From the NCBI GenBank assembly GCA_020137815.1, contig CM035351.1:7998001-8062000 (forward strand): a stretch of 64,000 bases of DNA, in the 5' to 3' direction. A model generated the notes under the pieces. It had not been told where the DNA came from. It did not search any database and worked only from the letters and a program-made list of their open reading frames with translations. Below are positions 1 through 64,000 of the stretch, piece after piece. Both the position numbers and the translations under genes were made by a program. Numbering within the stretch: the stretch's first letter is position 1; the number at the start of each line of letters is the position of its first letter. Source of the stretch: Hormiphora californensis. Lineage: Eukaryota; Animalia; Ctenophora.

Positions 1-117
1 TCTATGTCTCTCTCTCCCCCTCTCCGTCTCCGTCTCTTTCCCTGTCCCCTCTCCAATGGATAGTCTCCATCTATCCCCTTCTCTCTTTATCCCTCTCACC
101 CCATCATTCCCTCCCTC

Positions 118-119
<2 letters not shown>

Positions 120-212
<93 letters not shown>

Positions 213-219
213 CTCTCTC

Positions 220-285
<66 letters not shown>

Positions 286-300
286 CCTCTTTCTCTCTAT
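120..300. repeat. (CT)n microsatellite
   Basis: Near-perfect CT dinucleotide run; it produces the spurious SLSLSL ORF. Confidence 0.97.
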
Positions 301-861
301 CGTCGTCTCTTCATATCGGGCTGGTGAATATAATGGAAGCTGGAATCAGGTGATAAAGATCCGTAGAACTGGAGCTGTGTAGAGTTATTAAAGCTGGGAT
401 ACGAATTAGTAGAAAAGCTGTGGCATTCATCGGGGCCTCAGCAGTAGATGGCCAAACACCACAGGAACACGCAATACAACACCCAACAACATGCACGTGC
501 AGTATTAACACTCTTGCCCACCATCATGGCAATTGGCAACTCCCCAAACCCCCCCCCCCCACCAAACACCCCTAACAACACGTCAATTTTCCACGTGCAA
601 CCCCTAAAACCCCCTCCCCCAAATTTTGTCTTGCAACCATCTCTGCTTTATAATATAGATAATTTTACTGCTGTAAATTTGAATCTTTGAATCTTGAATC
701 TGAATCCGCGTTCCTTTACAATTAATGTAAAGGGAGGGTTAGAACATAACAACTGATTCTAAGTACCGGTTCATGGCGAGCTACATAGTTGTAGGTAATC
801 TACCGATAGCCTCCCGGGAAAATTAGAAAAATATAGAGACTATTGCAATAATCACACGTAC

Positions 862-3800
862 GCTTATGTTGGCGAGTTCCTTGGGAGGGAAGTTACTCTT
901 CCTCTTTTTCTTGGGAAGTAGGGCCTTGTAGTTCTCTTTCTTCTTTGACATGTAATAATAGTGGATACATTGGTCTACCTGCAGTGAGAAAAGGATGGAT
1001 TCAAGAGTTAAATCCTGGGAGAAATAAAAAGAGTTACAGTGGAATTTGTTCATAAAAGATCAAAATTGAACACGTGACCGTACCGTTTTGTTCTGGATGT
1101 GAGCGGCAATCTTGTGGAATACTTTGCCGTGTTGCCCGAATCTATCCCTGAAAGTCCTCTTCTCTGCATCAGTCCATATGTTGTGGGGGACCGTCAGGTG
1201 ACCCTTGTGTTCCCCAGCTGGATCAAAGTTCCTTCCTGAGTGAATAAGGGATCATGATATAAAGCTATCACTTTTTCTCTCTTTAACATGCGCACTGGTT
1301 TGTCTCATAACATACGTCATACCCCCGGCAGACTGAACTCTCCGAACCGGGCCGAAGAGCTTCAAGTACTGGTATTGTCTCTTACCATTCTCGTTGTAGA
1401 ATCTCCGTGCCCTATCCACAGGGTTTATCAGCATATCAGGGACACTGGCAGCACACTCGAACTGCTTATCCTCACTGTCCTGATGCTCAGTTAGCTGCTC
1501 CACAATCTCTGCCAGCTCTGCTTCAGACCTCACCGCGTTACCCCAGGTCCTAGCCCTGCAGGTGTGGTGATCAAAAGGTTTACACACCACCGCGGGGCAG
1601 GGTGTTGAGCTGATAGTTTAGTTTAATAATTTGGTTGCCATGGTTACAAAAAAAGGATACTTTACTATTTACAACACCCCTCCCTGTGTGTTACCATGAT
1701 TACCATGGTTACATAACTCTCATATCTTACCTTTCTACGGGGTTAATACTGCAGGATATCGGCACTAAGGTATCCTTACTTTTACCAGTTCTTCAGGTGA
1801 CATAGGAGGATAGTTTCAGTATTGTTCTAACCCTCCTTTACCGATATTTGTAAAAGAGGGGCGCGGTCATGCGGTGAGAGAGGGTCGAGTAAGGCAACAT
1901 ATTACCTAACCTCTAAACACCCCCGGCCCTCTCGATATAACAGCAATTACATAGCACCCACCCATTCCCCCAAACTATCCAACTCTATTACCTGTTGAAT
2001 CTCTCCTCCTGTTCTAATTTCCGTTTGATGGTCGGGAAGACAGTTTCAAAATACTTTCTACAGGCAGCCAGATCCTTCTGTCTCTTAGGATTCTCCTCCA
2101 GGATCCGCAGCTTCTCCTGCCACTGTAGGAACTTGTTGTGGTACTCCTCTGCCAGCTCTCGCTCCTGTAATAGAACTGTTACTAGGGAGTTGTGAACTGT
2201 TGCTAGGGAGATGAGGATCGAATAGTGAATTGCTGTATAACTAATGTGAAGTTGAGTTGAGGGTGAACATGAAGATGAAGTTTTTCGTTTGTTCAGATGA
2301 CTCTTACAAAACAGGTCAATTAAAAAGAGGGAAAATAAAATCTCTAAACAAAATTGACAATATCTATCGTTTACACAACACTTCTTGTTCTTCTGAGTAT
2401 GCTACAATAGTCTTTTGAATTGTCTCTATTCCCTCTGTGGTTGTCATGTGTTGCACACCATGGTTACCATGGTTACCGAGCAGAATCTTTGGAACACTGC
2501 CAGATATCTGATAATTCCCACCACCACTGATCTTCATTACATTGCCGACATCAAGTTTCACAGCTCCCCCTCCTCCCCCTTTCTTCTTCTTCTTTCTCTT
2601 CTGCTTCACCCCTATCACCACCCTATTAGGTGATGTACTGATGGGTCTCACCACACACGTCTTCTTTCCCACCTCAGGGGTGCCCCTGAAGTTGCTAATC
2701 TCAAACTCCTGACCATTCTCTGGTATATTGTGGAGAGCATGATCAGGTCGGCTGATGGTTAACTTCTCACTAGGCTTGATGTCAAGAGTTATCGCTCTAC
2801 GCTGTTGCCTGGCAACCGACCTCTTGGAGGATCCTTTTGTTTTCTGTGACCCAACAGTTGTTGTTTTATGAGGACCTCTACCTGGGCTCTTCCTGAGCAC
2901 TAGACCCTTATCTAACTTGATATCCACATCCACCAGGGAGGGGGTGTGTTCAGGTGGGACACTCTTTAGCAGAGCACTGAAATGAGGAAACCGCACCTTG
3001 GGGCCGCACCTTGGTTGCTGGATAGGACTCTGAATAACACTGGACACCATGATAGGTGGTGTGGGGTCTACAGAATGTTGGTGATCAGATCTGATGGAAA
3101 CTGGTTCAGGAGAGGTCCTATTTAGGGTGGTAGCTGTTTGTCGGACCAACTTGATGCACTCTTTAGTGATCCTAAACACCTTCCCCCGGTACCTGATTTT
3201 ACAATACCCCATCTTCCGTTTGTGGGGTTTAATGTTCCGACCAGGAAGGTTAACTATCTTCTGACCAATGGTAACACAGTATATGTTATCTTTGTACTCA
3301 GGGGCAGAGAAACTACCCGTCGTAGTGAGAGAGAGGTCCCGGGCCCTGATTCCCGACTCTACATAGGGAGATAGTTCTGATATCTTGACGGTTTGTTTCT
3401 TGTTCTTGTGGTGTAATATCACTGCGTCTTCCTGAGATCTAGAGGCAGAGAATGAACCAATTGGGATCTTTACTTGTCGTCCCTGCAACTTAGTAACATA
3501 CTTCTCAGGCACACCGTTGTTACCCAGTGGCAGAGTAATCTCCTTGAACATAGGGTAAACATCATCAGGAGAGACGAGAGTTGTTCTTCCGTTCCGTTTG
3601 AAGGAGTAGCTGGTGACTTGTTGAGCGGAGGGAGTAAGACTCTCCGCAGGTATAACCTTCCATACCCCCTCTACACTCACAGCCACCATGCTCTTCAAGC
3701 TGGAGAACTCACTAACCCTCTCTGGTACCTCCGTGATGGCACTGGACCTGACACTCACCCACTCTCCGTTAATCTCCACTCTAAACCCGGTAGGGACGGG

Positions 3801-6800
3801 GTGGATTAGGGATCCAGGGACCCGGTATACCTTCTTCTGGAACTGTACAGAGTACTCCTTGTTATCAGCTAAATACACGGCGTCATCAGCGGGGGAGCTG
3901 GCACCAGGGACCTTTATCACCATCTCTGTTCTCTTTAAACTCTTATCGATCATCATCATGAACACCTCCCCTGGCCCCTTCTCCACTAGATCAGATTTCC
4001 GGGCAGTATACCAGGTTCCCTCCACTAACACCCTGTAGAAGTCAGGTACAACAGGGGTTGGAGCTGTGCTGGCGGGGCTACCCAACACCCCCGGACTGTG
4101 CAGGGATGAGTTGAGGGATGTAATGTCATCTATCTGTTGGAGGGTGTTTGTGGATGAAGCTGTCCGGGCCCTGAGTCTAGTGTGTCGGGCCAGACTGAAG
4201 GAGTTGCACAGACCAGTATCAGTCTCCTCTAGAGGATCTCTAATGTTATCCATGGCGTTCAGTAGATCACATATCCCGGGTAGGTTGTCATAACTGCCCG
4301 CTCTACACGGTGTCTCACTCCTCTGGGACCGGTCTATCTGCTCCATTCGGGTCAGGGCGTCTAACAGCTAACATATCCAGACCAGGGAGGGTGGAGAGAC
4401 GGGCTATCTTCTCATAGTCCACCCTCTCTTCCGAGGGTGTGGACTGATCATCCCTCTCCATAACCATGGTAACAGGCCATCCTGCTCTCATTCTCTATCT
4501 CCATCTGGACTCTAGGTGTTCAGGTCATGCCTATACTGCCCAACTGAACCAACTGGTTGTCTACCACTATCTCCTGTGGTGTTGTGGGACGTGGTGGGGG
4601 TGGGTCCTTGGGGTGTCATCCAGGTAGGCCTTCTGATGGATGTTCTCAATAGATAGAGCCCTGCTCATGAAGACATTCAAACCGGGGAGAAGGGGCAGGG
4701 GTTTATCTTCTAAACTCTCTGAATGTGCTCTTAGAGTCCACTATCGTTACTCTCCTTCCCCTTCTCGTATCTGATCCTAGCCCCTGTGTAGTCAGTGAAC
4801 ACCTGTCTAGGGTGGATTGCAGCAGGAATGATCATGGGGAGAAACGAGGCCGGGGAGATAAATTTGGGTTTCCTGGGACCTGTATCATATCTCAAGTTAA
4901 CCTCTACCGTCTGTTCAACATGTGTCTCTATCAATTCTTGTTTGGGAGAGAAGCGGACTGAGGGGGTACGGGACCGAGATCGCCTTGGTGGGGAGGGAGC
5001 CTTTTCTTTCGAGCTACCACGAACACCAACTGGGTTTCCATTCAAACTTGGAATAGAGCCAACTGGAGCTTTGGAAAGTCTTCTTGGGTCCCCTATGATA
5101 TGGCTGGAATTACTAGGTGGTAAAGTGGTGCGAACTTTTGGAGATCTTCCCCGGAGAATTGATTGTGGCTGATTACCATGGTTACCAGGAGAGTTACTCC
5201 GGACTCCAGGAGAATTATCCCGGACTCCAGGAGAGTTACCCCGAACTCCAGGAGAATTACCCCGGACTCCAGGAGAATTACCCCGGACTCCAGGAGAGTT
5301 ACCCCGGACTCCAGGAGAGTTACCCCGGACTCCAGGAGAATTACCCCGGACTCCAGGAGAGTTACCCCGAACTCCAGGAGAATTACCCCGGACTCCAGGA
5401 GAATTACCCCGGACTCCAGGAGAATTACCCCGGACTCCAGGAGAGTTACCCCGGACTCCAGGAGAGTTACCCCGGACTCCAGGAGAGTTACCCCGGACTC
5501 CAGGAGAATTACCCCGGACTCCAGGAGAGTTACCCCGAACTCCAGGAGAATTACCCCGGACTCCAGGAGAATCACCCCGGACTCCAGGAGAGTTACCATG
5601 GACTCCGGGAGAATTACCCCGGACTCCAGGAGAGTTGCCATGAATACCAGGATAATTACTCCGGACTCCAGGAGAATTATCCCGGACTTCAGCAGGAGAT
5701 TTCTCGCGAATGGGACTCTCACGACATGACAAAACCTCAAAACCAGGTTGAGGTAGTTCTGATGCTTCCAGAGCTTGAATCATTAGCTCAGTGGTAAAGG
5801 AAGGAATAGGGCGGGAGATGACAGGATCAAAAGCAGGTTTGGGCTGGAATAGGACCGGATCAATAGCGGGTTTGGGTTGGATTGGATCAGATCTAATTCT
5901 CTCTTGTTTAATCTCCAGGACCCTCGGGTTATTAGTCCCTGTATCAGTGGATGATTCATCTGAGTAGTCGTCTTGAGGAGACGAGAAGTGTTCATTATTT
6001 GAGAAGGGGACCTGTTGAAATACAGGGGCAGGGAAGACCTGCTGACTGCCTCGCTGCTGAATCAACACAGGGTTCTCAACAACACCTGTCTGACCTCCAA
6101 CATTGACAAGAAACCTCCCTGGGGTGTCTGTCTTGTGAAGGGAACTACCAGGTAGGGTGATTTGTCGACCTTGAAACATGACACTGTACTGTCCAGCAGC
6201 TACCAGGCCACTTGATCCTGCTCCGACATTACTACTGACCTTACTACCAGAGCGGCCCACTCCACCAGCGATACCTCCAAAAGCGCCTCCTCCACTTCCA
6301 ATGACGCCTCCTCCACCTCCAAAAGCGCCTCCTCCACCAGTGCCTACACCACCACCCCCTCCTACTCCACCACTACGCCCCATCTCTTCCTCAATATCAC
6401 TTACCTCCACCATCCTCCCTCCGACACTAATTCTAAAGGCGCTGTCTGCCCTCCTTATCTCGGTGCCCTGTACCGTGTACACTAGCCCCTCTGCTCTCAC
6501 CCTGTAAGTATTCTCATCCTCCACAGTCAGCCCAGAGGTGGTGCAACTACTGGTGCAATCCTCCTCATCAGTTGATATCAAGAGGGAGAAATCAGAGAGG
6601 GACTCAGGCTCCTGCTCAGTTGGGGGACCTGTTTCCAGGGCAACCTCTGTACAGGATGTGACGGGGAAATGTACACCAGACATGGCGCAGGTGATGGTGC
6701 CATCTCTCTGATATGTCAGGTATTCTTTGGGTACAATAACGGGTTGGTTGTTGATAATCACCCGGCAGAAGGACCCCAGGACAGAGGTTGTGGAGATGAC

Positions 6801-9800
6801 CGAGGCACACCGGGGTTCGTCCATAGCACACAAACTCTCGATCAAATATAATGTCTAACTACGGGAAAAACAAAGGGACGCTGCAGCTGCAGGTGGTTTA
6901 TGGGAAAAGTACAAGCCAACTATCTCTGTGTCTACCACTAGACAGGAAATGGGCGCGAATATTATCACACAGAGAATACACACCCTCATATCTGATATAT
7001 ATATTAACTGGAGGGATCTTTCATAGCGGGAAGATACGATCAGAGGGTAACTAATTGGGGTGCTGCAAAACAGTGGATTTCTGTAAGAAAAGTTCGACTT
7101 TTGTGGAAGACTGGGGTTGTTCATTGGCTGTTTATTGTCTGGCCTGCTGGTCAACTTGAGGAGTACTGTGGTTAGCTTGCAGTCTCCTCCGTCAAGAATA
7201 GATAAACCAGTGGGAGATGGATAGATACAGAGAGAGGCCAGAGGGGGGAGATACAGAGAGATAGAGGCCAGAGGGGGGAGAGATAAACCAGAGATACACG
7301 TGACTATACATCAGCCAACCAGAGAATATTCTAGTGCTGACACTTTGAAGAAGAGGCTGTTCATATCAGGTACAATGGCAACTTTGAAATACAGGGAGGG
7401 AAAGAAACGTGCAGTAGTTTGTGGGCTGGAACTTTTATAGTCGCTTCAGAAGTTTGAATAATAGCGAGTGAGTTGTAACATTTTATTACAGTGATGTTTT
7501 CAAAAAGAGAAACACAGTCATCTCAAAGTGGGAAATTTAAATCAGTTTTGGTGTATAAAATGTACAAGTAGACATCCCTCTGCTAAATAATAACATGATA
7601 AATTAACAATCCTCGATACATTTCTCATCGTTCATCAACTCTTATCACAATCAATTTGTCCGCCCGAGTCCTTTCTGGACCAAATAACCAGTGCCTCCGA
7701 TACTCAATTATCAACTGTATAGACTGCATCACACAGTTTTCAGTACAGTTCCCCTCAGTTCATACTTGATGCAATGCCTGATCTCTCTAGTCTATTGAAC
7801 AGTGACGACTTCTTGACCGTGCTACTAGCATTGTTACTACTCTTGAAGGTTGTCCTGGACGTTCCACCGGATCTCACTCCAGCGGAGGAAGACGATCTGA
7901 AACCAGCACCAAACCCTGATGCTGATGATGCTGCTGTAAAGGCTGATGAGGAGGGAGGGGGAGGGAAGGGGCCGGTGGTGTTGGCACGTGCACGGGGGCT
8001 GCCAGCAGGTCGCGGGCTACTGAACCCACCAACCCTGGGACTACTAAATCCAGTGGTACTTCGGGAAGTATTGGACCTAGAAGTTGTTGCGGCAGTTGTT
8101 CGAGTGGCTGTAGTATTGATTCTAGTGGCTGCTGCTACGCTGTTGAAACCACCACTGGCACTGCTGGGACCCGGTTGAGAACTAAATCCACTACTACTGG
8201 GGCCTGGTTGAGAGTTGAACCCACTATTGCTAGGTCCTGGTTGAGAGGTGTAGTCTCTGTAACTATTATCAGACACACTGACATCCATGTGAGGGCCCAC
8301 CCCTCCCGTCAGATCACTGATCATCTTGTAATATTTAGGGCTCCTGTTCTTCCTGATTATCACCCATACAGGACACGCAGCACCGAACCCTGTCTCCGCT
8401 AACTGCAGGTAATCATCCTCAAATATGATCTGGGAATGTTCAAAGTGAACTCTGATGCAGCTGGTAAACTTGCGGATATCCACATCATTGATGTTGCGAG
8501 TTGAGGAGTTCCGTATTATAAACACTGGCTCCTCCCCAGAGTTCCGTGCCATGGTCTTGATGGAATCCAGACAGTTTCGGGGTAGTTTCTCTACAAACCA
8601 TGTCCTGATCAACCTCCTCCCATTAGCCAGGGTACACTCCAGGTTCACAACCTCCTCATTCTTACCCAGGGGTCTGATATCCGTCTCTAGGACAAGGTGA
8701 ACTGAGTCCCGGTGTTTTACTACTGCATACCCAGCCTGGGTTTTAGAGGGACGCACCGCTTTAGGACCAGTCCGGACCCAGGATCCCTGGATTAGAACTA
8801 GATACCCCTGTTCTCCCTCGCCACTATCTGAATCACTATCACCCTCCCCTAATGTAGCATCAGGTCCGAATGTGACTGTTTTGGTGGGCTGCTGGACAGG
8901 GAGGATGGTGGTGCCAACTGGTACTAAATACCTACAATCCCCCACTTTAACTGTGTACTGTCCAGGATGCTGCTTCCGGACCTTGAAGTGTCGCCCATAC
9001 ACGGTCACAGTTTCAGAGTTAACGGTCAGGGTGTACTGTCTCTCTGTGTGGACCAGGGTGCCGTTAATAGCCACTGGGATGGCAGTGGAGGGTTGTGGTG
9101 CGGGTTGAGGTGGAGGTGAGGGTTCCCTGAGAGGAGGAGTAGGTGGTTTCTCCCACAGTGGTACCTTGGGAGGGGACGGCATCCTATCTGGTAGTTTGTA
9201 ACCCCCATTAGGTAGCACTACAAAGGGCGACTCACCTGGCCGGTCTGGTAGTATCACACTGGGCTCCCTGCTACCTAGCAACCCTGCAAACTCTGGTTTC
9301 AGCCTGCCCCACTGATCGTACAAGGCACTAAGAGGCACCATCTTGCTCCCCTCATCAGACCCCTGACTGCTGCTCACAGACAACTCACCGAGAGTGTGAG
9401 GTAAGGTGTTTGTATCAGGAGAGGCTGACTGTTGCCTCATGTGTTGTTCCGGTGAGATGGGGTGAGGGTGGACGGGGGAGGGGCAGGTAGGGTGGGAACT
9501 CTCCCCAGCAGGAGCACTAGTAGTGGGATACTTACTACCCTCTGGTAGGATCACAGGGACAACATTGACAGCCTTGACGTAGTACTTGCTACTGTTATAC
9601 ACCACTACAAACCTTCCTGGTCTCTGTTTACTGGGTCTCACATTGTTAGCTGGTATTACCCTCCACTTAGCATTGATATAGATTCTGTAGAATCCGGTAC
9701 TGGTTATAGGGGTGATCTCGTCATCACATTCAGGGGTAACTGGTCGGATGAAATAGGATTTGTAGGTCTCATTATCGAGAGTCACCTTAACATATTTCCG

Positions 9801-12800
9801 GGTTGATTTAGTCCTGATTAACCGACCTGATACTATCTTAGTAGTGTTGTTTTCCAGGAGGACCGAGTACAAGGCATCAGGTTCTATCTTGATATTCTTG
9901 AAGATCTTCCTGTCCTCCTCAGAGGAGAGAGAGGAGCTGCTGGAGGTATTCATCTCGGGGGAGGATGTCAGGATCTTAACACTCTTCTCAACCCTCCTCT
10001 CTGAGTGGGTGGTAGTGGTTGTACCGGTTCTGGATGGACTCCGCAAGATTCCAGTGGGTGATTTAGTATGTGGACCAGGTGATACAGGCTGGGTAGGTGG
10101 TAAGGGCTGGGTAGGTGGTGGTGGTGGGACCGGTATGGGGGAGGGTTGTTTCTGGTCCTTGGTGGGACAGTTGGGACACTGGAAGGGCAGGATACTACAG
10201 GGTGCCCCACACTGACACTTGGACCCATCCTTCTCCTCCTCCCCATTGTCTAATATCGCACTGTCCTCAGACTCTCCATTCAGTATCATCCTGCAGTCAA
10301 TGATCTCATGATAAGTCCCTTTGAACCACACCATTCCACTGCTCCTGTTAGGGTGACGCTGTATCTTGCTGCCCTTCACTATCAAACACCCCACATTAGG
10401 GCCCAGATCCACGTAGTATGTCAGATTAGGCTTTATAACAATGTTCCTGATACTAAGGTTCACTGGGGTATACCGCTCAGGTTGATACAGGTATATCTCA
10501 CTGACGATACCTGCCCTGTCCTTATCTAGACTGACAATCAGGGCTTTGTCATTTCCTGGAATCGGCCTGATCTGGTTTCCCCGAACTATCTCCCACTTCT
10601 CGTTAATCTTGACCTGGTACATCCGGTCCTCGTGAACATAAACACCGTAGTACTTGAAGGGGTATGTGGCTGTACTTGGAACTGCTTCCTGTTGTTGGGG
10701 TGACTGTTGCCTTGGTGATGGTTGCCTAGGTGATGTTTGTTTTGGTTGCCTAGGTGATGGCTGTTTCTGTTGAGGTTGTTGTTGTTGTGGTTTGTTCCAT
10801 GTTGAGTGGGTGTTATTGTATGTTGTCTGGGAGGTACTGGTCTGCTGGTTGTAATAGTTGACAGCCGTGTTGTTACCATAGTAACCAGGAGAGGACCTGC
10901 CCCCAGGAGGAGGGTGTCGGGATGGAGATGGGGACCCCCCTCCCTTAGCACCCCGTGATGGTGATCTTCTGGAGGGTGTTACTGATGGAGAGAAGGCCTT
11001 GTGGTATGGGTTGTAGCTGGTGGTCCGTGGTGATATGGGTCTGATGGGCTGATCAGGTGTCACTGCCACTATCTGCTCCACTCTAATGGGAGTGTTTGGG
11101 TTCTGGTAGTAGATCACTGCACTACCGTCAGGGGTTGGAGCTAGCTGGGAGCCCAACACTGTCAACCACTGAGCGTTAATGTAGATCTTATAGTACCCGT
11201 AGGTGTAGATGGGTAGACCACGGTACAGGAATGAGTAGGTGGGCTGGGTGGCTGTAGGGGCTACTGGGGCCGGGGTGGAGTCATAACTATAGATCTCAGT
11301 CACCAGGACGAAGTTGTTAGGTCCCTGGTTGAGATAGAGGCTGTTTGGGTCAGCACCAGGGCTCAATTGGGAACCAAATACGAACCACGTACCGGTTATT
11401 AACGAATATCTTAGTACCTTCTCTCTCTGTCAATGTAGAGACCCCGATAGTAGAAGGGGTAGGAGGTTGTAGAGACGTTATTCACCGGGAACACTTCATA
11501 GATCCGGTAGGGGGTTCCATAGTTTGAGTCATTGAGGATCATATATTGGGGGTCTCCTGACACATGCAGGGTAGATCCCAGGACAGTGACCCACTGGTTG
11601 TTCAAACAGGTTTTGTATTGGAGATGAGGGTAAATCAGCTGATTCTTGAACTGTAATGGGTAGTTACCCTTGTGCTGATCAAGTATCACATTCACCTTGA
11701 CTCGGTCACCTAGCAACGGACTGGAACACTTCTGACAGAATTCATCGTACCTCTGGTAGGTACCATCATGGGAGCATAATGTATGCAGATCCTATCTCAG
11801 AACGGTAGCTAGCCCTCACGGATCCGTCACTGTTGAACACACGAACCCCGGGTATGCAGGTGAACTCTCCGTCACCTAGCAACGGAGCAGAGGGAGGTCG
11901 GGAGGAGGAGAGGGAGCTGTTGTTTGACTGAACACGCACTCTCACAGATCCTTCCGGGGACAGGTGTTGGGACATCAAACAAGGTAACACTCAGAGTTTT
12001 AGAGAGAGAGGGGAGTCAGGGGAGACTTTGAGCTGTCGTCTGTTTATCTCTCTCTCTTTTATGGGTGTGTCAGAGAGAAAACGTTGAGTTCCACCGACTA
12101 TTAGCGATGGAATTAGGGACACAAAAAGAGCTATTGGTGCTCCAAGTATGACAAGGAAAACTGAGGCATCAAAGAAGAAAGCTTCTATCTTATTCTCTCT
12201 CTCTCTCTCTCGCTGGGGGATTTGATCCACTTGTTACAATATGCGGTGGAGACTTTTCCATTGGGATGTAGAGAGATGTAGAGAGATAAAAAGCAGAGAG
12301 AGAGAGAGAAACAGACAAACCAAGATACAAACCTACAAAGCACACACAGATCAAACGTGTCAAAGAATGAAAAAGCCAAAACCAAAGACATGTATAAGAT
12401 ACATGTATGTATTGGCATGGTGTATGAATTAACTGTGTATGTTGAAATGTGGGATGCTATACATGAAGTATGAAGACTGACCTTGCTTTCACTTTCTTGT
12501 TTCTTTTTCCACAGGTAATCAACTAGAGCCTTCTTAAATGATCCCTCTTTCCACCTGCACAGAGTAATGTACTATTAGGGGTAATGTACTATTAGGGGTA
12601 GTGTTAATCAGTGTGTCTAGTGACAGAGTGTTGTATTCGGTGTCAAAATCAAACAACAAACAACTCACCGTTTCACCGTTTCATTATACTGCGGTAGGTC
12701 AGATGGCTGCTTGTACAGGGGCTGAAAATAGGGCACAAAACAAATAGTTAACACAGCTTGTTGATAAACACCCCCGTCCCCACCAGACATCATTCTAAAA

Positions 12801-13884
12801 TACAGCCACCCGATGCACCCCACCGCCCTTCCCCTCCCAGACTTAAACACCCCCGTCCCCTGTCCCACCAGACTAACAGACGATTATAAGCTGCACACTC
12901 ACCAGACCAGGAAGGCGGGGTTCAAGGAGAGGACATCCCAGGTGCAGCATTGACATGTTGGTATGCTCTGCTCTAGCCTGCAAATAGATGGGATGTGTTA
13001 ATAACATTGTTAGTGTGCTCAGCTCGAGCCTGCAAATGTATATGGGATATACTGGGGTCAATATGTTTTCAAGACTCGGAATAAATGTTACGCAACAAAA
13101 CCCAGCTGGCAGCTACACGACTACACTAGCAAACATTTGTTACCTTGTTCTCGCTATAAATCCGCTGGATCAGTTTAACATTTTCTGTTATTTCTGTTTT
13201 CCTTGGGTTTACAGGAACCATCTCGACATTCAGAACTCCCACCTTCTCTTTCTTCTGAAGGGGGAGGGTGTGGTGGGGTTAAAAGGTGGGTCAAGAAAGC
13301 AGCAGAAGAATAGAATTTGAATTTAAAAGAGGAAATCTTTCTAACGATAGATAACTTACTGATATCTCAGTGTTAACTTTCTTGATAACTCTCTCCGTAT
13401 CAACAATGTCTTTATCCACCTTCTCCATTAGTGCTAGTATACTCTCCATTGTAGGTTGCTGTTGCTCCTGTTGCTGTTCCTGTTGTTTCTCTTCTTCCAC
13501 TGGTTCTGGCTCTAACTCTCCCTCCTCTTCCTCTTCAACCCCCTCTTCATTTTCCTCAGCCACTATCTCCCCAGGTTCAGACTTGGGAGAGGGGGTGTGG
13601 GGTCCCACAACTGCTGCCGGGGTATGTCCATTGGGGACAAACTCCCCAAACACAGGACCATTTGTCAACATACTCGCTACAGAGGGAGAGAGGTAATGTT
13701 AAGTTATGGCAAGGAGGGGGATTGGCATGGCAGCTAGGGTAGGGGGCTGGGGGAGCTGCTGGACACCAGATGTTCGGGGTGTTTGTGTGATGCCAGTGTG
13801 TCGGGAAAGGGAGCGCGCGGGAAAGGTATCAGAACTTGTACCGCGCGTTACAGCTATGTCGCTGGATTCTGTGTGCCACTCCAT
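862..13884 (-). CDS. NCOR: Nuclear receptor corepressor (NCoR/SMRT)-like protein, multi-exon; N-terminal GPS2/TBL1-binding region plus SANT1/DAD; 3' end not resolved (may continue towards or beyond position 1)
   Basis: Approximate GT-AG exons, phase-consistent where checked: ~13359-13677 (MESILALMEKVDKDIVDTERVIKK), 13144-13254 (KLIQRIYSENK), ~12900-12979, 12669-12723 (PLYKQPSDLPQYNETVKR), 12482-12554 (KKALVDYLWKKK), 1992-2164 (LAEEYHNKFLQWQEKLRILEENPKRQKDLAACRKYFETVFPTIKRKLEQEERFNR), ~1385-1610 (VRSEAELAEIVEQLTEHQ..VPDML..RRFYNENG), 1084-1235 (IWTDAEKRTFRDRFGQHGKVFHKIAAHIQNKT), 862-978 (VDQCIHYYYMSKKKENYKALL). These follow, in order, the remembered NCoR1 motifs DRVDREI, IIYDENRKK, PLYNQPSD, YYEKQFPEIRKQREQQERF, ARSEHEI, WTDHEK, CVLYYYLTKKNENYKAL. 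The start ATG at 13884 is tentative. Confidence 0.9.
2364..4346 (-). CDS. Uncharacterised intronless protein (660 aa) with ~5 copies of a beta-rich repeat domain and a basic C-terminus; nested in the NCoR intron; probably the 3' half of a gene that includes 4731-6845
   Basis: Long ORF. Repeats such as FYRVLVEGTWYTARKSDL, EYSVQFQKKVYRVPGSLIHP, IYCVTIGQKIVNLPGRNIKP. KQKRKKKK is NLS-like. Confidence 0.75.
   Translation of the reverse strand: MEQIDRSQRSETPCRAGSYDNLPGICDLLNAMDNIRDPLEETDTGLCNSFSLARHTRLRARTASSTNTLQQIDDITSLNSSLHSPGVLGSPASTAPTPVVPDFYRVLVEGTWYTARKSDLVEKGPGEVFMMMIDKSLKRTEMVIKVPGASSPADDAVYLADNKEYSVQFQKKVYRVPGSLIHPVPTGFRVEINGEWVSVRSSAITEVPERVSEFSSLKSMVAVSVEGVWKVIPAESLTPSAQQVTSYSFKRNGRTTLVSPDDVYPMFKEITLPLGNNGVPEKYVTKLQGRQVKIPIGSFSASRSQEDAVILHHKNKKQTVKISELSPYVESGIRARDLSLTTTGSFSAPEYKDNIYCVTIGQKIVNLPGRNIKPHKRKMGYCKIRYRGKVFRITKECIKLVRQTATTLNRTSPEPVSIRSDHQHSVDPTPPIMVSSVIQSPIQQPRCGPKVRFPHFSALLKSVPPEHTPSLVDVDIKLDKGLVLRKSPGRGPHKTTTVGSQKTKGSSKRSVARQQRRAITLDIKPSEKLTISRPDHALHNIPENGQEFEISNFRGTPEVGKKTCVVRPISTSPNRVVIGVKQKRKKKKKGGGGGAVKLDVGNVMKISGGGNYQISGSVPKILLGNHGNHGVQHMTTTEGIETIQKTIVAYSEEQEVLCKR
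4731..6854 (-). CDS. Uncharacterised intronless protein (~705 aa) with 3 beta-rich repeat domains, a Gly-rich tract and ~24x GVRGNSP heptads; nested in the NCoR intron
   Basis: Long ORF preceded by a pyrimidine tract and acceptor (ctttgtttttcccgtagttag| ending at 6855). First ATG at 6824. Domains: FCRVIINNQPVIVP, TYRVRAEGLVYTVQG, QYSVMFQGRQITLPGSSL. Confidence 0.75.
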   Translation of the reverse strand, partial: TLYLIESLCAMDEPRCASVISTTSVLGSFCRVIINNQPVIVPKEYLTYQRDGTITCAMSGVHFPVTSCTEVALETGPPTEQEPESLSDFSLLISTDEEDCTSSCTTSGLTVEDENTYRVRAEGLVYTVQGTEIRRADSAFRISVGGRMVEVSDIEEEMGRSGGVGGGGGVGTGGGGAFGGGGGVIGSGGGAFGGIAGGVGRSGSKVSSNVGAGSSGLVAAGQYSVMFQGRQITLPGSSLHKTDTPGRFLVNVGGQTGVVENPVLIQQRGSQQVFPAPVFQQVPFSNNEHFSSPQDDYSDESSTDTGTNNPRVLEIKQERIRSDPIQPKPAIDPVLFQPKPAFDPVISRPIPSFTTELMIQALEASELPQPGFEVLSCRESPIREKSPAEVRDNSPGVRSNYPGIHGNSPGVRGNSPGVHGNSPGVRGDSPGVRGNSPGVRGNSPGVRGNSPGVRGNSPGVRGNSPGVRGNSPGVRGNSPGVRGNSPGVRGNSPGVRGNSPGVRGNSPGVRGNSPGVRGNSPGVRGNSPGVRGNSPGVRGNSPGVRDNSPGVRSNSPGNHGNQPQSILRGRSPKVRTTLPPSNSSHIIGDPRRLSKAPVGSIPSLNGNPVGVRGSSKEKAPSPPRRSRSRTPSVRFSPKQELIETHVEQTVEVNLRYDTGPRKPKFISPASFLPMIIPAAIHPRQVFTDYTGARIRYEKGKESNDSGL
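5185..5690. repeat. 21-bp coding minisatellite, ~24 copies (ccaggagaRttaccccggact-like; encodes GVRGNSP on minus)
   Basis: Directly visible tandem units; variation is mostly synonymous in the minus-strand frame (AAT/AAC, GTC/GTT). Confidence 0.97.
7755..11975 (-). CDS. Uncharacterised intronless protein (~1400 aa reconstructed) with >=9 beta-rich repeat domains separated by Pro/Ser/Gln-rich linkers; nested in the NCoR intron
   Basis: 1203-aa ORF 7755-11366 plus upstream ORFs 11411-11716 and 11766-11990. Removing single-base insertions at ~11770, ~11413 and ~11385 joins them (GSAYIMLHDGTYQRYDEF; RERRYKIFVNNRYVVVFGSQLSPG). The latter two repairs restore a complete repeat domain. ATG at 11975. 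Confidence 0.8.
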
Positions 13885-14002
13885 CGGTCTCTCTGTCCCA
13901 AACACCGAAAATAAGAATATGTACACGAAACATGGTGATAAGTATAACTTAAAAAGTGTAGTCAAAAACAACTAAAACCCAACAAATAACTTGATAAACA
14001 AT

Positions 14003-15099
14003 TTAACTTCCACGAACAGGTACGGTCTTCATCTCCTCTAAATATTCTCTTTTAGCAGTGTCCTCAATATGTCCAGTCACACTCTCTAGGACAGTCTTCT
14101 TGTTCCATGCCACTGTTACCTTCCTTTTCTTGGGGTTCCTGTGAACCGTCTCAACGTGTCTCTCAAAGGCCTGCTTATAGAAGAATCCAGCAGAGCAATC
14201 CTCACAGTTAAACCTCTTGACTCCGTGATGTACACTTTGTATGTGTTTTACCAGGTTGGGCTTGTGTTTGAACACTTTAGTACACTCAGAACACTCGTAC
14301 TCAACAATGTTAATGACGTTGTGGGCTCGTCTCAAGTGACAGGAGAGTGTTGATTTAGATCGGAATACCTTCCTGCATGTGGGACAGGGATATCTACATT
14401 CCTCCAACTCAAATATCTCCCCACCCTCCACTAACTCATCCACATCACTGGTGGGAAGACTGGGAGCCTGTTCCTCTACACTAACTACCTCCCTCTTCTT
14501 CTCCACCTGCTCACTCCCATTCTCCGCCCCGTGGACCCTTCTCCTGTGTAACTCCAGGTTGGTAACGGTTGAGAACCTTATTGAGCACTCCTCACACCAC
14601 CCTGAATCACGTCTCTGCTTCTTGTGTGTCTGGGCAATGTGTTTTTGAAGGACACTAAACTTGTCGAACTGCTCCCCACAGTCAGTACACATGTACAGGG
14701 AGAAGTGGACCCTCTTTTGGTGTCTGGTCAGGTGTGATTGGGTGGTGAAACTCTGATCACACATTTCACACCTATATGGGGCTGTCTCACCGTGTACCTC
14801 TAGAAGGTGTTTGTACAGGTGTGTCTTCTTAGTGAACCCAACCACATCACACTGTCCACACGGGTACAACTTCTTACCCTCGTGGGTTCGCTCATGTTTC
14901 CTCAGATTACTCAAGGACTTGAAGGAAGAGTTGCACGTTGCACAAACATGGGGTCTGCACTCGGAGTGGGTGTCTGCGTGCCGTTTTAGGTAGCTCTGTC
15001 GGGCAAAGGTCTTGTCACAACCTGGCTCTGGGCAGATATACGGTCTTTCACCTGGGGATGTACACATCAATGTAGTGAGGAAGTTATAGATAGATAGAT

Positions 15100-15159
<60 letters not shown>

Positions 15160-15269
15160 CGCGGCTGCTAGAGATCGCGCTCGCCTCTCTCTCTGACTCG
15201 ATAGCGCTCGCTTCTCTCGCTCGCTCGCTCTCTCTTTCCGGCTCTCTCTCTCCTCGTCTCTCTCTCTCC

Positions 15270-15330
<61 letters not shown>

Positions 15331-15499
15331 CTCTCTCTCTCTCTCCTCTTATTCAGTTTGCTAGAATGTTTTGGAAAACCTGGGGCAATAATTTCTATTC
15401 TAACTTCTTACCGGTGTGTGTAGTGATGTGATCCTCAAGACGGGCTTGTCGGGAGAAGACCCTTCCACATCCCTCAAAGACACACTCGAAAGTGGACAT
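14003..15499 (-). CDS. GTF3A: Transcription factor IIIA-like C2H2 zinc-finger protein (10 fingers), 2 exons: 15412-15499 and 14003-15051
   Basis: Finger 1 FECVFEGCGRVFSRQARLEDHITTHTG and finger 2 CPEPGCDKTFARQSYLKRH have the CxxxxC spacing of TFIIIA. The C-terminal KQAFERH..PKKRK..KKTVLESVTGHI resembles the TFIIIA tail KQSLTRH..PDKKK..KRSLASHLSGYI. Phase-1 GT-AG intron. Confidence 0.75.
15085..15350. repeat. (GATA)/(GA)n followed by noisy (CT)n in the TFIIIA intron
   Basis: Low-complexity tracts in inverted arrangement with a garbled centre; possibly partly an assembly artefact. Confidence 0.8.
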
Positions 15500-15938
15500 C
15501 ACCACCTCACCTGCCTAACAACCATCCCTAGTGGGAGGTGGAGTGGTTAGCTGATAGGACGAAATGAAACTAGCTATTTTTGAAAGGCTGAGGGAAACAA
15601 GATGGTGTAATAAAATATAACTGTATTTAATAAAGGAAAAACTGATAACTATGATACTCCACAAAATTTAGGAGTGATGGTTCAATCTAAAAAAAAATGT
15701 TTGATGGGTCTAGAGATTTGAAACAGCAAGGTACATGTTTTATCATTCCATGTTCAAGAGAACTAGTACTGTTCGATGGTCAAGGATTAAAAGTGGCAGA
15801 ACTCCACGGTTGGCAGTTGACCCTGAACCGTCACTTCAAAATTCAATGGAGTATAGGAATATAAGTATTAACTACAATGTGCATGCATACACATTAAGCA
15901 CTTAAATAAAAAATACTGCTGTTTTACTGCTCATTTAA

Positions 15939-16432
15939 AGTGAGAGTGGACAGAATCAGTTACCAGAAAGGACACGTTTTTTGTATATCTTAGAGATTAG
16001 TTCTCTGACCATTTTGCCTTTTTGCCGCTCAAAATCATCCATCATTTACTGAGATATTTTTGTTAATTATGGGCAATTCCTGTTGGGTCACTATTTATCA
16101 AGCAGGATAGAAACAATCCTTGTGTTTCACTAACAAATTCTTTGAATTTTTAATATGCTGACTTGCTTTGCTCTGCTTCTGTAGGGCTTCTGTGCATGGA
16201 CTTGTCAACCTCACTGCTAATTATGTTCAGAATGTGTAAGTGAAACACAAGGATTGCTTCTATCCTGTTTGATAAATATTGATCTAACAGGAATTCTCCG
16301 AGAGTAAAAAAATTATCTCAGTGATGGATGGGTCGATTTTGAGCGGGAAAAAGGCAAAATGCTCAGGAACTAATATCTAACACCTGTCACCTACAAAGAA
16401 CTTGTCTAATTCTGATTCTGTCCACTCTCACT
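15939..16432. mobile_element. Non-autonomous TTAA-target DNA transposon (Kolobok-like), 494 bp, with diverged ~200-bp inverted arms
   Basis: TTAA|AGTGAGAGTGGACAGAATCAG ... CTGATTCTGTCCACTCTCACT|TTAA. Internal arms are still alignable (ggatagaaacaatccttgtgtttcact / agtgaaacacaaggattgcttctatcc). Absent from the duplicated segment at ~19900. Confidence 0.85.
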
Positions 16433-16575
16433 TTAATAGCCGACACCAGTCAGTAGTCACTATATAGATAAAATAGGAGGCAAGCATTGAAGCACCTTCT
16501 AACTCTGAACGAAATGAACACTCCTTTAGAGAATTTATGTGATATGATATAAGTGGAGAGGTGAGCAGTGAAGGT

Positions 16576-18811
16576 TTACTCTTTGGCCTTACTCTTAACA
16601 TTTTGACACTTCCCAGAGTAATGTTTAATGTGTGCCTTAAGGTTACCAGATGTAAGAAAGCGTTTTCCACAATCCTCACATTCAAACGGTCGCTCTCCCG
16701 TGTGGGTCCTCATGTGAACTTCGATATATTGAGAGGTGGAAAATGTTTTTCCACATTCCTCACATTTGTACGGCTTCTCTCCCGTGTGTTTTCTCATGTG
16801 AACTTTGAGGTAGGAAGACAGGGCAAACTTTTTTCCACATTCCTTACACTGATGTGGTCGCTCTCCACTGTGAATCTTCATGTGAGAACGGAGGTGGCTA
16901 GTTTGGGCAAACGTTTTTCCACACTCCTTACATTCGTATGGCCTTGACCCCGTATGGATTCTTCTGTGTGTGCTAAGATCATTGCTTCTCGAAAAGCTCT
17001 TTCCACATACCTCACATTTATACGGTCGTTCACCAGTGTGAGTCCTCATATGTATTTTAAGAGGATCTGGTCTTGAAAATTCTTTATCACAGAGTTCGCA
17101 TTTATATGGTCGTTCTCCCGTGTGTGTTCTAATATGAATGTTAAGGGCGCCAGATTGAGAAAATCGTTTTCCACATTCCTCACATTTGTACGGCTGCTCT
17201 CCCGTGTGCGACCTCATGTGAGTTTTGAGATGTCCATATTGGGCAAACTTTTTTTCACACTGCTTACATTCGTGAGGTCTTTCACCCGTATGGACCATCT
17301 TGTGGCTGGTAAGGGCACTAACTGAGCTAAAAGTTTTCCCACATTCCTCACATTTGTACGGTCGCTCTCCCGTGTGGGTCCTCATGTGTATTTTGAGACT
17401 GCCAGTTGTAGAGTATCTTTTTTCGCATAAATCACATTTGTACGGCTGCTCTCCCGTGTGGGTCCGCATGTGTATTTTGAGACTTCCAGATTGGGTAAAG
17501 GTTTTACCACAATCCTCACATTTGTACGGTCGTTCACCAGTGTGAGTTCTCAAGTGTGATTTCAAACCGCCACCCTCGGTAAAACATTTTCCACATTCCT
17601 CACATTTGAACGGGTGCTCTCCCGTGTGGGTTCTCAAGTGTAATTTAAGACCGCTAGATTGGGTAAAAGTTTTACCACATTCCTTACATTTGTACGGTCG
17701 TTCACCAGTGTGAGTTCTCAAGTGTTTTTTCAAATTTCCACCTTCGGTAAAACATTTTCCACATTCCTCACATTTGAACGGCTGCTCTCCCGTGTGGGTT
17801 CTCATGTGTGTTTTAAGATTTCCAGATTTAGTAAAAATTTTCCCACACTCCTTACATTCAAACGACCGTTTCCGGTCTCTCAGGTGGGCTCGCATATGTT
17901 TTACAAAGTTTCCAGATGTACCAAATGTTTTTCCACACTCTTTACACTCCATCGCCAATTTTTCCTCATTTTCAGGAGTTTCTGTGCGACGCCTCTTGTT
18001 ACTTGGCAACACATTCTCTTCCTCACTTGAGTCGCTCAGGAGCTCATCTTCTGTGTCCGACAAACTTCCTTCTGATAACTCACCTGAAAATAGAAAAATT
18101 ACAAAGCTTGGGAAGAAAAAGAAGATCTTAGTACATACCTAGTTCTACATTTTTAGTTTTTTTTCATTAACATCAATATGTACGAAGTTATAAATAATTA
18201 TCAACTTACTAGTGTCACTTTCAGAGTCGTTTTTCAAGTCATTGTCAGACAAACTGTCTTCCTGCACTGAACCACTTTCTGATAACTCTCCTAAAAAGGA
18301 TTAGTTTAGTATCAAGAATAATTGGTTTGAACAAACTTGATAATATCCAAAATAGTCGCAGCAATAACGAGTTAGAAAGAATGATCAGTGAAAATAGTTC
18401 ACCTTGTTCTCCTAAGGTTAGCGAATGATTATCTGGTTGCAAAGAGGCTTCAGCTGGTTCCACAGTTTCAGGATCAGATCTTTCTTCGAAATCAGTTGTT
18501 TCAGGATCCACACTGGGGTCAACAGTGTTCTTCGTACAATCAGTCGTATCTTCAGTTTGGACTCCAACGCTTTTCAGTGATCTAACAGGTAGCTGTGGTA
18601 TAACTTCACGATGTCCACACCTGCTACACCCAAAATAAGTCTCCGGAGAGTCAACTGCTTCAGTCTTCACCCGTGGTAGTTCAACATGGACTTGCTCGGT
18701 TTTTAGGAAAGGTCTTGGTACAAACTTGTCCTCATTTCCAGTAACCTCTTCTGCAGTTTTGTTTTTACTCCTTGTTTTGTAGAATACGTGCCGGTTGCTT
18801 TCTTCCCACCA
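16576..18811 (-). CDS. Tandem C2H2 zinc-finger protein, copy 1 (16 fingers, TGE(R/K/Q)P(Y/F) linkers, acidic N-terminus); exons ~18403-18811, ~18209-18290, 16576-18083; +1 indel at ~18783
   Basis: 16 CxxC-x12-HxxxH units counted in the ORF. Upstream exons splice in phase (GELSESGSVQEDSLSDNDLKNDSESDT|[14 protein letters not shown]). Compared with copy 2, the first exon has an extra A (agaatacg vs agatacg). Confidence 0.88.
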
Positions 18812-19069
18812 TCTTGCTACATAGGGATAATGTATTGGTATATTGGTATGACATAATTGTTATAACAATGCTTAGTTTTTAAAACCCATTCATATTTTCA
18901 AATATCAGTTCTGCATAAATTTTAGTGTTTTGTCAAACTATAATTTTGTTAAATAATGATAACACAATACATACATCATTAACAATTAATCATAAAACAC
19001 ACTGAAAAAATGAATGAAGCAAATATTAATAGTTAAACAACTGACCAAATACACCAAATATTTACAAAG

Positions 19070-19627
19070 TTACCATATCATACTAAACCAGCTTGACTTT
19101 TCATTCAAGCCAAGATTGTCTGAAATACTGAAGAAATAATCAAACAAAACAAAATACGGTGCCCAAAAGAGTCCCGGGCGAAGTCTCCATCTGAATCTCA
19201 CTACTCCTTTAGAGGAGAAGATGTTCAGTGGAGTTTGTCGAGAGAGTACTCCCCCCTGGTAAAGAGAGCAGGGTTGACACTGGGGAAACAATCGTTGGAT
19301 GGTACACCCAGTGTGTAGGGATGTAGGTGGCATGTGATCTGAGATGTACTGGACTGTGTAGGTGCCACAGTGAAGGTACCAATCATCTGAACTGGTTTTA
19401 GGTAGATCAGTCAGGCAAAGATCTTGGCACAGCCTGGCCCTTTCACCTGGGAGAGGGAAACGTGTTAGAAAGATAGAGAGATGAATTGCTACGGTTTGAG
19501 AAACTGGGACAATGATTTCAATTCTAAGGATCTTCCTACCGGTGTGTGTAGTGATGTGATCCTCAAGACGGGCTTGTCGGGAGAAGACCCTTCCACATCC
19601 CTCAAAGACACACTCGAAAGTGGACAT
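19070..19627 (-). pseudogene. Chimeric duplication-junction gene: TFIIIA exon 1 + intron + degenerate start of exon 2, fused to the 3' third of the HNH-like gene
   Basis: 19540-19660 is nearly identical to 15412-15535. 19386-19450 is a deleted, diverged copy of 14973-15056. 19070-19381 is nearly identical to 25539-25850. Confidence 0.85.
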
Positions 19628-20576
19628 CACCACCACACCTGCCTAACAACCATCCCTAGAGTGAGGCAGAGTGATTAGTTGATAGGACGAAACGGTGCTA
19701 GTTAGATCAAACAAGCCGAGAAAAACAGGAGAGTTGAAAAATATATAACTGTATTTAATAAAAGTAAACATTTATATCAATACTCCGCAATAGTAAGAAG
19801 TGGCGGTTCTTATTTCAAAAAGTGGTTTGTTTGACAGGTCTAGAGATTTGAAAAAGCAAGTTACATGTTTTATCATTCCACTTTAATGGGAACTAGGACT
19901 GTTCACTTTTGAATGATAATGGATCGAACGTGGCGATCTGAACCGCCCTTAATGCAGGACCGTTTCTTTTCTTTCAAACCGTCCGATTCTTGTAAAACTA
20001 TAGAGAAACAATATTTATATATTATGGGTCGACCTAAATCCTAATAAATGTTTTTTTTTCACAAATCTCACATTCGTACAACTGCTTTGCCTGGCTAGAC
20101 TGTGATTCGGGCGCCCCCCTTCCTTAACAAATGTAAAGAGAGGGTTAGAACATAACAACTGCTATCCCGTGTGGGTCCTCTGAATGTGAATTTTGAGATG
20201 GCTCGATTGGGTAAACTTTTTTCCACACTCTTTGCATTCGTATGGCTTTTCCCCCGTATGGATTCTTCGGTGTGTTCTAAGATCATAAATTGATATAAAC
20301 AACTTTTCACAATCCTCACATTTATACGGTCGTTCACCAGTGTGAGTTCTCATATGAATTTTAAGACGACCTGGTTTCATATAACCTTTTTCACAGAGCT
20401 GGCATTTATATGGTCGCTCTCCCGTATGTATTTTAGTATGAGTAGTAAGGGCGCTAGATGAAATAAATCGCTTTTCACATTCCTCACATTTGTACGGTCG
20501 CTCTCCCGTGTGGGTCCTCATGTGAGTTTTGAGATGTCCATATTGGGTAAAGTTTTTCCCGCATTCCTTACATTCA

Positions 20577-22433
<1,857 letters not shown>

Positions 22434-23082
22434 TTAAGACTGCTAGATTGGTTAAACTTTTTTCCACACTCGTTACATTCGAATGGCTTTTCCCCCGTAT
22501 GGATTCTTCTGTGTTTACTAAGATCAGAACTTGCCGTAAACATCTTTCCACAATCCTTACATTCAAACGGTCGCTCTCCCGTGTGGATCCTCATGTGTAT
22601 TTTGAGATTGCTAGCTTTAGTAAACTTTTTCCCACATTCCTTACATTCAAACGACCGTTTCCGATCTCTCAGGTGGGCTCGCATATGTTTTACAAAGTTT
22701 CCAGATGTACCAAATGTTTTTCCACACTCTTTACACTCCATCGCCAATTTTTCCTCATTTTCAGGAGTTTCTGTGCGACACCTCTTGTTACTTGGCAACA
22801 CATTCTCTTCCTCACTTGAGTCGCTCAGGGCCTCATCTTCTGTGTCCGACAAACTTCCTTCTGATAACTCACCTGAAAATGGAAAATTACGAAACTTGGG
22901 AAGGAAACAAAATATCTACACGTTTTTTGGGAAGGAAAATGATTGTTTTAGTTTTAACTTGGGAAGGAAAGAAAATATAGTTCTCGCTCAGTTTTAGATT
23001 TATCAACAGTATTGACTAGTTGACAAAGGAGGACCCACGAGATGGGAATTTCTGCATTGTATGTTGTATTATATTAACTATA

Positions 23083-23333
23083 AGCCAAAAACTAATTGGA
23101 ATTAGTTGGCGGGAAAGGTGGCCCACTTACACCTTTTGCTGCTACCGGGTACCACGAACTGTCATTCTCTTCACGTCACGTCGGTATCTCAATCTCGATC
23201 TCTCTCACCCTTTCTCTTTCTCTATTTCACTCACCTCTTATATCCCTGATACATTTTAAAATAAAACCCGGCATCAGGCAAAGGTGTAAGTGGGCCACCT
23301 TTCCCGCCAACTAATTCCAATTAGTTTTTGGCT
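23083..23333. mobile_element. MITE, ~250 bp, ~52-bp TIRs, TA-flanked
   Basis: ta|agccaaaaactaattggaattagttggcgggaaaggtggcccacttacaccttt ... aaaggtgtaagtgggccacctttcccgccaactaattccaattagtttttggct|ta. Confidence 0.88.
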
Positions 23334-23368
23334 TAATTTAGGTCCCTTTTTGGTTTCTAATGTCAGTA

Positions 23369-23540
23369 CAGTCGGACCCCGATTTAGGGGCCCCCTATTT
23401 AGTGGCACCCCGATTTAGGGACATGATTTTTTCCCCCCGATATAGGAAATTAACCTTATTTGACCCCGATTTAGTGGACACCCCGATTTAGTGGACAAGA
23501 GCCTTTCCCCCGAGGGTGTCCCTAAATCGGGGTCCGACTG
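23369..23540. mobile_element. Tc1/mariner(pogo)-type MITE, TA TSD
   Basis: TA|CAGTCGGACCCCGATTTAGGG ... CCCTAAATCGGGGTCCGACTG|TA with internal CCCCGATTTAG repeats. Confidence 0.92.
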
Positions 23541-24656
23541 TATGACATTATTTCATGATGTAAAATTGTCAAAATGATGTGTTATGTGAGAAACGAGACG
23601 AATTTCTGTGAAAATCGTAATTTTGACGTCATTATGACGTCATCTGACGTAATTAGTGACGTCGTAACGACGTAATTGGATCACAATATATTTTGAATGA
23701 ATACCCTGAAGGAGCTTGTAAAGTATCATTGACCACAGTGGTCAGGAAAGGGAGTTTTTGCTCGAAAAACGTTCATTTTACTGAATTTTTCGTCAAATTT
23801 TTGACTTCCGACGCAATTTAAGGGCTCAAAATGATGAGCTACGAAAATTCGCAATATAGTAACTGAAAGTTCAGACAATTTGCCGGTAACGATTTTTCGT
23901 CAAATCAGAAATCGGAACACGTCTTCAGGGTGCTAGAGGCGTTTGAAAAAAATTAGTCGATCTCGCGCAATGACGTCACTCGTGACGTCATTGCGCGCGT
24001 TATAAGTAAGATTGAGAGTTGCCACCCAAATGGGTACATGCACGAGACAATTATCTGTCGAATGCCGCTTGGTTTAAGGTCGTACGATGTCTGGTTCGTC
24101 TCAAACTGGGACCAAACGGAAGGTAATAAAGCGTCTATACATCTATCTATCTATCAACCTAGTTATCCCCACACTGAATTTTCTGTTTTGGGGGTGGTGT
24201 TATAACTTTTGAACAAAATGAGCTAGCCACTTGAAATTTTTACCATCGATAGATGTCTACAAGAAGCTTCTGAGTACAAAATTTCAGCTTCCTAGCTCAT
24301 CCGGTTCCGGAGTTATGGCGTGTCAAAAAGTGCCAAAATGGGCTAAAAGTATGAAATAACTATATATACGCTGTGAGCAAGCGGGCCGTTTTTTGGGGGA
24401 ATTTTTTTCGGGGGGTTGGATGGGGCCACCTTTGCGCTTGCCAGCGCAGTGATTGTGTGTAATATATTTGAACTTGAACTTGAACTTACTTGTGTCACAT
24501 TGAGATTCGTTTGCCGAGTCAATGTCAGATAAACTATCTTCCTGCAGTGAACCACTTTCTGATAACTCTCCTAAAAAGGGTTAGTTTATCAAAAATAATA
24601 GCCTTGAACAAACTTGATAATATCCAAAATACTACTTAGTTGCAGCAAAGTTAATA

Positions 24657-24841
24657 CAGTCGGACCCCAATTTAGTGGCCCCCGATTTAGTGGCACCCCG
24701 ATTTAGTGGCACCCCGATTTAGTGGCAGGATTTTTTCCCCCGATGTAGAAAATTAACATTATTTGACCCTGATTTAGTGGCACCCCGATTTGGTGGCAGG
24801 ATTTTTTCCCCCGAGGATGTCACCAAATCGGGGTCCGACTT
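24657..24841. mobile_element. Second copy of the CAGTCGGACCCC MITE family
   Basis: TA|CAGTCGGACCCC ... GGGGTCCGACTT|TA. The paralogous intron at ~18360-18385 lacks it. Confidence 0.9.
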
Positions 24842-25538
24842 TATATAGACTTTGAAAAATGATCCATGAAAATAGTTTACCTTTTTCTCCAAAGGTTAGC
24901 GAATGGTTATCTGGTTGCAAAGACGCTTCAGCTGGTTCCACAGTTTCAGGATCAGATCTTTCTTCGAAATCAGTTGTTTCAGGATCCACACTGGGGTCAA
25001 CAGTGTTCTTCGTACAATCAGTTGTATCTTCAGTTTGGACTCCAACGCTTTTCAGTGATCTAACAGGCAGCTGTGGTATAACTTCACGATGTCCACACTT
25101 GCTACACCCAAAATAAGTCTCCGGAGAGTCAACTGCTTCAGTTTTCACCCGTGGTAGTTCAACATGGACTTGCTCGAATTTTAGGAAAGGTCTTGGTACA
25201 AACTGTTCCTCATTTCCAGCAACCTCTTTTACAGTTTTGTTTTTACTCCTTGTTTTGTAGATACGTGCCGGTTGCTTTCTTCCCACCATCCTGCTACATA
25301 GGGAAATTATTGGTATATTGGTATGACATAATTGTTATAACAATGCTTAGTTTTTAAAACCCATTCATATTTTCAAATATCAGTTCTGCATAAATTTTAG
25401 TGTTTTGTCAAACTATAATTTTGTTAAATAATGATAACACAATACATACATCATTAACAATTAATCATAAAACACACTGAAAAAATGAATGAAGCAAATA
25501 GTTAAACAACTGACCAAATACACCAAATATTTACATAG

Positions 25539-26288
25539 TTACCATATCAAACTAAACCAGCTTGACTTTTCATTCAAGCCAAGATTGTCTGAAACACTGA
25601 AGAAATAATCAAACAAAACAAAGCACGGTGCCCAAAAGAGTCCCAGGCGAGGTTTCCATCTGAATCTCACTACTCCTTTAGAGGAGAAGATGTTCAGTGG
25701 AGTTTGTCGAGAGAGTACTCCCCCCTGGTAAAGAGAGCAGGGTTGACACTGGGGAAACAATCGTTGGCTGGTACACCCAGTGTGTAGGGAAGTAGGTGGC
25801 ATGTGATCTGAGATGTATTGAGCTGTGTAGGTACCACAGTGATGGCAACCACGTCGCTCTCCAATCATTTGAACTCTCTGCTTCATAGAGGGGGAGGGCA
25901 GTAACCCTTTATTATTTACCAGTACAGATTCCCTGCTAAACGCTCCTGGGAAGGCGATGTGGCTGGGTAATATATCGGTTGGGCGACCTCCACACAACCC
26001 ATACACAACTAATTGAGTGATGCTCTGCAGGTAAAGAATGTGGTGATGTGTTGGCACCAGCAATGGACTAAAGATCATTGCCAGCAAGTGAGATGTTGCA
26101 ACATTGGCTCCGTGGTGAAGGATACAACTCAGAATACCGGAGATTACTGGAATGTTTCGATGAAAATATACGGCATGGGAGATTGTTTGTAGTCCGGCTA
26201 GACAGAGCTGATGACTGATAAGCCCCAGAATAAAGCAGGTGAGTAATGGCCCGAACTGAAACTCGTTAAGAAAGAGTGCTGCGTTCAT
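25539..26288 (-). CDS. Intronless 249-aa protein: hydrophobic N-terminal segments plus an HNH/His-Me-finger-like Zn motif
   Basis: Complete ATG-to-stop ORF. Motif GCHHCG-x7-DHMPP-x9-QRLFPQCQPCSLYQGG has the CxxC...DH.P...CxxC layout of HNH-type nucleases. Confidence 0.75.
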   Translation of the reverse strand: MNAALFLNEFQFGPLLTCFILGLISHQLCLAGLQTISHAVYFHRNIPVISGILSCILHHGANVATSHLLAMIFSPLLVPTHHHILYLQSITQLVVYGLCGGRPTDILPSHIAFPGAFSRESVLVNNKGLLPSPSMKQRVQMIGERRGCHHCGTYTAQYISDHMPPTSLHTGCTSQRLFPQCQPCSLYQGGVLSRQTPLNIFSSKGVVRFRWKPRLGLFWAPCFVLFDYFFSVSDNLGLNEKSSWFSLIW

Positions 26289-26518
26289 ACTTCATAACTC
26301 ATTTGCCATTTCCCTATTAAATGAGAGATAAGATTTTGATTTTTCTTGATGGATGGCTGGAGAACTTTAATATTAACACTGAACACACTATAAAACCGGT
26401 CCGGGATTCCCAGATAACACAGATAGCTCGGCATTCCGATAGTTGTAATTTTCAATTTTCAGAAAAGCTTTTCCAGCATACCGACATGGAAAACTCCAGC
26501 AATAATTCCCAGATACTA

Positions 26519-26600
26519 CAGTCGGACCCCGATTTAACGGCACCCTCGGGGGAAAGGGTTTTGTCCGTTAAATCGGGGTGTCCGTTAAATCGGGGTAGAG
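26519..26600. mobile_element. Left end of a related CAGTCGGACCCCGATTTA element
   Basis: TA|CAGTCGGACCCCGATTTAACGG followed by inverted CCGTTAAATCGGGG repeats; no matching right end found. Confidence 0.65.
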
Positions 26601-26825
26601 CATATTTGGCCCATAAAACCCTATTTTTGTCCAAAATTTATTTATTATTTATTTATTTATTATCTCTGATTTACATTACAATATAACATGTAATATTGCA
26701 CCTTCTTGCGTGCTAAAGAACTGGTACTCGGATTGTTCTGAACATTAAAAGATAGTCTGTTTGTGATGGTTTTCAATGAAAAGGTAATTAGATTAGGTTA
26801 AAATGGGCATGCTGCTGATAGAATA

Positions 26826-28502
26826 GGGTAGACCGGGGTAATTTGGACGGTTTTGGCATTCAATTGGTATTTCAAGAGCCATTAATTTACTTAATCAATT
26901 AGTTAGCTACTCAATTTGTGCAACTGAACCTTTATCTTGAGCCTCAGAACAAATTTGAATCGAAAACATAACTTTTAGATAGCTAATTAACCTTGTTAAT
27001 GAAGGTAAGTCGGAATATTTTTGATCGCGAGACACGGGGCAATTTGGACTAGTGGCTTCTAGACCAATCACAATGTGCGCATTCAATCACGTGACCGCGA
27101 CACACCACATTGCCCCAGCTGTAAATCTGCGATGTAAATCAGACCGAGGTTGGGGCTATTTGGACAAACTTAGATTGTAGCCACAGTTTTTGAGATATCG
27201 ATTTCAAACTTTTCAGTCATCTAGTAATTTAGTATCCTGTGCTATTCCTTTTTTCAAAATTAGTTAATTAAGTAGTAATTAGCCTAATTAACCAAAAAAT
27301 TAAGTGTTCATCAGATCTATATCTATAGGGTGCATTTTCGAAAGCTCAGGATTAGCCTAGTCGATTAGAAAAAGATTTAATCTAATCCCAAATAGGGTTT
27401 TTGAGAAAATCGACATCAAAGATCAAAAAACCACAAATAAAGCTACGGTTTTCAAAGGAATGCTGTTTGTGTTTTCAGGTGCTTACAAGGCCAGAAATTA
27501 CTATTATGGGGATCCAGTCTAATTAATCATGTTAGTGGCCGATTCCCACTCAATGCAATTCCCTGAGGTTACTATAGCAACAGAGTTTGTTACCATAGTA
27601 ACAGGTGAATTTGCATTAATGTACTATTTTCTTGCTCCAAATTCACCCATTACATCCGTATTATTAGACTATCGATTATTTAAACAAGATTGTGAGTCAC
27701 AATGAGACATCAGACTACCTTCAGTTACCAGCCAGTCAGGGGCTTTGGTTATCAAATGTATGCCTATTGCTCTAAGTTAGCCTGTAATTTATCCCTTTAT
27801 TTGCAGTTATATCAGCTGCATATGGATGATTATCATGATAAAACACTACTTTTGGTCATCAAAGCACCAGTCCTAGATATTCTGGAGCACCCTATGAAGT
27901 TGGTTTGTCGAATGCCACACCATGGATTGACTTGTTACCTTGGCATCCAGAGAATTGGTTGTAAAATGCGCCTTTTTTTCTATTTTTTTGGTCTATTTAC
28001 TCAGTTTTAGCCATCTATATTGATTGAATAGGATAATTATGAAAGCAGGTTGTCTATGGTTACCATAGAAACGAGTATAATGGCGCCATGAGGCCAATTC
28101 GTTTTAACCAATTTGCCCCATGGGGCAATTTGGTCTAGTCCAAATTGCCCCATGGGGCAATCTGGATTATGACCGAATTGCCCCCGATTTTTTCGTCCGA
28201 ATTGCCCCAAATTGTCCGAATTGCCCCGCTTCATTAAAATGCCAATTAGCTAATTAAATCGAAAGCTAATGTCATTTTGATGATGAAACTGAATAGAAAA
28301 GTATCATATTGTGAAATTCTGACCCTTAATTTAAATAATTATCATAATTAAGTTTACCGAAATAAAGTTTAACTTTAAAGTCGTCATTTTTCGTTATTTC
28401 ACACTAAACACCACAATTTAAAAGTTCCATATAAATCACTAGTCCACATTGCCCCGTCCTGTGACCACATTGCCCCACCGTCCAAATTACCCCGGTCTAC
28501 CC
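26826..28502. mobile_element. Non-autonomous DNA transposon, ~1.68 kb, 26-bp perfect TIRs, TA-flanked (pogo/Fot1-like)
   Basis: ta|GGGTAGACCGGGGTAATTTGGACGGT ... ACCGTCCAAATTACCCCGGTCTACCC|ta, with internal GGGGCAATTTGG repeats in both orientations (27036, 27151, 28110-28230, 28445-28476). Confidence 0.9.
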
Positions 28503-28699
28503 TATTAAGTTAATGATAGTGATTAAATTAATAAGATAAAATAGTGTAGATAAGTTAATGCTGTTAAGATTTAAAATAAGTGTAGATAAGTTTTAATAAA
28601 TAGTAGATAGAAATATAAAATATGCTGATTGAAGGGTAATAATAAGTTAATTAATAGAATAAAATCAACAGTATAATTTAATAAGTATAAAAATATTGT

Positions 28700-28830
28700 A
28701 AAACAGTATACAGTGTTGAAACAGTATACAGTGTTGAAACAGTATACAGCGGTAAAACTGTGGTAATAAAACAGTATTGTATAATGATCTAGTAAAAAAC
28801 AGTATACAGTAGTAAAACAGTATACAGTCC
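28700..28830. repeat. 18-bp tandem repeat (aaacagtatacagtgttg) in AT-rich DNA
   Basis: Several direct copies visible. Confidence 0.85.
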
Positions 28831-29658
28831 AAAAAGGACATGGTTTCAGCGTAACATTCCTTGTGCCTGTCACAAATCTTCTTGGCCGCTCGCTCCAAAA
28901 CCTTCCCTACTTCTCCGGCAAACCTCCCGACGTGGAGAATACGAGGGGCGTGGAGGAACACAGATTATAAATTTAATCGCGCCCGAACATTTTCGTGTTC
29001 GAAAATTTCAGGTGAGCTGAGCTGTGCAAATTTTAAGATGCGCGGCTTTAAAAATTCAACTTTCGGCAGCGCATTTGATGATTTTGTCTAGATTTATTGC
29101 GCGTTACATTTTTGGCACATCTGTAAACTGTTTGATTTTCCCCCCCATTTTTTCCCCGTTTTTTTAAAGATGAGAGCGGGGCCAGCGTCAAAATCTGGGT
29201 GTTTCGTGAGTGCTGACAAATGGTTTATTAGGGTTATGGCTAAAGTAGGGTTAGGGTTAGGGTTGGGGTTAGACCTTAACATTCCCTACCAGGAAATTAG
29301 CCAAAACATTTGAGTGGTTCGGCGGTTAGAGCCGTTTTAGTGAATCAACTTTTTTGGCAGCGCACACCTGTAAATATATAAATTCATGTAAACAGGCCAC
29401 TGACAAACGGTTGAGTGGTTTGGCGGTTAAAGCCATTTTAATGAAAGGTATTTTTAGAAACGCTACCTGTAAAAATGGCCGCCGTTACGATCTGGGTGTT
29501 TAAAGGCTCAACTCTCAAGGATGCTAGATCGTAACGGTTCCCTGTGCAGCTCGGAAAAGTCAAAATTTGGGTGCATTCCATTGCTAACAATCCATCGATT
29601 TTGGCGGTCGAGACGGGTTAGGGTTGACTGTTATAACCCCAAAAAACACTAACCAGAC

Positions 29659-30235
29659 GGGGGGGTAATCATGGTGACAAATGGTGACAAATGGTGACAT
29701 ATGGTGACAAATGGTGATGGTGACATGACCAAAATTTGGAGATGAGTCACCATTTGTCACCATTCTCTCTGGAGCTTCCTACAGGCATAATATGATGTTA
29801 TGGGACATAATATGATGTTATGGGACACTGGGGGACACTTCTACCAAGTTTCAAGTCGATTGGATGTAATTAAGGGGTCACAGGTGGTTAATTGCACTTT
29901 TATGTGTTGTGCGATGGAGTTACACCCTCAACGTGACTTTCGGGAAGTTTTAGCGGTCCAAAACACTACTAGCCGATCCGGAATGGCCATGTTAACAACT
30001 TATGAACAAATATATCGGTCTAAAGAAATTAAAAATTTTTATCAAATTTCTTTAAAAATTTTAAAGAAATTCTGCCGAAATCCGCATATTTCGTCAAAAA
30101 ATGGAGACAAATGGAGACAAATGGTGACAAATGGAGATAAATGGTGACAAATGGTGATGGTGACATACCCTAAATAGTCAGATGAGTCACCAATTGTCAC
30201 CAATTGTCACCATTTGTCACCATGATAACCCCCCC
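29659..30235. mobile_element. Non-autonomous TIR element, 577 bp, 8-bp TSD AACCAGAC, G7/C7 termini (Merlin/MULE-like; superfamily uncertain)
   Basis: aaccagac|GGGGGGGTAATCATGGTGACAAATGGTGACAA ... TTGTCACCATTTGTCACCATGATAACCCCCCC|aaccagac. Confidence 0.9.
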
Positions 30236-30362
30236 AACCAGACCCTAACAATCACTCAAAAGTCAGTCGCAACTCGTCCGTCTGTAAATTGACTCAAATA
30301 ATTAGTATGGACAATTCATCTAAGTTTCATTTAGCCATAGCACAGAGACGCTCTTTCAATAG

Positions 30363-31355
30363 TTATTGTTTGTTACTATTGTTCCTATTCACCCTTTCCA
30401 GACACAATGTGATTCTATTCCTGGCCGATTTGATCTTTTCGTCTAACCACCGAGCGTAGTCTGGCATCCGGAAACAGTATACCACCGGGTTGAGTGTTGC
30501 GTTTATTGCTATACACAACACCTTGGCCAGTACCATACTGTGCCAGTGCATAAAAACTGGGGCGAACAGAGTCCCGGGAAACATCTCTCCCTTGACATTC
30601 ATGGCCATCAGGAAAATCAGCAGGATTGAGATGGGTAGATTACAGATAAGGAATAGTCCAGATACGATCACGATGGTGATAGATACAGATACATTCTTTG
30701 CACTCGCACCCCTAATCTGCACCTGGGAGGCTCTGTACAAGGCAGTTATTGAAACCACACAACTGATCAGGACAACCACACTTGGGAGAAGAATCACCAA
30801 GGACGCGAAGAGGTTCCCAGTTGTAATCCAAATCTTCACAGACTCGGTCATGTTTTCAATGTTTTCCACGAAAATAATTTTGCTACAATAACAATCATCA
30901 ACAACGTAAACGTACTTTGCATTGAATTGATAGTTCAGCCCTGTCATAATACACAGGAGTGTACAGAAAAGGAAGAGAGTACGGAAAACCCACTCGGACT
31001 TGATGTGGAAGAGGGGTTTTAGGATGGCAATTGTCCTAGTAACACTTAGTAACATGACCAGGAACACCCCACTGTTAAGGAGGAACTCAAACAGGACGGT
31101 CCACGAGGTACATATGATTTGGCTGGAGAAGGCCAGTGGCTCCCTATCCATGGAGAGGAGAGAAACCATTACAGGGATGTGTTGAAGACATGTTAGTATG
31201 TCTATAGCTGTCATAGCGGTGTACAGTTTCTGGGGTAGAGATTTGGGTGGTCCTAGAAGGAAGTAGCAGAAGGCGGTTATGTTAGCGGGGGTGCCAACAA
31301 CCAGACATATCAAGAGAGATAACCCTGTGAAATAAAATACTGTCATTATAATCAT
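30363..31355 (-). CDS. Intronless class A (rhodopsin-like) 7TM GPCR, 330 aa
   Basis: Seven hydrophobic segments. TM1 GTPAN, TM2 D, TM3 CxxW...LSVTRTIAILKP (DRY replaced by TRT), TM6 FLICNLP, TM7 NATLNPVVY. Confidence 0.92.
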   Translation of the reverse strand: MIIMTVFYFTGLSLLICLVVGTPANITAFCYFLLGPPKSLPQKLYTAMTAIDILTCLQHIPVMVSLLSMDREPLAFSSQIICTSWTVLFEFLLNSGVFLVMLLSVTRTIAILKPLFHIKSEWVFRTLFLFCTLLCIMTGLNYQFNAKYVYVVDDCYCSKIIFVENIENMTESVKIWITTGNLFASLVILLPSVVVLISCVVSITALYRASQVQIRGASAKNVSVSITIVIVSGLFLICNLPISILLIFLMAMNVKGEMFPGTLFAPVFMHWHSMVLAKVLCIAINATLNPVVYCFRMPDYARWLDEKIKSARNRITLCLERVNRNNSNKQ

Positions 31356-31944
31356 AAAAATGATAAAACCCTTCCTGTTCGTGTACTTTTATAGTTAGTA
31401 CACTAATATCTGACCTGTTGAGAGATCCAGGTACCCAGAGTAATTGGCAGGTTTTTCATAAACATGAACTCGGGTTGAACCCACCAACACACTGGCATTT
31501 CCATCGATCATTATATATCTAGAACGGATTGCAGCTAATTTAGAGCAACGGCAGAACTTGAAAGAGAAAGGGGACAACTGTAGCATACATCTCTATTTGA
31601 TTGGCTATGGTTGAGTGACAGACCCTGTATTTAGGAACAACATAACTAGCCTGAAACTTATCACCATGGTAATATCTCTCTTGCATGTAATGGTGTACCC
31701 TAACAAGTCCCAAAAGTTACAAAACATGGAGAGTTACAATGTCAAATGCTAGGCTAGTTGGCGTTTGAACTCGCATACGCCATACGAAATACCTAACTCG
31801 AGTGAATAAATGTGATTCGATTGACGAAGAACAAAACACCTGGTGACGAACTAAACACTTAATAAAATCCATTTGGCGGTTTGGCCTCTATGTATTGGAT
31901 GACGTATACAACGTGATATTCCCCCTCATTTCCCAGTAGCTACA

Positions 31945-34900
31945 ATGGCAGAGCGGCCCAAGACGGCCGGTATGCGACGTGGTCACAGGGACCAGGTGGA
32001 GCTGCCGGAGGAGCTGGTACTGCCCAGTGTACCATCTGATGGGCTCTTTGGGTCAGAGGACCCTAGTGGGGTTGGGGATGATCTGAGTTCTCTTGCTGAG
32101 GATGATAGGCCCGTGGAGGAAATATATACCGAAGGTACTGTTTAGATATCTCTGGTTAGCCTTCTGAGAAGGCTCTTCTCGTTTTTGATTTGTCCCTTAT
32201 GTGTTAGATGTTTCCTATAACATATATTCCTGGGTTCAGGTACTGCTGAGGTCCTCTATGTTAACCCGAGTGCCGATGACCAGCCAGGACTCACTGAAAA
32301 CTTGGCTGCAAAGTTTAGGTCAGATACAGATGATTGGGAGAGGAAACATATGCAGAACAAACCCTTGGATATGCTGAAGAAACGTTAGTGTAGCTCCCAC
32401 TATTGATAAACCGGGATCATTAACCCGGATACATGATGATAATTGTTGAAATTGGGGTATTCAGTTATTCAAACAACTAAGTATAATAGTGAATCATTTC
32501 TATTTCAGTGAAGCGACCGTGGTCTGCTGTTTCCAAGGTTCAGCCTGCATTTGAGTTGACATCTAGACCAGGCACAGCACCCTCTAGGCGACCAATACCA
32601 GAGGAAAAAGAAACTAGCCTGAATGGAAGCCAAGAGCGTGTTGCATCTCCCGTGGTTTCTGGAGAGCGTGTTACATCCCCTCCAGTACCTGAGGCATGGG
32701 CCCAGCAAGAGGAATCTGGTCAGCCTGTAGAGGAATCTAGACAGTCTGTTATAGAGGGGTCTGCTGCTAAGAATCTATCTAGTGATGAGATAAGAGATTC
32801 TCCCCCTCCTCCACCACCCGCCTCCAGACAAGCATGGACCAATGGAGCTGCAGAGCGATCACCCTCCATCAAATCTACCAAGTCAAGGACATCCAACAAA
32901 TCCGCTAATAACGGGACGTCTACATATGAACCATTTGCTGGTGTCTCTCCTACCGCTTATATCCCCTATAACGTAGCTAAAAAGAACATAGCCCGAGTAT
33001 TGGGGGATATGAAGGCGATGAGAGAGGACCATTGTAAGAGTATTGCTGAGATACATCGCATTTACAAGGAAATAGAGCTGAATACCCAGGTAAAGTAAAA
33101 CAATACCTGAACTTACCTCTCTGTGCTGTATGCTATTTTTCAACTTCTTCTAGATCTGCTATCTGGCCCTGGATATCTCTAGGTTACTCATAACACGATC
33201 AGAAAGTGACAGTCGGGTACAGTACCATGAGATATCTCACACTGTCCTGTTTTTCAGAGCACGTTTACTGAATTTGTAACGGAGCTGAGAGGGGACTATA
33301 GAGATAAAGTGCAGGAGTTTACCCGGATAATTGATCTTTGTATCAAGGATGGTAGTAGGAAAGAACTGCTATGGAAAGATCAGGCTGAGGTATCTTGTTA
33401 TTGAGACAGATGATCTCTTGTTTCATTGTTAGTTAGTACAGCTCCTGTCTCCTCAAATCTCAGCTAACAGAGTAACAGATCTTGTTTTCCTCTTCTTTGT
33501 TTTCATTTATAATTGTTTCCTTGCAGGGTCTATATGCTAACAATACTAAGCTGATACGAGAGATTAACGACCTTATTGACTACAGCAACCGACAAAAAGT
33601 GAACCTCAACAAAACAACGGTATTATAGCAGCTATTGTTACTGTTATAGATACTGTTATAGTTGTGACAGATTCATGAACGATCATGAGACTCGAGCATG
33701 AGACTCAAGAATACAAGCGATACATTATTTGGGTTCATGAACTGCATGATAATAACACTGATAAAACCAATATATGCCCTCTGCTCCAGGCGAGAGAGTT
33801 AGCTTCACTGAGACACAGCATGACGGAAGAGAAGAGACAGCTACTGGTTACCCTTCAAGCAAGAGAAAACAGGCTGAGGGACAGTTATAACACCTACATT
33901 GAGCAGCTGAATGATAAACGGAGGAAGAAAGTGGACCTCTTGAACCAGCAGCATCTCTCTGTAAGTGTCACATCTACCTGTTTACTCAATGGTGACTGTA
34001 ACCCCTGATGAGGGTACCAGTATAAATTTTACCATTTGATATAATATCTTAATTCAAATTTTGCACCATGCTTTTCAGAACATGAGGGTACGAGAGGGTG
34101 TGTTTGCAAGTCAGATCAGTGAGCAAGGTCTCCAGAAAGAGGGGGAGATGGTACAACTGAGGAGGGAACACGAGGACAACATGGTCAAGAGGGCCCAGGA
34201 AGAGGAGGATAGGATCCGATTAGTTAGGGAGGAGGAGAGGAATCATCTGGAACAACTTCAACAGGAGAAGGAGAAAGAGATAGAGAAGTATGTGATTATC
34301 TATTCAGTCGCCTAGCAGTGGCACTGTGTCCGCGCTATGCACGAAAAAAAGACCACACAGTATCTGAAGTTGTTATTGATATCACGTTGAATACTGAATT
34401 TATACTGTATTATATACCTTCCCAGGTTGGTAAATGAGAAGACCAAGTTGGAGGAGGCATGGAATAGTGAGCGGACCCAGATTCAGGAGGAATACCAAAC
34501 CAAGATCGATGCTTTGGATAAGACAATCGAGGAGAGCAATGCTCAGATATCGGTTAGTTTATTAACCCCATACCAAACCAATAACACATCTTTCATAGTC
34601 CAACAATCTTTATAAAGATTGTTGGACTATGAAAGCTTATCTACCCTACCATGCGGTGTAAGCCACACAAAGTCCAACAATCTAACAGGAATAATGTCTG
34701 TAGGTACACGAGACAGCGCTAGCAGAGTATAAATCCAAGGTCGATGAAGACATGAGAATGTTTGAAGAACAGAGGAAGGAAGAGATGAAGAGGATAGCAA
34801 GTGCAGAGAACGAGGAAGAGAAGCAGCGAATATTGGCGGAGTTAGAGGCGAACAAGAGGAAAACGGAGCGTAAAATGAGGAACAGTCTCGCTAATATCCA

Positions 34901-37900
34901 GTTTCATGAGTCACAAAAGAAGACACTCCTTGGAAAAGTTGATCTCGCTGAAAACAAGTAAGAGTGGGGGGGGTATGTGGTTGTTGATGTCTTGTTGTTT
35001 AATGTTCATGCTGATGATTGTTCATTATTTGGGTGTTCCTGCCATCTCTTAGTTAACTACATTAGGACATCCCTCACCCTGTCTGGTTTACTACATCCCT
35101 CCCTCTGACAGGATTCGAGAGACGGTGGTTGAACAGGAGGAGGCGGAGGCAGAAGTGACACATGAGAAAAGTGTGAAAATGAAGGAAATTAAAAGTGTGG
35201 AAGAGTTGAAATCTGCTGAACTTGATCAAATAAAATCAGAGGTATGACGCTGTACCATTCGTTCTTCATTGAGCTGTAACTTTGTTGCTACAATTGTGTG
35301 CTATAACTGTGCTATAACTCCACGCGATAGCACTCCGCAGTTGTTGCCGCTGAGGAAGAAGATGCTATACCACCCCCTACAGCTGACAATTCTACCCCGT
35401 CTCCTGTTGACAATGCTACTACACCTGCTACTATACCGTCCCCTACTGAACAGAAGGCTGGTGAGGTGATCCAGGAATCTGATACACCAGCAGCACTAGT
35501 AACAGCACAACAGGGTGAAACACCAGCAACACCACTTGCTACAACTGCTGAGGTACCGTTAACAATAGCACTGGAGATATGTTAACTTAGTTAACAACTA
35601 CAGCACTGTAGAAATGAAGTAACCAAGTCCTCCATACTAGGCTGCAGGTGTTAGGGTGGTTGTTGATAAAGGGGAGATTGAGAGACTGGAGAGGGTCAAT
35701 ACTGGACTTGATAAGGAGCTACAGAAACTGAAGGAGCAGCTGAAGAAGAACAAAACTTCCCTTGATTCTGCGAGGAGGCAAGCAAAGGTATACTGTCATT
35801 GCACTTTGGTAAGTTGTTTGTTATAACCACTGTTCCACGTCATCAGGAGGAGAAGGAGAAGAGTGAAGGGTTAGAGAAACATCTGAAACTGGTGTTGAGT
35901 GAGTGTTACGAGGATGAGAAGCAACGGAAGCACAACAATAAACGTCTAGTAAGTGCAGCGACATGTCTAATAGAATTCTAATTCTCAGTATCATAAACAG
36001 AAAACTATAGCGGGTGACAGTACTCGACAGTATCTTACCAACCCCCCCCCCCCTACATAAACTGTATCCCCCCAGACATCAAAGCAGGGGGAGCTAGAAG
36101 CACTGCGAGTCCAGAAGGAAGAAATGGAGAAGGAGCTGGCGGAGTGGAGGGCCAAAGCAGAGGAAGGAGGAGGGGAGGAAACATTTGAGAGTTACATTTC
36201 TAGCAAGGAGGAGATGTTGTCCCAACTAGCTGAACAGGAGAGGAATGTCGGAAAAAGTGTTGCTGCACTGACCCTTCTATCGGATGGTGAGATAAGTGCA
36301 GATGTTGTCATGACAACACAACCTACTGAGGAGCAACCTACTCAGGAACAGTCTAATGAGGAACAATCTACTGAAGTTGAAGAATCACCAGCACCTGAAC
36401 CAAAGGAAGAAGATGTTGAAGAGGAAGAACAGCCAACACTTGCTACTGCTGCTACTGCTGCTGCAGTAGATACTACTGAGTTTGAGGAGAGAATAGAGCG
36501 GCTAGAGGAGGAACTTGAGTCCCTGAACGAGGACAAGACAACTCTATCTGAAGAGCGGGACAAAGCAGAGGAGAGGGCTGGACAGTTACAGAACCAAGTT
36601 GAGAAACAGGCATACGAGGTAAGAATCACATTTCACTAATATTTCTGAAAATTCGATGGAACATATATCTAACAGTTTTAAATGCCTAAATATCTAAATA
36701 TCTAAATAAATAAATATCGAAACTTCCCCGTAGTTGGAGAGTGTCAGGGAAACTTTGGCTGAGACGGAGGATAAGATAGTTAAAATAAAGGAGGAGTCTG
36801 ATAGATTGTTGTCTGATGAGAAACAACTAACAGAAGCCAACACAAAGGCTCACAAATCTGAACTGGAGTCTAAACAAGAGGTATTTTTGAAAATAACATG
36901 TCCCAATCAACTTCAAATACAAAATATCTCCCCTCCTTAATATCCCTTTATATCCGTACCTCCGCATCTCAGATAATCCAAAAGCTCCGGGACCAAGTGA
37001 CGGATCTCGAGGCTGAGAAGCTAGCAGCCCTTCCTGCAGATGCCCAGGAGACAATACAAACATACAAGGACAGGATCACCCTACTGGAGCAGGAACAGGA
37101 GAGTATAGACGAGATACGGGGCAAGCTGGAGCTGGCAGTGGATCTGGAGAGGACCAAAGTGGCGTCTCTACAAGACAACATAACACGACTAACCAACACT
37201 GAGAGCGAACTAAACGTAGGTGAAATGTTGGCCAAAAAGTTGTCTAGGAGTTGTTCTAGGAGACATCTGAGTTTTTCAGAAGTTGTTTACAATAGGTAGT
37301 TTAGAAGTACAAGTTTAGTATAACCATGATGCCACCTAACAGGGCAAGTTGGTGGCGCTCAAAGAGGAGAAGGAGAAAGAAGCTAAGGCACTGTTAGAGA
37401 GATGTCAGGCTGCTGAAACTAAACAGGCAACAGCTCAGAGAAGTGAGGCTGGAGAGGAGAAGGGCAAGATCAAACAGTTGAATACTGAAAACAAAAAGCT
37501 AACGGTAAAGAAACTGGATTTCTCCCTTCTCTTTTATGCCTAGGTTTACCTTTTCCCCTGTTATCTCCCCAGAGTCGACCTAATCCCCTTGTATCTTCCC
37601 AGAACCGAGTTTCAAAGCTAGAGGACGAGGTTGAAGATAAGACGAGGCAACTGAAGGACGCTAAAAGTGCCCTCAAGGAAGCTAAGGCTGAAGTGAAGGA
37701 GGCCAGGGCTGAGGCAAAGTCTGCAGGTGGTCCTGCCAAGAAAGGGGCTGCAGGGAAGGCAGCTGCTGCTGGAGGTGGTGCTTCTGATGCTCAGGTATCT
37801 AACTAAATCAAATTTAGTTCTAATCTTACTAAATCTAATCTAAATCAGTTAAATACAGATAGAGATGTTACCCTTCAACACATTTCGCATCCCTTTAGGT

Positions 37901-40148
37901 GAAGGCTCTGAAAGATAAGAATGAGACGCTAAAGAAACAGGCTGAGGAGGCCGAGGCAGCTGCTGCTGACCTCAAGAAGAAGTTGAGGACTGCAGAGGGG
38001 GAGGCAAAGAAGGCCCAGGATGCGGTGAAGAACAACAAGGACACTAAGAAGTTGGAACTGACTAAGAAGGTTCTGGATGAAACTAGGGCTAAACTTGCTC
38101 AGTCTGAGGAGAGGAAGACTGAACTGGATAGGGAGAATGAGAAACTAGCCAAGGAACTTTCTGAGGTACAGTGAAACACTTTATACACATCCTTTACTTG
38201 TTCTAACCTTTTCTTGTTCTAACTTTCTTGTTCTAACTTTCTTGTTCTAACGCGGGGTTTGGTAAAGAGGGTTTTGACAAGTAACTCTGAGCTTCAAACC
38301 ATATTACCCAATTCCCAGTTGGGTGTGAGGATGAAGACGCTATCAGCAGCTGCAGAGGAGGGAGAGAAGATGGCAGCAGAGTGTGCTGATATGAAGTCAG
38401 AAATGAAGAAAATTAAAACTGAAAATGCAGAGGTGAGAATAAAGTTTGTTTACCAATTTTATTTCCTACTGATTCATGTTACCACCTTTTAACACATTGT
38501 TGTGTTCTAACATTTCTTATGTCGGGGGAGAGGGAAGGTAGTTCAAAATCTGACGTTGAGGAAGAGGGAGTCCAGGGGGTCTAGCAAGGTACAGTTCTAA
38601 CACACATGTTTCTCTAGCTGGTGGAGAACTATAACAGTGAGAGAGTGCTCAGAAAGAAGTACTACAACATGATAGAGGATATGAAGGGGAAGATTAGGGT
38701 GTATTGCAGGGCCAGACCAATATCTGGATCGGAGAGGGAGCGGGGCAACTACTCGGTCATCATGTCTCCTGATGAGTATACTGTCCAAGTTCAAACTAAA
38801 CGAGGCGTCAAGGAGTTTGCTTTTGATCAGGTAAGTTTTCTCCCGTTCCGTCTCCCGTTTGAACTGCCGTGGTTTTGAATTGTCCATACGTTTTATTCTA
38901 ATTACACTACCTACAGGTGTTCACTCCTGATACACGAGGCCAACAGGAGCACGTGTTTGAGGATGTCAAGATGTTGATTCAGTCAGCAGTAGATGGTTAC
39001 AATGTGTGTCTCTTTGCTTACGGGCAAACAGGTAAATAATATTCGGCATTATCTGGCGCACCTAGATTACACCATCATTACTCCTCCATCCTCCAGTACT
39101 AAACACCCTCCAGTATAACTAACAGTCCCTCCACCATCTCTACAGGTTCTGGTAAGACCTTCACCATGATAGGAGATAGTTCTGGCAAGATGCCCGGTGT
39201 AGCACCTCGTGCATACCAGGAGATATTCGACCTGTTGGACGGTAATAAGAAGAAGTTTGGGTATAGTGTCAGTGTCTACATGGTGGAGTTATACAATGAT
39301 CAGTTACTGGACTTGTTCGATAAATCACACTCCGCTAAACTTGATATCAAGAAGGACAAGAAAGGTTTGTACTCCTATTCTATTTGAATACAATGCTCCC
39401 AAATCCCAATCCCCTGACACTCTTCCATACGCTCCAGAGGGTACTTAGAACTAGTCAACTAGCCCCTCTCCCCATCTCTAGTCTCTACCACCCCCAACTG
39501 TCTACTACCCACCCTTCTCCATCCAGGCATGGTGGTGATCCAGAACGCGGTAATTAAACATGTTGCATCAGTAGAAGAGCTCCAGAATGTATTTGACGCG
39601 GGTAGTAAAAACAGACACGTTGCTTCAACTAAAATGAACGCCGAGAGCTCCAGATCTCATTTGATTATTGGTATTGTTATTGAAACCTACCAATCTGCTT
39701 ACTGGCGCTGTTCTAAAAGGAAAGGTAAGGACACAGTTTTCTATGTAATGTTCTAAACTTCATTTACATTTGTGCGGAACGCGGTGAGACAGGGTCGAAC
39801 AAGGCAGGACTCAGTTACGTCTAGATATATAAGGTGTGTTTTTCTTGATCACTATTTGCAATTTCCCTCTCCCAGTTGAGTTTGGTGGATCTTGCTGGTT
39901 CTGAGAGGGCCGCCAAAACAGGAGCCACCCCAGAACAGTTGAAGGAAGCCCAGAGTATCAACAAGTCCCTGTCTGCCCTGGGTGATGTTATTCAGGCTCT
40001 TAGCTCAGAGGCTAACTTCGTACCTTACCGTAACAACAAACTTACCATGGTCATGCAGGATTCACTTGGTAATATGTAGTGGTTATCTTTTCCCCTCTCT
40101 CTCTCTCTCTCTCTATCTATCTCTCTTTTGTTTCTCTCTCTTTTCTCT

Positions 40149-40227
<79 letters not shown>

Positions 40228-40976
40228 CCCTCTCTCTCCCTCTCTTTCTGGTGTGGTTTACTACACACACACAGAACATTACGATATTTGTTGCCATAGC
40301 AACAGTGATCTCTAATACTCTCTCTGTGTTCAGGTGGCAACGCGAAGACCCTTATGTTTGTTAACATTTCCCCTGCTGACTATAACACAGATGAAACCAT
40401 CGTCTCACTAACGTTAGTACTCGTGTTAACATGTGTACTCATTCTGTGTTAACATGTGTTAACAATATCCATCTTCCCCAGATATGCCGCTCGAGTGAAA
40501 CTAATTACTAACGATGCCAGTAAGAACGCAGACAACAAGGAAATTACTCGACTCAAAGGGGTAAGCTCTCAAATGTTCTCGTCTGGATTTAAGAATAGGA
40601 TATTCGAAGTCAACTTCAGTCTTCTAGTCGAGAACTTGGCATTGATTTGTTTTGCTCCGCGCTAGCAATTGGCACGCGCGCGGCTTTACATTTGATGAAA
40701 GTACAAGTTGTAAGCGCCGTAACACCAAGCGTGGGAAAAAATCTTAGTAGACTCAGCTCGGACTTCAGTCTGAACTCTGAATTCTTTCTGATTTGGTGGG
40801 AACCAGCCATGAGCCATCCGGCGTCAGGATAACAATAGTTGCCTAATTTTTTAGCATGATCTGATTATCATCCTATTGGCTGCTGCAGCTCCAAATGATG
40901 TAACAGTGTGTCCTTTCAGATAATATCCAAGTTGAAGAAAGGAGAAGCTCTCGGTGAAGATGATGAAGCGGATTGA
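31945..40976 (+). CDS. C-terminal-motor kinesin (kinesin-14, KCBP/kinesin-C-like) with a long coiled-coil stalk, ~25-30 exons
   Basis: Neck [23 protein letters not shown] (38650-38720); P-loop AYGQTG|SGKT across an intron (39030/39146); switch [10 protein letters not shown]; switch [11 protein letters not shown]; [12 protein letters not shown]; [15 protein letters not shown]|[13 protein letters not shown]; last exon 40920-40976. Upstream exons are E/K/A-rich coiled coil. One +1 indel at ~39686. Confidence 0.93.
40095..40247. repeat. (CT)n microsatellite in a kinesin intron
   Basis: Dinucleotide run. Confidence 0.95.
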
Positions 40977-41643
40977 AGTGGCCAACTGGTCCCTCTGTAG
41001 AAGTGTAGTGAGTACCTAATAGATGAGATGGTTGTTCAGATATTCAGATCTTTTTATTGTTTGTAGAGAGAAAATAGACATAGTTGATTTGAACGATTGA
41101 ACTAGGACACCGAGACTCAGACACCTCGCCGAAAAGCCTAAATTCCTTTTAACTGTAAATAGATTTGTAGAAATGAACAAAGACTAATTATTGACCAATT
41201 ATTCAGACAATATGATTCTTTTTACTATCAATTAGATGGAATATTCTATTACTGGTGGAGTGAATTATATGACCCATTGTTTTCTCGCCATATAAATTTG
41301 TACGTTTTAGCTTCGATTTTGTTATCCAACCAAAGAAGCGTGTTCAAATTACTTGTAGATCAGCTCAATAGACCTCTTCTTGCTCTTGACAGTTTGATAC
41401 TGAGAGTGAGACGATGGTAGTAATTTCGGATTTCTTCTCCACCCCACACTTGCCTTGGTCGACACTAGGACTCACTGAACAAAACAATCCAATACAACAG
41501 ATGTGGGACTTGTTGTTGTGGGACGGGGCGAATCAGGGGTAATATCCTGGGATCAGAACAATAGAAATCTCCAGGGTGCTGTGAATAGATGAAACGGAGG
41601 AGGTAAATATCCGTGTCCGCACGTGCCCCCCAATATTGGCACC

Positions 41644-41649
<6 letters not shown>

Positions 41650-41680
<31 letters not shown>

Positions 41681-44020
41681 GAGAGAGAGAGAGAGGAAAA
41701 GGAGAAGAGAAGGGGAGGAGGAGAGAAGGAGAGAAGAAGAAGAGAAGAAAGGGGAGGGGATCATCTCGCCGGGTAGCGATAGAGGGTTTTTCCCCGCCCC
41801 TTTGAAACGATCGACCGCCGGCTGCGAAGTCTTTCCCCCTCTCTCCCCGTCTCCTCTCTCCTCGCCGCCTCTCGCTCCTCTCCTCTGCAGCTCCTCTCTC
41901 TCTCTCCTCTCTCTCCTCGCTCTCTCTCTCTCTCTCTTCTCTCCTCTCCTCTCTCTCCGCCTTTCCCCTCTCCTCTCTCTCTCTCTCTCTTCTCCCCTCT
42001 CTCTCTTTCTTCTTCTCTCCCCCTTTCCCCCTCTCCCCTTTTGAAAAATTTAAAGGGAAAAAGGGGGGTTTTTTTCCCCCAAAAAAGGCCGGGGGGTTTT
42101 TTTTCCCAAAAAAAAACCAAATTAAAAAAATTTAAAAAAACCCCCCGGGGGGGGAAAAAAAGGGGGGGGAAAAAAAAAACCCCACCCCCCCCCAAAAATG
42201 GGGGAAAAACCAAAAAAAAAAAAATTGGGGGGGGGGAGGGGCAAACCGGGGAAAATTTAAAAAAAAAAAAAAAGGGGGGGGAAAATAAAAGGGGGAAAAA
42301 AAAGGGGGAAGGGGAAAATTTTAAGGGGGGGGAAAAAAAGGGGGGGGGGGGGTTTTTTTTTGGGGGGGGGGGGGGGGGGGGGGGAGGGGGGGAAAAAAAA
42401 GGGGGGGGGGAAAAGGGAAAGAAAAAAGGGGGGGAAAAAAAAAAAAACCCCGGGGGGAAAAAAGGGGGGGAAAAAAGGGGGGAAAGGGGAAGGGGGGGGG
42501 GGAAAAAAAAAAAGGGGGGGGAAAAAAAGGGGGGGAATTGGGGGGGGGTTTTAAAAAAGGGGGGAAAACCCCCAAAAACCCCCCGGGGAAAATTTTTTCC
42601 CCTTTTCCCCCCCCCAAAGGGGGGCCCCAAAAAAAATTTTTTTCCCAAATTTCCAAAACCCCCCCCAAAATTTTCCCCCTTTTTTTTTCCCCCCCCTTCC
42701 CCCCCCTTTTTTTCCCCCCCCCCTTTTTTTCCCCAAGGGGGGGGGGGGGGTTTTTAAAAAAAAAAACCCCCCCTTTTTTTCCCCCCCCCCCTTAAATTTT
42801 TCCCCCCTTTTTCCCCCCCCTTTTTTAAATTTTCCCCCCCCTTTTTTTTAAAAAAATTTTTTTTGGGCCCCCTTTTTTTTAAAAAAAAAACCCCCCCCCT
42901 TTCCCCCCCCCTTTTTTTTTTCCCCCCCCCTTTTTCCCGGCCGGAATTTTTTAAAATTTTTTTTAACCCAAAAATTTTTTAAAGCCCCCAAATTTTAAAA
43001 ATTTTTCCCCCCCTTTAAACCCCCCCCCCCCCCCAAAAAAAGAAAAATTTAAAAAAAAAAATTAAAATTTTTTCGGAAAAAAGGGGGGGGAAAAAAAATT
43101 TTTTTAAAATTTTTAAATTTTTAAAAAAAATTTTTTCCCTTTTTAAATTTTAAATTTTTAAAAAAAAAAAAATTTTTAAATTTTTTTTTTAAACCCCTTT
43201 TTTTCCCCCAAAATTTTTTAAAAAAGGTTTTCAAAAACCCCCCCCCCCCTTTTTCCCCCCCCCCCCAAAACCGGAAGGAAAAAAATTTTTTTTTAAAAAT
43301 TTTTTTTTTCCCCCCCGGGTTTTAAAAAAAGGGGGGGGCCCCCAAAAAAGCCCCCAACCCTAAAAATTTTTTTCCCCCCCCAAAAAAAAAAACCCCCCCC
43401 CTTTTTTTTTTTGGGGGAAAAAAGGGGGGGGCCCCCCGGGGGGTTTTTTAAAAAAAAAAAGGGGGCCCCCCCCCCCTTTTTTTGGGTTTCAAAAAAAGGG
43501 GGAACCCCCCTCCCCCAAAAAATTTTTCCCCCAAAGGGTTTTTTTCCACTTGGGACCTTCCCTTTTTGGGGGTTTTTAAAAAAAAATTTCCCCCCCTTTT
43601 TTTTTTAAAAAAAAATTTTTTAAAAAAAAAAAAACCCCCCAAAAATTTTTTCCCCCCCCGGCCCCCAAAAATTTTTTTTTAAAATTTTTAAAAATTTTTA
43701 AAACCCAAATTAATTCCAAAAAAATTTTTTTAAAAAAAAAATTTTTTTAAAAAAAATTTTTTAAAAAATTTTTTTAAAAAATTTTCCCAAAAAAAGGGGG
43801 GTTTTTTTTTTTTTTAAAACGGGGGGGGGAACCTTTTAAATTTTTTTTTAAAAAAAAATTTTTTAAATTTTCCGGGGCCCCCCCCTTTTTTTTCCCCCGG
43901 GGAAAAAAAACCCCAAAAAAATTTTTTTTAAAAAACCCCCAAAAAACCCCCCCCCCCCCCCCCCCCTTCCCAAAAACCCCCCCCTTTTTTGGGGGGCCCC
44001 CAAACCCCCCCGGGGGTTTC
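41650..44020. other. Low-quality or artefactual sequence: GA-rich then CT-rich tract, followed by ~2 kb of homopolymer runs
   Basis: From 42041 the sequence is almost only runs of A, C, G or T with no period, typical of failed base-calling after a microsatellite. Confidence 0.9.
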
Positions 44021-44048
44021 CGATAAACCTATTGAGCATAAGTAAGAA

Positions 44049-44426
44049 AACTTTTCTCCTGGAAACGCTAGAAGTTAATGTGAGGGCACTTTTCCGACTA
44101 ACTTTGATACGCTGAATCACGTAAAAAACTTTTCCAAGCCCTCAGAGGTGAAGAAAGTGCCCTAATTGAGCAATTATGGTCAATTAGACCCAATCAGACT
44201 CAATTAGGGCAATTTCCCCGCCTCTTAGGGCTTGGAAAAGTTGCTTACGTGAATCAGCGTATCAAAGTTAGTCGGAAAAGTGCCCTCACATTAACTTCTA
44301 GCGTTTTCAGGAGAAAAGTTGTAAGTCCGGTCAATTACACCCAATTATGCTCAATTAGGGCACTTTCTTCACATCTGAGCGCTTGCCAGAGTTGCTCACG
44401 TGATTCAGCGTATTAAAATTAGTCGA
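44049..44426. repeat. ~125-bp inverted repeat (44049-44170 vs 44200-44319) plus a partial third copy; likely part of a foldback element
   Basis: aacttttctcctggaaacgctagaagttaatgtgagggcacttttccgactaactttgatacgctga vs tcagcgtatcaaagttagtcggaaaagtgccctcacattaacttctagcgttttcaggagaaaagtt. Confidence 0.85.
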
Positions 44427-44520
44427 GTACACTGTTTTTCGCTTTTATATGAATGTCCTTGTGTTCATAATAATCGTGCAGCTGCCAGATGAGCCACATG
44501 AGCCATTTCTACCACCCGTC

Positions 44521-44672
44521 CAAAGCCATTTCAAAAGCTATTTCAAAAGCTATTTCAAAAGCTATTTCAAAAGCTATTTCAAAACTATTTCAAAAGCTAT
44601 TTCAAAACTATTTCAAAAGCTATTTTAAAACTAAAATTTTTCTAAAAAAATTTCAAAACTATTTCAAAACTA
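44521..44672. repeat. 12-bp tandem repeat (tttcaaaagcta)
   Basis: About 10 direct copies, some with deletions. Confidence 0.9.
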
Positions 44673-44967
44673 GTTTGAACTTCGAATTACATGTGATTTA
44701 CAGGTTATTATGCATTTTTGCTATTAACTTGCAATTGTTCTAGGGTGAGCCATTTCTCCCACCACACTGCCACACAGGATGTGTCCCTCAATGTTCAGGT
44801 ATCTCTTACTAACCTCACTGGCCCTCTCCCTCTGTTTCGCTAGCCCTGGAGAACTGTTGAAAAAACTACGTGGCAAACGGTAGGTTAACACACGCCCCAC
44901 TCCACACCCTAAACAACTCATTTTCCCTCCATTCCCATTGCTAACAGATACCTCCCCCCCCTTTCAG

Positions 44968-45770
44968 TTTGGTGGCATTGGAACAGAGAGGAGGTGGACC
45001 ATTTAAAGATGTGATTCTGGCAGCACATAACGACTACAGGTCCAAGCATGGCTCCCCACCCCTTTCCTGGGACTCTAAGTTGGAGAGGGAGGCCACCTCA
45101 TGGGCCAACACACTCGCCTCAACCGATAGCTTCAAACACAGTGATGCCGGCTCAAAGGGGTGAGTGAAATTTCATAAACTTGAATCACATCCTACAGCTG
45201 AATCTGAGTTTAACCCTCTTCCGTTTTATGATTTACTCAAAATTTACTCACAATTCTGTAACCGTCACGTCCTTTCAGAATGGGAGAGAACCTGTATTAC
45301 TCAATGGGCTACCCCGAGAAGAAGATTCCCAAGATTGCAGTTCAGAAGTGGTACGATGAGATAAAGGATTACGATTTCAACAACCCTGTCTTTGGACACA
45401 AAACCGGCCATTTCACTCAGGTATGGTAGATGGTTTTTTGCATCTTGTATAAGTTATACTATAACTTATACTATAACTTATACTATAACTTATACTATAA
45501 CTTATACTATAAGATTGGGTTGATGACTCTTCTGGTGCATCGTGTCAAGTTACTGACAAAGTGACAAGGTCTGCCCAACATGGATTTCTTTTTAGCAACC
45601 TTCTAAAATACTAATAACCCCTCTCCCACCAGGTTGTTTGGAAAGATACGACGAAGGTGGGATGTGGTTACGCTAAATCTTCAACCGGCAAGACCTACGT
45701 GTGCTGCAACTACACTCCCCCTGGCAATTGGCAGGGAGAATTTGCCCAGAATGTTCTGAGACCTAAATAA
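44968..45770 (+). CDS. CAP/SCP/TAPS (GAPR-1/GLIPR2-like) protein; exons 44968-45159, 45279-45420, 45633-45770; 5' exons unresolved
   Basis: [44 protein letters not shown]|[32 protein letters not shown]; splice phases are consistent. Confidence 0.93.
45455..45512. repeat. 12-bp tandem repeat (tatactataact) x~5, intronic
   Basis: Direct copies visible. Confidence 0.9.
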
Positions 45771-46626
45771 ACTCACCCATTTCACCAGTTACAGAACTGA
45801 ATAACTTTTCCTGCAAATTATCATACAATCTTTTTTCTTATTTCTTGACTTTTTACTATGTATTCTTATTTTTGCTGAGTGATAACATTTGAATTGAGTT
45901 TTTCCTCCTTACTTGCTAATTCGGGATTGATATCTGTCCATTATTTGTTAATAAGTTGTAAATTAACCGAATAGTGTGTTTATTTCATGAATGTTAAAAC
46001 AAAACAAAAGTGCAGATTTGCGGAAACTGGTGCGCGGAAAATAATTGCGCGTCCCTGTCGCGCGCCGCGATGTTTCATGTTAATGAATTTCATTTCAAAA
46101 TCGAAAAAAATTTGGTGATTTTGATCTTCGAATTTTTCGTTTTTGCTAAAAATCAAGTTTGTCGGACCGGATCACACATTCAACAACAATAAAATTGCTC
46201 TGTACACAAACTGAACCCTGAAGAATTGTTTCCCGTGGTCATAGTTCTAACTTTTACGAATAATTCGTTTTGAAACAGGAAACTGCCGTGGCAGCCGGCA
46301 GGTGGCTGCCGCCCCTGACGGCTGACGCACAGGGATACGCTGGGCCCGAGGCGGAAGGCCCAGCTCCGTTTAGGCTTTTCAAGTCAAATTGTGAGACCAT
46401 CGCTTTAACGTTAAAAATTTGCAACCGCTGGATCCTGCCCCGTGCCCGCCCCCATCACCCCGCGGCCCGCCCCTGGGGCCTGTTTGTGGGAATTTCTCGA
46501 TTTTAATATTCAAACAGCTGAATAGTCTCTAAAATTGCTTAATTTCCATAATATTGCAAACTCTACAAAATACTGCCAAAGTGTTCAGTTCATTTAAACT
46601 TATTTGTAGCCTAGGCCGGCCTAAGC

Positions 46627-47366
46627 CTACGCCACAAGAAAGATAACAGCACCAACAAGAAGGGACAGAGCTGCAGTAATATGGTGTCCACCATTGTTTC
46701 CACCGCTGTTATCCTCACTAGTTAGTGCTGCCACATTCTCAGCATATTCTCCCACATAGTTTCCTGCCGGGTAATACTGACATACAACGTAGTACGAGTT
46801 GAATCCATTCTTAACAAATGTCGTGTAACCACAGTTAACTTGTTCACTGGCTTGCCAAACCACCTGTAAAAAGTTGGATGTTATCATGTTCTAAGAAAAT
46901 TCCTGAGCTGGGTGACAAGTCCCAGCTTACACAAAAACGGTGTTGTTACTAGTATGGTGATTATTACCTGTGTGAAATGTCCAGTTACTGTTCCATCCTT
47001 GCCACTACTGCTACTAAAGTCCCAGTCCGATATTTCATCGTACCAGGCCTGGGTAGAGGACTCATAAGCCGCTGTAATATTAGCAACAGTCCCAGTTGTA
47101 CCAGCATAAGCCAAGTTCTCTCCATAGTCCCCAGTGCTGTGTTCCATGGTTAGTGCAGCTGCCATTGATTCAGCCCAACTTTGTGAGGTGTAAGTGATAT
47201 CATCCCCACTCTCCCCATAACATAGATCTGCCGTGTTGTCGTGAAGGGCTCTCAGCGCATTGTGCTTGTCTAGTATAATCTGTTCTGCGGCTGATAGGGA
47301 GCCGCTCTTGCAGACTCCTTCTACAGATCCTAGGAGGAGTAGGGCAACACAAACTGCAGAAAACAT
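46627..47366 (-). CDS. Secreted, probably GPI-anchored CAP/SCP protein; exons 46968-47366 and 46627-46864
   Basis: Signal peptide MFSAVCVALLLLGSVEG; HNALRALH, YGENLA, AWYDEISDWDF, GHFTQ|VVW, YVVCQYYPAGN; small-residue spacer plus hydrophobic tail ending at the stop. Confidence 0.92.
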
Positions 47367-47932
47367 ATTGAGAAATAGAATGATTTAGCTTGTTTGCAGC
47401 TCTATTTTGTAGTGTAGGTCTGCACGGGTCTGCATGTTACATTAACAAGCAACCGTCGACACGGCGTCGTGAGAAATCTATCCTTGCTCATTGGTTGGTT
47501 GCTCCCCCGATCTTCTCACGCCACAGTGTTAGTACCAGTTCAACTCATGTGTAGTATTCAGGTGTGGTGTTCCTGTGTTATAGTCTAGATTGTTACTTGC
47601 GTCTGCTGTGCTGGATAAACACGAGAAATATTATTTAGTAGCCTAATGACACGATTAAACCACGCAGTTTTGTTGCTGGGTGGGAAACAATTCCCATGGC
47701 TTTGTTCTCCTTTAGCATGTCACACTTGTCTGCACGACACATGTGCATACGAGATTAGACATGTGCATTAGATCGATATTAGTTAAACAGTGATCGCACT
47801 GCAACACACCATGTGTTACAACGATATATAATTATAGCATGTTACAAAGCAGCTCTCTCTCTCTCTCTCTCCGATATATAGGGATGTAATGACATGAGGG
47901 ATGAGAATGATGTATTATTATATTAGTTACAG

Positions 47933-50900
47933 ATGTGGCACTGGATAGTTCTACCCTTCCTCCTCCTCCTCCTCCCCTCAACTGATGCAGCTGTGACACC
48001 AGTCTGTTACAACTGTCATTGCAGCAGATATGAACTTGACAGGAGTATCTCCTGCAAGACAGGAATGTAAGTTGTTATTTCTCTTGTTGGTGTTGTCATG
48101 TCTTTCATCTGGGGAACACGAACGTAGTTTTGTATTCGTGTTGAATCACCCAATATTTGTATGGCCTATACTATAGTATACTACCCCTGTTATCTGGCTG
48201 AGTTAAATTACCTTCCTTTTAGATTCAACATGACATCATATTTCTCAATATGGACTCGTGTAATGCACGTGGGACCTGGTAGCGATGTTGTGCTAGCTGC
48301 ACAGTTGAAGGAAGATACATCTGATTATTGCTGGTGTACTGATGCTAAGTTAGAGTGGAATGGAATACTCCAGAACTCCTCAGGGCGCCTCCTAACAACT
48401 CACATGAAGGTACGTGGTGTAATGTGCACGTGTGTACGTGGTGTAATGTGCACGTGCATGTACGTGGTTTTGAGAAGGAGATATTATATCAGTACTTGCT
48501 TGTTAGATCACAGTAGTGTAACATGTGAACTACTACAGGAGGTTACGGGAATTGAGAGTGGTTACTTCTGGGCAGTGCTTGCTATCGAGGACAAGTTCTT
48601 CTTCTCCGAAGAGATACTACTAAACATCACAGGTATTTTACACAGCAACCACCCAAAGGGTAAAACGCCCTCATTTCTAACCCCATACACAGTGCCTGAA
48701 GTGGATCCCACCCTCCCTCCCCTTCCTAACCCTCTATCTAACCCCTGCACACTGCACAGTGCCCGAAGTGGATCCCACCCTCCCTCCCCTTCCTAATCCT
48801 GTATCTAACCCCTACACAGTGCCCGAAGTGGATCCCACCCTCCCTCCCCTTCCTAATCCTCTACCTAACCCCTGCACAGTGCCCGAAGTGGATCCCACCC
48901 TCCCTCCCCTTCCTAACCCTCTCTCACCCCTGCACAGTGCCCGAAGTGGATCCCACCCTCTCTCCCCTTCCTAATCCTCTATCTAACCCCTACACAGTGC
49001 CTGAAGTGGATCCCACCCTCCCTCCCCTTCCTAATCCCCTACCTAACCCCTACACAGTGCACGAAGTGGATCCCACCCTCCCTCCCCTTCCTAATCCTCT
49101 ATCTACCCCCTGCACAGTGCCCGAAGTGGATCCCACCCTCTCTCCCCTTCCTAATCCTCTATCTAACCCCTACACAGTGCCCGAAGTGGATCCCACCCTC
49201 CCTCCCCTTCCTAATCCTCTACCTAACCCCTGCACAGTGCCCGAAGTGGATCCCACCCTCCCTCCCCTTCCTAATCCCCTACCTAACCCCTACACAGTGC
49301 ACGAAGTGGATCCCACCCTCCCTCCCCTTCCTAATCCTCTATCTACCCCCTGCACAGTGCCCGAAGTGGATCCCACCCTCTCTCCCCTTCCTAATCCTCT
49401 ATCTAACCCCTACACAGTGCCCGAAGTGGATCCCACCCTCCCTCCCCTTCCTAATCCCCTACCTAACCCCTACACAGTGCACGAAGTGGATCCCACCCTC
49501 CCTCCCCTTCCTAATCCTCTATCTACCCCCTGCACAGTGCCCGAAGTGGATCCCACCCTCTCTCCCCTTCCTAATCCTCTATCTAACCCCTAGACAGTGC
49601 CCGAAGTGGATCCCACCCTCCCCCTTCCTAATCCTCTATCCTACCCCCTACACAGTACCCGAAGTGGATCCCACCCTCCCTCCCCTGGATATCGACCCCA
49701 AGATGAGTGCCCTGATAGTGGGCATCCTATTTGTTGTTATAATGGTGTGTGGTATCGCTAATATACTGCTGTCAACTACACAAGAGGTCGATGATGATGA
49801 AGAAGAAGTTCAGGATGAGCGCGTAAGTAAAATTCTAATTTGTCGGCATTGTAACCCATTTGAAGCACATGTTTTACTGTGATATTCTATAGGATTCTAG
49901 CTAACCCATCTTTTCAAGAGGATTATCCGTTTAAGCCTCCTTCTCCTCCTGTCCAGAACAAAGTAACACATCCCTTGTAAAACGTGCCAATAACATGTGT
50001 GTGGGTGTCTCTCCTTTTCTTGAAAATAGCAAGATGAGAAACCTGTTTTCTTGAAAATAGAAACCTGTCAGTGATACGTGTTTGCTGATAAAATATATAT
50101 TATTCACCCTCACGTCTTGTCAAATTCAGTGTGTGTCTGTGTATCAACACAATATGCTGTATTAAATAATGACTGAAAAACACTGCATGATTTATAATCA
50201 CATCATGTAATCCCTGACCCCCTAGCTGATTATCATTCCTCAGGTCTGAGAGTAAGTTCCCTCTAACGTCATGGGACCTCCAGGCACACTCAGAGATCAT
50301 TGTGGAGGAGACACATGTTCCCCACCCTGCCAGTGATCTAGACGAGGAGGGATCTGTGTCTAGTGAGGGGGTGAAGGAGAAGTCCACCTCCATCTCATCA
50401 CAGGATGAGGGCAACAAGGTAGAGCTTCCATTTAGTTTCCAGGGCTCACCTCTCTAAATCTACCCAGTTATAGTAGACATCTTTTCACGCCTTTTCATTC
50501 CTGTTCATTTCATAACCGCACTGTATTTAGTAGATCTAAGATAACCGAATTAGGCTACATTTAGAAGAGAGAGGACATGTTCTAGAATATCTCTAATATA
50601 GAGCTAACTCACACCTCACCCAGAAAGGAATGTTTTTCTAACACCCCCCCTCTCTCTCTCACCTGTTGTGCAGGTACCGGATGTGGAAGTAGGGAATGGC
50701 GCCCCCGCGATGTATCATCTACCGATAACTGATGATAGATTTAGCACTGATAAATCTTGGTATCGCTCACTCAATACTGAGGTACTAATAATACCATAAT
50801 GATATTGATATGCAACATAGCATATACCGCCCCCTCAATATACAGAGTGTGTTTGTCGGTACTATGTGCTCTAAAGTAGGAGGGTGAAGTATTGGTTATA

Positions 50901-52916
50901 TGGGCCCCATGGTACGTGGGAGTGGGTAATGTGGAGCCCCTCAGGTGGCTTCAACTCAATTATGATCACATTTCCTAACAACCTCCCTTATTCCTTCCTT
51001 CACCCCACCCTCTCTTTCCGCACCTCAGTAAAGGAGGGTAATAGAACATAATAACCATAATTATATACTGATCACCATCCTATACTGATCACCATCCTAT
51101 AGGTGGTGAGTGAATCGCTGCTGAGTGACAGGAAGCAAGTACAAAAAAGACAGGATAAGAAGAAGAGGAAGAAGGAGTTGAAGAATTGCAGTAAATCCTC
51201 ATTAGGGGGATACAGTGTTAGTGACATTCAGAAGATGGAGAAGGTTTACAAAGCTTATCAGAACCTTTCTAAAGACTTCAAATACGGAAGAAGGTATACC
51301 GTATGGCGTATAGGCTGATTCATCCCTCTATAACCTTGTTGAGTAAAAACTCTAACCACTCTCAACAGAGTGCCAACACCCCAATAGCACCCAACCCCCC
51401 TCAGTTTACCAACACCCCAGCCTGCTGGAGCTCGTCCTACTGTAATGACAGTTTTCCAGAGTAGCTCTAAACACCATCCTGTAGCAAGTGGTGCCACAAT
51501 TCACACGACACACCCAGTGGTTGCCAGACCCACCGCCTCATCCCTCTTCTCTGACCCTGATGCAAAGAATAGTAGGGTGAGTTACAACAGGAGGTATTCA
51601 GCCCCTACCGGCCCTATACCCTCTATACGCTTCCATGCCGCTATAGATACTGTGACAGAGACTGTGAATTCAGACAGTGACAGAGACGACAGGCATGAAG
51701 AGGTGAATAGAATGACAGCAGCTGAATCAAACCATACAACTGTAACACACACATGTCACATCCCCATCCCCCCTCTAACCCCTCCCCGTGTTACAGGTTC
51801 AGTTCACATCGTCTGGGAAACACAGGAGGACCTCTTCGGTAGATCTACCTCTTGATAAATCACTTACACCTAGGAAAAGTAGTCTGAAACCATCGTAAGT
51901 TACATCTCCAGTATTTCAAAGTACGGTAACCGATTGGTAATGAAATTACCCCTCTGTTATGGCTCACAATAAAAGGGGTGACTTTGTAACCAAGGTAACC
52001 GATATGACTGTTCTACTACTTTAGATTACTTCATAATCCCCCCCCCCAGATCTAAATTCGGCACGTCTGGTCGTGTAGAGACAGATAGTGGTGTCAGAAA
52101 GAACGGGACCCCACCGACTAAAGGAGCAGCAGCTGTGGTTGTACCAGTGTAAGTACCTGTTGTAAATATGAGGCACTGGGAGAGAGAGAGGATCAACTAG
52201 ATATTTTGGTATATCTAGCTAGTATTCTCTCAGAGTAATTTCCTGAAAGCTAATATTTGGATATATCTCCCTAAGTATTCCACACTATTGGTGCTTGATA
52301 TAAGTAGGAACTGATTTTGTGTTTGTCTGTTGTGTGTGTGTGTGTATGTGTGTTCACGTACGGCCCCACTAGTGTCAGTTCAGACAGCTCCAGCGGCGAA
52401 GAAAAGTCAGCTGGGCCTGTGATACGTACCCCGGCACCAGCCTCGGAGTTGTTACCTGCCCTTAACCTGACACCTGCAACACCCATAACTACAGCACCAG
52501 CCCCATCCTCAAGGTACTGGTAGACTGGTCGGGGGGGGGGGGGGGGCTAGTGATTAGTTCGACAGCTACTGATCTGTGGTGTAGTAAATAAAGTTTGTAC
52601 CAGTGCTCCTAACTTGTGATTTACAGCGTGTACTGCTCCTAGAATACCGGACTAATGATCTGCTGCTAAAGATATACCGTGTACTGCTCCTATACTAAAC
52701 TAATCTTCTACAGATTTACAGTTACACGTGTTGAAAGTGACGAGAGAAACCTCAACAACAACAACAATACAGGTAATGACGTCACATATCTCACACACAC
52801 GGAACATGGGTGTAATGCAATGTATTATTAATATCACATGGTTGTGTTGTACAGGATTAGCATCTGAGTCAAATGTAACTGTTACATCTAACCTACCTGG
52901 CTCTGTGTCCGACTGA
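47933..52916 (+). CDS. Type I membrane protein: signal peptide, Cys-containing/Ig-like ectodomain, single TM, long S/T/P-rich cytoplasmic tail; multi-exon
   Basis: Exon 47933-48066 MWHWIVLPFLLLLLPSTDAAV..; 48223-48409; ~48539-48632 (EVTGIESGYFWAV..EILLNIT, like Ig F/G strands); 49656-49821 (TM ALIVGILFVVIMVCGIANILL). Further exons near 50243, 50674, 51103 and 51370, then phase-consistent exons at 51797, 52050, 52373, 52714 and 52855 (stop 52916). Middle exons are only partly checked. Confidence 0.65.
48675..49687 (+). repeat. 60-bp minisatellite, 17 copies, each containing the intron 3' end, acceptor and first ~30 nt of the TM exon
   Basis: Unit cctaatcctctatctaacccctacacag|tgcccgaagtggatcccaccctccctcccctt. 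Copies start near 48691, 48759, 48819, 48879, 48937, then every 60 bp to 49597, and 49655. Confidence 0.96.
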
Positions 52917-55498
52917 GGTAAACAGAGCGATATGTAACTGCTGTGTGGAGTGTGACACGTTAATTTAGTGTGAAATACGGCATTCAAATGGAGTGCTCCT
53001 TCATAAAATCAAACGAATTCATAGTGCTCCTTCATAAAATATATTGAAATCAAGTGCTCCTTCTTAAAACAAATGATTAAACGCGTGGTATTCGTCTCAA
53101 TTACTGTTTCATCCCTGTCTTTGGTTCTTCGTGTGAACAACTAATTGTGTGTGTGTGTGAACTCCTGCTGAGCTGATATATGCTGTGTGTGAGGTGCAAT
53201 GATCAACTTTTTCAGTACATCTTGCAGCTTGTTGAGAATTAGAACAACTTGCAGCGGAATCACGTACCTGGCACCTGATCTGGTTTGTTGAGTACTCAAC
53301 AAGATCTGGTAGTGTGTAGTGATTACTGGTACTGAACACTACAAAGTCATGACAGGCAACTAAAGTCGTGATAGGGACACATTTTTATCGTTTTTGAATA
53401 TTACCCAGATTCTATTTTAACAGTTAATAGTAAACCATTAAGTGATATCGTTTTCTTGTTTAATAGCATGCTAGGCTTGTACAAATCTGCGGTGTGTATG
53501 TGTGCAATTTGGCAATGGGTATTGTTCTCTCTCTCTCTCTCTCTCTCTATCTCTATCTATCTATCTATTTATCTATCTATCTCTCTCTCCCTCAATCTAT
53601 TCCTCTCTCCCTTTCTACCTCATCTCTGCATTTATCCGTTCATTTTGGATGCGAGATATTTTATACCAAATGAATAATTTTCGTCCTCTCTGGTCTGACA
53701 GTGTATGTGCGTGTGTGTGCGTGTGCATGTTTGCCTGGGAGTGTGGAGCTACTCAAACAAAAAGGGTAACGTGAGATTCTCCATTCACTGCCTATCTTTC
53801 ACTGGCATGAAAAAACACACGTACACTGCCAGTGACTAACTGTAGAAATATGATAGGAACTAAGAAGTATCTTTATCATTTTCCACGCATTCAAAGAACA
53901 CCAAAACTTTCCTAAAAAAGGACTCCACCTTTCCTAAAAGTTAAAACAATCCCCACTCAAATCCTTCTTTTGCCTACAACACTCACATTCTTTGTTCATT
54001 AAGACACGTGTCTATATTCAGATGGTGTATTGTGGGACTTTGGGAACAGTGACGGAAGCTCCAAGTCACCAGGTATCTAGAGCAGATGTACAATATCAGC
54101 CTCTTTCATGAGCCTCGTCCTGTCTGGCGCCGCCAGACCCCATCTGAGCGCACTGAGAGTCAAATGGGGTCTGGCGCAGACAGGCCTTTCAAAGCTTGTT
54201 GAGTAATCCTCAACAACTCATAGCATGTGTATAGGACCAGATGTAATCTTGGAAAGCCTGAATAATGGAAAATCATGAAATATTACTGGATATGATCCAA
54301 GGGGCACATATTCCCACTCGTTTTGTTGTACTAAACTTGTTGTGATATGTTGCTTCTAACACCCACCCCTCTCTCTTCCAGGCCCAGGATCAAGAAAGAT
54401 GGACCTTCTAACTGTCCCAGGTATGTTTTAATTGACTTTTTGCCGAGTCAATTTTCACGGCTGTTGAATTTAAGGGTCGATCAAAACCCAATTACATTAC
54501 TCTAATGATTCCACACACGTGTAGAGACGGTAGACTGCTTAACCTCTGTCTAAGGGTGTAAGTTGTCCCCCATATGATGTACTATTAGTAATGTTTGTTG
54601 CGTATCAAGTGATATTCAAAATACTGTGTATTAAGTTTGAACGATTCTAATTCATCTGACTTGCATGACAAATGTAATGGTGCTTGTGTTGTGATGTACG
54701 GATATATCAATGACGGTGTTTTAAATGCAGTGTACTAATGGACACGCCCGTGATGTTTCAGTGATGACCACATCTTTAATGTGTTAAATGTGTATTACAA
54801 CATGCGACTAACATTCTGACACTGTATTTCAGATCCCCTGGCGTGTATGGCTGGGGTCGTGGTGGACTCAGGGGGATATTGGTCTACATAAAACAAGTCG
54901 AGTGGAGTTGAGACACTACATAAAACAAGTGAAGTTTAGTGGAGACTAATTCAAGATACTGATTACAGAATGGAATAGAGAGACATCATCACACATCAAA
55001 TGACACTGAATGGGACGGGGTATATCTGATAAACACTGTTTTTTATTGATTCTAAACTGGTATATTTTATGATATAGTGAAATCTATTTATTTTCATCGA
55101 GATTAAATTGGGTGAATATTTTCATTTGTGCTGGCCCGGAAAGTTCTGCTCCCTGATAAAATATCCAATTTCCCCTGGGACCCAATATTTCCACGACTGT
55201 TTCATATTACGTGAATTATAATGATATTATTATCATTGGTAGAGTGATAGGAGCGGACACATGATATATGCGCCATCCCCGGCCCCGCTGACTGCATTCA
55301 CAGTCCCAAAATTCCATGGGAGCGGAACTTTCTGTGAAACATGAAACTTGGTAGCTAGGGGGTGGTAAACGGATCAAACTTCCAGTATACACACTCACAC
55401 ACACATATATCTTCAAACGGATTCAAACAAAAAACATCAAATCAGAAATCCTAGTTACAACAAAGAAAGTCACACTTTTCACAGTATTCCCTCTCCAA

Positions 55499-55607
55499 CA
55501 GGAACCGACCGAAACAAGTAAACAACCAATCAGAACTCGTTATTTAGGTCACGTGACTGGTTATCATCCAATCAGGGACCAGTATTTCCTGATTCGGTCG
55601 GTTCCTG
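55499..55607. mobile_element. hAT-type MITE, 109 bp, 15-bp TIRs, 8-bp TSD CTCTCCAA
   Basis: ctctccaa|CAGGAACCGACCGAA ... TTCGGTCGGTTCCTG|ctctccaa. Confidence 0.95.
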
Positions 55608-55698
55608 CTCTCCAACAATATTCTCTGTCTTGGAACTGTCCCAGGTAATATATTTAGTATCAAAAGAAGGGATGTATCCTCAACATAGTCGTATCGTA

Positions 55699-58600
55699 CT
55701 AAAAACACATGGCTTGGTTTGTCCTCTCAGCGGGGCGAGGGGGCGACCAAGAGATCCTTGAATTGGTGGAGTGCCTCTTTTAGAGTTTCTCGCACCTGAT
55801 AGTAGGAAGGAGGGTGAAAATTTGGTAGAAAAAGAAGCAAACGGAGTGATGGAAAGAGAGAATCCGGGTGGGTGTAATAAAGTTATGTTTTGCCTTTTGA
55901 AGGAGAAAATATGTATAGACGTGTGTAGTTTTTTTGCAGGAAAACATGTTACCTCGTTCGAGTTGCAGGTTATACAGTCGATTAGGAAAGGGTAGAGTTC
56001 TACAACGTGGTTCCATACCTCTACATCAACTGAGATAGGGGTTACCATGGTTACAAGGGTGGTTACAGGGGTAACTACGAAGGGCATTGTAACCTGTCAA
56101 CACAGTCAGTCATCGTGATTGATGGTAATCTGAATCTAGTTCCCATGGTAACAGAGGGGCAGCAGGTGAATAAAGAATTACTTACTATCTGTCATCTTGT
56201 CTCTCCTGGCCTGCAGGGAGTTGATAAGAGATGATATGGCCCTCATTACAAAGGCTATCTCTGCCATCCTAGATCGGGGCAGGGGACACCGACCACTCAA
56301 CTTCTCGTCCTTCACATAGTTCTTTAGCACTTCCTGGCACCGTTTTAGAAGGGTTCCTAGCGCCATCTTGGACACATCTGAAGGGGGTGTAACATGATGC
56401 AAAGACTCTAAATAAGGCATCTGGCATGATAGTGTTACTTGTCATACTGCATGACTACAGTATTATATGTAACATCACGTACGCCCAGTTCGGAGTGTGC
56501 AGTATTTTGTGAGACAAGATTTTAGACATACCTCCCTGTGGTCCACTGCTTGCTTCATAGAATGAGAACTGTAGGAGTGTTTCAAAACACGCCTTAGCAA
56601 ACTGCTCTCTCAGGGGTAGGGTATTCAACGCTGCAGGAGAAAAGGGGGAGGGTTATACTGATTGTAATTAACAAATAGAATGGATTTAATAATACCACCC
56701 TGCTTCACGGTTATAATAAAACCAGCTCACACCAGCTAAAACAAAAGCTGAAAACCCCCACAAATATATACAATCATTAGTATCACAGTATGTGACTACT
56801 GGTGTGCGGACTCTAGTGCTACACTCTAAGTCTACAGTGGACTCTATATCTAAATTTAGATTTAGATAAAGAGTCCAAATAAGTCTAAACTCTAGGAGGA
56901 CTCTTTATCTAAAAAGTCGGTAGTATGGTAGTTAAGGTCGTGCGCACTTTTTGGCGCCATTTGGCGCCAAATTGGCGCCAATTTGGCGCCACGTGGCGAT
57001 ATTTTAGCGCCAAATGGCGCCAAAATTTGGCGACTGCGCACAACCGCCAATTTGGCGCCAAAATGGCGCCAAGTTGGCGATTTTTTGGCGCCAAATGGCG
57101 CCACGTGGCGCCAAGTGGCGCCACGTGGCGATTGTAAATCGCCAAGTGTTGGCGGTATTTGGCGGTACCGCCACGTGGCGATGCGAATTTGTCTGAATAA
57201 ACTGTGTCCATCGCCAAGTGGCGCCAAATTGGCGCCAAATTGGCGATACTACCTAAAATTCCAAATATTCATAACGTCCATCAGAGGAATTCCTATCGCC
57301 AAGTGGCGCCAAATGGCGCCAAGTGGCGCCAAATTGGCGGTGATTGGCGATTGTCGCCATTTTAGCGCCAGATTGGCGCCAATTTGGCGCCAAATGGCGC
57401 TACTTGGCGATTTGTATTCAATCGCCAACTTAGCGCCATTTTGGCGATTGCCGCCAACTTAGCGCCAAATTGGCGCCATGTTGGCGGCGATCGCCAAGTA
57501 GCACCATTTGGCGCCAAATTGGCGCCAAATTGGGGTAGTCCCGCCATGGCGGTAGTCAATCGCCACATGGCGGTTGCAATCGCCATGTGGCGGTCGGGAG
57601 TGGCGCCATACCACGGAAGTGGCGCCATACATGCTCTGGCGGTACTTAGATGGCGGTGGAGTTTGGCGCCAGTTGTTGAATTTGGCGCTAACTTGTGGCG
57701 CCAACAAAAAAACCGATTTCTGGAGTGGCGCCACACCACTGGAGTGGCGCCACATAAAAAAGTGGCGCCACTCAAAATATTTTGTAACGCCAACATATGG
57801 CACTGTTTGACTACCGCCACCGCCATCCTTATTGGCGCTAACGTATACTGGATGGCGCCAACATTTATGTGGCGCCACTCTTGTATGGCGCCATAAATGT
57901 GGGCTTTTTACCGTTTTTTGCTAATTTTGAGCACCTTTAAAGCCAAATAACGGCTAAACGGTTGAAGATGGAGCTTAAAAGTCCGACGTCGACCCCCCAT
58001 AACTTGGCCATTGCCTACAAAATTGCACCAATGAAAAGTCTCTAAACAATTCCTACGTGGCTATGGAGGCGCATTGTCGCATTGTGCGCGTCTCAACACA
58101 TAGTTATGTTTAAACCTAATTATCCAATTATCTAATTAACCGGATGAGATAGAGACTTAATTTCAGCACCTACCCCCACTAATTCGAGAACGCTGAACAT
58201 TTCAGTGCCCCCGGTTGTGTCTCTACTCCTTTCCTAACATGGCTATATATAGCCATATGGCCAGCAAACGGCTATGTGCAGGTCTAATTATCCAATTATC
58301 CAATTAACCAGATGAGATAAAGACTTTATTCTGGCACCTACCCCCACTAATGCGAGGACACTAAACACTTTGGTGCCCTTAATTTTATCTCTACTCCTTT
58401 CCTAAGGGTAGATACAGCGTTTTTCTCCTTATGCTCAATTACCAATCAATTAGGGGCTAATTACACACCTTCCCCCAAATAATTGAGACTGACATTTTGG
58501 TTTTTTATGTTCAGGGGGCCTATACCTAGAATTTACAACCGGAATTGGCTTGCCGCTAGTGAGTTCTATGTCGAAACACGTTTTGACAGGCTTATGTAGG

Positions 58601-61600
58601 TGACACAGACAACTTCAAAAAATGCGCTCACGGAAGGGCTCATTCTCGGCAATGTCCATATGGCGCCACATGATCATGTGGCGCCATTATCATGTGGCGC
58701 CATTAATGTGGCGCTAATGTGTGGCGCCGTTTGACTACCGCCACGACAACGGTTGGCGCCACACACATACCACTTGCATACCGCCAGAGTTTTTAAAATG
58801 TGGCGCCACTCCAGTGGTGTGGCGCCACTCCAGAAATCGGTTTTTTTGTTAGCGCCATAAGTTGGCGCCATATTCAACAAATGGCGCCACACGCCACCGC
58901 CATCCAAGTACCGCCAGAGCATGTATGGCGCCACTCCCGTGGTGTGGCGCCACTCCCGACCGCCATATGGCGTGTTTGGCGCCAAAATTTTGCCATGTGG
59001 CGATTGACTACCGCCATGGCGGGACTACCCAAATTGGCGCCAATCTGGCGCTACTTGGCGATCGCCGCCAATTTCTAAATTGGCGATTGCCGCCAACATA
59101 GCGCCAATTTGGCGCCAAAATGGCGATTTGTATTCAATTGCCAACTTAGCGCCAAATTGGCGGCGATCGCCAAGTAGCGCCAGATTGGCGCCAATTTGGC
59201 GCCAAATTGGCGGTGCTTGGCACTTAGCGCCAAATTGTTGGCGCTAATTTGGCGATTTGTAGCCAATCGCCAATTTGGCGCTAATTTGGCGCCAAGTTGG
59301 CGGTGCTTGGCACTTAGCGCCAAATTGGCGATTGGCTAAAAATCGCCAGATTGGCGCCAGTTTGGCGCCAATTTGGCGATTTTTTAGCCAATCGCCAATT
59401 TGGCGCTAAGTTGGCGCCAATTTGGCGATTTTTAGCCAATCGCCAATTTGGCGCTATGTTGGCGCCAAATTGGCGGTATTTGGCACTTTGCGCCAATTTG
59501 GCGCTAAGTTGGCGCTAAGTTGGCGACGAAAATGTGGTTAATTTACGCTTCTGAATGTTCGCACTCGCCAAGTGGCGCTAATTTGGCGCCAAGACTAAAA
59601 AATACCTGGCGCCAATTTGGCGCCAATTTGGCGCCACTTGGCGGTGGGCACAGTTTATCCAGAAAAATGTGCATCGCCACGTGGCGGTACCGCCAATTAC
59701 CGCCAACACTTGGCGATTTATAATCGCCACGTGGCGCCAATTGGCGCCACGTGGCGCCATTTGGCGCCAAAAAACCGCCAACTTGGCGCCAAAATGGCGC
59801 CATATTGGCGGTAGTGCGCAGTCGCCAAATTTTGGCGCCATTTGGCGCCAATATATCGCCACGTGGCGCCAATTTGGCGCCAAATGGCGCCAAAAAGTGC
59901 GCACGACCTTAACTACCATACTACCAAAAAGTCTACACAGGGCGGACTCTTTATCTAAAAAGTCTAAACAAAGTGGACTCTATATCTACATAAATCTAAA
60001 TTAGATATAGAGTCCGCCTTTCGCCGCGAACTCGAGATTTCGGCCGTTAGGCCGGAAACGAGAGTTTGCTCTATCCCTATACTAATTTAGAAGTGTTAGG
60101 GCCGTTATTTGGGTTCGAGGTTAGGGTTAGGGTTAGTGTTAGGGTTTGGTTTTGGGTTGGGTTAGGATTTTAGACATAGAGTCCGGGTTGGAGGATTTGG
60201 CGCCAAAATGTACTAGAGGACTCTATATCTAAAAATTCTAAACAGGGCGGACTCTTTATCTAAAAAGTCTACACAGGGAGGACTCTTTATCTAAACTTTT
60301 TTCAAAATCTAACTGTAGATAAAGAGTCCGTTTTTAGATATAGAGTCCGCCTTGGATTTAGATAAAGAGTCCGTTAGCACTAGAGTCCGCCCACCGTGAC
60401 TACTACTATAACGGCTACACATGGGTTTAGTGAGTGACACACAGCGAAGAAACACACTACTTTCATATCCCCCCCCCCTTTTATGAGAGTGGCTCCTATT
60501 AGCTACCATCCCTATATTCTTACCTTCGGGGTCTGTCGCCCGTAGCATTGCCGGAATTGGGTTATATAGCTCCGCTGAATTTTAACAAAACATTAACGAT
60601 ATTGGTATTATAGTAGTTTGGAACCCAAGTTTTCAGCAAGAGTGTGTGTGTCAGCAGGCCGTGCAGAGCTCAATGTAAAGATTCAGTGTGCTAATAACCC
60701 GCTACAAAAAAGTGCACAAAACCAACCCAACACTAAGTGCTATACAGATACACGTGAGAAATCAATCAGGAGCTATAAGACATGCAACATAGATTAGCAG
60801 ATGTTATATAGTTACCCGTGGTGAGAGGTTGGGGGGCCGTGGCATGGACAGAACCCCTATTTAGCAGGTTCATTACATGTTTAACAAATGGTACTGGGGT
60901 GTTGCCAGCCCGGGGTAGGATCACTTCTTGTATCAGGGATATTAGAGACACATCCAACTGCTCGTGGGCCACTCTCTCCTCATAACTCAGGTTTATTGGC
61001 GGCCTACTGGGGGAGGGGAGGGAAGAGTTTTAGGGGTTGAGTTAGCATGCTCTGGCTTGTAGCTGAATGGTGGATTAAAAACAGGGCGTTGTGTTTAGCT
61101 ACTTACTGGTCTCCAAATAAGAACTCTTCTAAACACTTCCCGAATTCTCTCCACATCCCCTCAAACTTGTCACCTGTAAGGAAACAATGTTACAACCTTC
61201 TTATTCACACTACCACATGACATGAGAGAAGTCAAGCACCTCCTGGCTCCAACATCATATAAGTGATATGTCCTCTTACCCTGTTCGCAGGCTGTGCTAA
61301 CCCCATTCTTCACCACTGATAATAAGGTCGAGTGACAGAGAAGCCATGTACTCTGAGCCGGACAGGCGTATTTCAGTCCCAGAGGTCCCCGTATCATCTG
61401 AGGGAGGGACCAGGGTTACAGACGTAACGCGCAGTGACTGAACAGTAGGACGGGTGGCGCGCGCAGTCAGGAGGATCACGGATCGGTCGGAGCAGCCAGA
61501 GTGTCTTTTGCTCACGGCGACTCCGGTACCATGACAGACACAACTGCATGCATGTGATCAGCAATTGTGAAGTGGTACTTCTACTTACCTTGATAACGTG

Positions 61601-61746
61601 CTCCATAGTATGGGCAGCTATAACATATGTATTTGTATGTCTCCCGTTATAAAGGGTCAGAGCGTTCTGTAGACATTGTTCCCCAAAACTAATATACACA
61701 CTCTCTTCACTCTTGGACATCTGGGACTGATTAACTAACTTCTTTC
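55699..61746 (-). CDS. MON2: Protein MON2 homolog, C-terminal exons (5' part presumably lies beyond the window)
   Basis: Exons encode YISFGEQCLQNALTLY..EHVIK, PLGLKYACPAQSTWLL, PPINLSYEERVAHEQLDVSLISLIQEVILP..LLNRGSVH, LREQFAKACFETLLQFSF, VSKMALGTLLKRCQEVLKNYVKDEKLSGRCPLPR..EIAFVMRAISSLI, WNHVVELYPFLIDCITCNSNE|VRETLKEAL. They are colinear with remembered MON2 motifs (LKYSCPSESTW, FSKMCFETLLQFSF, DERLSGKCPLPR, LYPTLVECITC). Confidence 0.92.
56801..60395. mobile_element. Outer non-autonomous element (MULE-like), 9-bp TSD GTGACTACT, ~580 bp once the nested insertion is removed
   Basis: gtgactact|GGTGTGCGGACTCTAGTGCTA ... TAGCACTAGAGTCCGCCCACC|gtgactact; internal GGACTCT(A/T)TATCTAAA repeats, a hairpin at ~60027-60069 and a TTAGGG-like tract at 60118-60165. 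Confidence 0.9.
56919..59925. mobile_element. Inner foldback element, 3007 bp, 8-bp TSD AAAAAGTC, GG termini (Merlin-like), ~1-1.2 kb arms packed with GGCGCC
   Basis: aaaaagtc|GGTAGTATGGTAGTTAAGGTCGTGCGCACTTTTTGGCGCC ... GGCGCCAAAAAGTGCGCACGACCTTAACTACCATACTACC|aaaaagtc; the spacer 57900-58660 contains a ~120-bp direct repeat; no transposase. Confidence 0.93.
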
Positions 61747-62465
61747 CTGAGAGAGATGGGTGTGTTAACATGATAGCTCCCTTGGGGGTTATAGTGTTTG
61801 TCAACACTAAATGTGATTCAAGACTTATTGTGAGGCCTCATGAGGGAGTTTTTCTGTCATAACAGTATCTTCCCTGTGTCTTTCTCAGCCCTCAAGGGAC
61901 CTAATTTAATCCCCTCCTTTTTACGTCTCTACATATCATGGCCTATATCACATCTATCCTCTCCCACAGACCGATTTAAAAGGTAAACACAGCCTTATAA
62001 AAACATTCCCAGTCTACTTCTATTGGCCCAGGTCACTTCATGTGAACACTAGGGCCAATATAATAATACTACCGCCCAAGAAGAGGGCCCTAGGGTAGAC
62101 TTTACATCCGTTTGTCTGTGAATCGCCACCACACCGATTATCCCAAATTACAGGTGACTGTATGAAGCCGTGTATGTTCTGAATATTTCAAGCTTTTATC
62201 AGCTGACAGAGAAATTAGAGTCATGTAACAGGCTAGCATTTATTTTATATAAAATCTGTTTGATAAAAATGACAGTATATGGTGCATATAAAAATATAAG
62301 TCGTGTCCTTCACAATCTCTGTCCATCAACCATGTCTCTCTCCCTCACATCACTGTCTGGCAGCGCCGACCCGATCTGAGAGCAATGAAACAAAACGGGT
62401 TCTGGCACTGCAAGACAGCCCTACCAACCCCAGGGATATTCAGTATTCCCTTCCACACTGTGGTT

Positions 62466-62915
62466 CTATCGGTTGTAATCGGAACTATCAGTATCACTAA
62501 TTTTCTTCTTCTCCAGTATATCTGGATCCGCAGCTAGGTTCTTCATCACAACCCCATTCTTGCCACCTGACCCCTTCTCCGCATCTGATCCATACTGCCC
62601 AATGATGGCATTTGACCGGTACCGCACCCACATTCTACACCCCATAATGTAGGACCCCATAACAACCAGTAGGATAACCCATATAGCAATCATAGCTATC
62701 TCAGTAATCCATTCCTCTAGCACACAGGCGAGGAGTCCAGCGAATATATTGACACACCATAACACAATGCCACACTGATAAAACCGTTCCTTATTTGTCT
62801 GGAAGTGATGGAGATCCTGCTCGAAACTGTATCTCTCTGAGTCAGATAGTATCTTGATATTAATGGTGTTGGCAATCTTCTCGTTCTTCTCCAGAACCTC
62901 CTGAACTGTCTCCAT
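62466..62915 (-). CDS. Putative 149-aa two-TM membrane protein, apparently inside a MON2 intron
   Basis: ATG-to-stop ORF with two hydrophobic helices (GIVLWCVNIFAGLLACVL; IAMIAIWVILLVVMGSYIMGC); no resemblance to MON2. Confidence 0.5.
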   Translation of the reverse strand: METVQEVLEKNEKIANTINIKILSDSERYSFEQDLHHFQTNKERFYQCGIVLWCVNIFAGLLACVLEEWITEIAMIAIWVILLVVMGSYIMGCRMWVRYRSNAIIGQYGSDAEKGSGGKNGVVMKNLAADPDILEKKKISDTDSSDYNR

Positions 62916-63734
62916 GAATGCAGGTGAGCTGCTGATGTTTCAACCGCTCCGTCTTGTCATAGGGAGCCTTCTGTCTTCTCCAGTACCATACTACAAGGTT
63001 CAAAGGGTACAGGGCTGGTATAAGGAATGGACGATTCCTGAATCTACGAGATTCTGATATTACGAACAACTAGGCAAGGAGGGAACGATAAGAAGGAAGC
63101 AGACTAAACTGAGGAAAACAAGAGTTACGAGGAAAAACTTCTGCAGAATACTATGGCGAATATGCTAGAATGTTCGTGAGCTGGTATAGCATAATCAACT
63201 AAAGTGTCTAGTAGTTTTGGTCCCCGAACAGTTATCGAGCAAAACGCAGGGGCAGGAGCTGGAGCGTTTTGAGACAAGGGACTATGAGGCCACGTGAAAT
63301 GCATGTGAACTTTACACATCATTTACAAGCACGTTGGAGTAGCAGACATGGAGTAGAGATGTTGAGTAAGAGAGGTTAAAATATACGTCCAGCTAAAGTA
63401 GGTACGAGTGAAAGGGCCGGACAAAGCAAACACAGCCATGGGGTGAACTTAGGGTGAAATGTAAACAAAATTAGTCTAAGTGATTCTATCTATATTCTCT
63501 ATCTCTCTCTTTCATCCTCGCTTTCTCTCCCCCTCTGATCTCTATCTATCTTTCTCGCCCCTTCTTTCTTTTCTCTTTCTCTAGTAAAGGGTTTCTCTCG
63601 TTTCATTAGTCCCCAGTGGGGATAGATGGATTGGTAAATTGAGGTAAGCTGAAAGGTGCAAGACGGGCTGCAGGATAGGACAATTGCGTGGTGTACTGAT
63701 GATTGTGCCCCCAATTATGGAAAGAGAAACCAAC

Positions 63735-63975
63735 AGAGGCAGTGTATCGCTAGTTCAGAAACAGAGAGAGGGGTATCGCTAGTTCAGAAACAGAGAGAGA
63801 GGTATCGCTAGTTCAGAAACAGAGAAAGAGGTAACACTGGTTGGTCAGCTGAGAGAGAGGTAACACTGGTTGGTCAGCTGAGAGAGGTAACACTGGTTGG
63901 TGAGCTGAGAGAGAGGTAACACTGGTTCAGAAACAGAGAGAGAGAGGTAACACTGGTTGGTCAGCTGAGAGAGGT
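63735..63975. repeat. Compound ~25-29-bp tandem repeat (gtatcgctagttcagaaacagagagag / gtaacactggttggtcagctgagagag)
   Basis: Two related unit types with variable (GA)n. Confidence 0.88.
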
Positions 63976-64000
63976 GCATGGGTCACACAGGAAGGAACAC

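What the first reader, a model, noticed from the sequence alone, without database searches (positions are those of the whole stretch)
2165..12481. Large intronless genes nested on the same strand inside one intron of NCoR
Seen: NCoR exons 12482-12554 (..KQESESK) and 1992-2164 (ERELAEEY..) join in phase 0 and continue the conserved GPS2-binding helix, so 2165-12481 is one 10.3-kb intron in a gene whose other introns are under ~0.3 kb. About 8.5 kb of it is coding, on the same strand as the host. Established: nested genes are more often antisense to the host. Inference: this is a cassette of related genes that is transcribed whenever NCoR is and must be skipped or separately processed. I see no transposase, RT, TIR or LTR that would make it a mobile element.
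Basis: partly seen in the sequence, partly recalled or inferred. Interest (0 to 1): 0.8.

Follow-up and report, generated by a model that had tools for sequence, protein, structure and literature searches.

The report
Unannotated genes inside comb-jelly NCoR intron
A 10.3-kb intron of a comb jelly's NCoR co-repressor gene holds large single-exon genes (likely two) on the same strand, encoding an unannotated, likely ctenophore-specific protein family with predicted SH3/Tudor-like barrels; they are likely transcribed on their own, and this kind of nesting is already known in comb jellies and flies.

Summary
Nine exons splice into a stop-free 412-aa NCoR, 256 of 348 aligned residues identical to Mnemiopsis NCoR, with no gap at the GT..AG phase-0 junction 12482^2164. 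About 8.3-8.7 kb of the intron is same-strand coding. Gene A (11975-7755) is one gene with three 1-nt insertions. It has an intact Pleurobrachia bachei ortholog (about 91% identical) and uninterrupted orthologs in five other sequence groups; one shares a contig length (600,937) with a Mnemiopsis-cluster NCoR fragment, suggesting old linkage. ORFs B and C are probably one frameshifted gene. All share a ~43-aa module with no Pfam match, predicted as an SH3/Tudor-like barrel (Z about 5). No mobile or viral signature was found. Same-strand, intronless nested genes are a documented class (Hormiphora, Drosophila). Best reading: independently initiated, tissue-restricted genes that NCoR splices across; the rival is an operon cut from NCoR pre-mRNA by spliced-leader trans-splicing. 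Expression was not testable. The arrangement is known; the family appears undescribed. The scan's earlier notes held nothing similar.

The parts
13360..13671 (-). NCoR coding exon 1 (ATG at 13671; acceptor-like cttcc/ctgtag 6 nt upstream)
13144..13254 (-). NCoR exon 2
12903..12977 (-). NCoR exon 3
12669..12721 (-). NCoR exon 4
12482..12554 (-). NCoR exon 5, ends in phase 0 (..KKQESESK)
2165..12481 (-). Host intron, 10,317 nt, GT..AG
   Evidence: no alignment gap at the junction against P0001
11976..12481 (-). Non-coding stretch upstream of gene A, with CT/GA tracts and a pyrimidine-rich acceptor (first exon base 12160) followed by no ATG before 11975; candidate promoter/outron
   Evidence: and the sequence; function inferred
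7755..11975 (-). Nested gene A, single exon, about 1,405 aa: nine predicted small beta-barrel modules with S/P/Q-rich linkers, a C-terminal alpha/beta domain (about 8650-8310) and a low-complexity tail
   Evidence: orthologs P0003-P0005, P0011, P0021-P0026; models
11382..11769 (-). Three 1-nt insertions in gene A relative to the P. bachei protein, at 11769/8, 11414/3 and 11384-2; assembly artefact or recent damage
   Evidence: two-allele pattern only suggestive, P about 0.09
6825..7754 (-). Non-coding gap A-B (930 nt) with AATAAA at 7487 and 7136 and tandem acceptors (first exon bases 6858 and 6854) just before the B ATG
4731..6824 (-). ORF B, 697 aa: three modules, a Gly tract and 24 copies of a 21-nt repeat (7-aa PGVRGNS-type, 5185-5692); probably the 5' part of one B-C gene
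4347..4730 (-). B-C gap, 384 nt, 54% GC, coding-like with stepping frames; no poly(A) hexamer or pyrimidine-rich acceptor found
   Evidence: score 47.8; 0 of 200 shuffles reach it
2364..4346 (-). ORF C, 660 aa from the first in-frame ATG: five modules and a basic tail; probably the 3' part of the B-C gene
2165..2363 (-). 199 nt between the C stop and the NCoR acceptor; none of six poly(A) hexamers tested; a donor-like gtaagag at 2307
1992..2164 (-). NCoR exon 6 (ERELAEEY..)
1386..1555 (-). NCoR exon 7
1084..1235 (-). NCoR exon 8 (SANT1, first part)
862..978 (-). NCoR exon 9 (SANT1, second part); the rest of the gene was not found in the window

Best explanation
One intron of a ctenophore NCoR gene holds large same-strand single-exon genes (A, and likely one B-C gene) of an unannotated family with repeated predicted SH3/Tudor-like barrels; they are likely made as their own tissue-restricted transcripts from intronic start sites while NCoR pre-mRNA is spliced straight across them. 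Shown: host exon structure, the intron, single-ORF orthologs of A, and the module shared by A, B and C. Inferred: own promoters in the 506-nt and 930-nt non-coding stretches; 5' ends finished by spliced-leader trans-splicing at the orphan acceptors (12160 for A, 6858 for B); A polyadenylated near 7487; lack of introns being what lets the host spliceosome ignore them. The proteins would be multivalent scaffolds with barrels on disordered S/P- and RG-rich linkers. A germline or sperm role is a guess by analogy with Drosophila same-strand nested genes. The frameshifts are more likely consensus errors than real gene loss.
For: Stop-free spliced NCoR colinear with Mnemiopsis across the junction. 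A is conserved with the same domain order at 34-49% identity in five non-Pleurobrachia groups and about 91% in P. bachei. The ENA calls are unspliced ORFs (P0019 runs off an NCoR exon into non-NCoR residues), so A is intronless there too. P0024 (A ortholog) and P0019 (in the 90% cluster of Mnemiopsis NCoR) both list a longest contig of 600,937. The P0021/P0024 cluster has 4 of 4 members from ENA and none from NCBI, as expected if annotation hides the gene inside NCoR. The A-B gap is non-coding and has AATAAA and an acceptor before the B ATG. Literature: parallel nested genes and a leader on at least 56% of Iso-Seq reads in Hormiphora (PMC8527503, sections 37-38); Drosophila same-strand nested genes are 72.5% single-exon, 58% testis-peaking, and not co-expressed with hosts (PMC3814207, passages).
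Against: No promoter, cap site, leader-bearing read or poly(A) site was observed. Only 506 nt separate the NCoR donor from the A ATG, which is tight for a promoter plus 5' UTR. C has no canonical poly(A) hexamer in the 199 nt before the NCoR acceptor. Donor-like GTRAGW words are not depleted in the nested ORFs: 8 sense against 1 antisense in A, 9 against 3 in B-C, which does not fit strong avoidance of splice signals. Shared contig length shows linkage within 601 kb at best, not nesting. The two-allele pattern of the insertions is not significant (P about 0.09). No ortholog of B or C was found.
Confidence: 0.58

Rival explanations
1. Operon within an intron: A and B-C have no promoters and are cut out of the NCoR primary transcript by spliced-leader trans-splicing at the orphan acceptors plus cleavage at their poly(A) sites, so each transcript yields either NCoR or the nested mRNAs.
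For: Trans-splicing is common in ctenophores (PMC8527503). Acceptors without an obvious own donor precede both ATGs. Little room for a promoter before A. The upstream zinc-finger gene ends 332 nt before the NCoR ATG on the same strand, with an acceptor 6 nt before that ATG.
Against: About 630 nt separate A's AATAAA from B's acceptor, enough for a promoter. It would cost an essential co-repressor transcripts. Nested genes elsewhere are usually expressed independently of hosts.
Confidence: 0.2
2. B(-C) is an alternative terminal exon: NCoR exon 5 splices to the acceptor at 6854 and gives an in-frame NCoR(1-208)::B fusion lacking the SANT/HDAC3 domains.
For: Of 36 pyrimidine-rich YAG sites in the intron, 6854 is the only one outside an ORF body that opens a long frame (707 codons).
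Against: That AG is the in-frame TAG bounding the ORF, so phase 0 is automatic. A stronger AG 4 nt upstream (6858) is out of frame. No such join is possible for A (stop 5 codons before its ATG). P0001/P0017 show only canonical NCoR.
Confidence: 0.07
3. The genes are real in ctenophores but decaying in this lineage: the insertions are genuine loss-of-function changes.
For: Three frameshifts in A and about five in B-C; the two-allele test gives only P about 0.09.
Against: 3.6-kb, 2.1-kb and 2.0-kb stretches stay open with no stops. The 5' pieces of A are 97-98% identical to P. bachei. All three A lesions are 1-nt insertions next to synonymous wobble sites. The window also holds low-complexity, error-like sequence near 41.5-43 kb.
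Confidence: 0.1
4. The insert is a mobile or viral element, or a mis-join that split NCoR.
For: Large intronless ORFs, higher GC (about 51%) than the flanking introns, and no genome or reads to verify the join.
Against: Canonical splice sites in exactly the right phase and position. No terminal repeats and no enzyme domain. Orthologs sit in several ctenophore-type assemblies, one apparently on an NCoR contig. The P. bachei model's tail matches window 7205-7146.
Confidence: 0.04

Closest known systems
Parallel nested intronic genes of Hormiphora californensis (PMC8527503; sections 37-38 and passages read; supplements not available)
   Same: Ctenophore; genes wholly inside one intron, several per host, many on the host strand; a lineage with spliced-leader trans-splicing.
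   Different: The text read names neither NCoR nor this family; about half of those nested genes are TE-flanked, and no terminal repeat was seen here. Its supplementary list, which I could not see, may include this locus.
Same-strand single-exon nested genes of Drosophila (PMC3814207, passages) and mammalian host/nested pairs (PMC11694760, passages)
   Same: Same strand, intronless, fast-evolving gene in a long intron of a conserved regulatory host.
   Different: Here each gene is about 4.2-4.5 kb of coding sequence (Drosophila median about 0.8 kb), 80-84% of the intron is coding, and the genes are tandem relatives.
Tudor / Royal-family and other SH3-like small beta-barrels; multi-Tudor scaffolds such as TDRD6 and Tudor (the latter two recalled)
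   Same: Predicted ~45-residue barrel aligns to TDRD3 Tudor (Z 5.1, rmsd 2.1, 45 aligned), SAWADEE (Z 5.2, rmsd 2.3, 47), 53BP1, PHF1 and SMN; many copies on disordered linkers.
   Different: Equal scores to non-Tudor SH3-like folds (myosin VI N-terminus, integrase C-terminal domain). No sequence-level Tudor match. The module is pseudo-symmetric with an extra 3-10 turn. Aromatic cage not tested.
CTENO189 comb-plate protein (bioRxiv 10.1101/2022.03.27.486007, passages)
   Same: Large ctenophore-specific protein (1,582 aa).
   Different: It has a metalloprotease and two death domains, which were not seen here.

Membership tests
NCoR/SMRT co-repressors (host) | Deacetylase-activation domain with SANT1 preceded by the conserved coiled region | tested here: met
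   No PDB or Pfam hit locates the helix; the position argues against it by recalled numbering
Nested intronic genes | Wholly inside one intron of a host gene | tested here: met
   from sequence and ortholog colinearity; junction reads not available
Nested intronic genes | Real protein-coding genes (conserved ORF) | tested here: met
   A: orthologs. B-C: shared module and coding score only
Nested intronic genes | Own transcript with separate 5' and 3' ends | not testable with these tools
   No run holding the stretch was listed; only candidate signals
Spliced-leader operons | Polycistronic precursor resolved by leader addition | not testable with these tools
   Orphan acceptors only
Tudor / Royal family domain | SH3-like five-stranded barrel | tested here: met
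   Predicted model, pLDDT about 85-90; Z 4-5.2, rmsd 2-3 over about 45 residues; shared with non-Tudor folds
Tudor / Royal family domain | Sequence homology to Tudor profiles | tested here: inconclusive
   No Tudor row in Pfam scans or the PDB profile search
Tudor / Royal family domain | Aromatic cage binding methyl-Arg/Lys | not tested
   Model coordinates not inspected; by eye the aromatics vary among modules
Transposon or endogenous virus | Terminal repeats bounding the insert | tested here: not met
   (repeats of 16 nt or more, seed 10)
Transposon or endogenous virus | Transposase, RT, integrase or capsid gene | tested here: inconclusive
   No hit in Pfam, PHROGs (one low-complexity match only), viral contigs or BFVD at E <= 0.001

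The most novel reading that the evidence does not exclude
An operon hidden in an intron: two new multi-Tudor-like scaffold genes have stayed in the NCoR intron since the Pleurobrachia and Mnemiopsis lineages split and are released from NCoR pre-mRNA by spliced-leader trans-splicing. Every transcript would then choose between the co-repressor and germline scaffold proteins, a built-in switch that lowers NCoR where the scaffolds are made.
Probability: 0.14. Interest if true: 0.8.

Novelty: new member of a known kind. Interest (0 to 1): 0.42.

Why it matters
The layout is a known class, but this is a clean, dense case in the sister group of other animals and a good test locus for the question the Hormiphora paper leaves open: how parallel nested genes are processed apart from their host. 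It also exposes a conserved ~1,400-1,500-aa protein family with a new repeated barrel module that has no Pfam entry and seems to be missing from a current Mnemiopsis annotation, probably because same-strand nested genes are dropped by gene callers. If the barrels are Tudor-like readers, this would be a ctenophore-specific scaffold family.

Tried and rejected
No genome is held for this window, so genome-wide copy number was not tested. No RNA holder was listed; the one run offered, X1, laid only 4 short off-target pieces and says nothing on expression; no second lay gave a result. Metagenome scans with gene A (303 pattern hits, 0 confirmed) and with the NCoR exon (243, 0), viral contigs (110, 0) and prokaryote genomes (82, 0) gave no locus, so nesting could not be read in another species. 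The homolog search for C residues 90-420 found none of 3,072 candidates, but it covered only 362-1,154 aa and would miss a fused ~1,485-aa B-C ortholog; the same index also missed P0003 and P0005. The ESM Atlas gave no answer. Pfam: no family at cut-off for the nested ORFs or orthologs. PHROGs: 1 of 4 proteins matched, in B's 7-aa repeat, rejected as low complexity. Foldseek: no match at E <= 0.001 in PDB or BFVD; weak THUMP- and IDH-like rows for the C-terminal alpha/beta domain (Z up to 6.1, rmsd 2.9, 75 aligned) are not accepted as an identification. Module profile against PDB sequences: best E 0.37. No Rfam hit in 1-16,000 and no Hormiphora leader copy in the window. With A orthologs alone as training, C scored 9.8 bits and B had no domain of 8 bits. 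The wobble test for B-C is uninformative: 407 of 695 codons offer such a site. Paper searches found no description of this locus or family; one search gave 1 unrelated paper and none. Derelle 2010 (PMC2844618) is not held and was seen only as cited. PMC12221973 passages were irrelevant. Earlier scan notes: 0, 3 unrelated and 0.
Full report
Host and intron. The window is from a ctenophore close to Pleurobrachia. Exon 1994-2164 is 79% identical to Mnemiopsis NCoR P0001, and nested gene A is about 91% identical to a P. bachei protein. Nine minus-strand exons from 13671 to 862 join into 412 aa with no stop: 256 of 348 aligned residues are identical to P0001, with one 1-residue gap near the end. 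All eight introns are GT..AG: 105, 166, 181, 114, 10,317, 436, 150 and 105 nt. The long one falls in phase 0 between P0001 residues 175 and 176, about 94 residues before the NCoR2 deacetylase-activation/SANT1 match. The intron is therefore real as far as sequence can show; junction reads were not available. The 'GPS2 helix' label is probably wrong (recalled numbering; no tool located that helix).

Gene A. The apparent separate ORFs at 11975-11769, 11791-11411 and 11429-7755 are one gene. P0003 maps to them at 97%, 98% and 86-90% identity, and three 1-nt insertions account for the breaks. Each lies where either of two adjacent bases gives the same amino acid, as if both alleles of a synonymous SNP were written in tandem; random insertions do that 44% of the time, so P is about 0.09 for three: suggestive only. 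Orthologs with the same domain order exist as single ORFs: P0004, P0005, the P0021 cluster (4 members), the P0022 cluster (3) and the partial P0011/P0006, at 34-49% identity to A. These calls are unspliced ORFs (P0019 shows exon plus flanking non-NCoR residues), so A is intronless across them. Their organisms are not named, except that P0024 and P0019, the latter in the Mnemiopsis NCoR cluster, both list a longest contig of 600,937. I read that as one contig, so A is probably linked to NCoR in a lobate as well; nesting there is not shown. That cluster has no NCBI member although NCoR does, which fits an unannotated nested gene.

ORFs B and C. A codon-position Markov model trained without B or C scores the 384-nt B-C gap as coding: 47.8 against a shuffle mean of 6.4 and maximum of 31.6, 0 of 200 reaching it. 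The path needs four +1 shifts and one -1 (or two +1) at the B stop. The A-B gap scores -75 under the same model. On A's known 5' breaks the model recovered the first shift and merged the other two, so exact positions are rough. The gap is 54% GC, has no poly(A) hexamer or pyrimidine-rich acceptor, and by eye an LPG-x-x-L motif recurs three times from 4700 into C. B and C are probably one gene of about 1,485 aa (my estimate 65-70%); otherwise C starts near the ATG at 4668. No ortholog was found, but the one search excluded that length.

Relatedness and fold. A ~43-aa module profile built from A, its orthologs and four weaker relatives (P0007-P0010, E 2.6e-6 to 4.5e-4), with B and C held out, scores C at 30.9 and B at 16.0 bits. 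None of 500 local shuffles of either reaches these (maxima 9.3 and 10.3), and among 757 window ORFs of 40 aa or more the top four are A, its 5' piece, C and B, the next being 5.6 bits. With A orthologs only, C was marginal and B undetected, so the kinship is distant. AlphaFold on P0004 gives nine beta modules (pLDDT about 65-80) on disordered linkers and a C-terminal alpha/beta domain; a 256-aa piece of A folds at mean pLDDT 80. The module aligns with SH3-like small barrels: SAWADEE Z 5.2, TDRD3 Tudor Z 5.1 (rmsd 2.1, 45 residues, 24% identity), myosin VI N-terminus Z 4.9, integrase C-terminal domain Z 4.7. These are tied and below the tool's Z 8 caution, so the fold class is plausible but Tudor membership is not established.

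Not a mobile element, as far as tested. No terminal repeats, no enzyme domain, and no confirmed viral or prokaryotic relative. Genome-wide copy number could not be checked.

Mechanism. The sequence offers a 506-nt non-coding lead with an acceptor at 12160 and no upstream ATG for A; AATAAA 268 nt after A's stop; tandem acceptors 34 and 30 nt before B's ATG; and only 199 nt, without a canonical hexamer, between C's stop and the NCoR acceptor. I favour separate, tissue-restricted transcription with leader trans-splicing (0.58). In Drosophila, same-strand nested genes are 28.7% of nested genes, 72.5% single-exon, 58% testis-peaking and not co-expressed with hosts (PMC3814207, passages). In mammals the two orientations are broadly similar in number and nested genes are tissue-specific (PMC11694760, passages). 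In Hormiphora many of 2,357 nested genes are parallel and at least 56% of full-length reads carry the leader (PMC8527503, sections 37-38). Against it, donor-like words are not depleted in the nested ORFs and promoter space before A is tight. Rivals: intronic operon (0.2), real decay in this lineage (0.1), NCoR::B fusion through the 6854 acceptor (0.07), mobile insert or mis-join (0.04).

Verdict. What is new is the protein family and its probable long-standing linkage to NCoR. Eight paper searches found no description; the Hormiphora supplements and most subscription papers could not be seen and may list the locus. Interest 0.42.

Noticed in passing
window 14003-15510 and 13671 (minus): A C2H2 zinc-finger gene with nine Pfam fingers in its large exon (TFIIIA-like by my recall) ends 332 nt before the NCoR ATG on the same strand, and NCoR has an acceptor 6 nt before its ATG: an operon-like spacing.
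   Followed up: partly
window about 14000-26300 (minus): A tandem cluster of C2H2 zinc-finger genes and duplicated upstream blocks, with some copies frameshifted (ORFs 20162-21050 and 22382-22915) and partial repeats of the first exon of the upstream finger gene near 19600.
   Followed up: no
window about 41500-43000: G/C/A/T-run-rich low-complexity sequence that looks like an unpolished noisy read inside the assembly; bears on whether frameshifts in this window are errors.
   Followed up: no
window 12978-13050 (minus): The acceptor and first codons of NCoR exon 3 are duplicated in tandem about 50 nt upstream; the upstream copy is degenerate.
   Followed up: no
window 30363-31388 (minus); 46884-47384 (minus): A single-ORF rhodopsin-family GPCR (E 7.9e-7, just under the Pfam cut-off) and a CAP-domain secreted protein exon.
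   Followed up: partly
window about 56900-60000: Dispersed degenerate TTGGCGCCA-rich repeats giving spurious ORFs on both strands.
   Followed up: no
P0003: The P. bachei model has an internal duplication of about 330 residues and a tail built from what is non-coding A-B gap sequence here (match to 7205-7146): likely a gene-model artefact, but it shows conserved downstream sequence.
   Followed up: partly
P0022 and P0027: A full and a partial copy of the gene-A ortholog share one contig length (114,243), suggesting a local duplication in that assembly.
   Followed up: no
P0007-P0010, P0012-P0016: Smaller unnamed proteins (239-575 aa) with two to four copies of the same module: further family members of unknown organism and location.
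   Followed up: partly
P0002: An NCoR exon ORF from another record starts matching only mid-way through exon 6, suggesting an additional intron position in that lineage.
   Followed up: no

What the first reader, a model, noticed from the sequence alone, without database searches (positions are those of the whole stretch)
2364..11975. Unrecognised ~50-aa beta-rich domain repeated ~17 times across the nested proteins
Seen: all the nested ORFs share a module with rough consensus (I/V)xxxxxY-x-(V/I)-x-(I/V)-(N/E/Q)-(G/N/A)-x-W/h-x-x-V-x-G-x-x-(I/L)-x-P-x(2-6)-G-xxx-V-xxx-G-xxxx-V-xx-I-xP. Examples: YYKIYINAQWLTVLGSQLAPTPDGSAVIYY, MYQVKINEKWEIVRGNQIRPIPGNDKALIVSL, FYRIYINAKWRVIPANNVRPSKQRPGRFVVVYN, GYLVLIQGSWVRTGPKAVRPSKTQAGYAVVKH, QYSVMFQGRQITLPGSSLHKTDTPGRFLVNVGG, YCVTIGQKIVNLPGRNIKPHKRKMGYCKIRYRG. 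I count about 9 copies in 7755-11975, 3 in 4731-6854 and 5 in 2364-4346, separated by disordered SP-rich linkers. Inference: each module looks like two half-repeats of a beta-hairpin plus short turn, as in SH3-fold/KOW/Tudor-like barrels. There is no signal peptide or TM, so these may be lineage-specific multivalent scaffolds. I do not recognise the family.
Basis: partly seen in the sequence, partly recalled or inferred. Interest (0 to 1): 0.8.

Follow-up and report, generated by a model that had tools for sequence, protein, structure and literature searches.

The report
Symmetric mini-barrel domain of comb jellies
Two comb-jelly genes lying inside another gene's intron encode long proteins with 17 copies of an uncatalogued 46-residue domain, predicted to fold as an SH3/Tudor-like barrel made of two look-alike halves, and the proteins likely act as many-handed binding scaffolds inside the cell.

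The parts
7755..11975 (-). Gene A, intronless, 1405 aa once three 1-nt insertions of the window (11769, 11413/4, 11382) are discounted; 9 barrels and a C-terminal alpha/beta domain
   Evidence: P. bachei model P0005 and single-ORF orthologues P0006-P0012, P0014
2364..6824 (-). Gene B, intronless, 1484 aa once eight 1-nt indels of the window between 4362 and 4758 are discounted; 8 barrels
   Evidence: single-ORF orthologues P0015, P0017, P0019 match both halves
2165..12481 (-). 10,317-nt GT-AG intron of an NCoR1/2-like host gene that holds genes A and B on the same strand
   Evidence: spliced joint in run X1, splice sites, SANT exon hits NCoR2/NCoR1 at E=1e-6
11489..11623 (-). module A1 core
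11289..11422 (-). module A2 core (holds two of the window's insertions)
11067..11198 (-). module A3 core
10491..10625 (-). module A4 core
10299..10424 (-). module A5 core (most divergent in A)
9744..9875 (-). module A6 core
9558..9695 (-). module A7 core; folded alone, pLDDT 91.6
8904..9041 (-). module A8 core
8673..8810 (-). module A9 core
8283..8651 (-). conserved C-terminal alpha/beta domain of gene A, about 120 aa, no family match
   Evidence: 49-64% identity in orthologues, pLDDT about 77-89, no Pfam or PDB sequence hit
6639..6773 (-). module B1 core
6387..6512 (-). module B2 core (weak, 6.8 bits)
6066..6194 (-). module B3 core
5185..5692 (-). 21-nt tandem array (24 copies) coding a Ser-Pro heptad; absent from the gene-B orthologues
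3909..4043 (-). module B4 (weak, 5.9 bits; first half clear)
3732..3860 (-). module B5 core
3555..3692 (-). module B6 core
3372..3506 (-). module B7 core
3150..3287 (-). module B8 core (net charge +12)

Best explanation
Two intronless ctenophore genes nested in an NCoR-like intron encode 1400-1500 aa proteins with 9 and 8 copies of an uncatalogued domain, predicted to be an SH3/Tudor-fold barrel made of two similar halves, and the proteins likely work as intracellular multivalent scaffolds whose basic barrels would grip a polyanion, most likely RNA. Shown: gene structure, repeats, conservation, half-to-half sequence similarity. Predicted: the fold (beta-beta-3-10-beta twice). Inferred: no catalysis and no secretion; flexible Ser/Pro-rich linkers let many weak sites act together, possibly tuned by proline-directed phosphorylation. 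Guessed: the ligand. I put the domain family and fold at about 0.85, the scaffold role at 0.7, RNA as ligand at about 0.4.
Confidence: 0.42

Rival explanations
1. Same domain and fold, but the proteins are structural cross-linkers of a ctenophore-specific cytoskeletal or ciliary structure (comb plates, sperm), binding acidic tubulin tails or other proteins.
For: Named members are ctenophores only; ctenophore-specific comb-plate proteins exist (10.1101/2022.03.27.486007, passages); some paralogues join two barrels to a long Glu/Gln/Arg-rich, probably coiled-coil, N-terminus (P0030, P0033); basic barrels. That SH3-like barrels can bind microtubules (CAP-Gly) is recalled.
Against: CTENO189 is a metalloprotease/death-domain protein, not this family. 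No expression or proteome link was found; the candidate table of that preprint was not seen.
Confidence: 0.28
2. The barrels are peptide-binding adaptors: diverged Tudor-type readers of methylated Arg/Lys, or SH3-type binders of proline-rich motifs, as in multi-Tudor germ-granule scaffolds.
For: Tudor domains fill many top structural rows; many barrels on a disordered chain is the layout of multi-Tudor proteins (recalled); the linkers themselves are proline-rich; Trp at column 11 is kept in 40% of modules.
Against: No Pfam Tudor, SH3 or KOW hit for any module or relative. 0 of 73 modules have aromatics at the three mappable cage positions, and the beta3-beta4 turn is aromatic in at most 1 of 73 (mapping from recalled SMN numbering). 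The beta1-beta2 link is a two-residue turn, so no RT loop. Ctenophores have ordinary Tudor genes already (PMC12147562, passages).
Confidence: 0.2
3. The half-to-half likeness is convergence forced by barrel symmetry, and the domain is just a very diverged ordinary SH3-fold family with no internal duplication.
For: All SH3-like barrels have approximate C2 geometry, which may be a by-product of closing the barrel (10.1101/140376, passages). The unit is only about 19 aligned columns. One cross-family half comparison was weak (probability 26.7%, E 7e-4). I ran no like test on Tudor, SH3 or KOW families.
Against: Profile self-comparison is strongly positive only at offset 26 (+17.7; 31 of the 32 other offsets negative, the last +2.9); 0 of 20,000 column shuffles reach it, also when hydrophobic and polar columns are shuffled apart; 40 of 62 second halves score p<0.01 on the first-half profile; HHalign 93.6%, E 2e-7; reversed control 1.8%. 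Both halves carry a predicted 3-10 turn.
Confidence: 0.15
4. The ORFs are decaying pseudogenes or the repeat is a pattern-matching artefact.
For: The window's frames are broken at 11 places.
Against: Contigs of two samples from two studies lack the gene-B indels; applying them opens a 1484-aa frame, which 0 of 5000 random placements do; orthologues are intact; synonymous bias, also 15 of 19 in the former gap; shuffle tests.
Confidence: 0.02

Closest known systems
Tudor / Royal-family small beta-barrels (TDRD3, PHF1/PHF19, SGF29, SMN, 53BP1, PWWP)
   Different: 6-16% identity, no HMM match, no aromatic cage, tight turns, a second 3-10 turn in the middle of beta2, and halves alike in sequence.
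KOW domains of Spt5/NusG and other nucleic-acid-binding SH3-like barrels (integrase C-terminal domain, uL24, eL21)
   Different: No KOW or NGN match in Pfam; the Ser-Pro heptad array of gene B is not conserved.
Small beta-barrel 'proto-domains' (Youkharibache et al., 10.1101/140376)
   Same: The two halves here (beta-beta-3-10-beta) coincide with proto-domain 1 (beta1, beta2N, beta2C) and proto-domain 2 (beta3, beta4, beta5) of that paper.
   Different: There the symmetry is geometric and left open as a possible by-product; here it is visible in sequence.
Pseudo-symmetric six-stranded DPBB and RIFT barrels (PMC11258233)
   Same: Single-chain barrels thought to come from tandem duplication of a short unit (Discussion).
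   Different: The searches place the module with SH3-fold barrels; that paper derives SH3 from OB by circular permutation, not from a duplicated half.
Parallel nested intronic genes of ctenophores (PMC8527503)
   Same: Whole genes inside one host intron on the host's strand; 2357 nested genes in Hormiphora, many parallel.
   Different: Nothing; the arrangement is ordinary for ctenophores.

Membership tests
SH3-like small beta-barrel fold | Antiparallel barrel beta1, beta2N/beta2C, beta3, beta4, 3-10 turn, beta5 | tested here: met
Tudor domain family | Match to Tudor-type profile HMMs | tested here: not met
   No Tudor family at E up to 10 for the ORFs and 16 modules, none at E up to 0.01 for 25 relatives; no Tudor in PDB profile searches.
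Tudor domain family | Aromatic cage for methyl-Lys/Arg | tested here: not met
   0 of 73 modules aromatic at columns 7, 11 and 33 together; columns 34-36 aromatic in 1, 0 and 1 of 73. The mapping of cage positions rests on recalled SMN numbering and the aligned range, not on a residue-level alignment.
Canonical SH3 domain (polyproline-binding) | Elongated RT loop between beta1 and beta2 | tested here: not met
   Strands 7-12 and 15-20 are joined by two residues in the model; feature as defined in 10.1101/140376.
KOW motif | 27-residue beta1-beta2 motif with invariant Gly at position 11 | tested here: inconclusive
KOW / nucleic-acid-binding barrels | Binds RNA or DNA | not testable with these tools
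   Only net charge was computed.
THUMP domain (for the C-terminal domain of gene A) | THUMP fold and profile match | tested here: inconclusive
Nested intronic gene, parallel type | Lies wholly within one spliced intron of a host gene on the same strand | tested here: met
   Contig joint 12481 to 2164 with GT-AG ends skips both genes.

The most novel reading that the evidence does not exclude
Ctenophores rebuilt the SH3-type barrel from scratch: a 23-26-residue hairpin/3-10/strand unit was duplicated and fused into a two-fold symmetric barrel, which then spread into at least seven gene families. It would be the first natural SH3-fold family whose two proto-domains are still recognisably homologous, a living example of the route proposed for the origin of one of the oldest folds.
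Probability: 0.3. Interest if true: 0.78.

Novelty: new variant of a known kind. Interest (0 to 1): 0.55.

Why it matters
It adds an uncatalogued, conserved, multi-gene domain family to ctenophores, a lineage central to early animal evolution and rich in unexplained genes. Its barrel keeps a sequence trace of internal duplication that, in the papers I read, was described for the SH3 fold only from geometry, so the duplicated-half origin of small barrels becomes testable with natural sequences (a half-unit peptide or a perfectly symmetric design should fold). It also shows that this assembly's one-base errors split real genes.

Tried and rejected
No whole genome is held for this window, so copies elsewhere in this genome were not counted. 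A homologue search with the third ORF alone at 366-1168 aa found nothing, explained by gene B being longer. A profile search limited to 1268-3620 aa returned only gene-A proteins. Eight of the 35 profile hits are bacterial-type Ig-like, MucBP, MBG or SWM repeat proteins; none has a module at 15 bits; rejected. PDB profile searches gave only chance rows (uL6 at E 0.05); my recalled likeness of the half-unit to the C-terminal half of SH3 domains got no support there. PHROGs, NCBIfam and viral structures: nothing significant. JGI metagenome scans: no related locus, so nesting in other species was not seen. ESM Atlas: one answered query, no usable hit; others unanswered. No RNA holder was listed as such; the 2015 run X7 did not cover the locus. 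Complex prediction of two copies of a 31-residue half-unit: no verdict, score 0.02, alignment not used. CTENO189 is not this family. Spt5 kinship through Ser-Pro heptads: rejected, as the array is not conserved. The module tree groups modules by position across species but does not resolve deep order. My own slip: (blastp part), 65 and 88 used a gene-A file with the third indel misplaced; corrected, which raised module A2 from 14 to 22 bits.

Full report
Setting. The window has three long minus-strand ORFs at 7755-11429, 4731-6854 and 2364-4367. They lie between exons of a host gene whose SANT exon matches NCoR2 and NCoR1 best (E=1.2e-6 and 1.8e-6). The best homologue of the largest ORF is a Pleurobrachia bachei gene model at 93% identity, so the DNA is from a Pleurobrachia-like ctenophore.

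Gene structure. Contigs of run X1 join 12481 to 2164 across GT-AG ends, skipping 10,317 bases and all three ORFs, and join two smaller host introns. X1 is labelled DNA by a guess of the tool, but these joints and a loose end at 13678 that matches the 3' part of the ctenophore spliced leader printed in PMC8527503 (passages) mark it as RNA by inference. An 8-T loose end at 7523 fits a poly(A) site of gene A; this is a hint only. Parallel nested genes are common in ctenophores (PMC8527503, passages).

The window carries one-base errors. Gene A starts at the ATG at 11975 and matches the P. bachei model across three insertions; 11769 and 11382 are listed as absent in contigs of runs X1 and X5 (run X3 shows 11769 but not 11382 at that place), and dropping 11413 or 11414 restores the P. 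bachei residues, giving 1405 aa. Between the two smaller ORFs, contigs of two samples from two studies show eight one-base differences; applying them gives one 1484-aa frame, which 0 of 5000 random placements of eight such indels do. Three orthologues (P0015, P0017, P0019; 1233-1284 aa) match both ends of this gene B. Allelic differences are synonymous in 32 of 36 cases (36 of the 40 rows shown; two host-exon rows and two rows repeated left out; 410 rows were not shown) and in 24 of 28, with 15 of 19 inside the former gap. So there are two live genes, not three.

The repeat is real. In a leave-one-position-out test over 9 gene-A positions in 4 species, 35 of 36 held-out modules were reached by 0 of 250 shuffles and one by 2 of 250; a gene-A-only HMM found both gene-B ORFs (E=2e-11, 1.9e-5) among 1574 six-frame pieces. 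The refined HMM scores 9 of 9 gene-A and 6 of 8 gene-B modules at 15 bits or more, B2 and B4 being weak; 348,200 shuffled residues gave no domain above 7.6 bits. Modules keep 44-59% identity in four distant orthologues against 20-38% for the rest. Several gene-A modules have an extra N-terminal strand-like segment of about 14 residues.

The family. No Pfam family at E below 0.004 for the ORFs or the 16 window modules, none at E up to 0.01 for 25 relatives, and nothing in NCBIfam, PHROGs or PDB sequences. A 16-module profile against 1.84 billion proteins gave 35 hits at E up to 0.001; 27 carry modules (90 at 15 bits or more) and 8 are unrelated repeat proteins. The relatives fall into 7 blastp clusters with 1 to 9 modules each (12 in the duplicated P. 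bachei model). I looked up sources for 18 of the 27: 4 are named (three P. bachei, one Mnemiopsis leidyi 'hypothetical protein' KAL5251076.1), 14 are unnamed. Restriction to ctenophores is therefore an inference; two clusters have no named or window member. Three A orthologues share their longest-contig length with three B orthologues (114243, 10376, 24749), which suggests the A-B pair is kept; I did not see those contigs.

Internal symmetry. In 73 modules under 60% identity (mean 21%) the pattern Y-x-V-x-I-N-G ... V ... I recurs 26 columns on. Profile self-comparison scores +17.7 at offset 26; 31 of the 32 other offsets are negative; 0 of 20,000 column shuffles reach it, with or without keeping hydrophobic and polar classes; 40 of 62 second halves score p<0.01 on the first-half profile; HHalign gives 93.6%, E=2e-7. 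Across families one direction gives 93.5% and the other 26.7%; the reversed control gives 1.8%. The halves match the two C2-related proto-domains that 10.1101/140376 describes for small barrels and leaves open as a geometric by-product (passages). I ran no such test on known SH3-fold families, so the contrast with them rests on that paper, on PMC11258233 (abstract and Discussion), PMC9907106 (passages) and on searches, which listed no SH3-fold family with a sequence-level half repeat.

How it likely works. Many small barrels on a flexible chain, no invariant polar residue, no secretion or membrane segment: a multivalent intracellular scaffold. 53 of 73 modules are net positive (mean +3.4), the later modules of A and B strongly so (+3 to +12, B6 0) and the early ones near neutral. 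I favour a polyanionic ligand, RNA first and tubulin tails second; this step is a guess. The C-terminal domain of A has only weak structural neighbours.

In print. Searches for the gene model number, for ctenophore novel Tudor/SH3-like domains, comb-plate proteins, orphan intronless genes and Tudor genes found no description of this family; CTENO189 is different (10.1101/2022.03.27.486007, passages); ctenophores have ordinary Tudor genes (PMC12147562, passages). The library lacks most subscription papers, and I saw no supplements; the comb-plate candidate table of the preprint could bear on function. The scan's own index held no look-alike of this sequence; the three word matches concern viral SH3-like proteins and did not affect my reading.

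Verdict. A real, conserved, uncatalogued domain family of a known fold class, with an unusual sequence-level two-fold symmetry; function untested. New variant of a known kind; interest 0.55.

Noticed in passing
window 8283-8651 (-): Conserved 120-aa alpha/beta C-terminal domain of gene A, also seen by alignment in paralogue P0043; no family match; weak THUMP-like and dehydrogenase-like structural rows.
   Followed up: partly
window about 9240-9345 (-): A second conserved mini-motif of about 33 aa before module A8, shared with P0024 and P0025, with weak look-alikes near the N-terminus of gene-A orthologues (7.5 bits) and in P0043 (4.9 bits).
   Followed up: partly
window about 4270-4690 (-): Three spaced Leu-Pro-Gly-led, probably helical motifs in the middle of gene B, also repeated in its orthologues.
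   Followed up: no
window 5185-5692: 24 copies of a 21-nt unit coding a Ser-Pro heptad in gene B, absent from its orthologues; gene-A orthologues P0006 and P0007 have their own Ser-Pro-Gly-Tyr repeats that recall the Pol II tail.
   Followed up: partly
window about 10150-10220 (-): A short Cys cluster (C-x-C ... C ... C-x-x-C) after module A5 is kept in the orthologues, possibly a zinc site.
   Followed up: no
window 13678 (-): The NCoR-like host transcript appears trans-spliced to the ctenophore leader here.
   Followed up: yes
window 14003-25334: Cluster of C2H2 zinc-finger genes with duplicated segments.
   Followed up: no
window 41400-42800: Homopolymer-rich stretch that looks like poor assembly consensus, in line with the one-base errors in genes A and B.
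   Followed up: no
window 30363-31355 (-) and 46884-47366 (-): An intronless rhodopsin-family GPCR and a CAP-domain exon.
   Followed up: no
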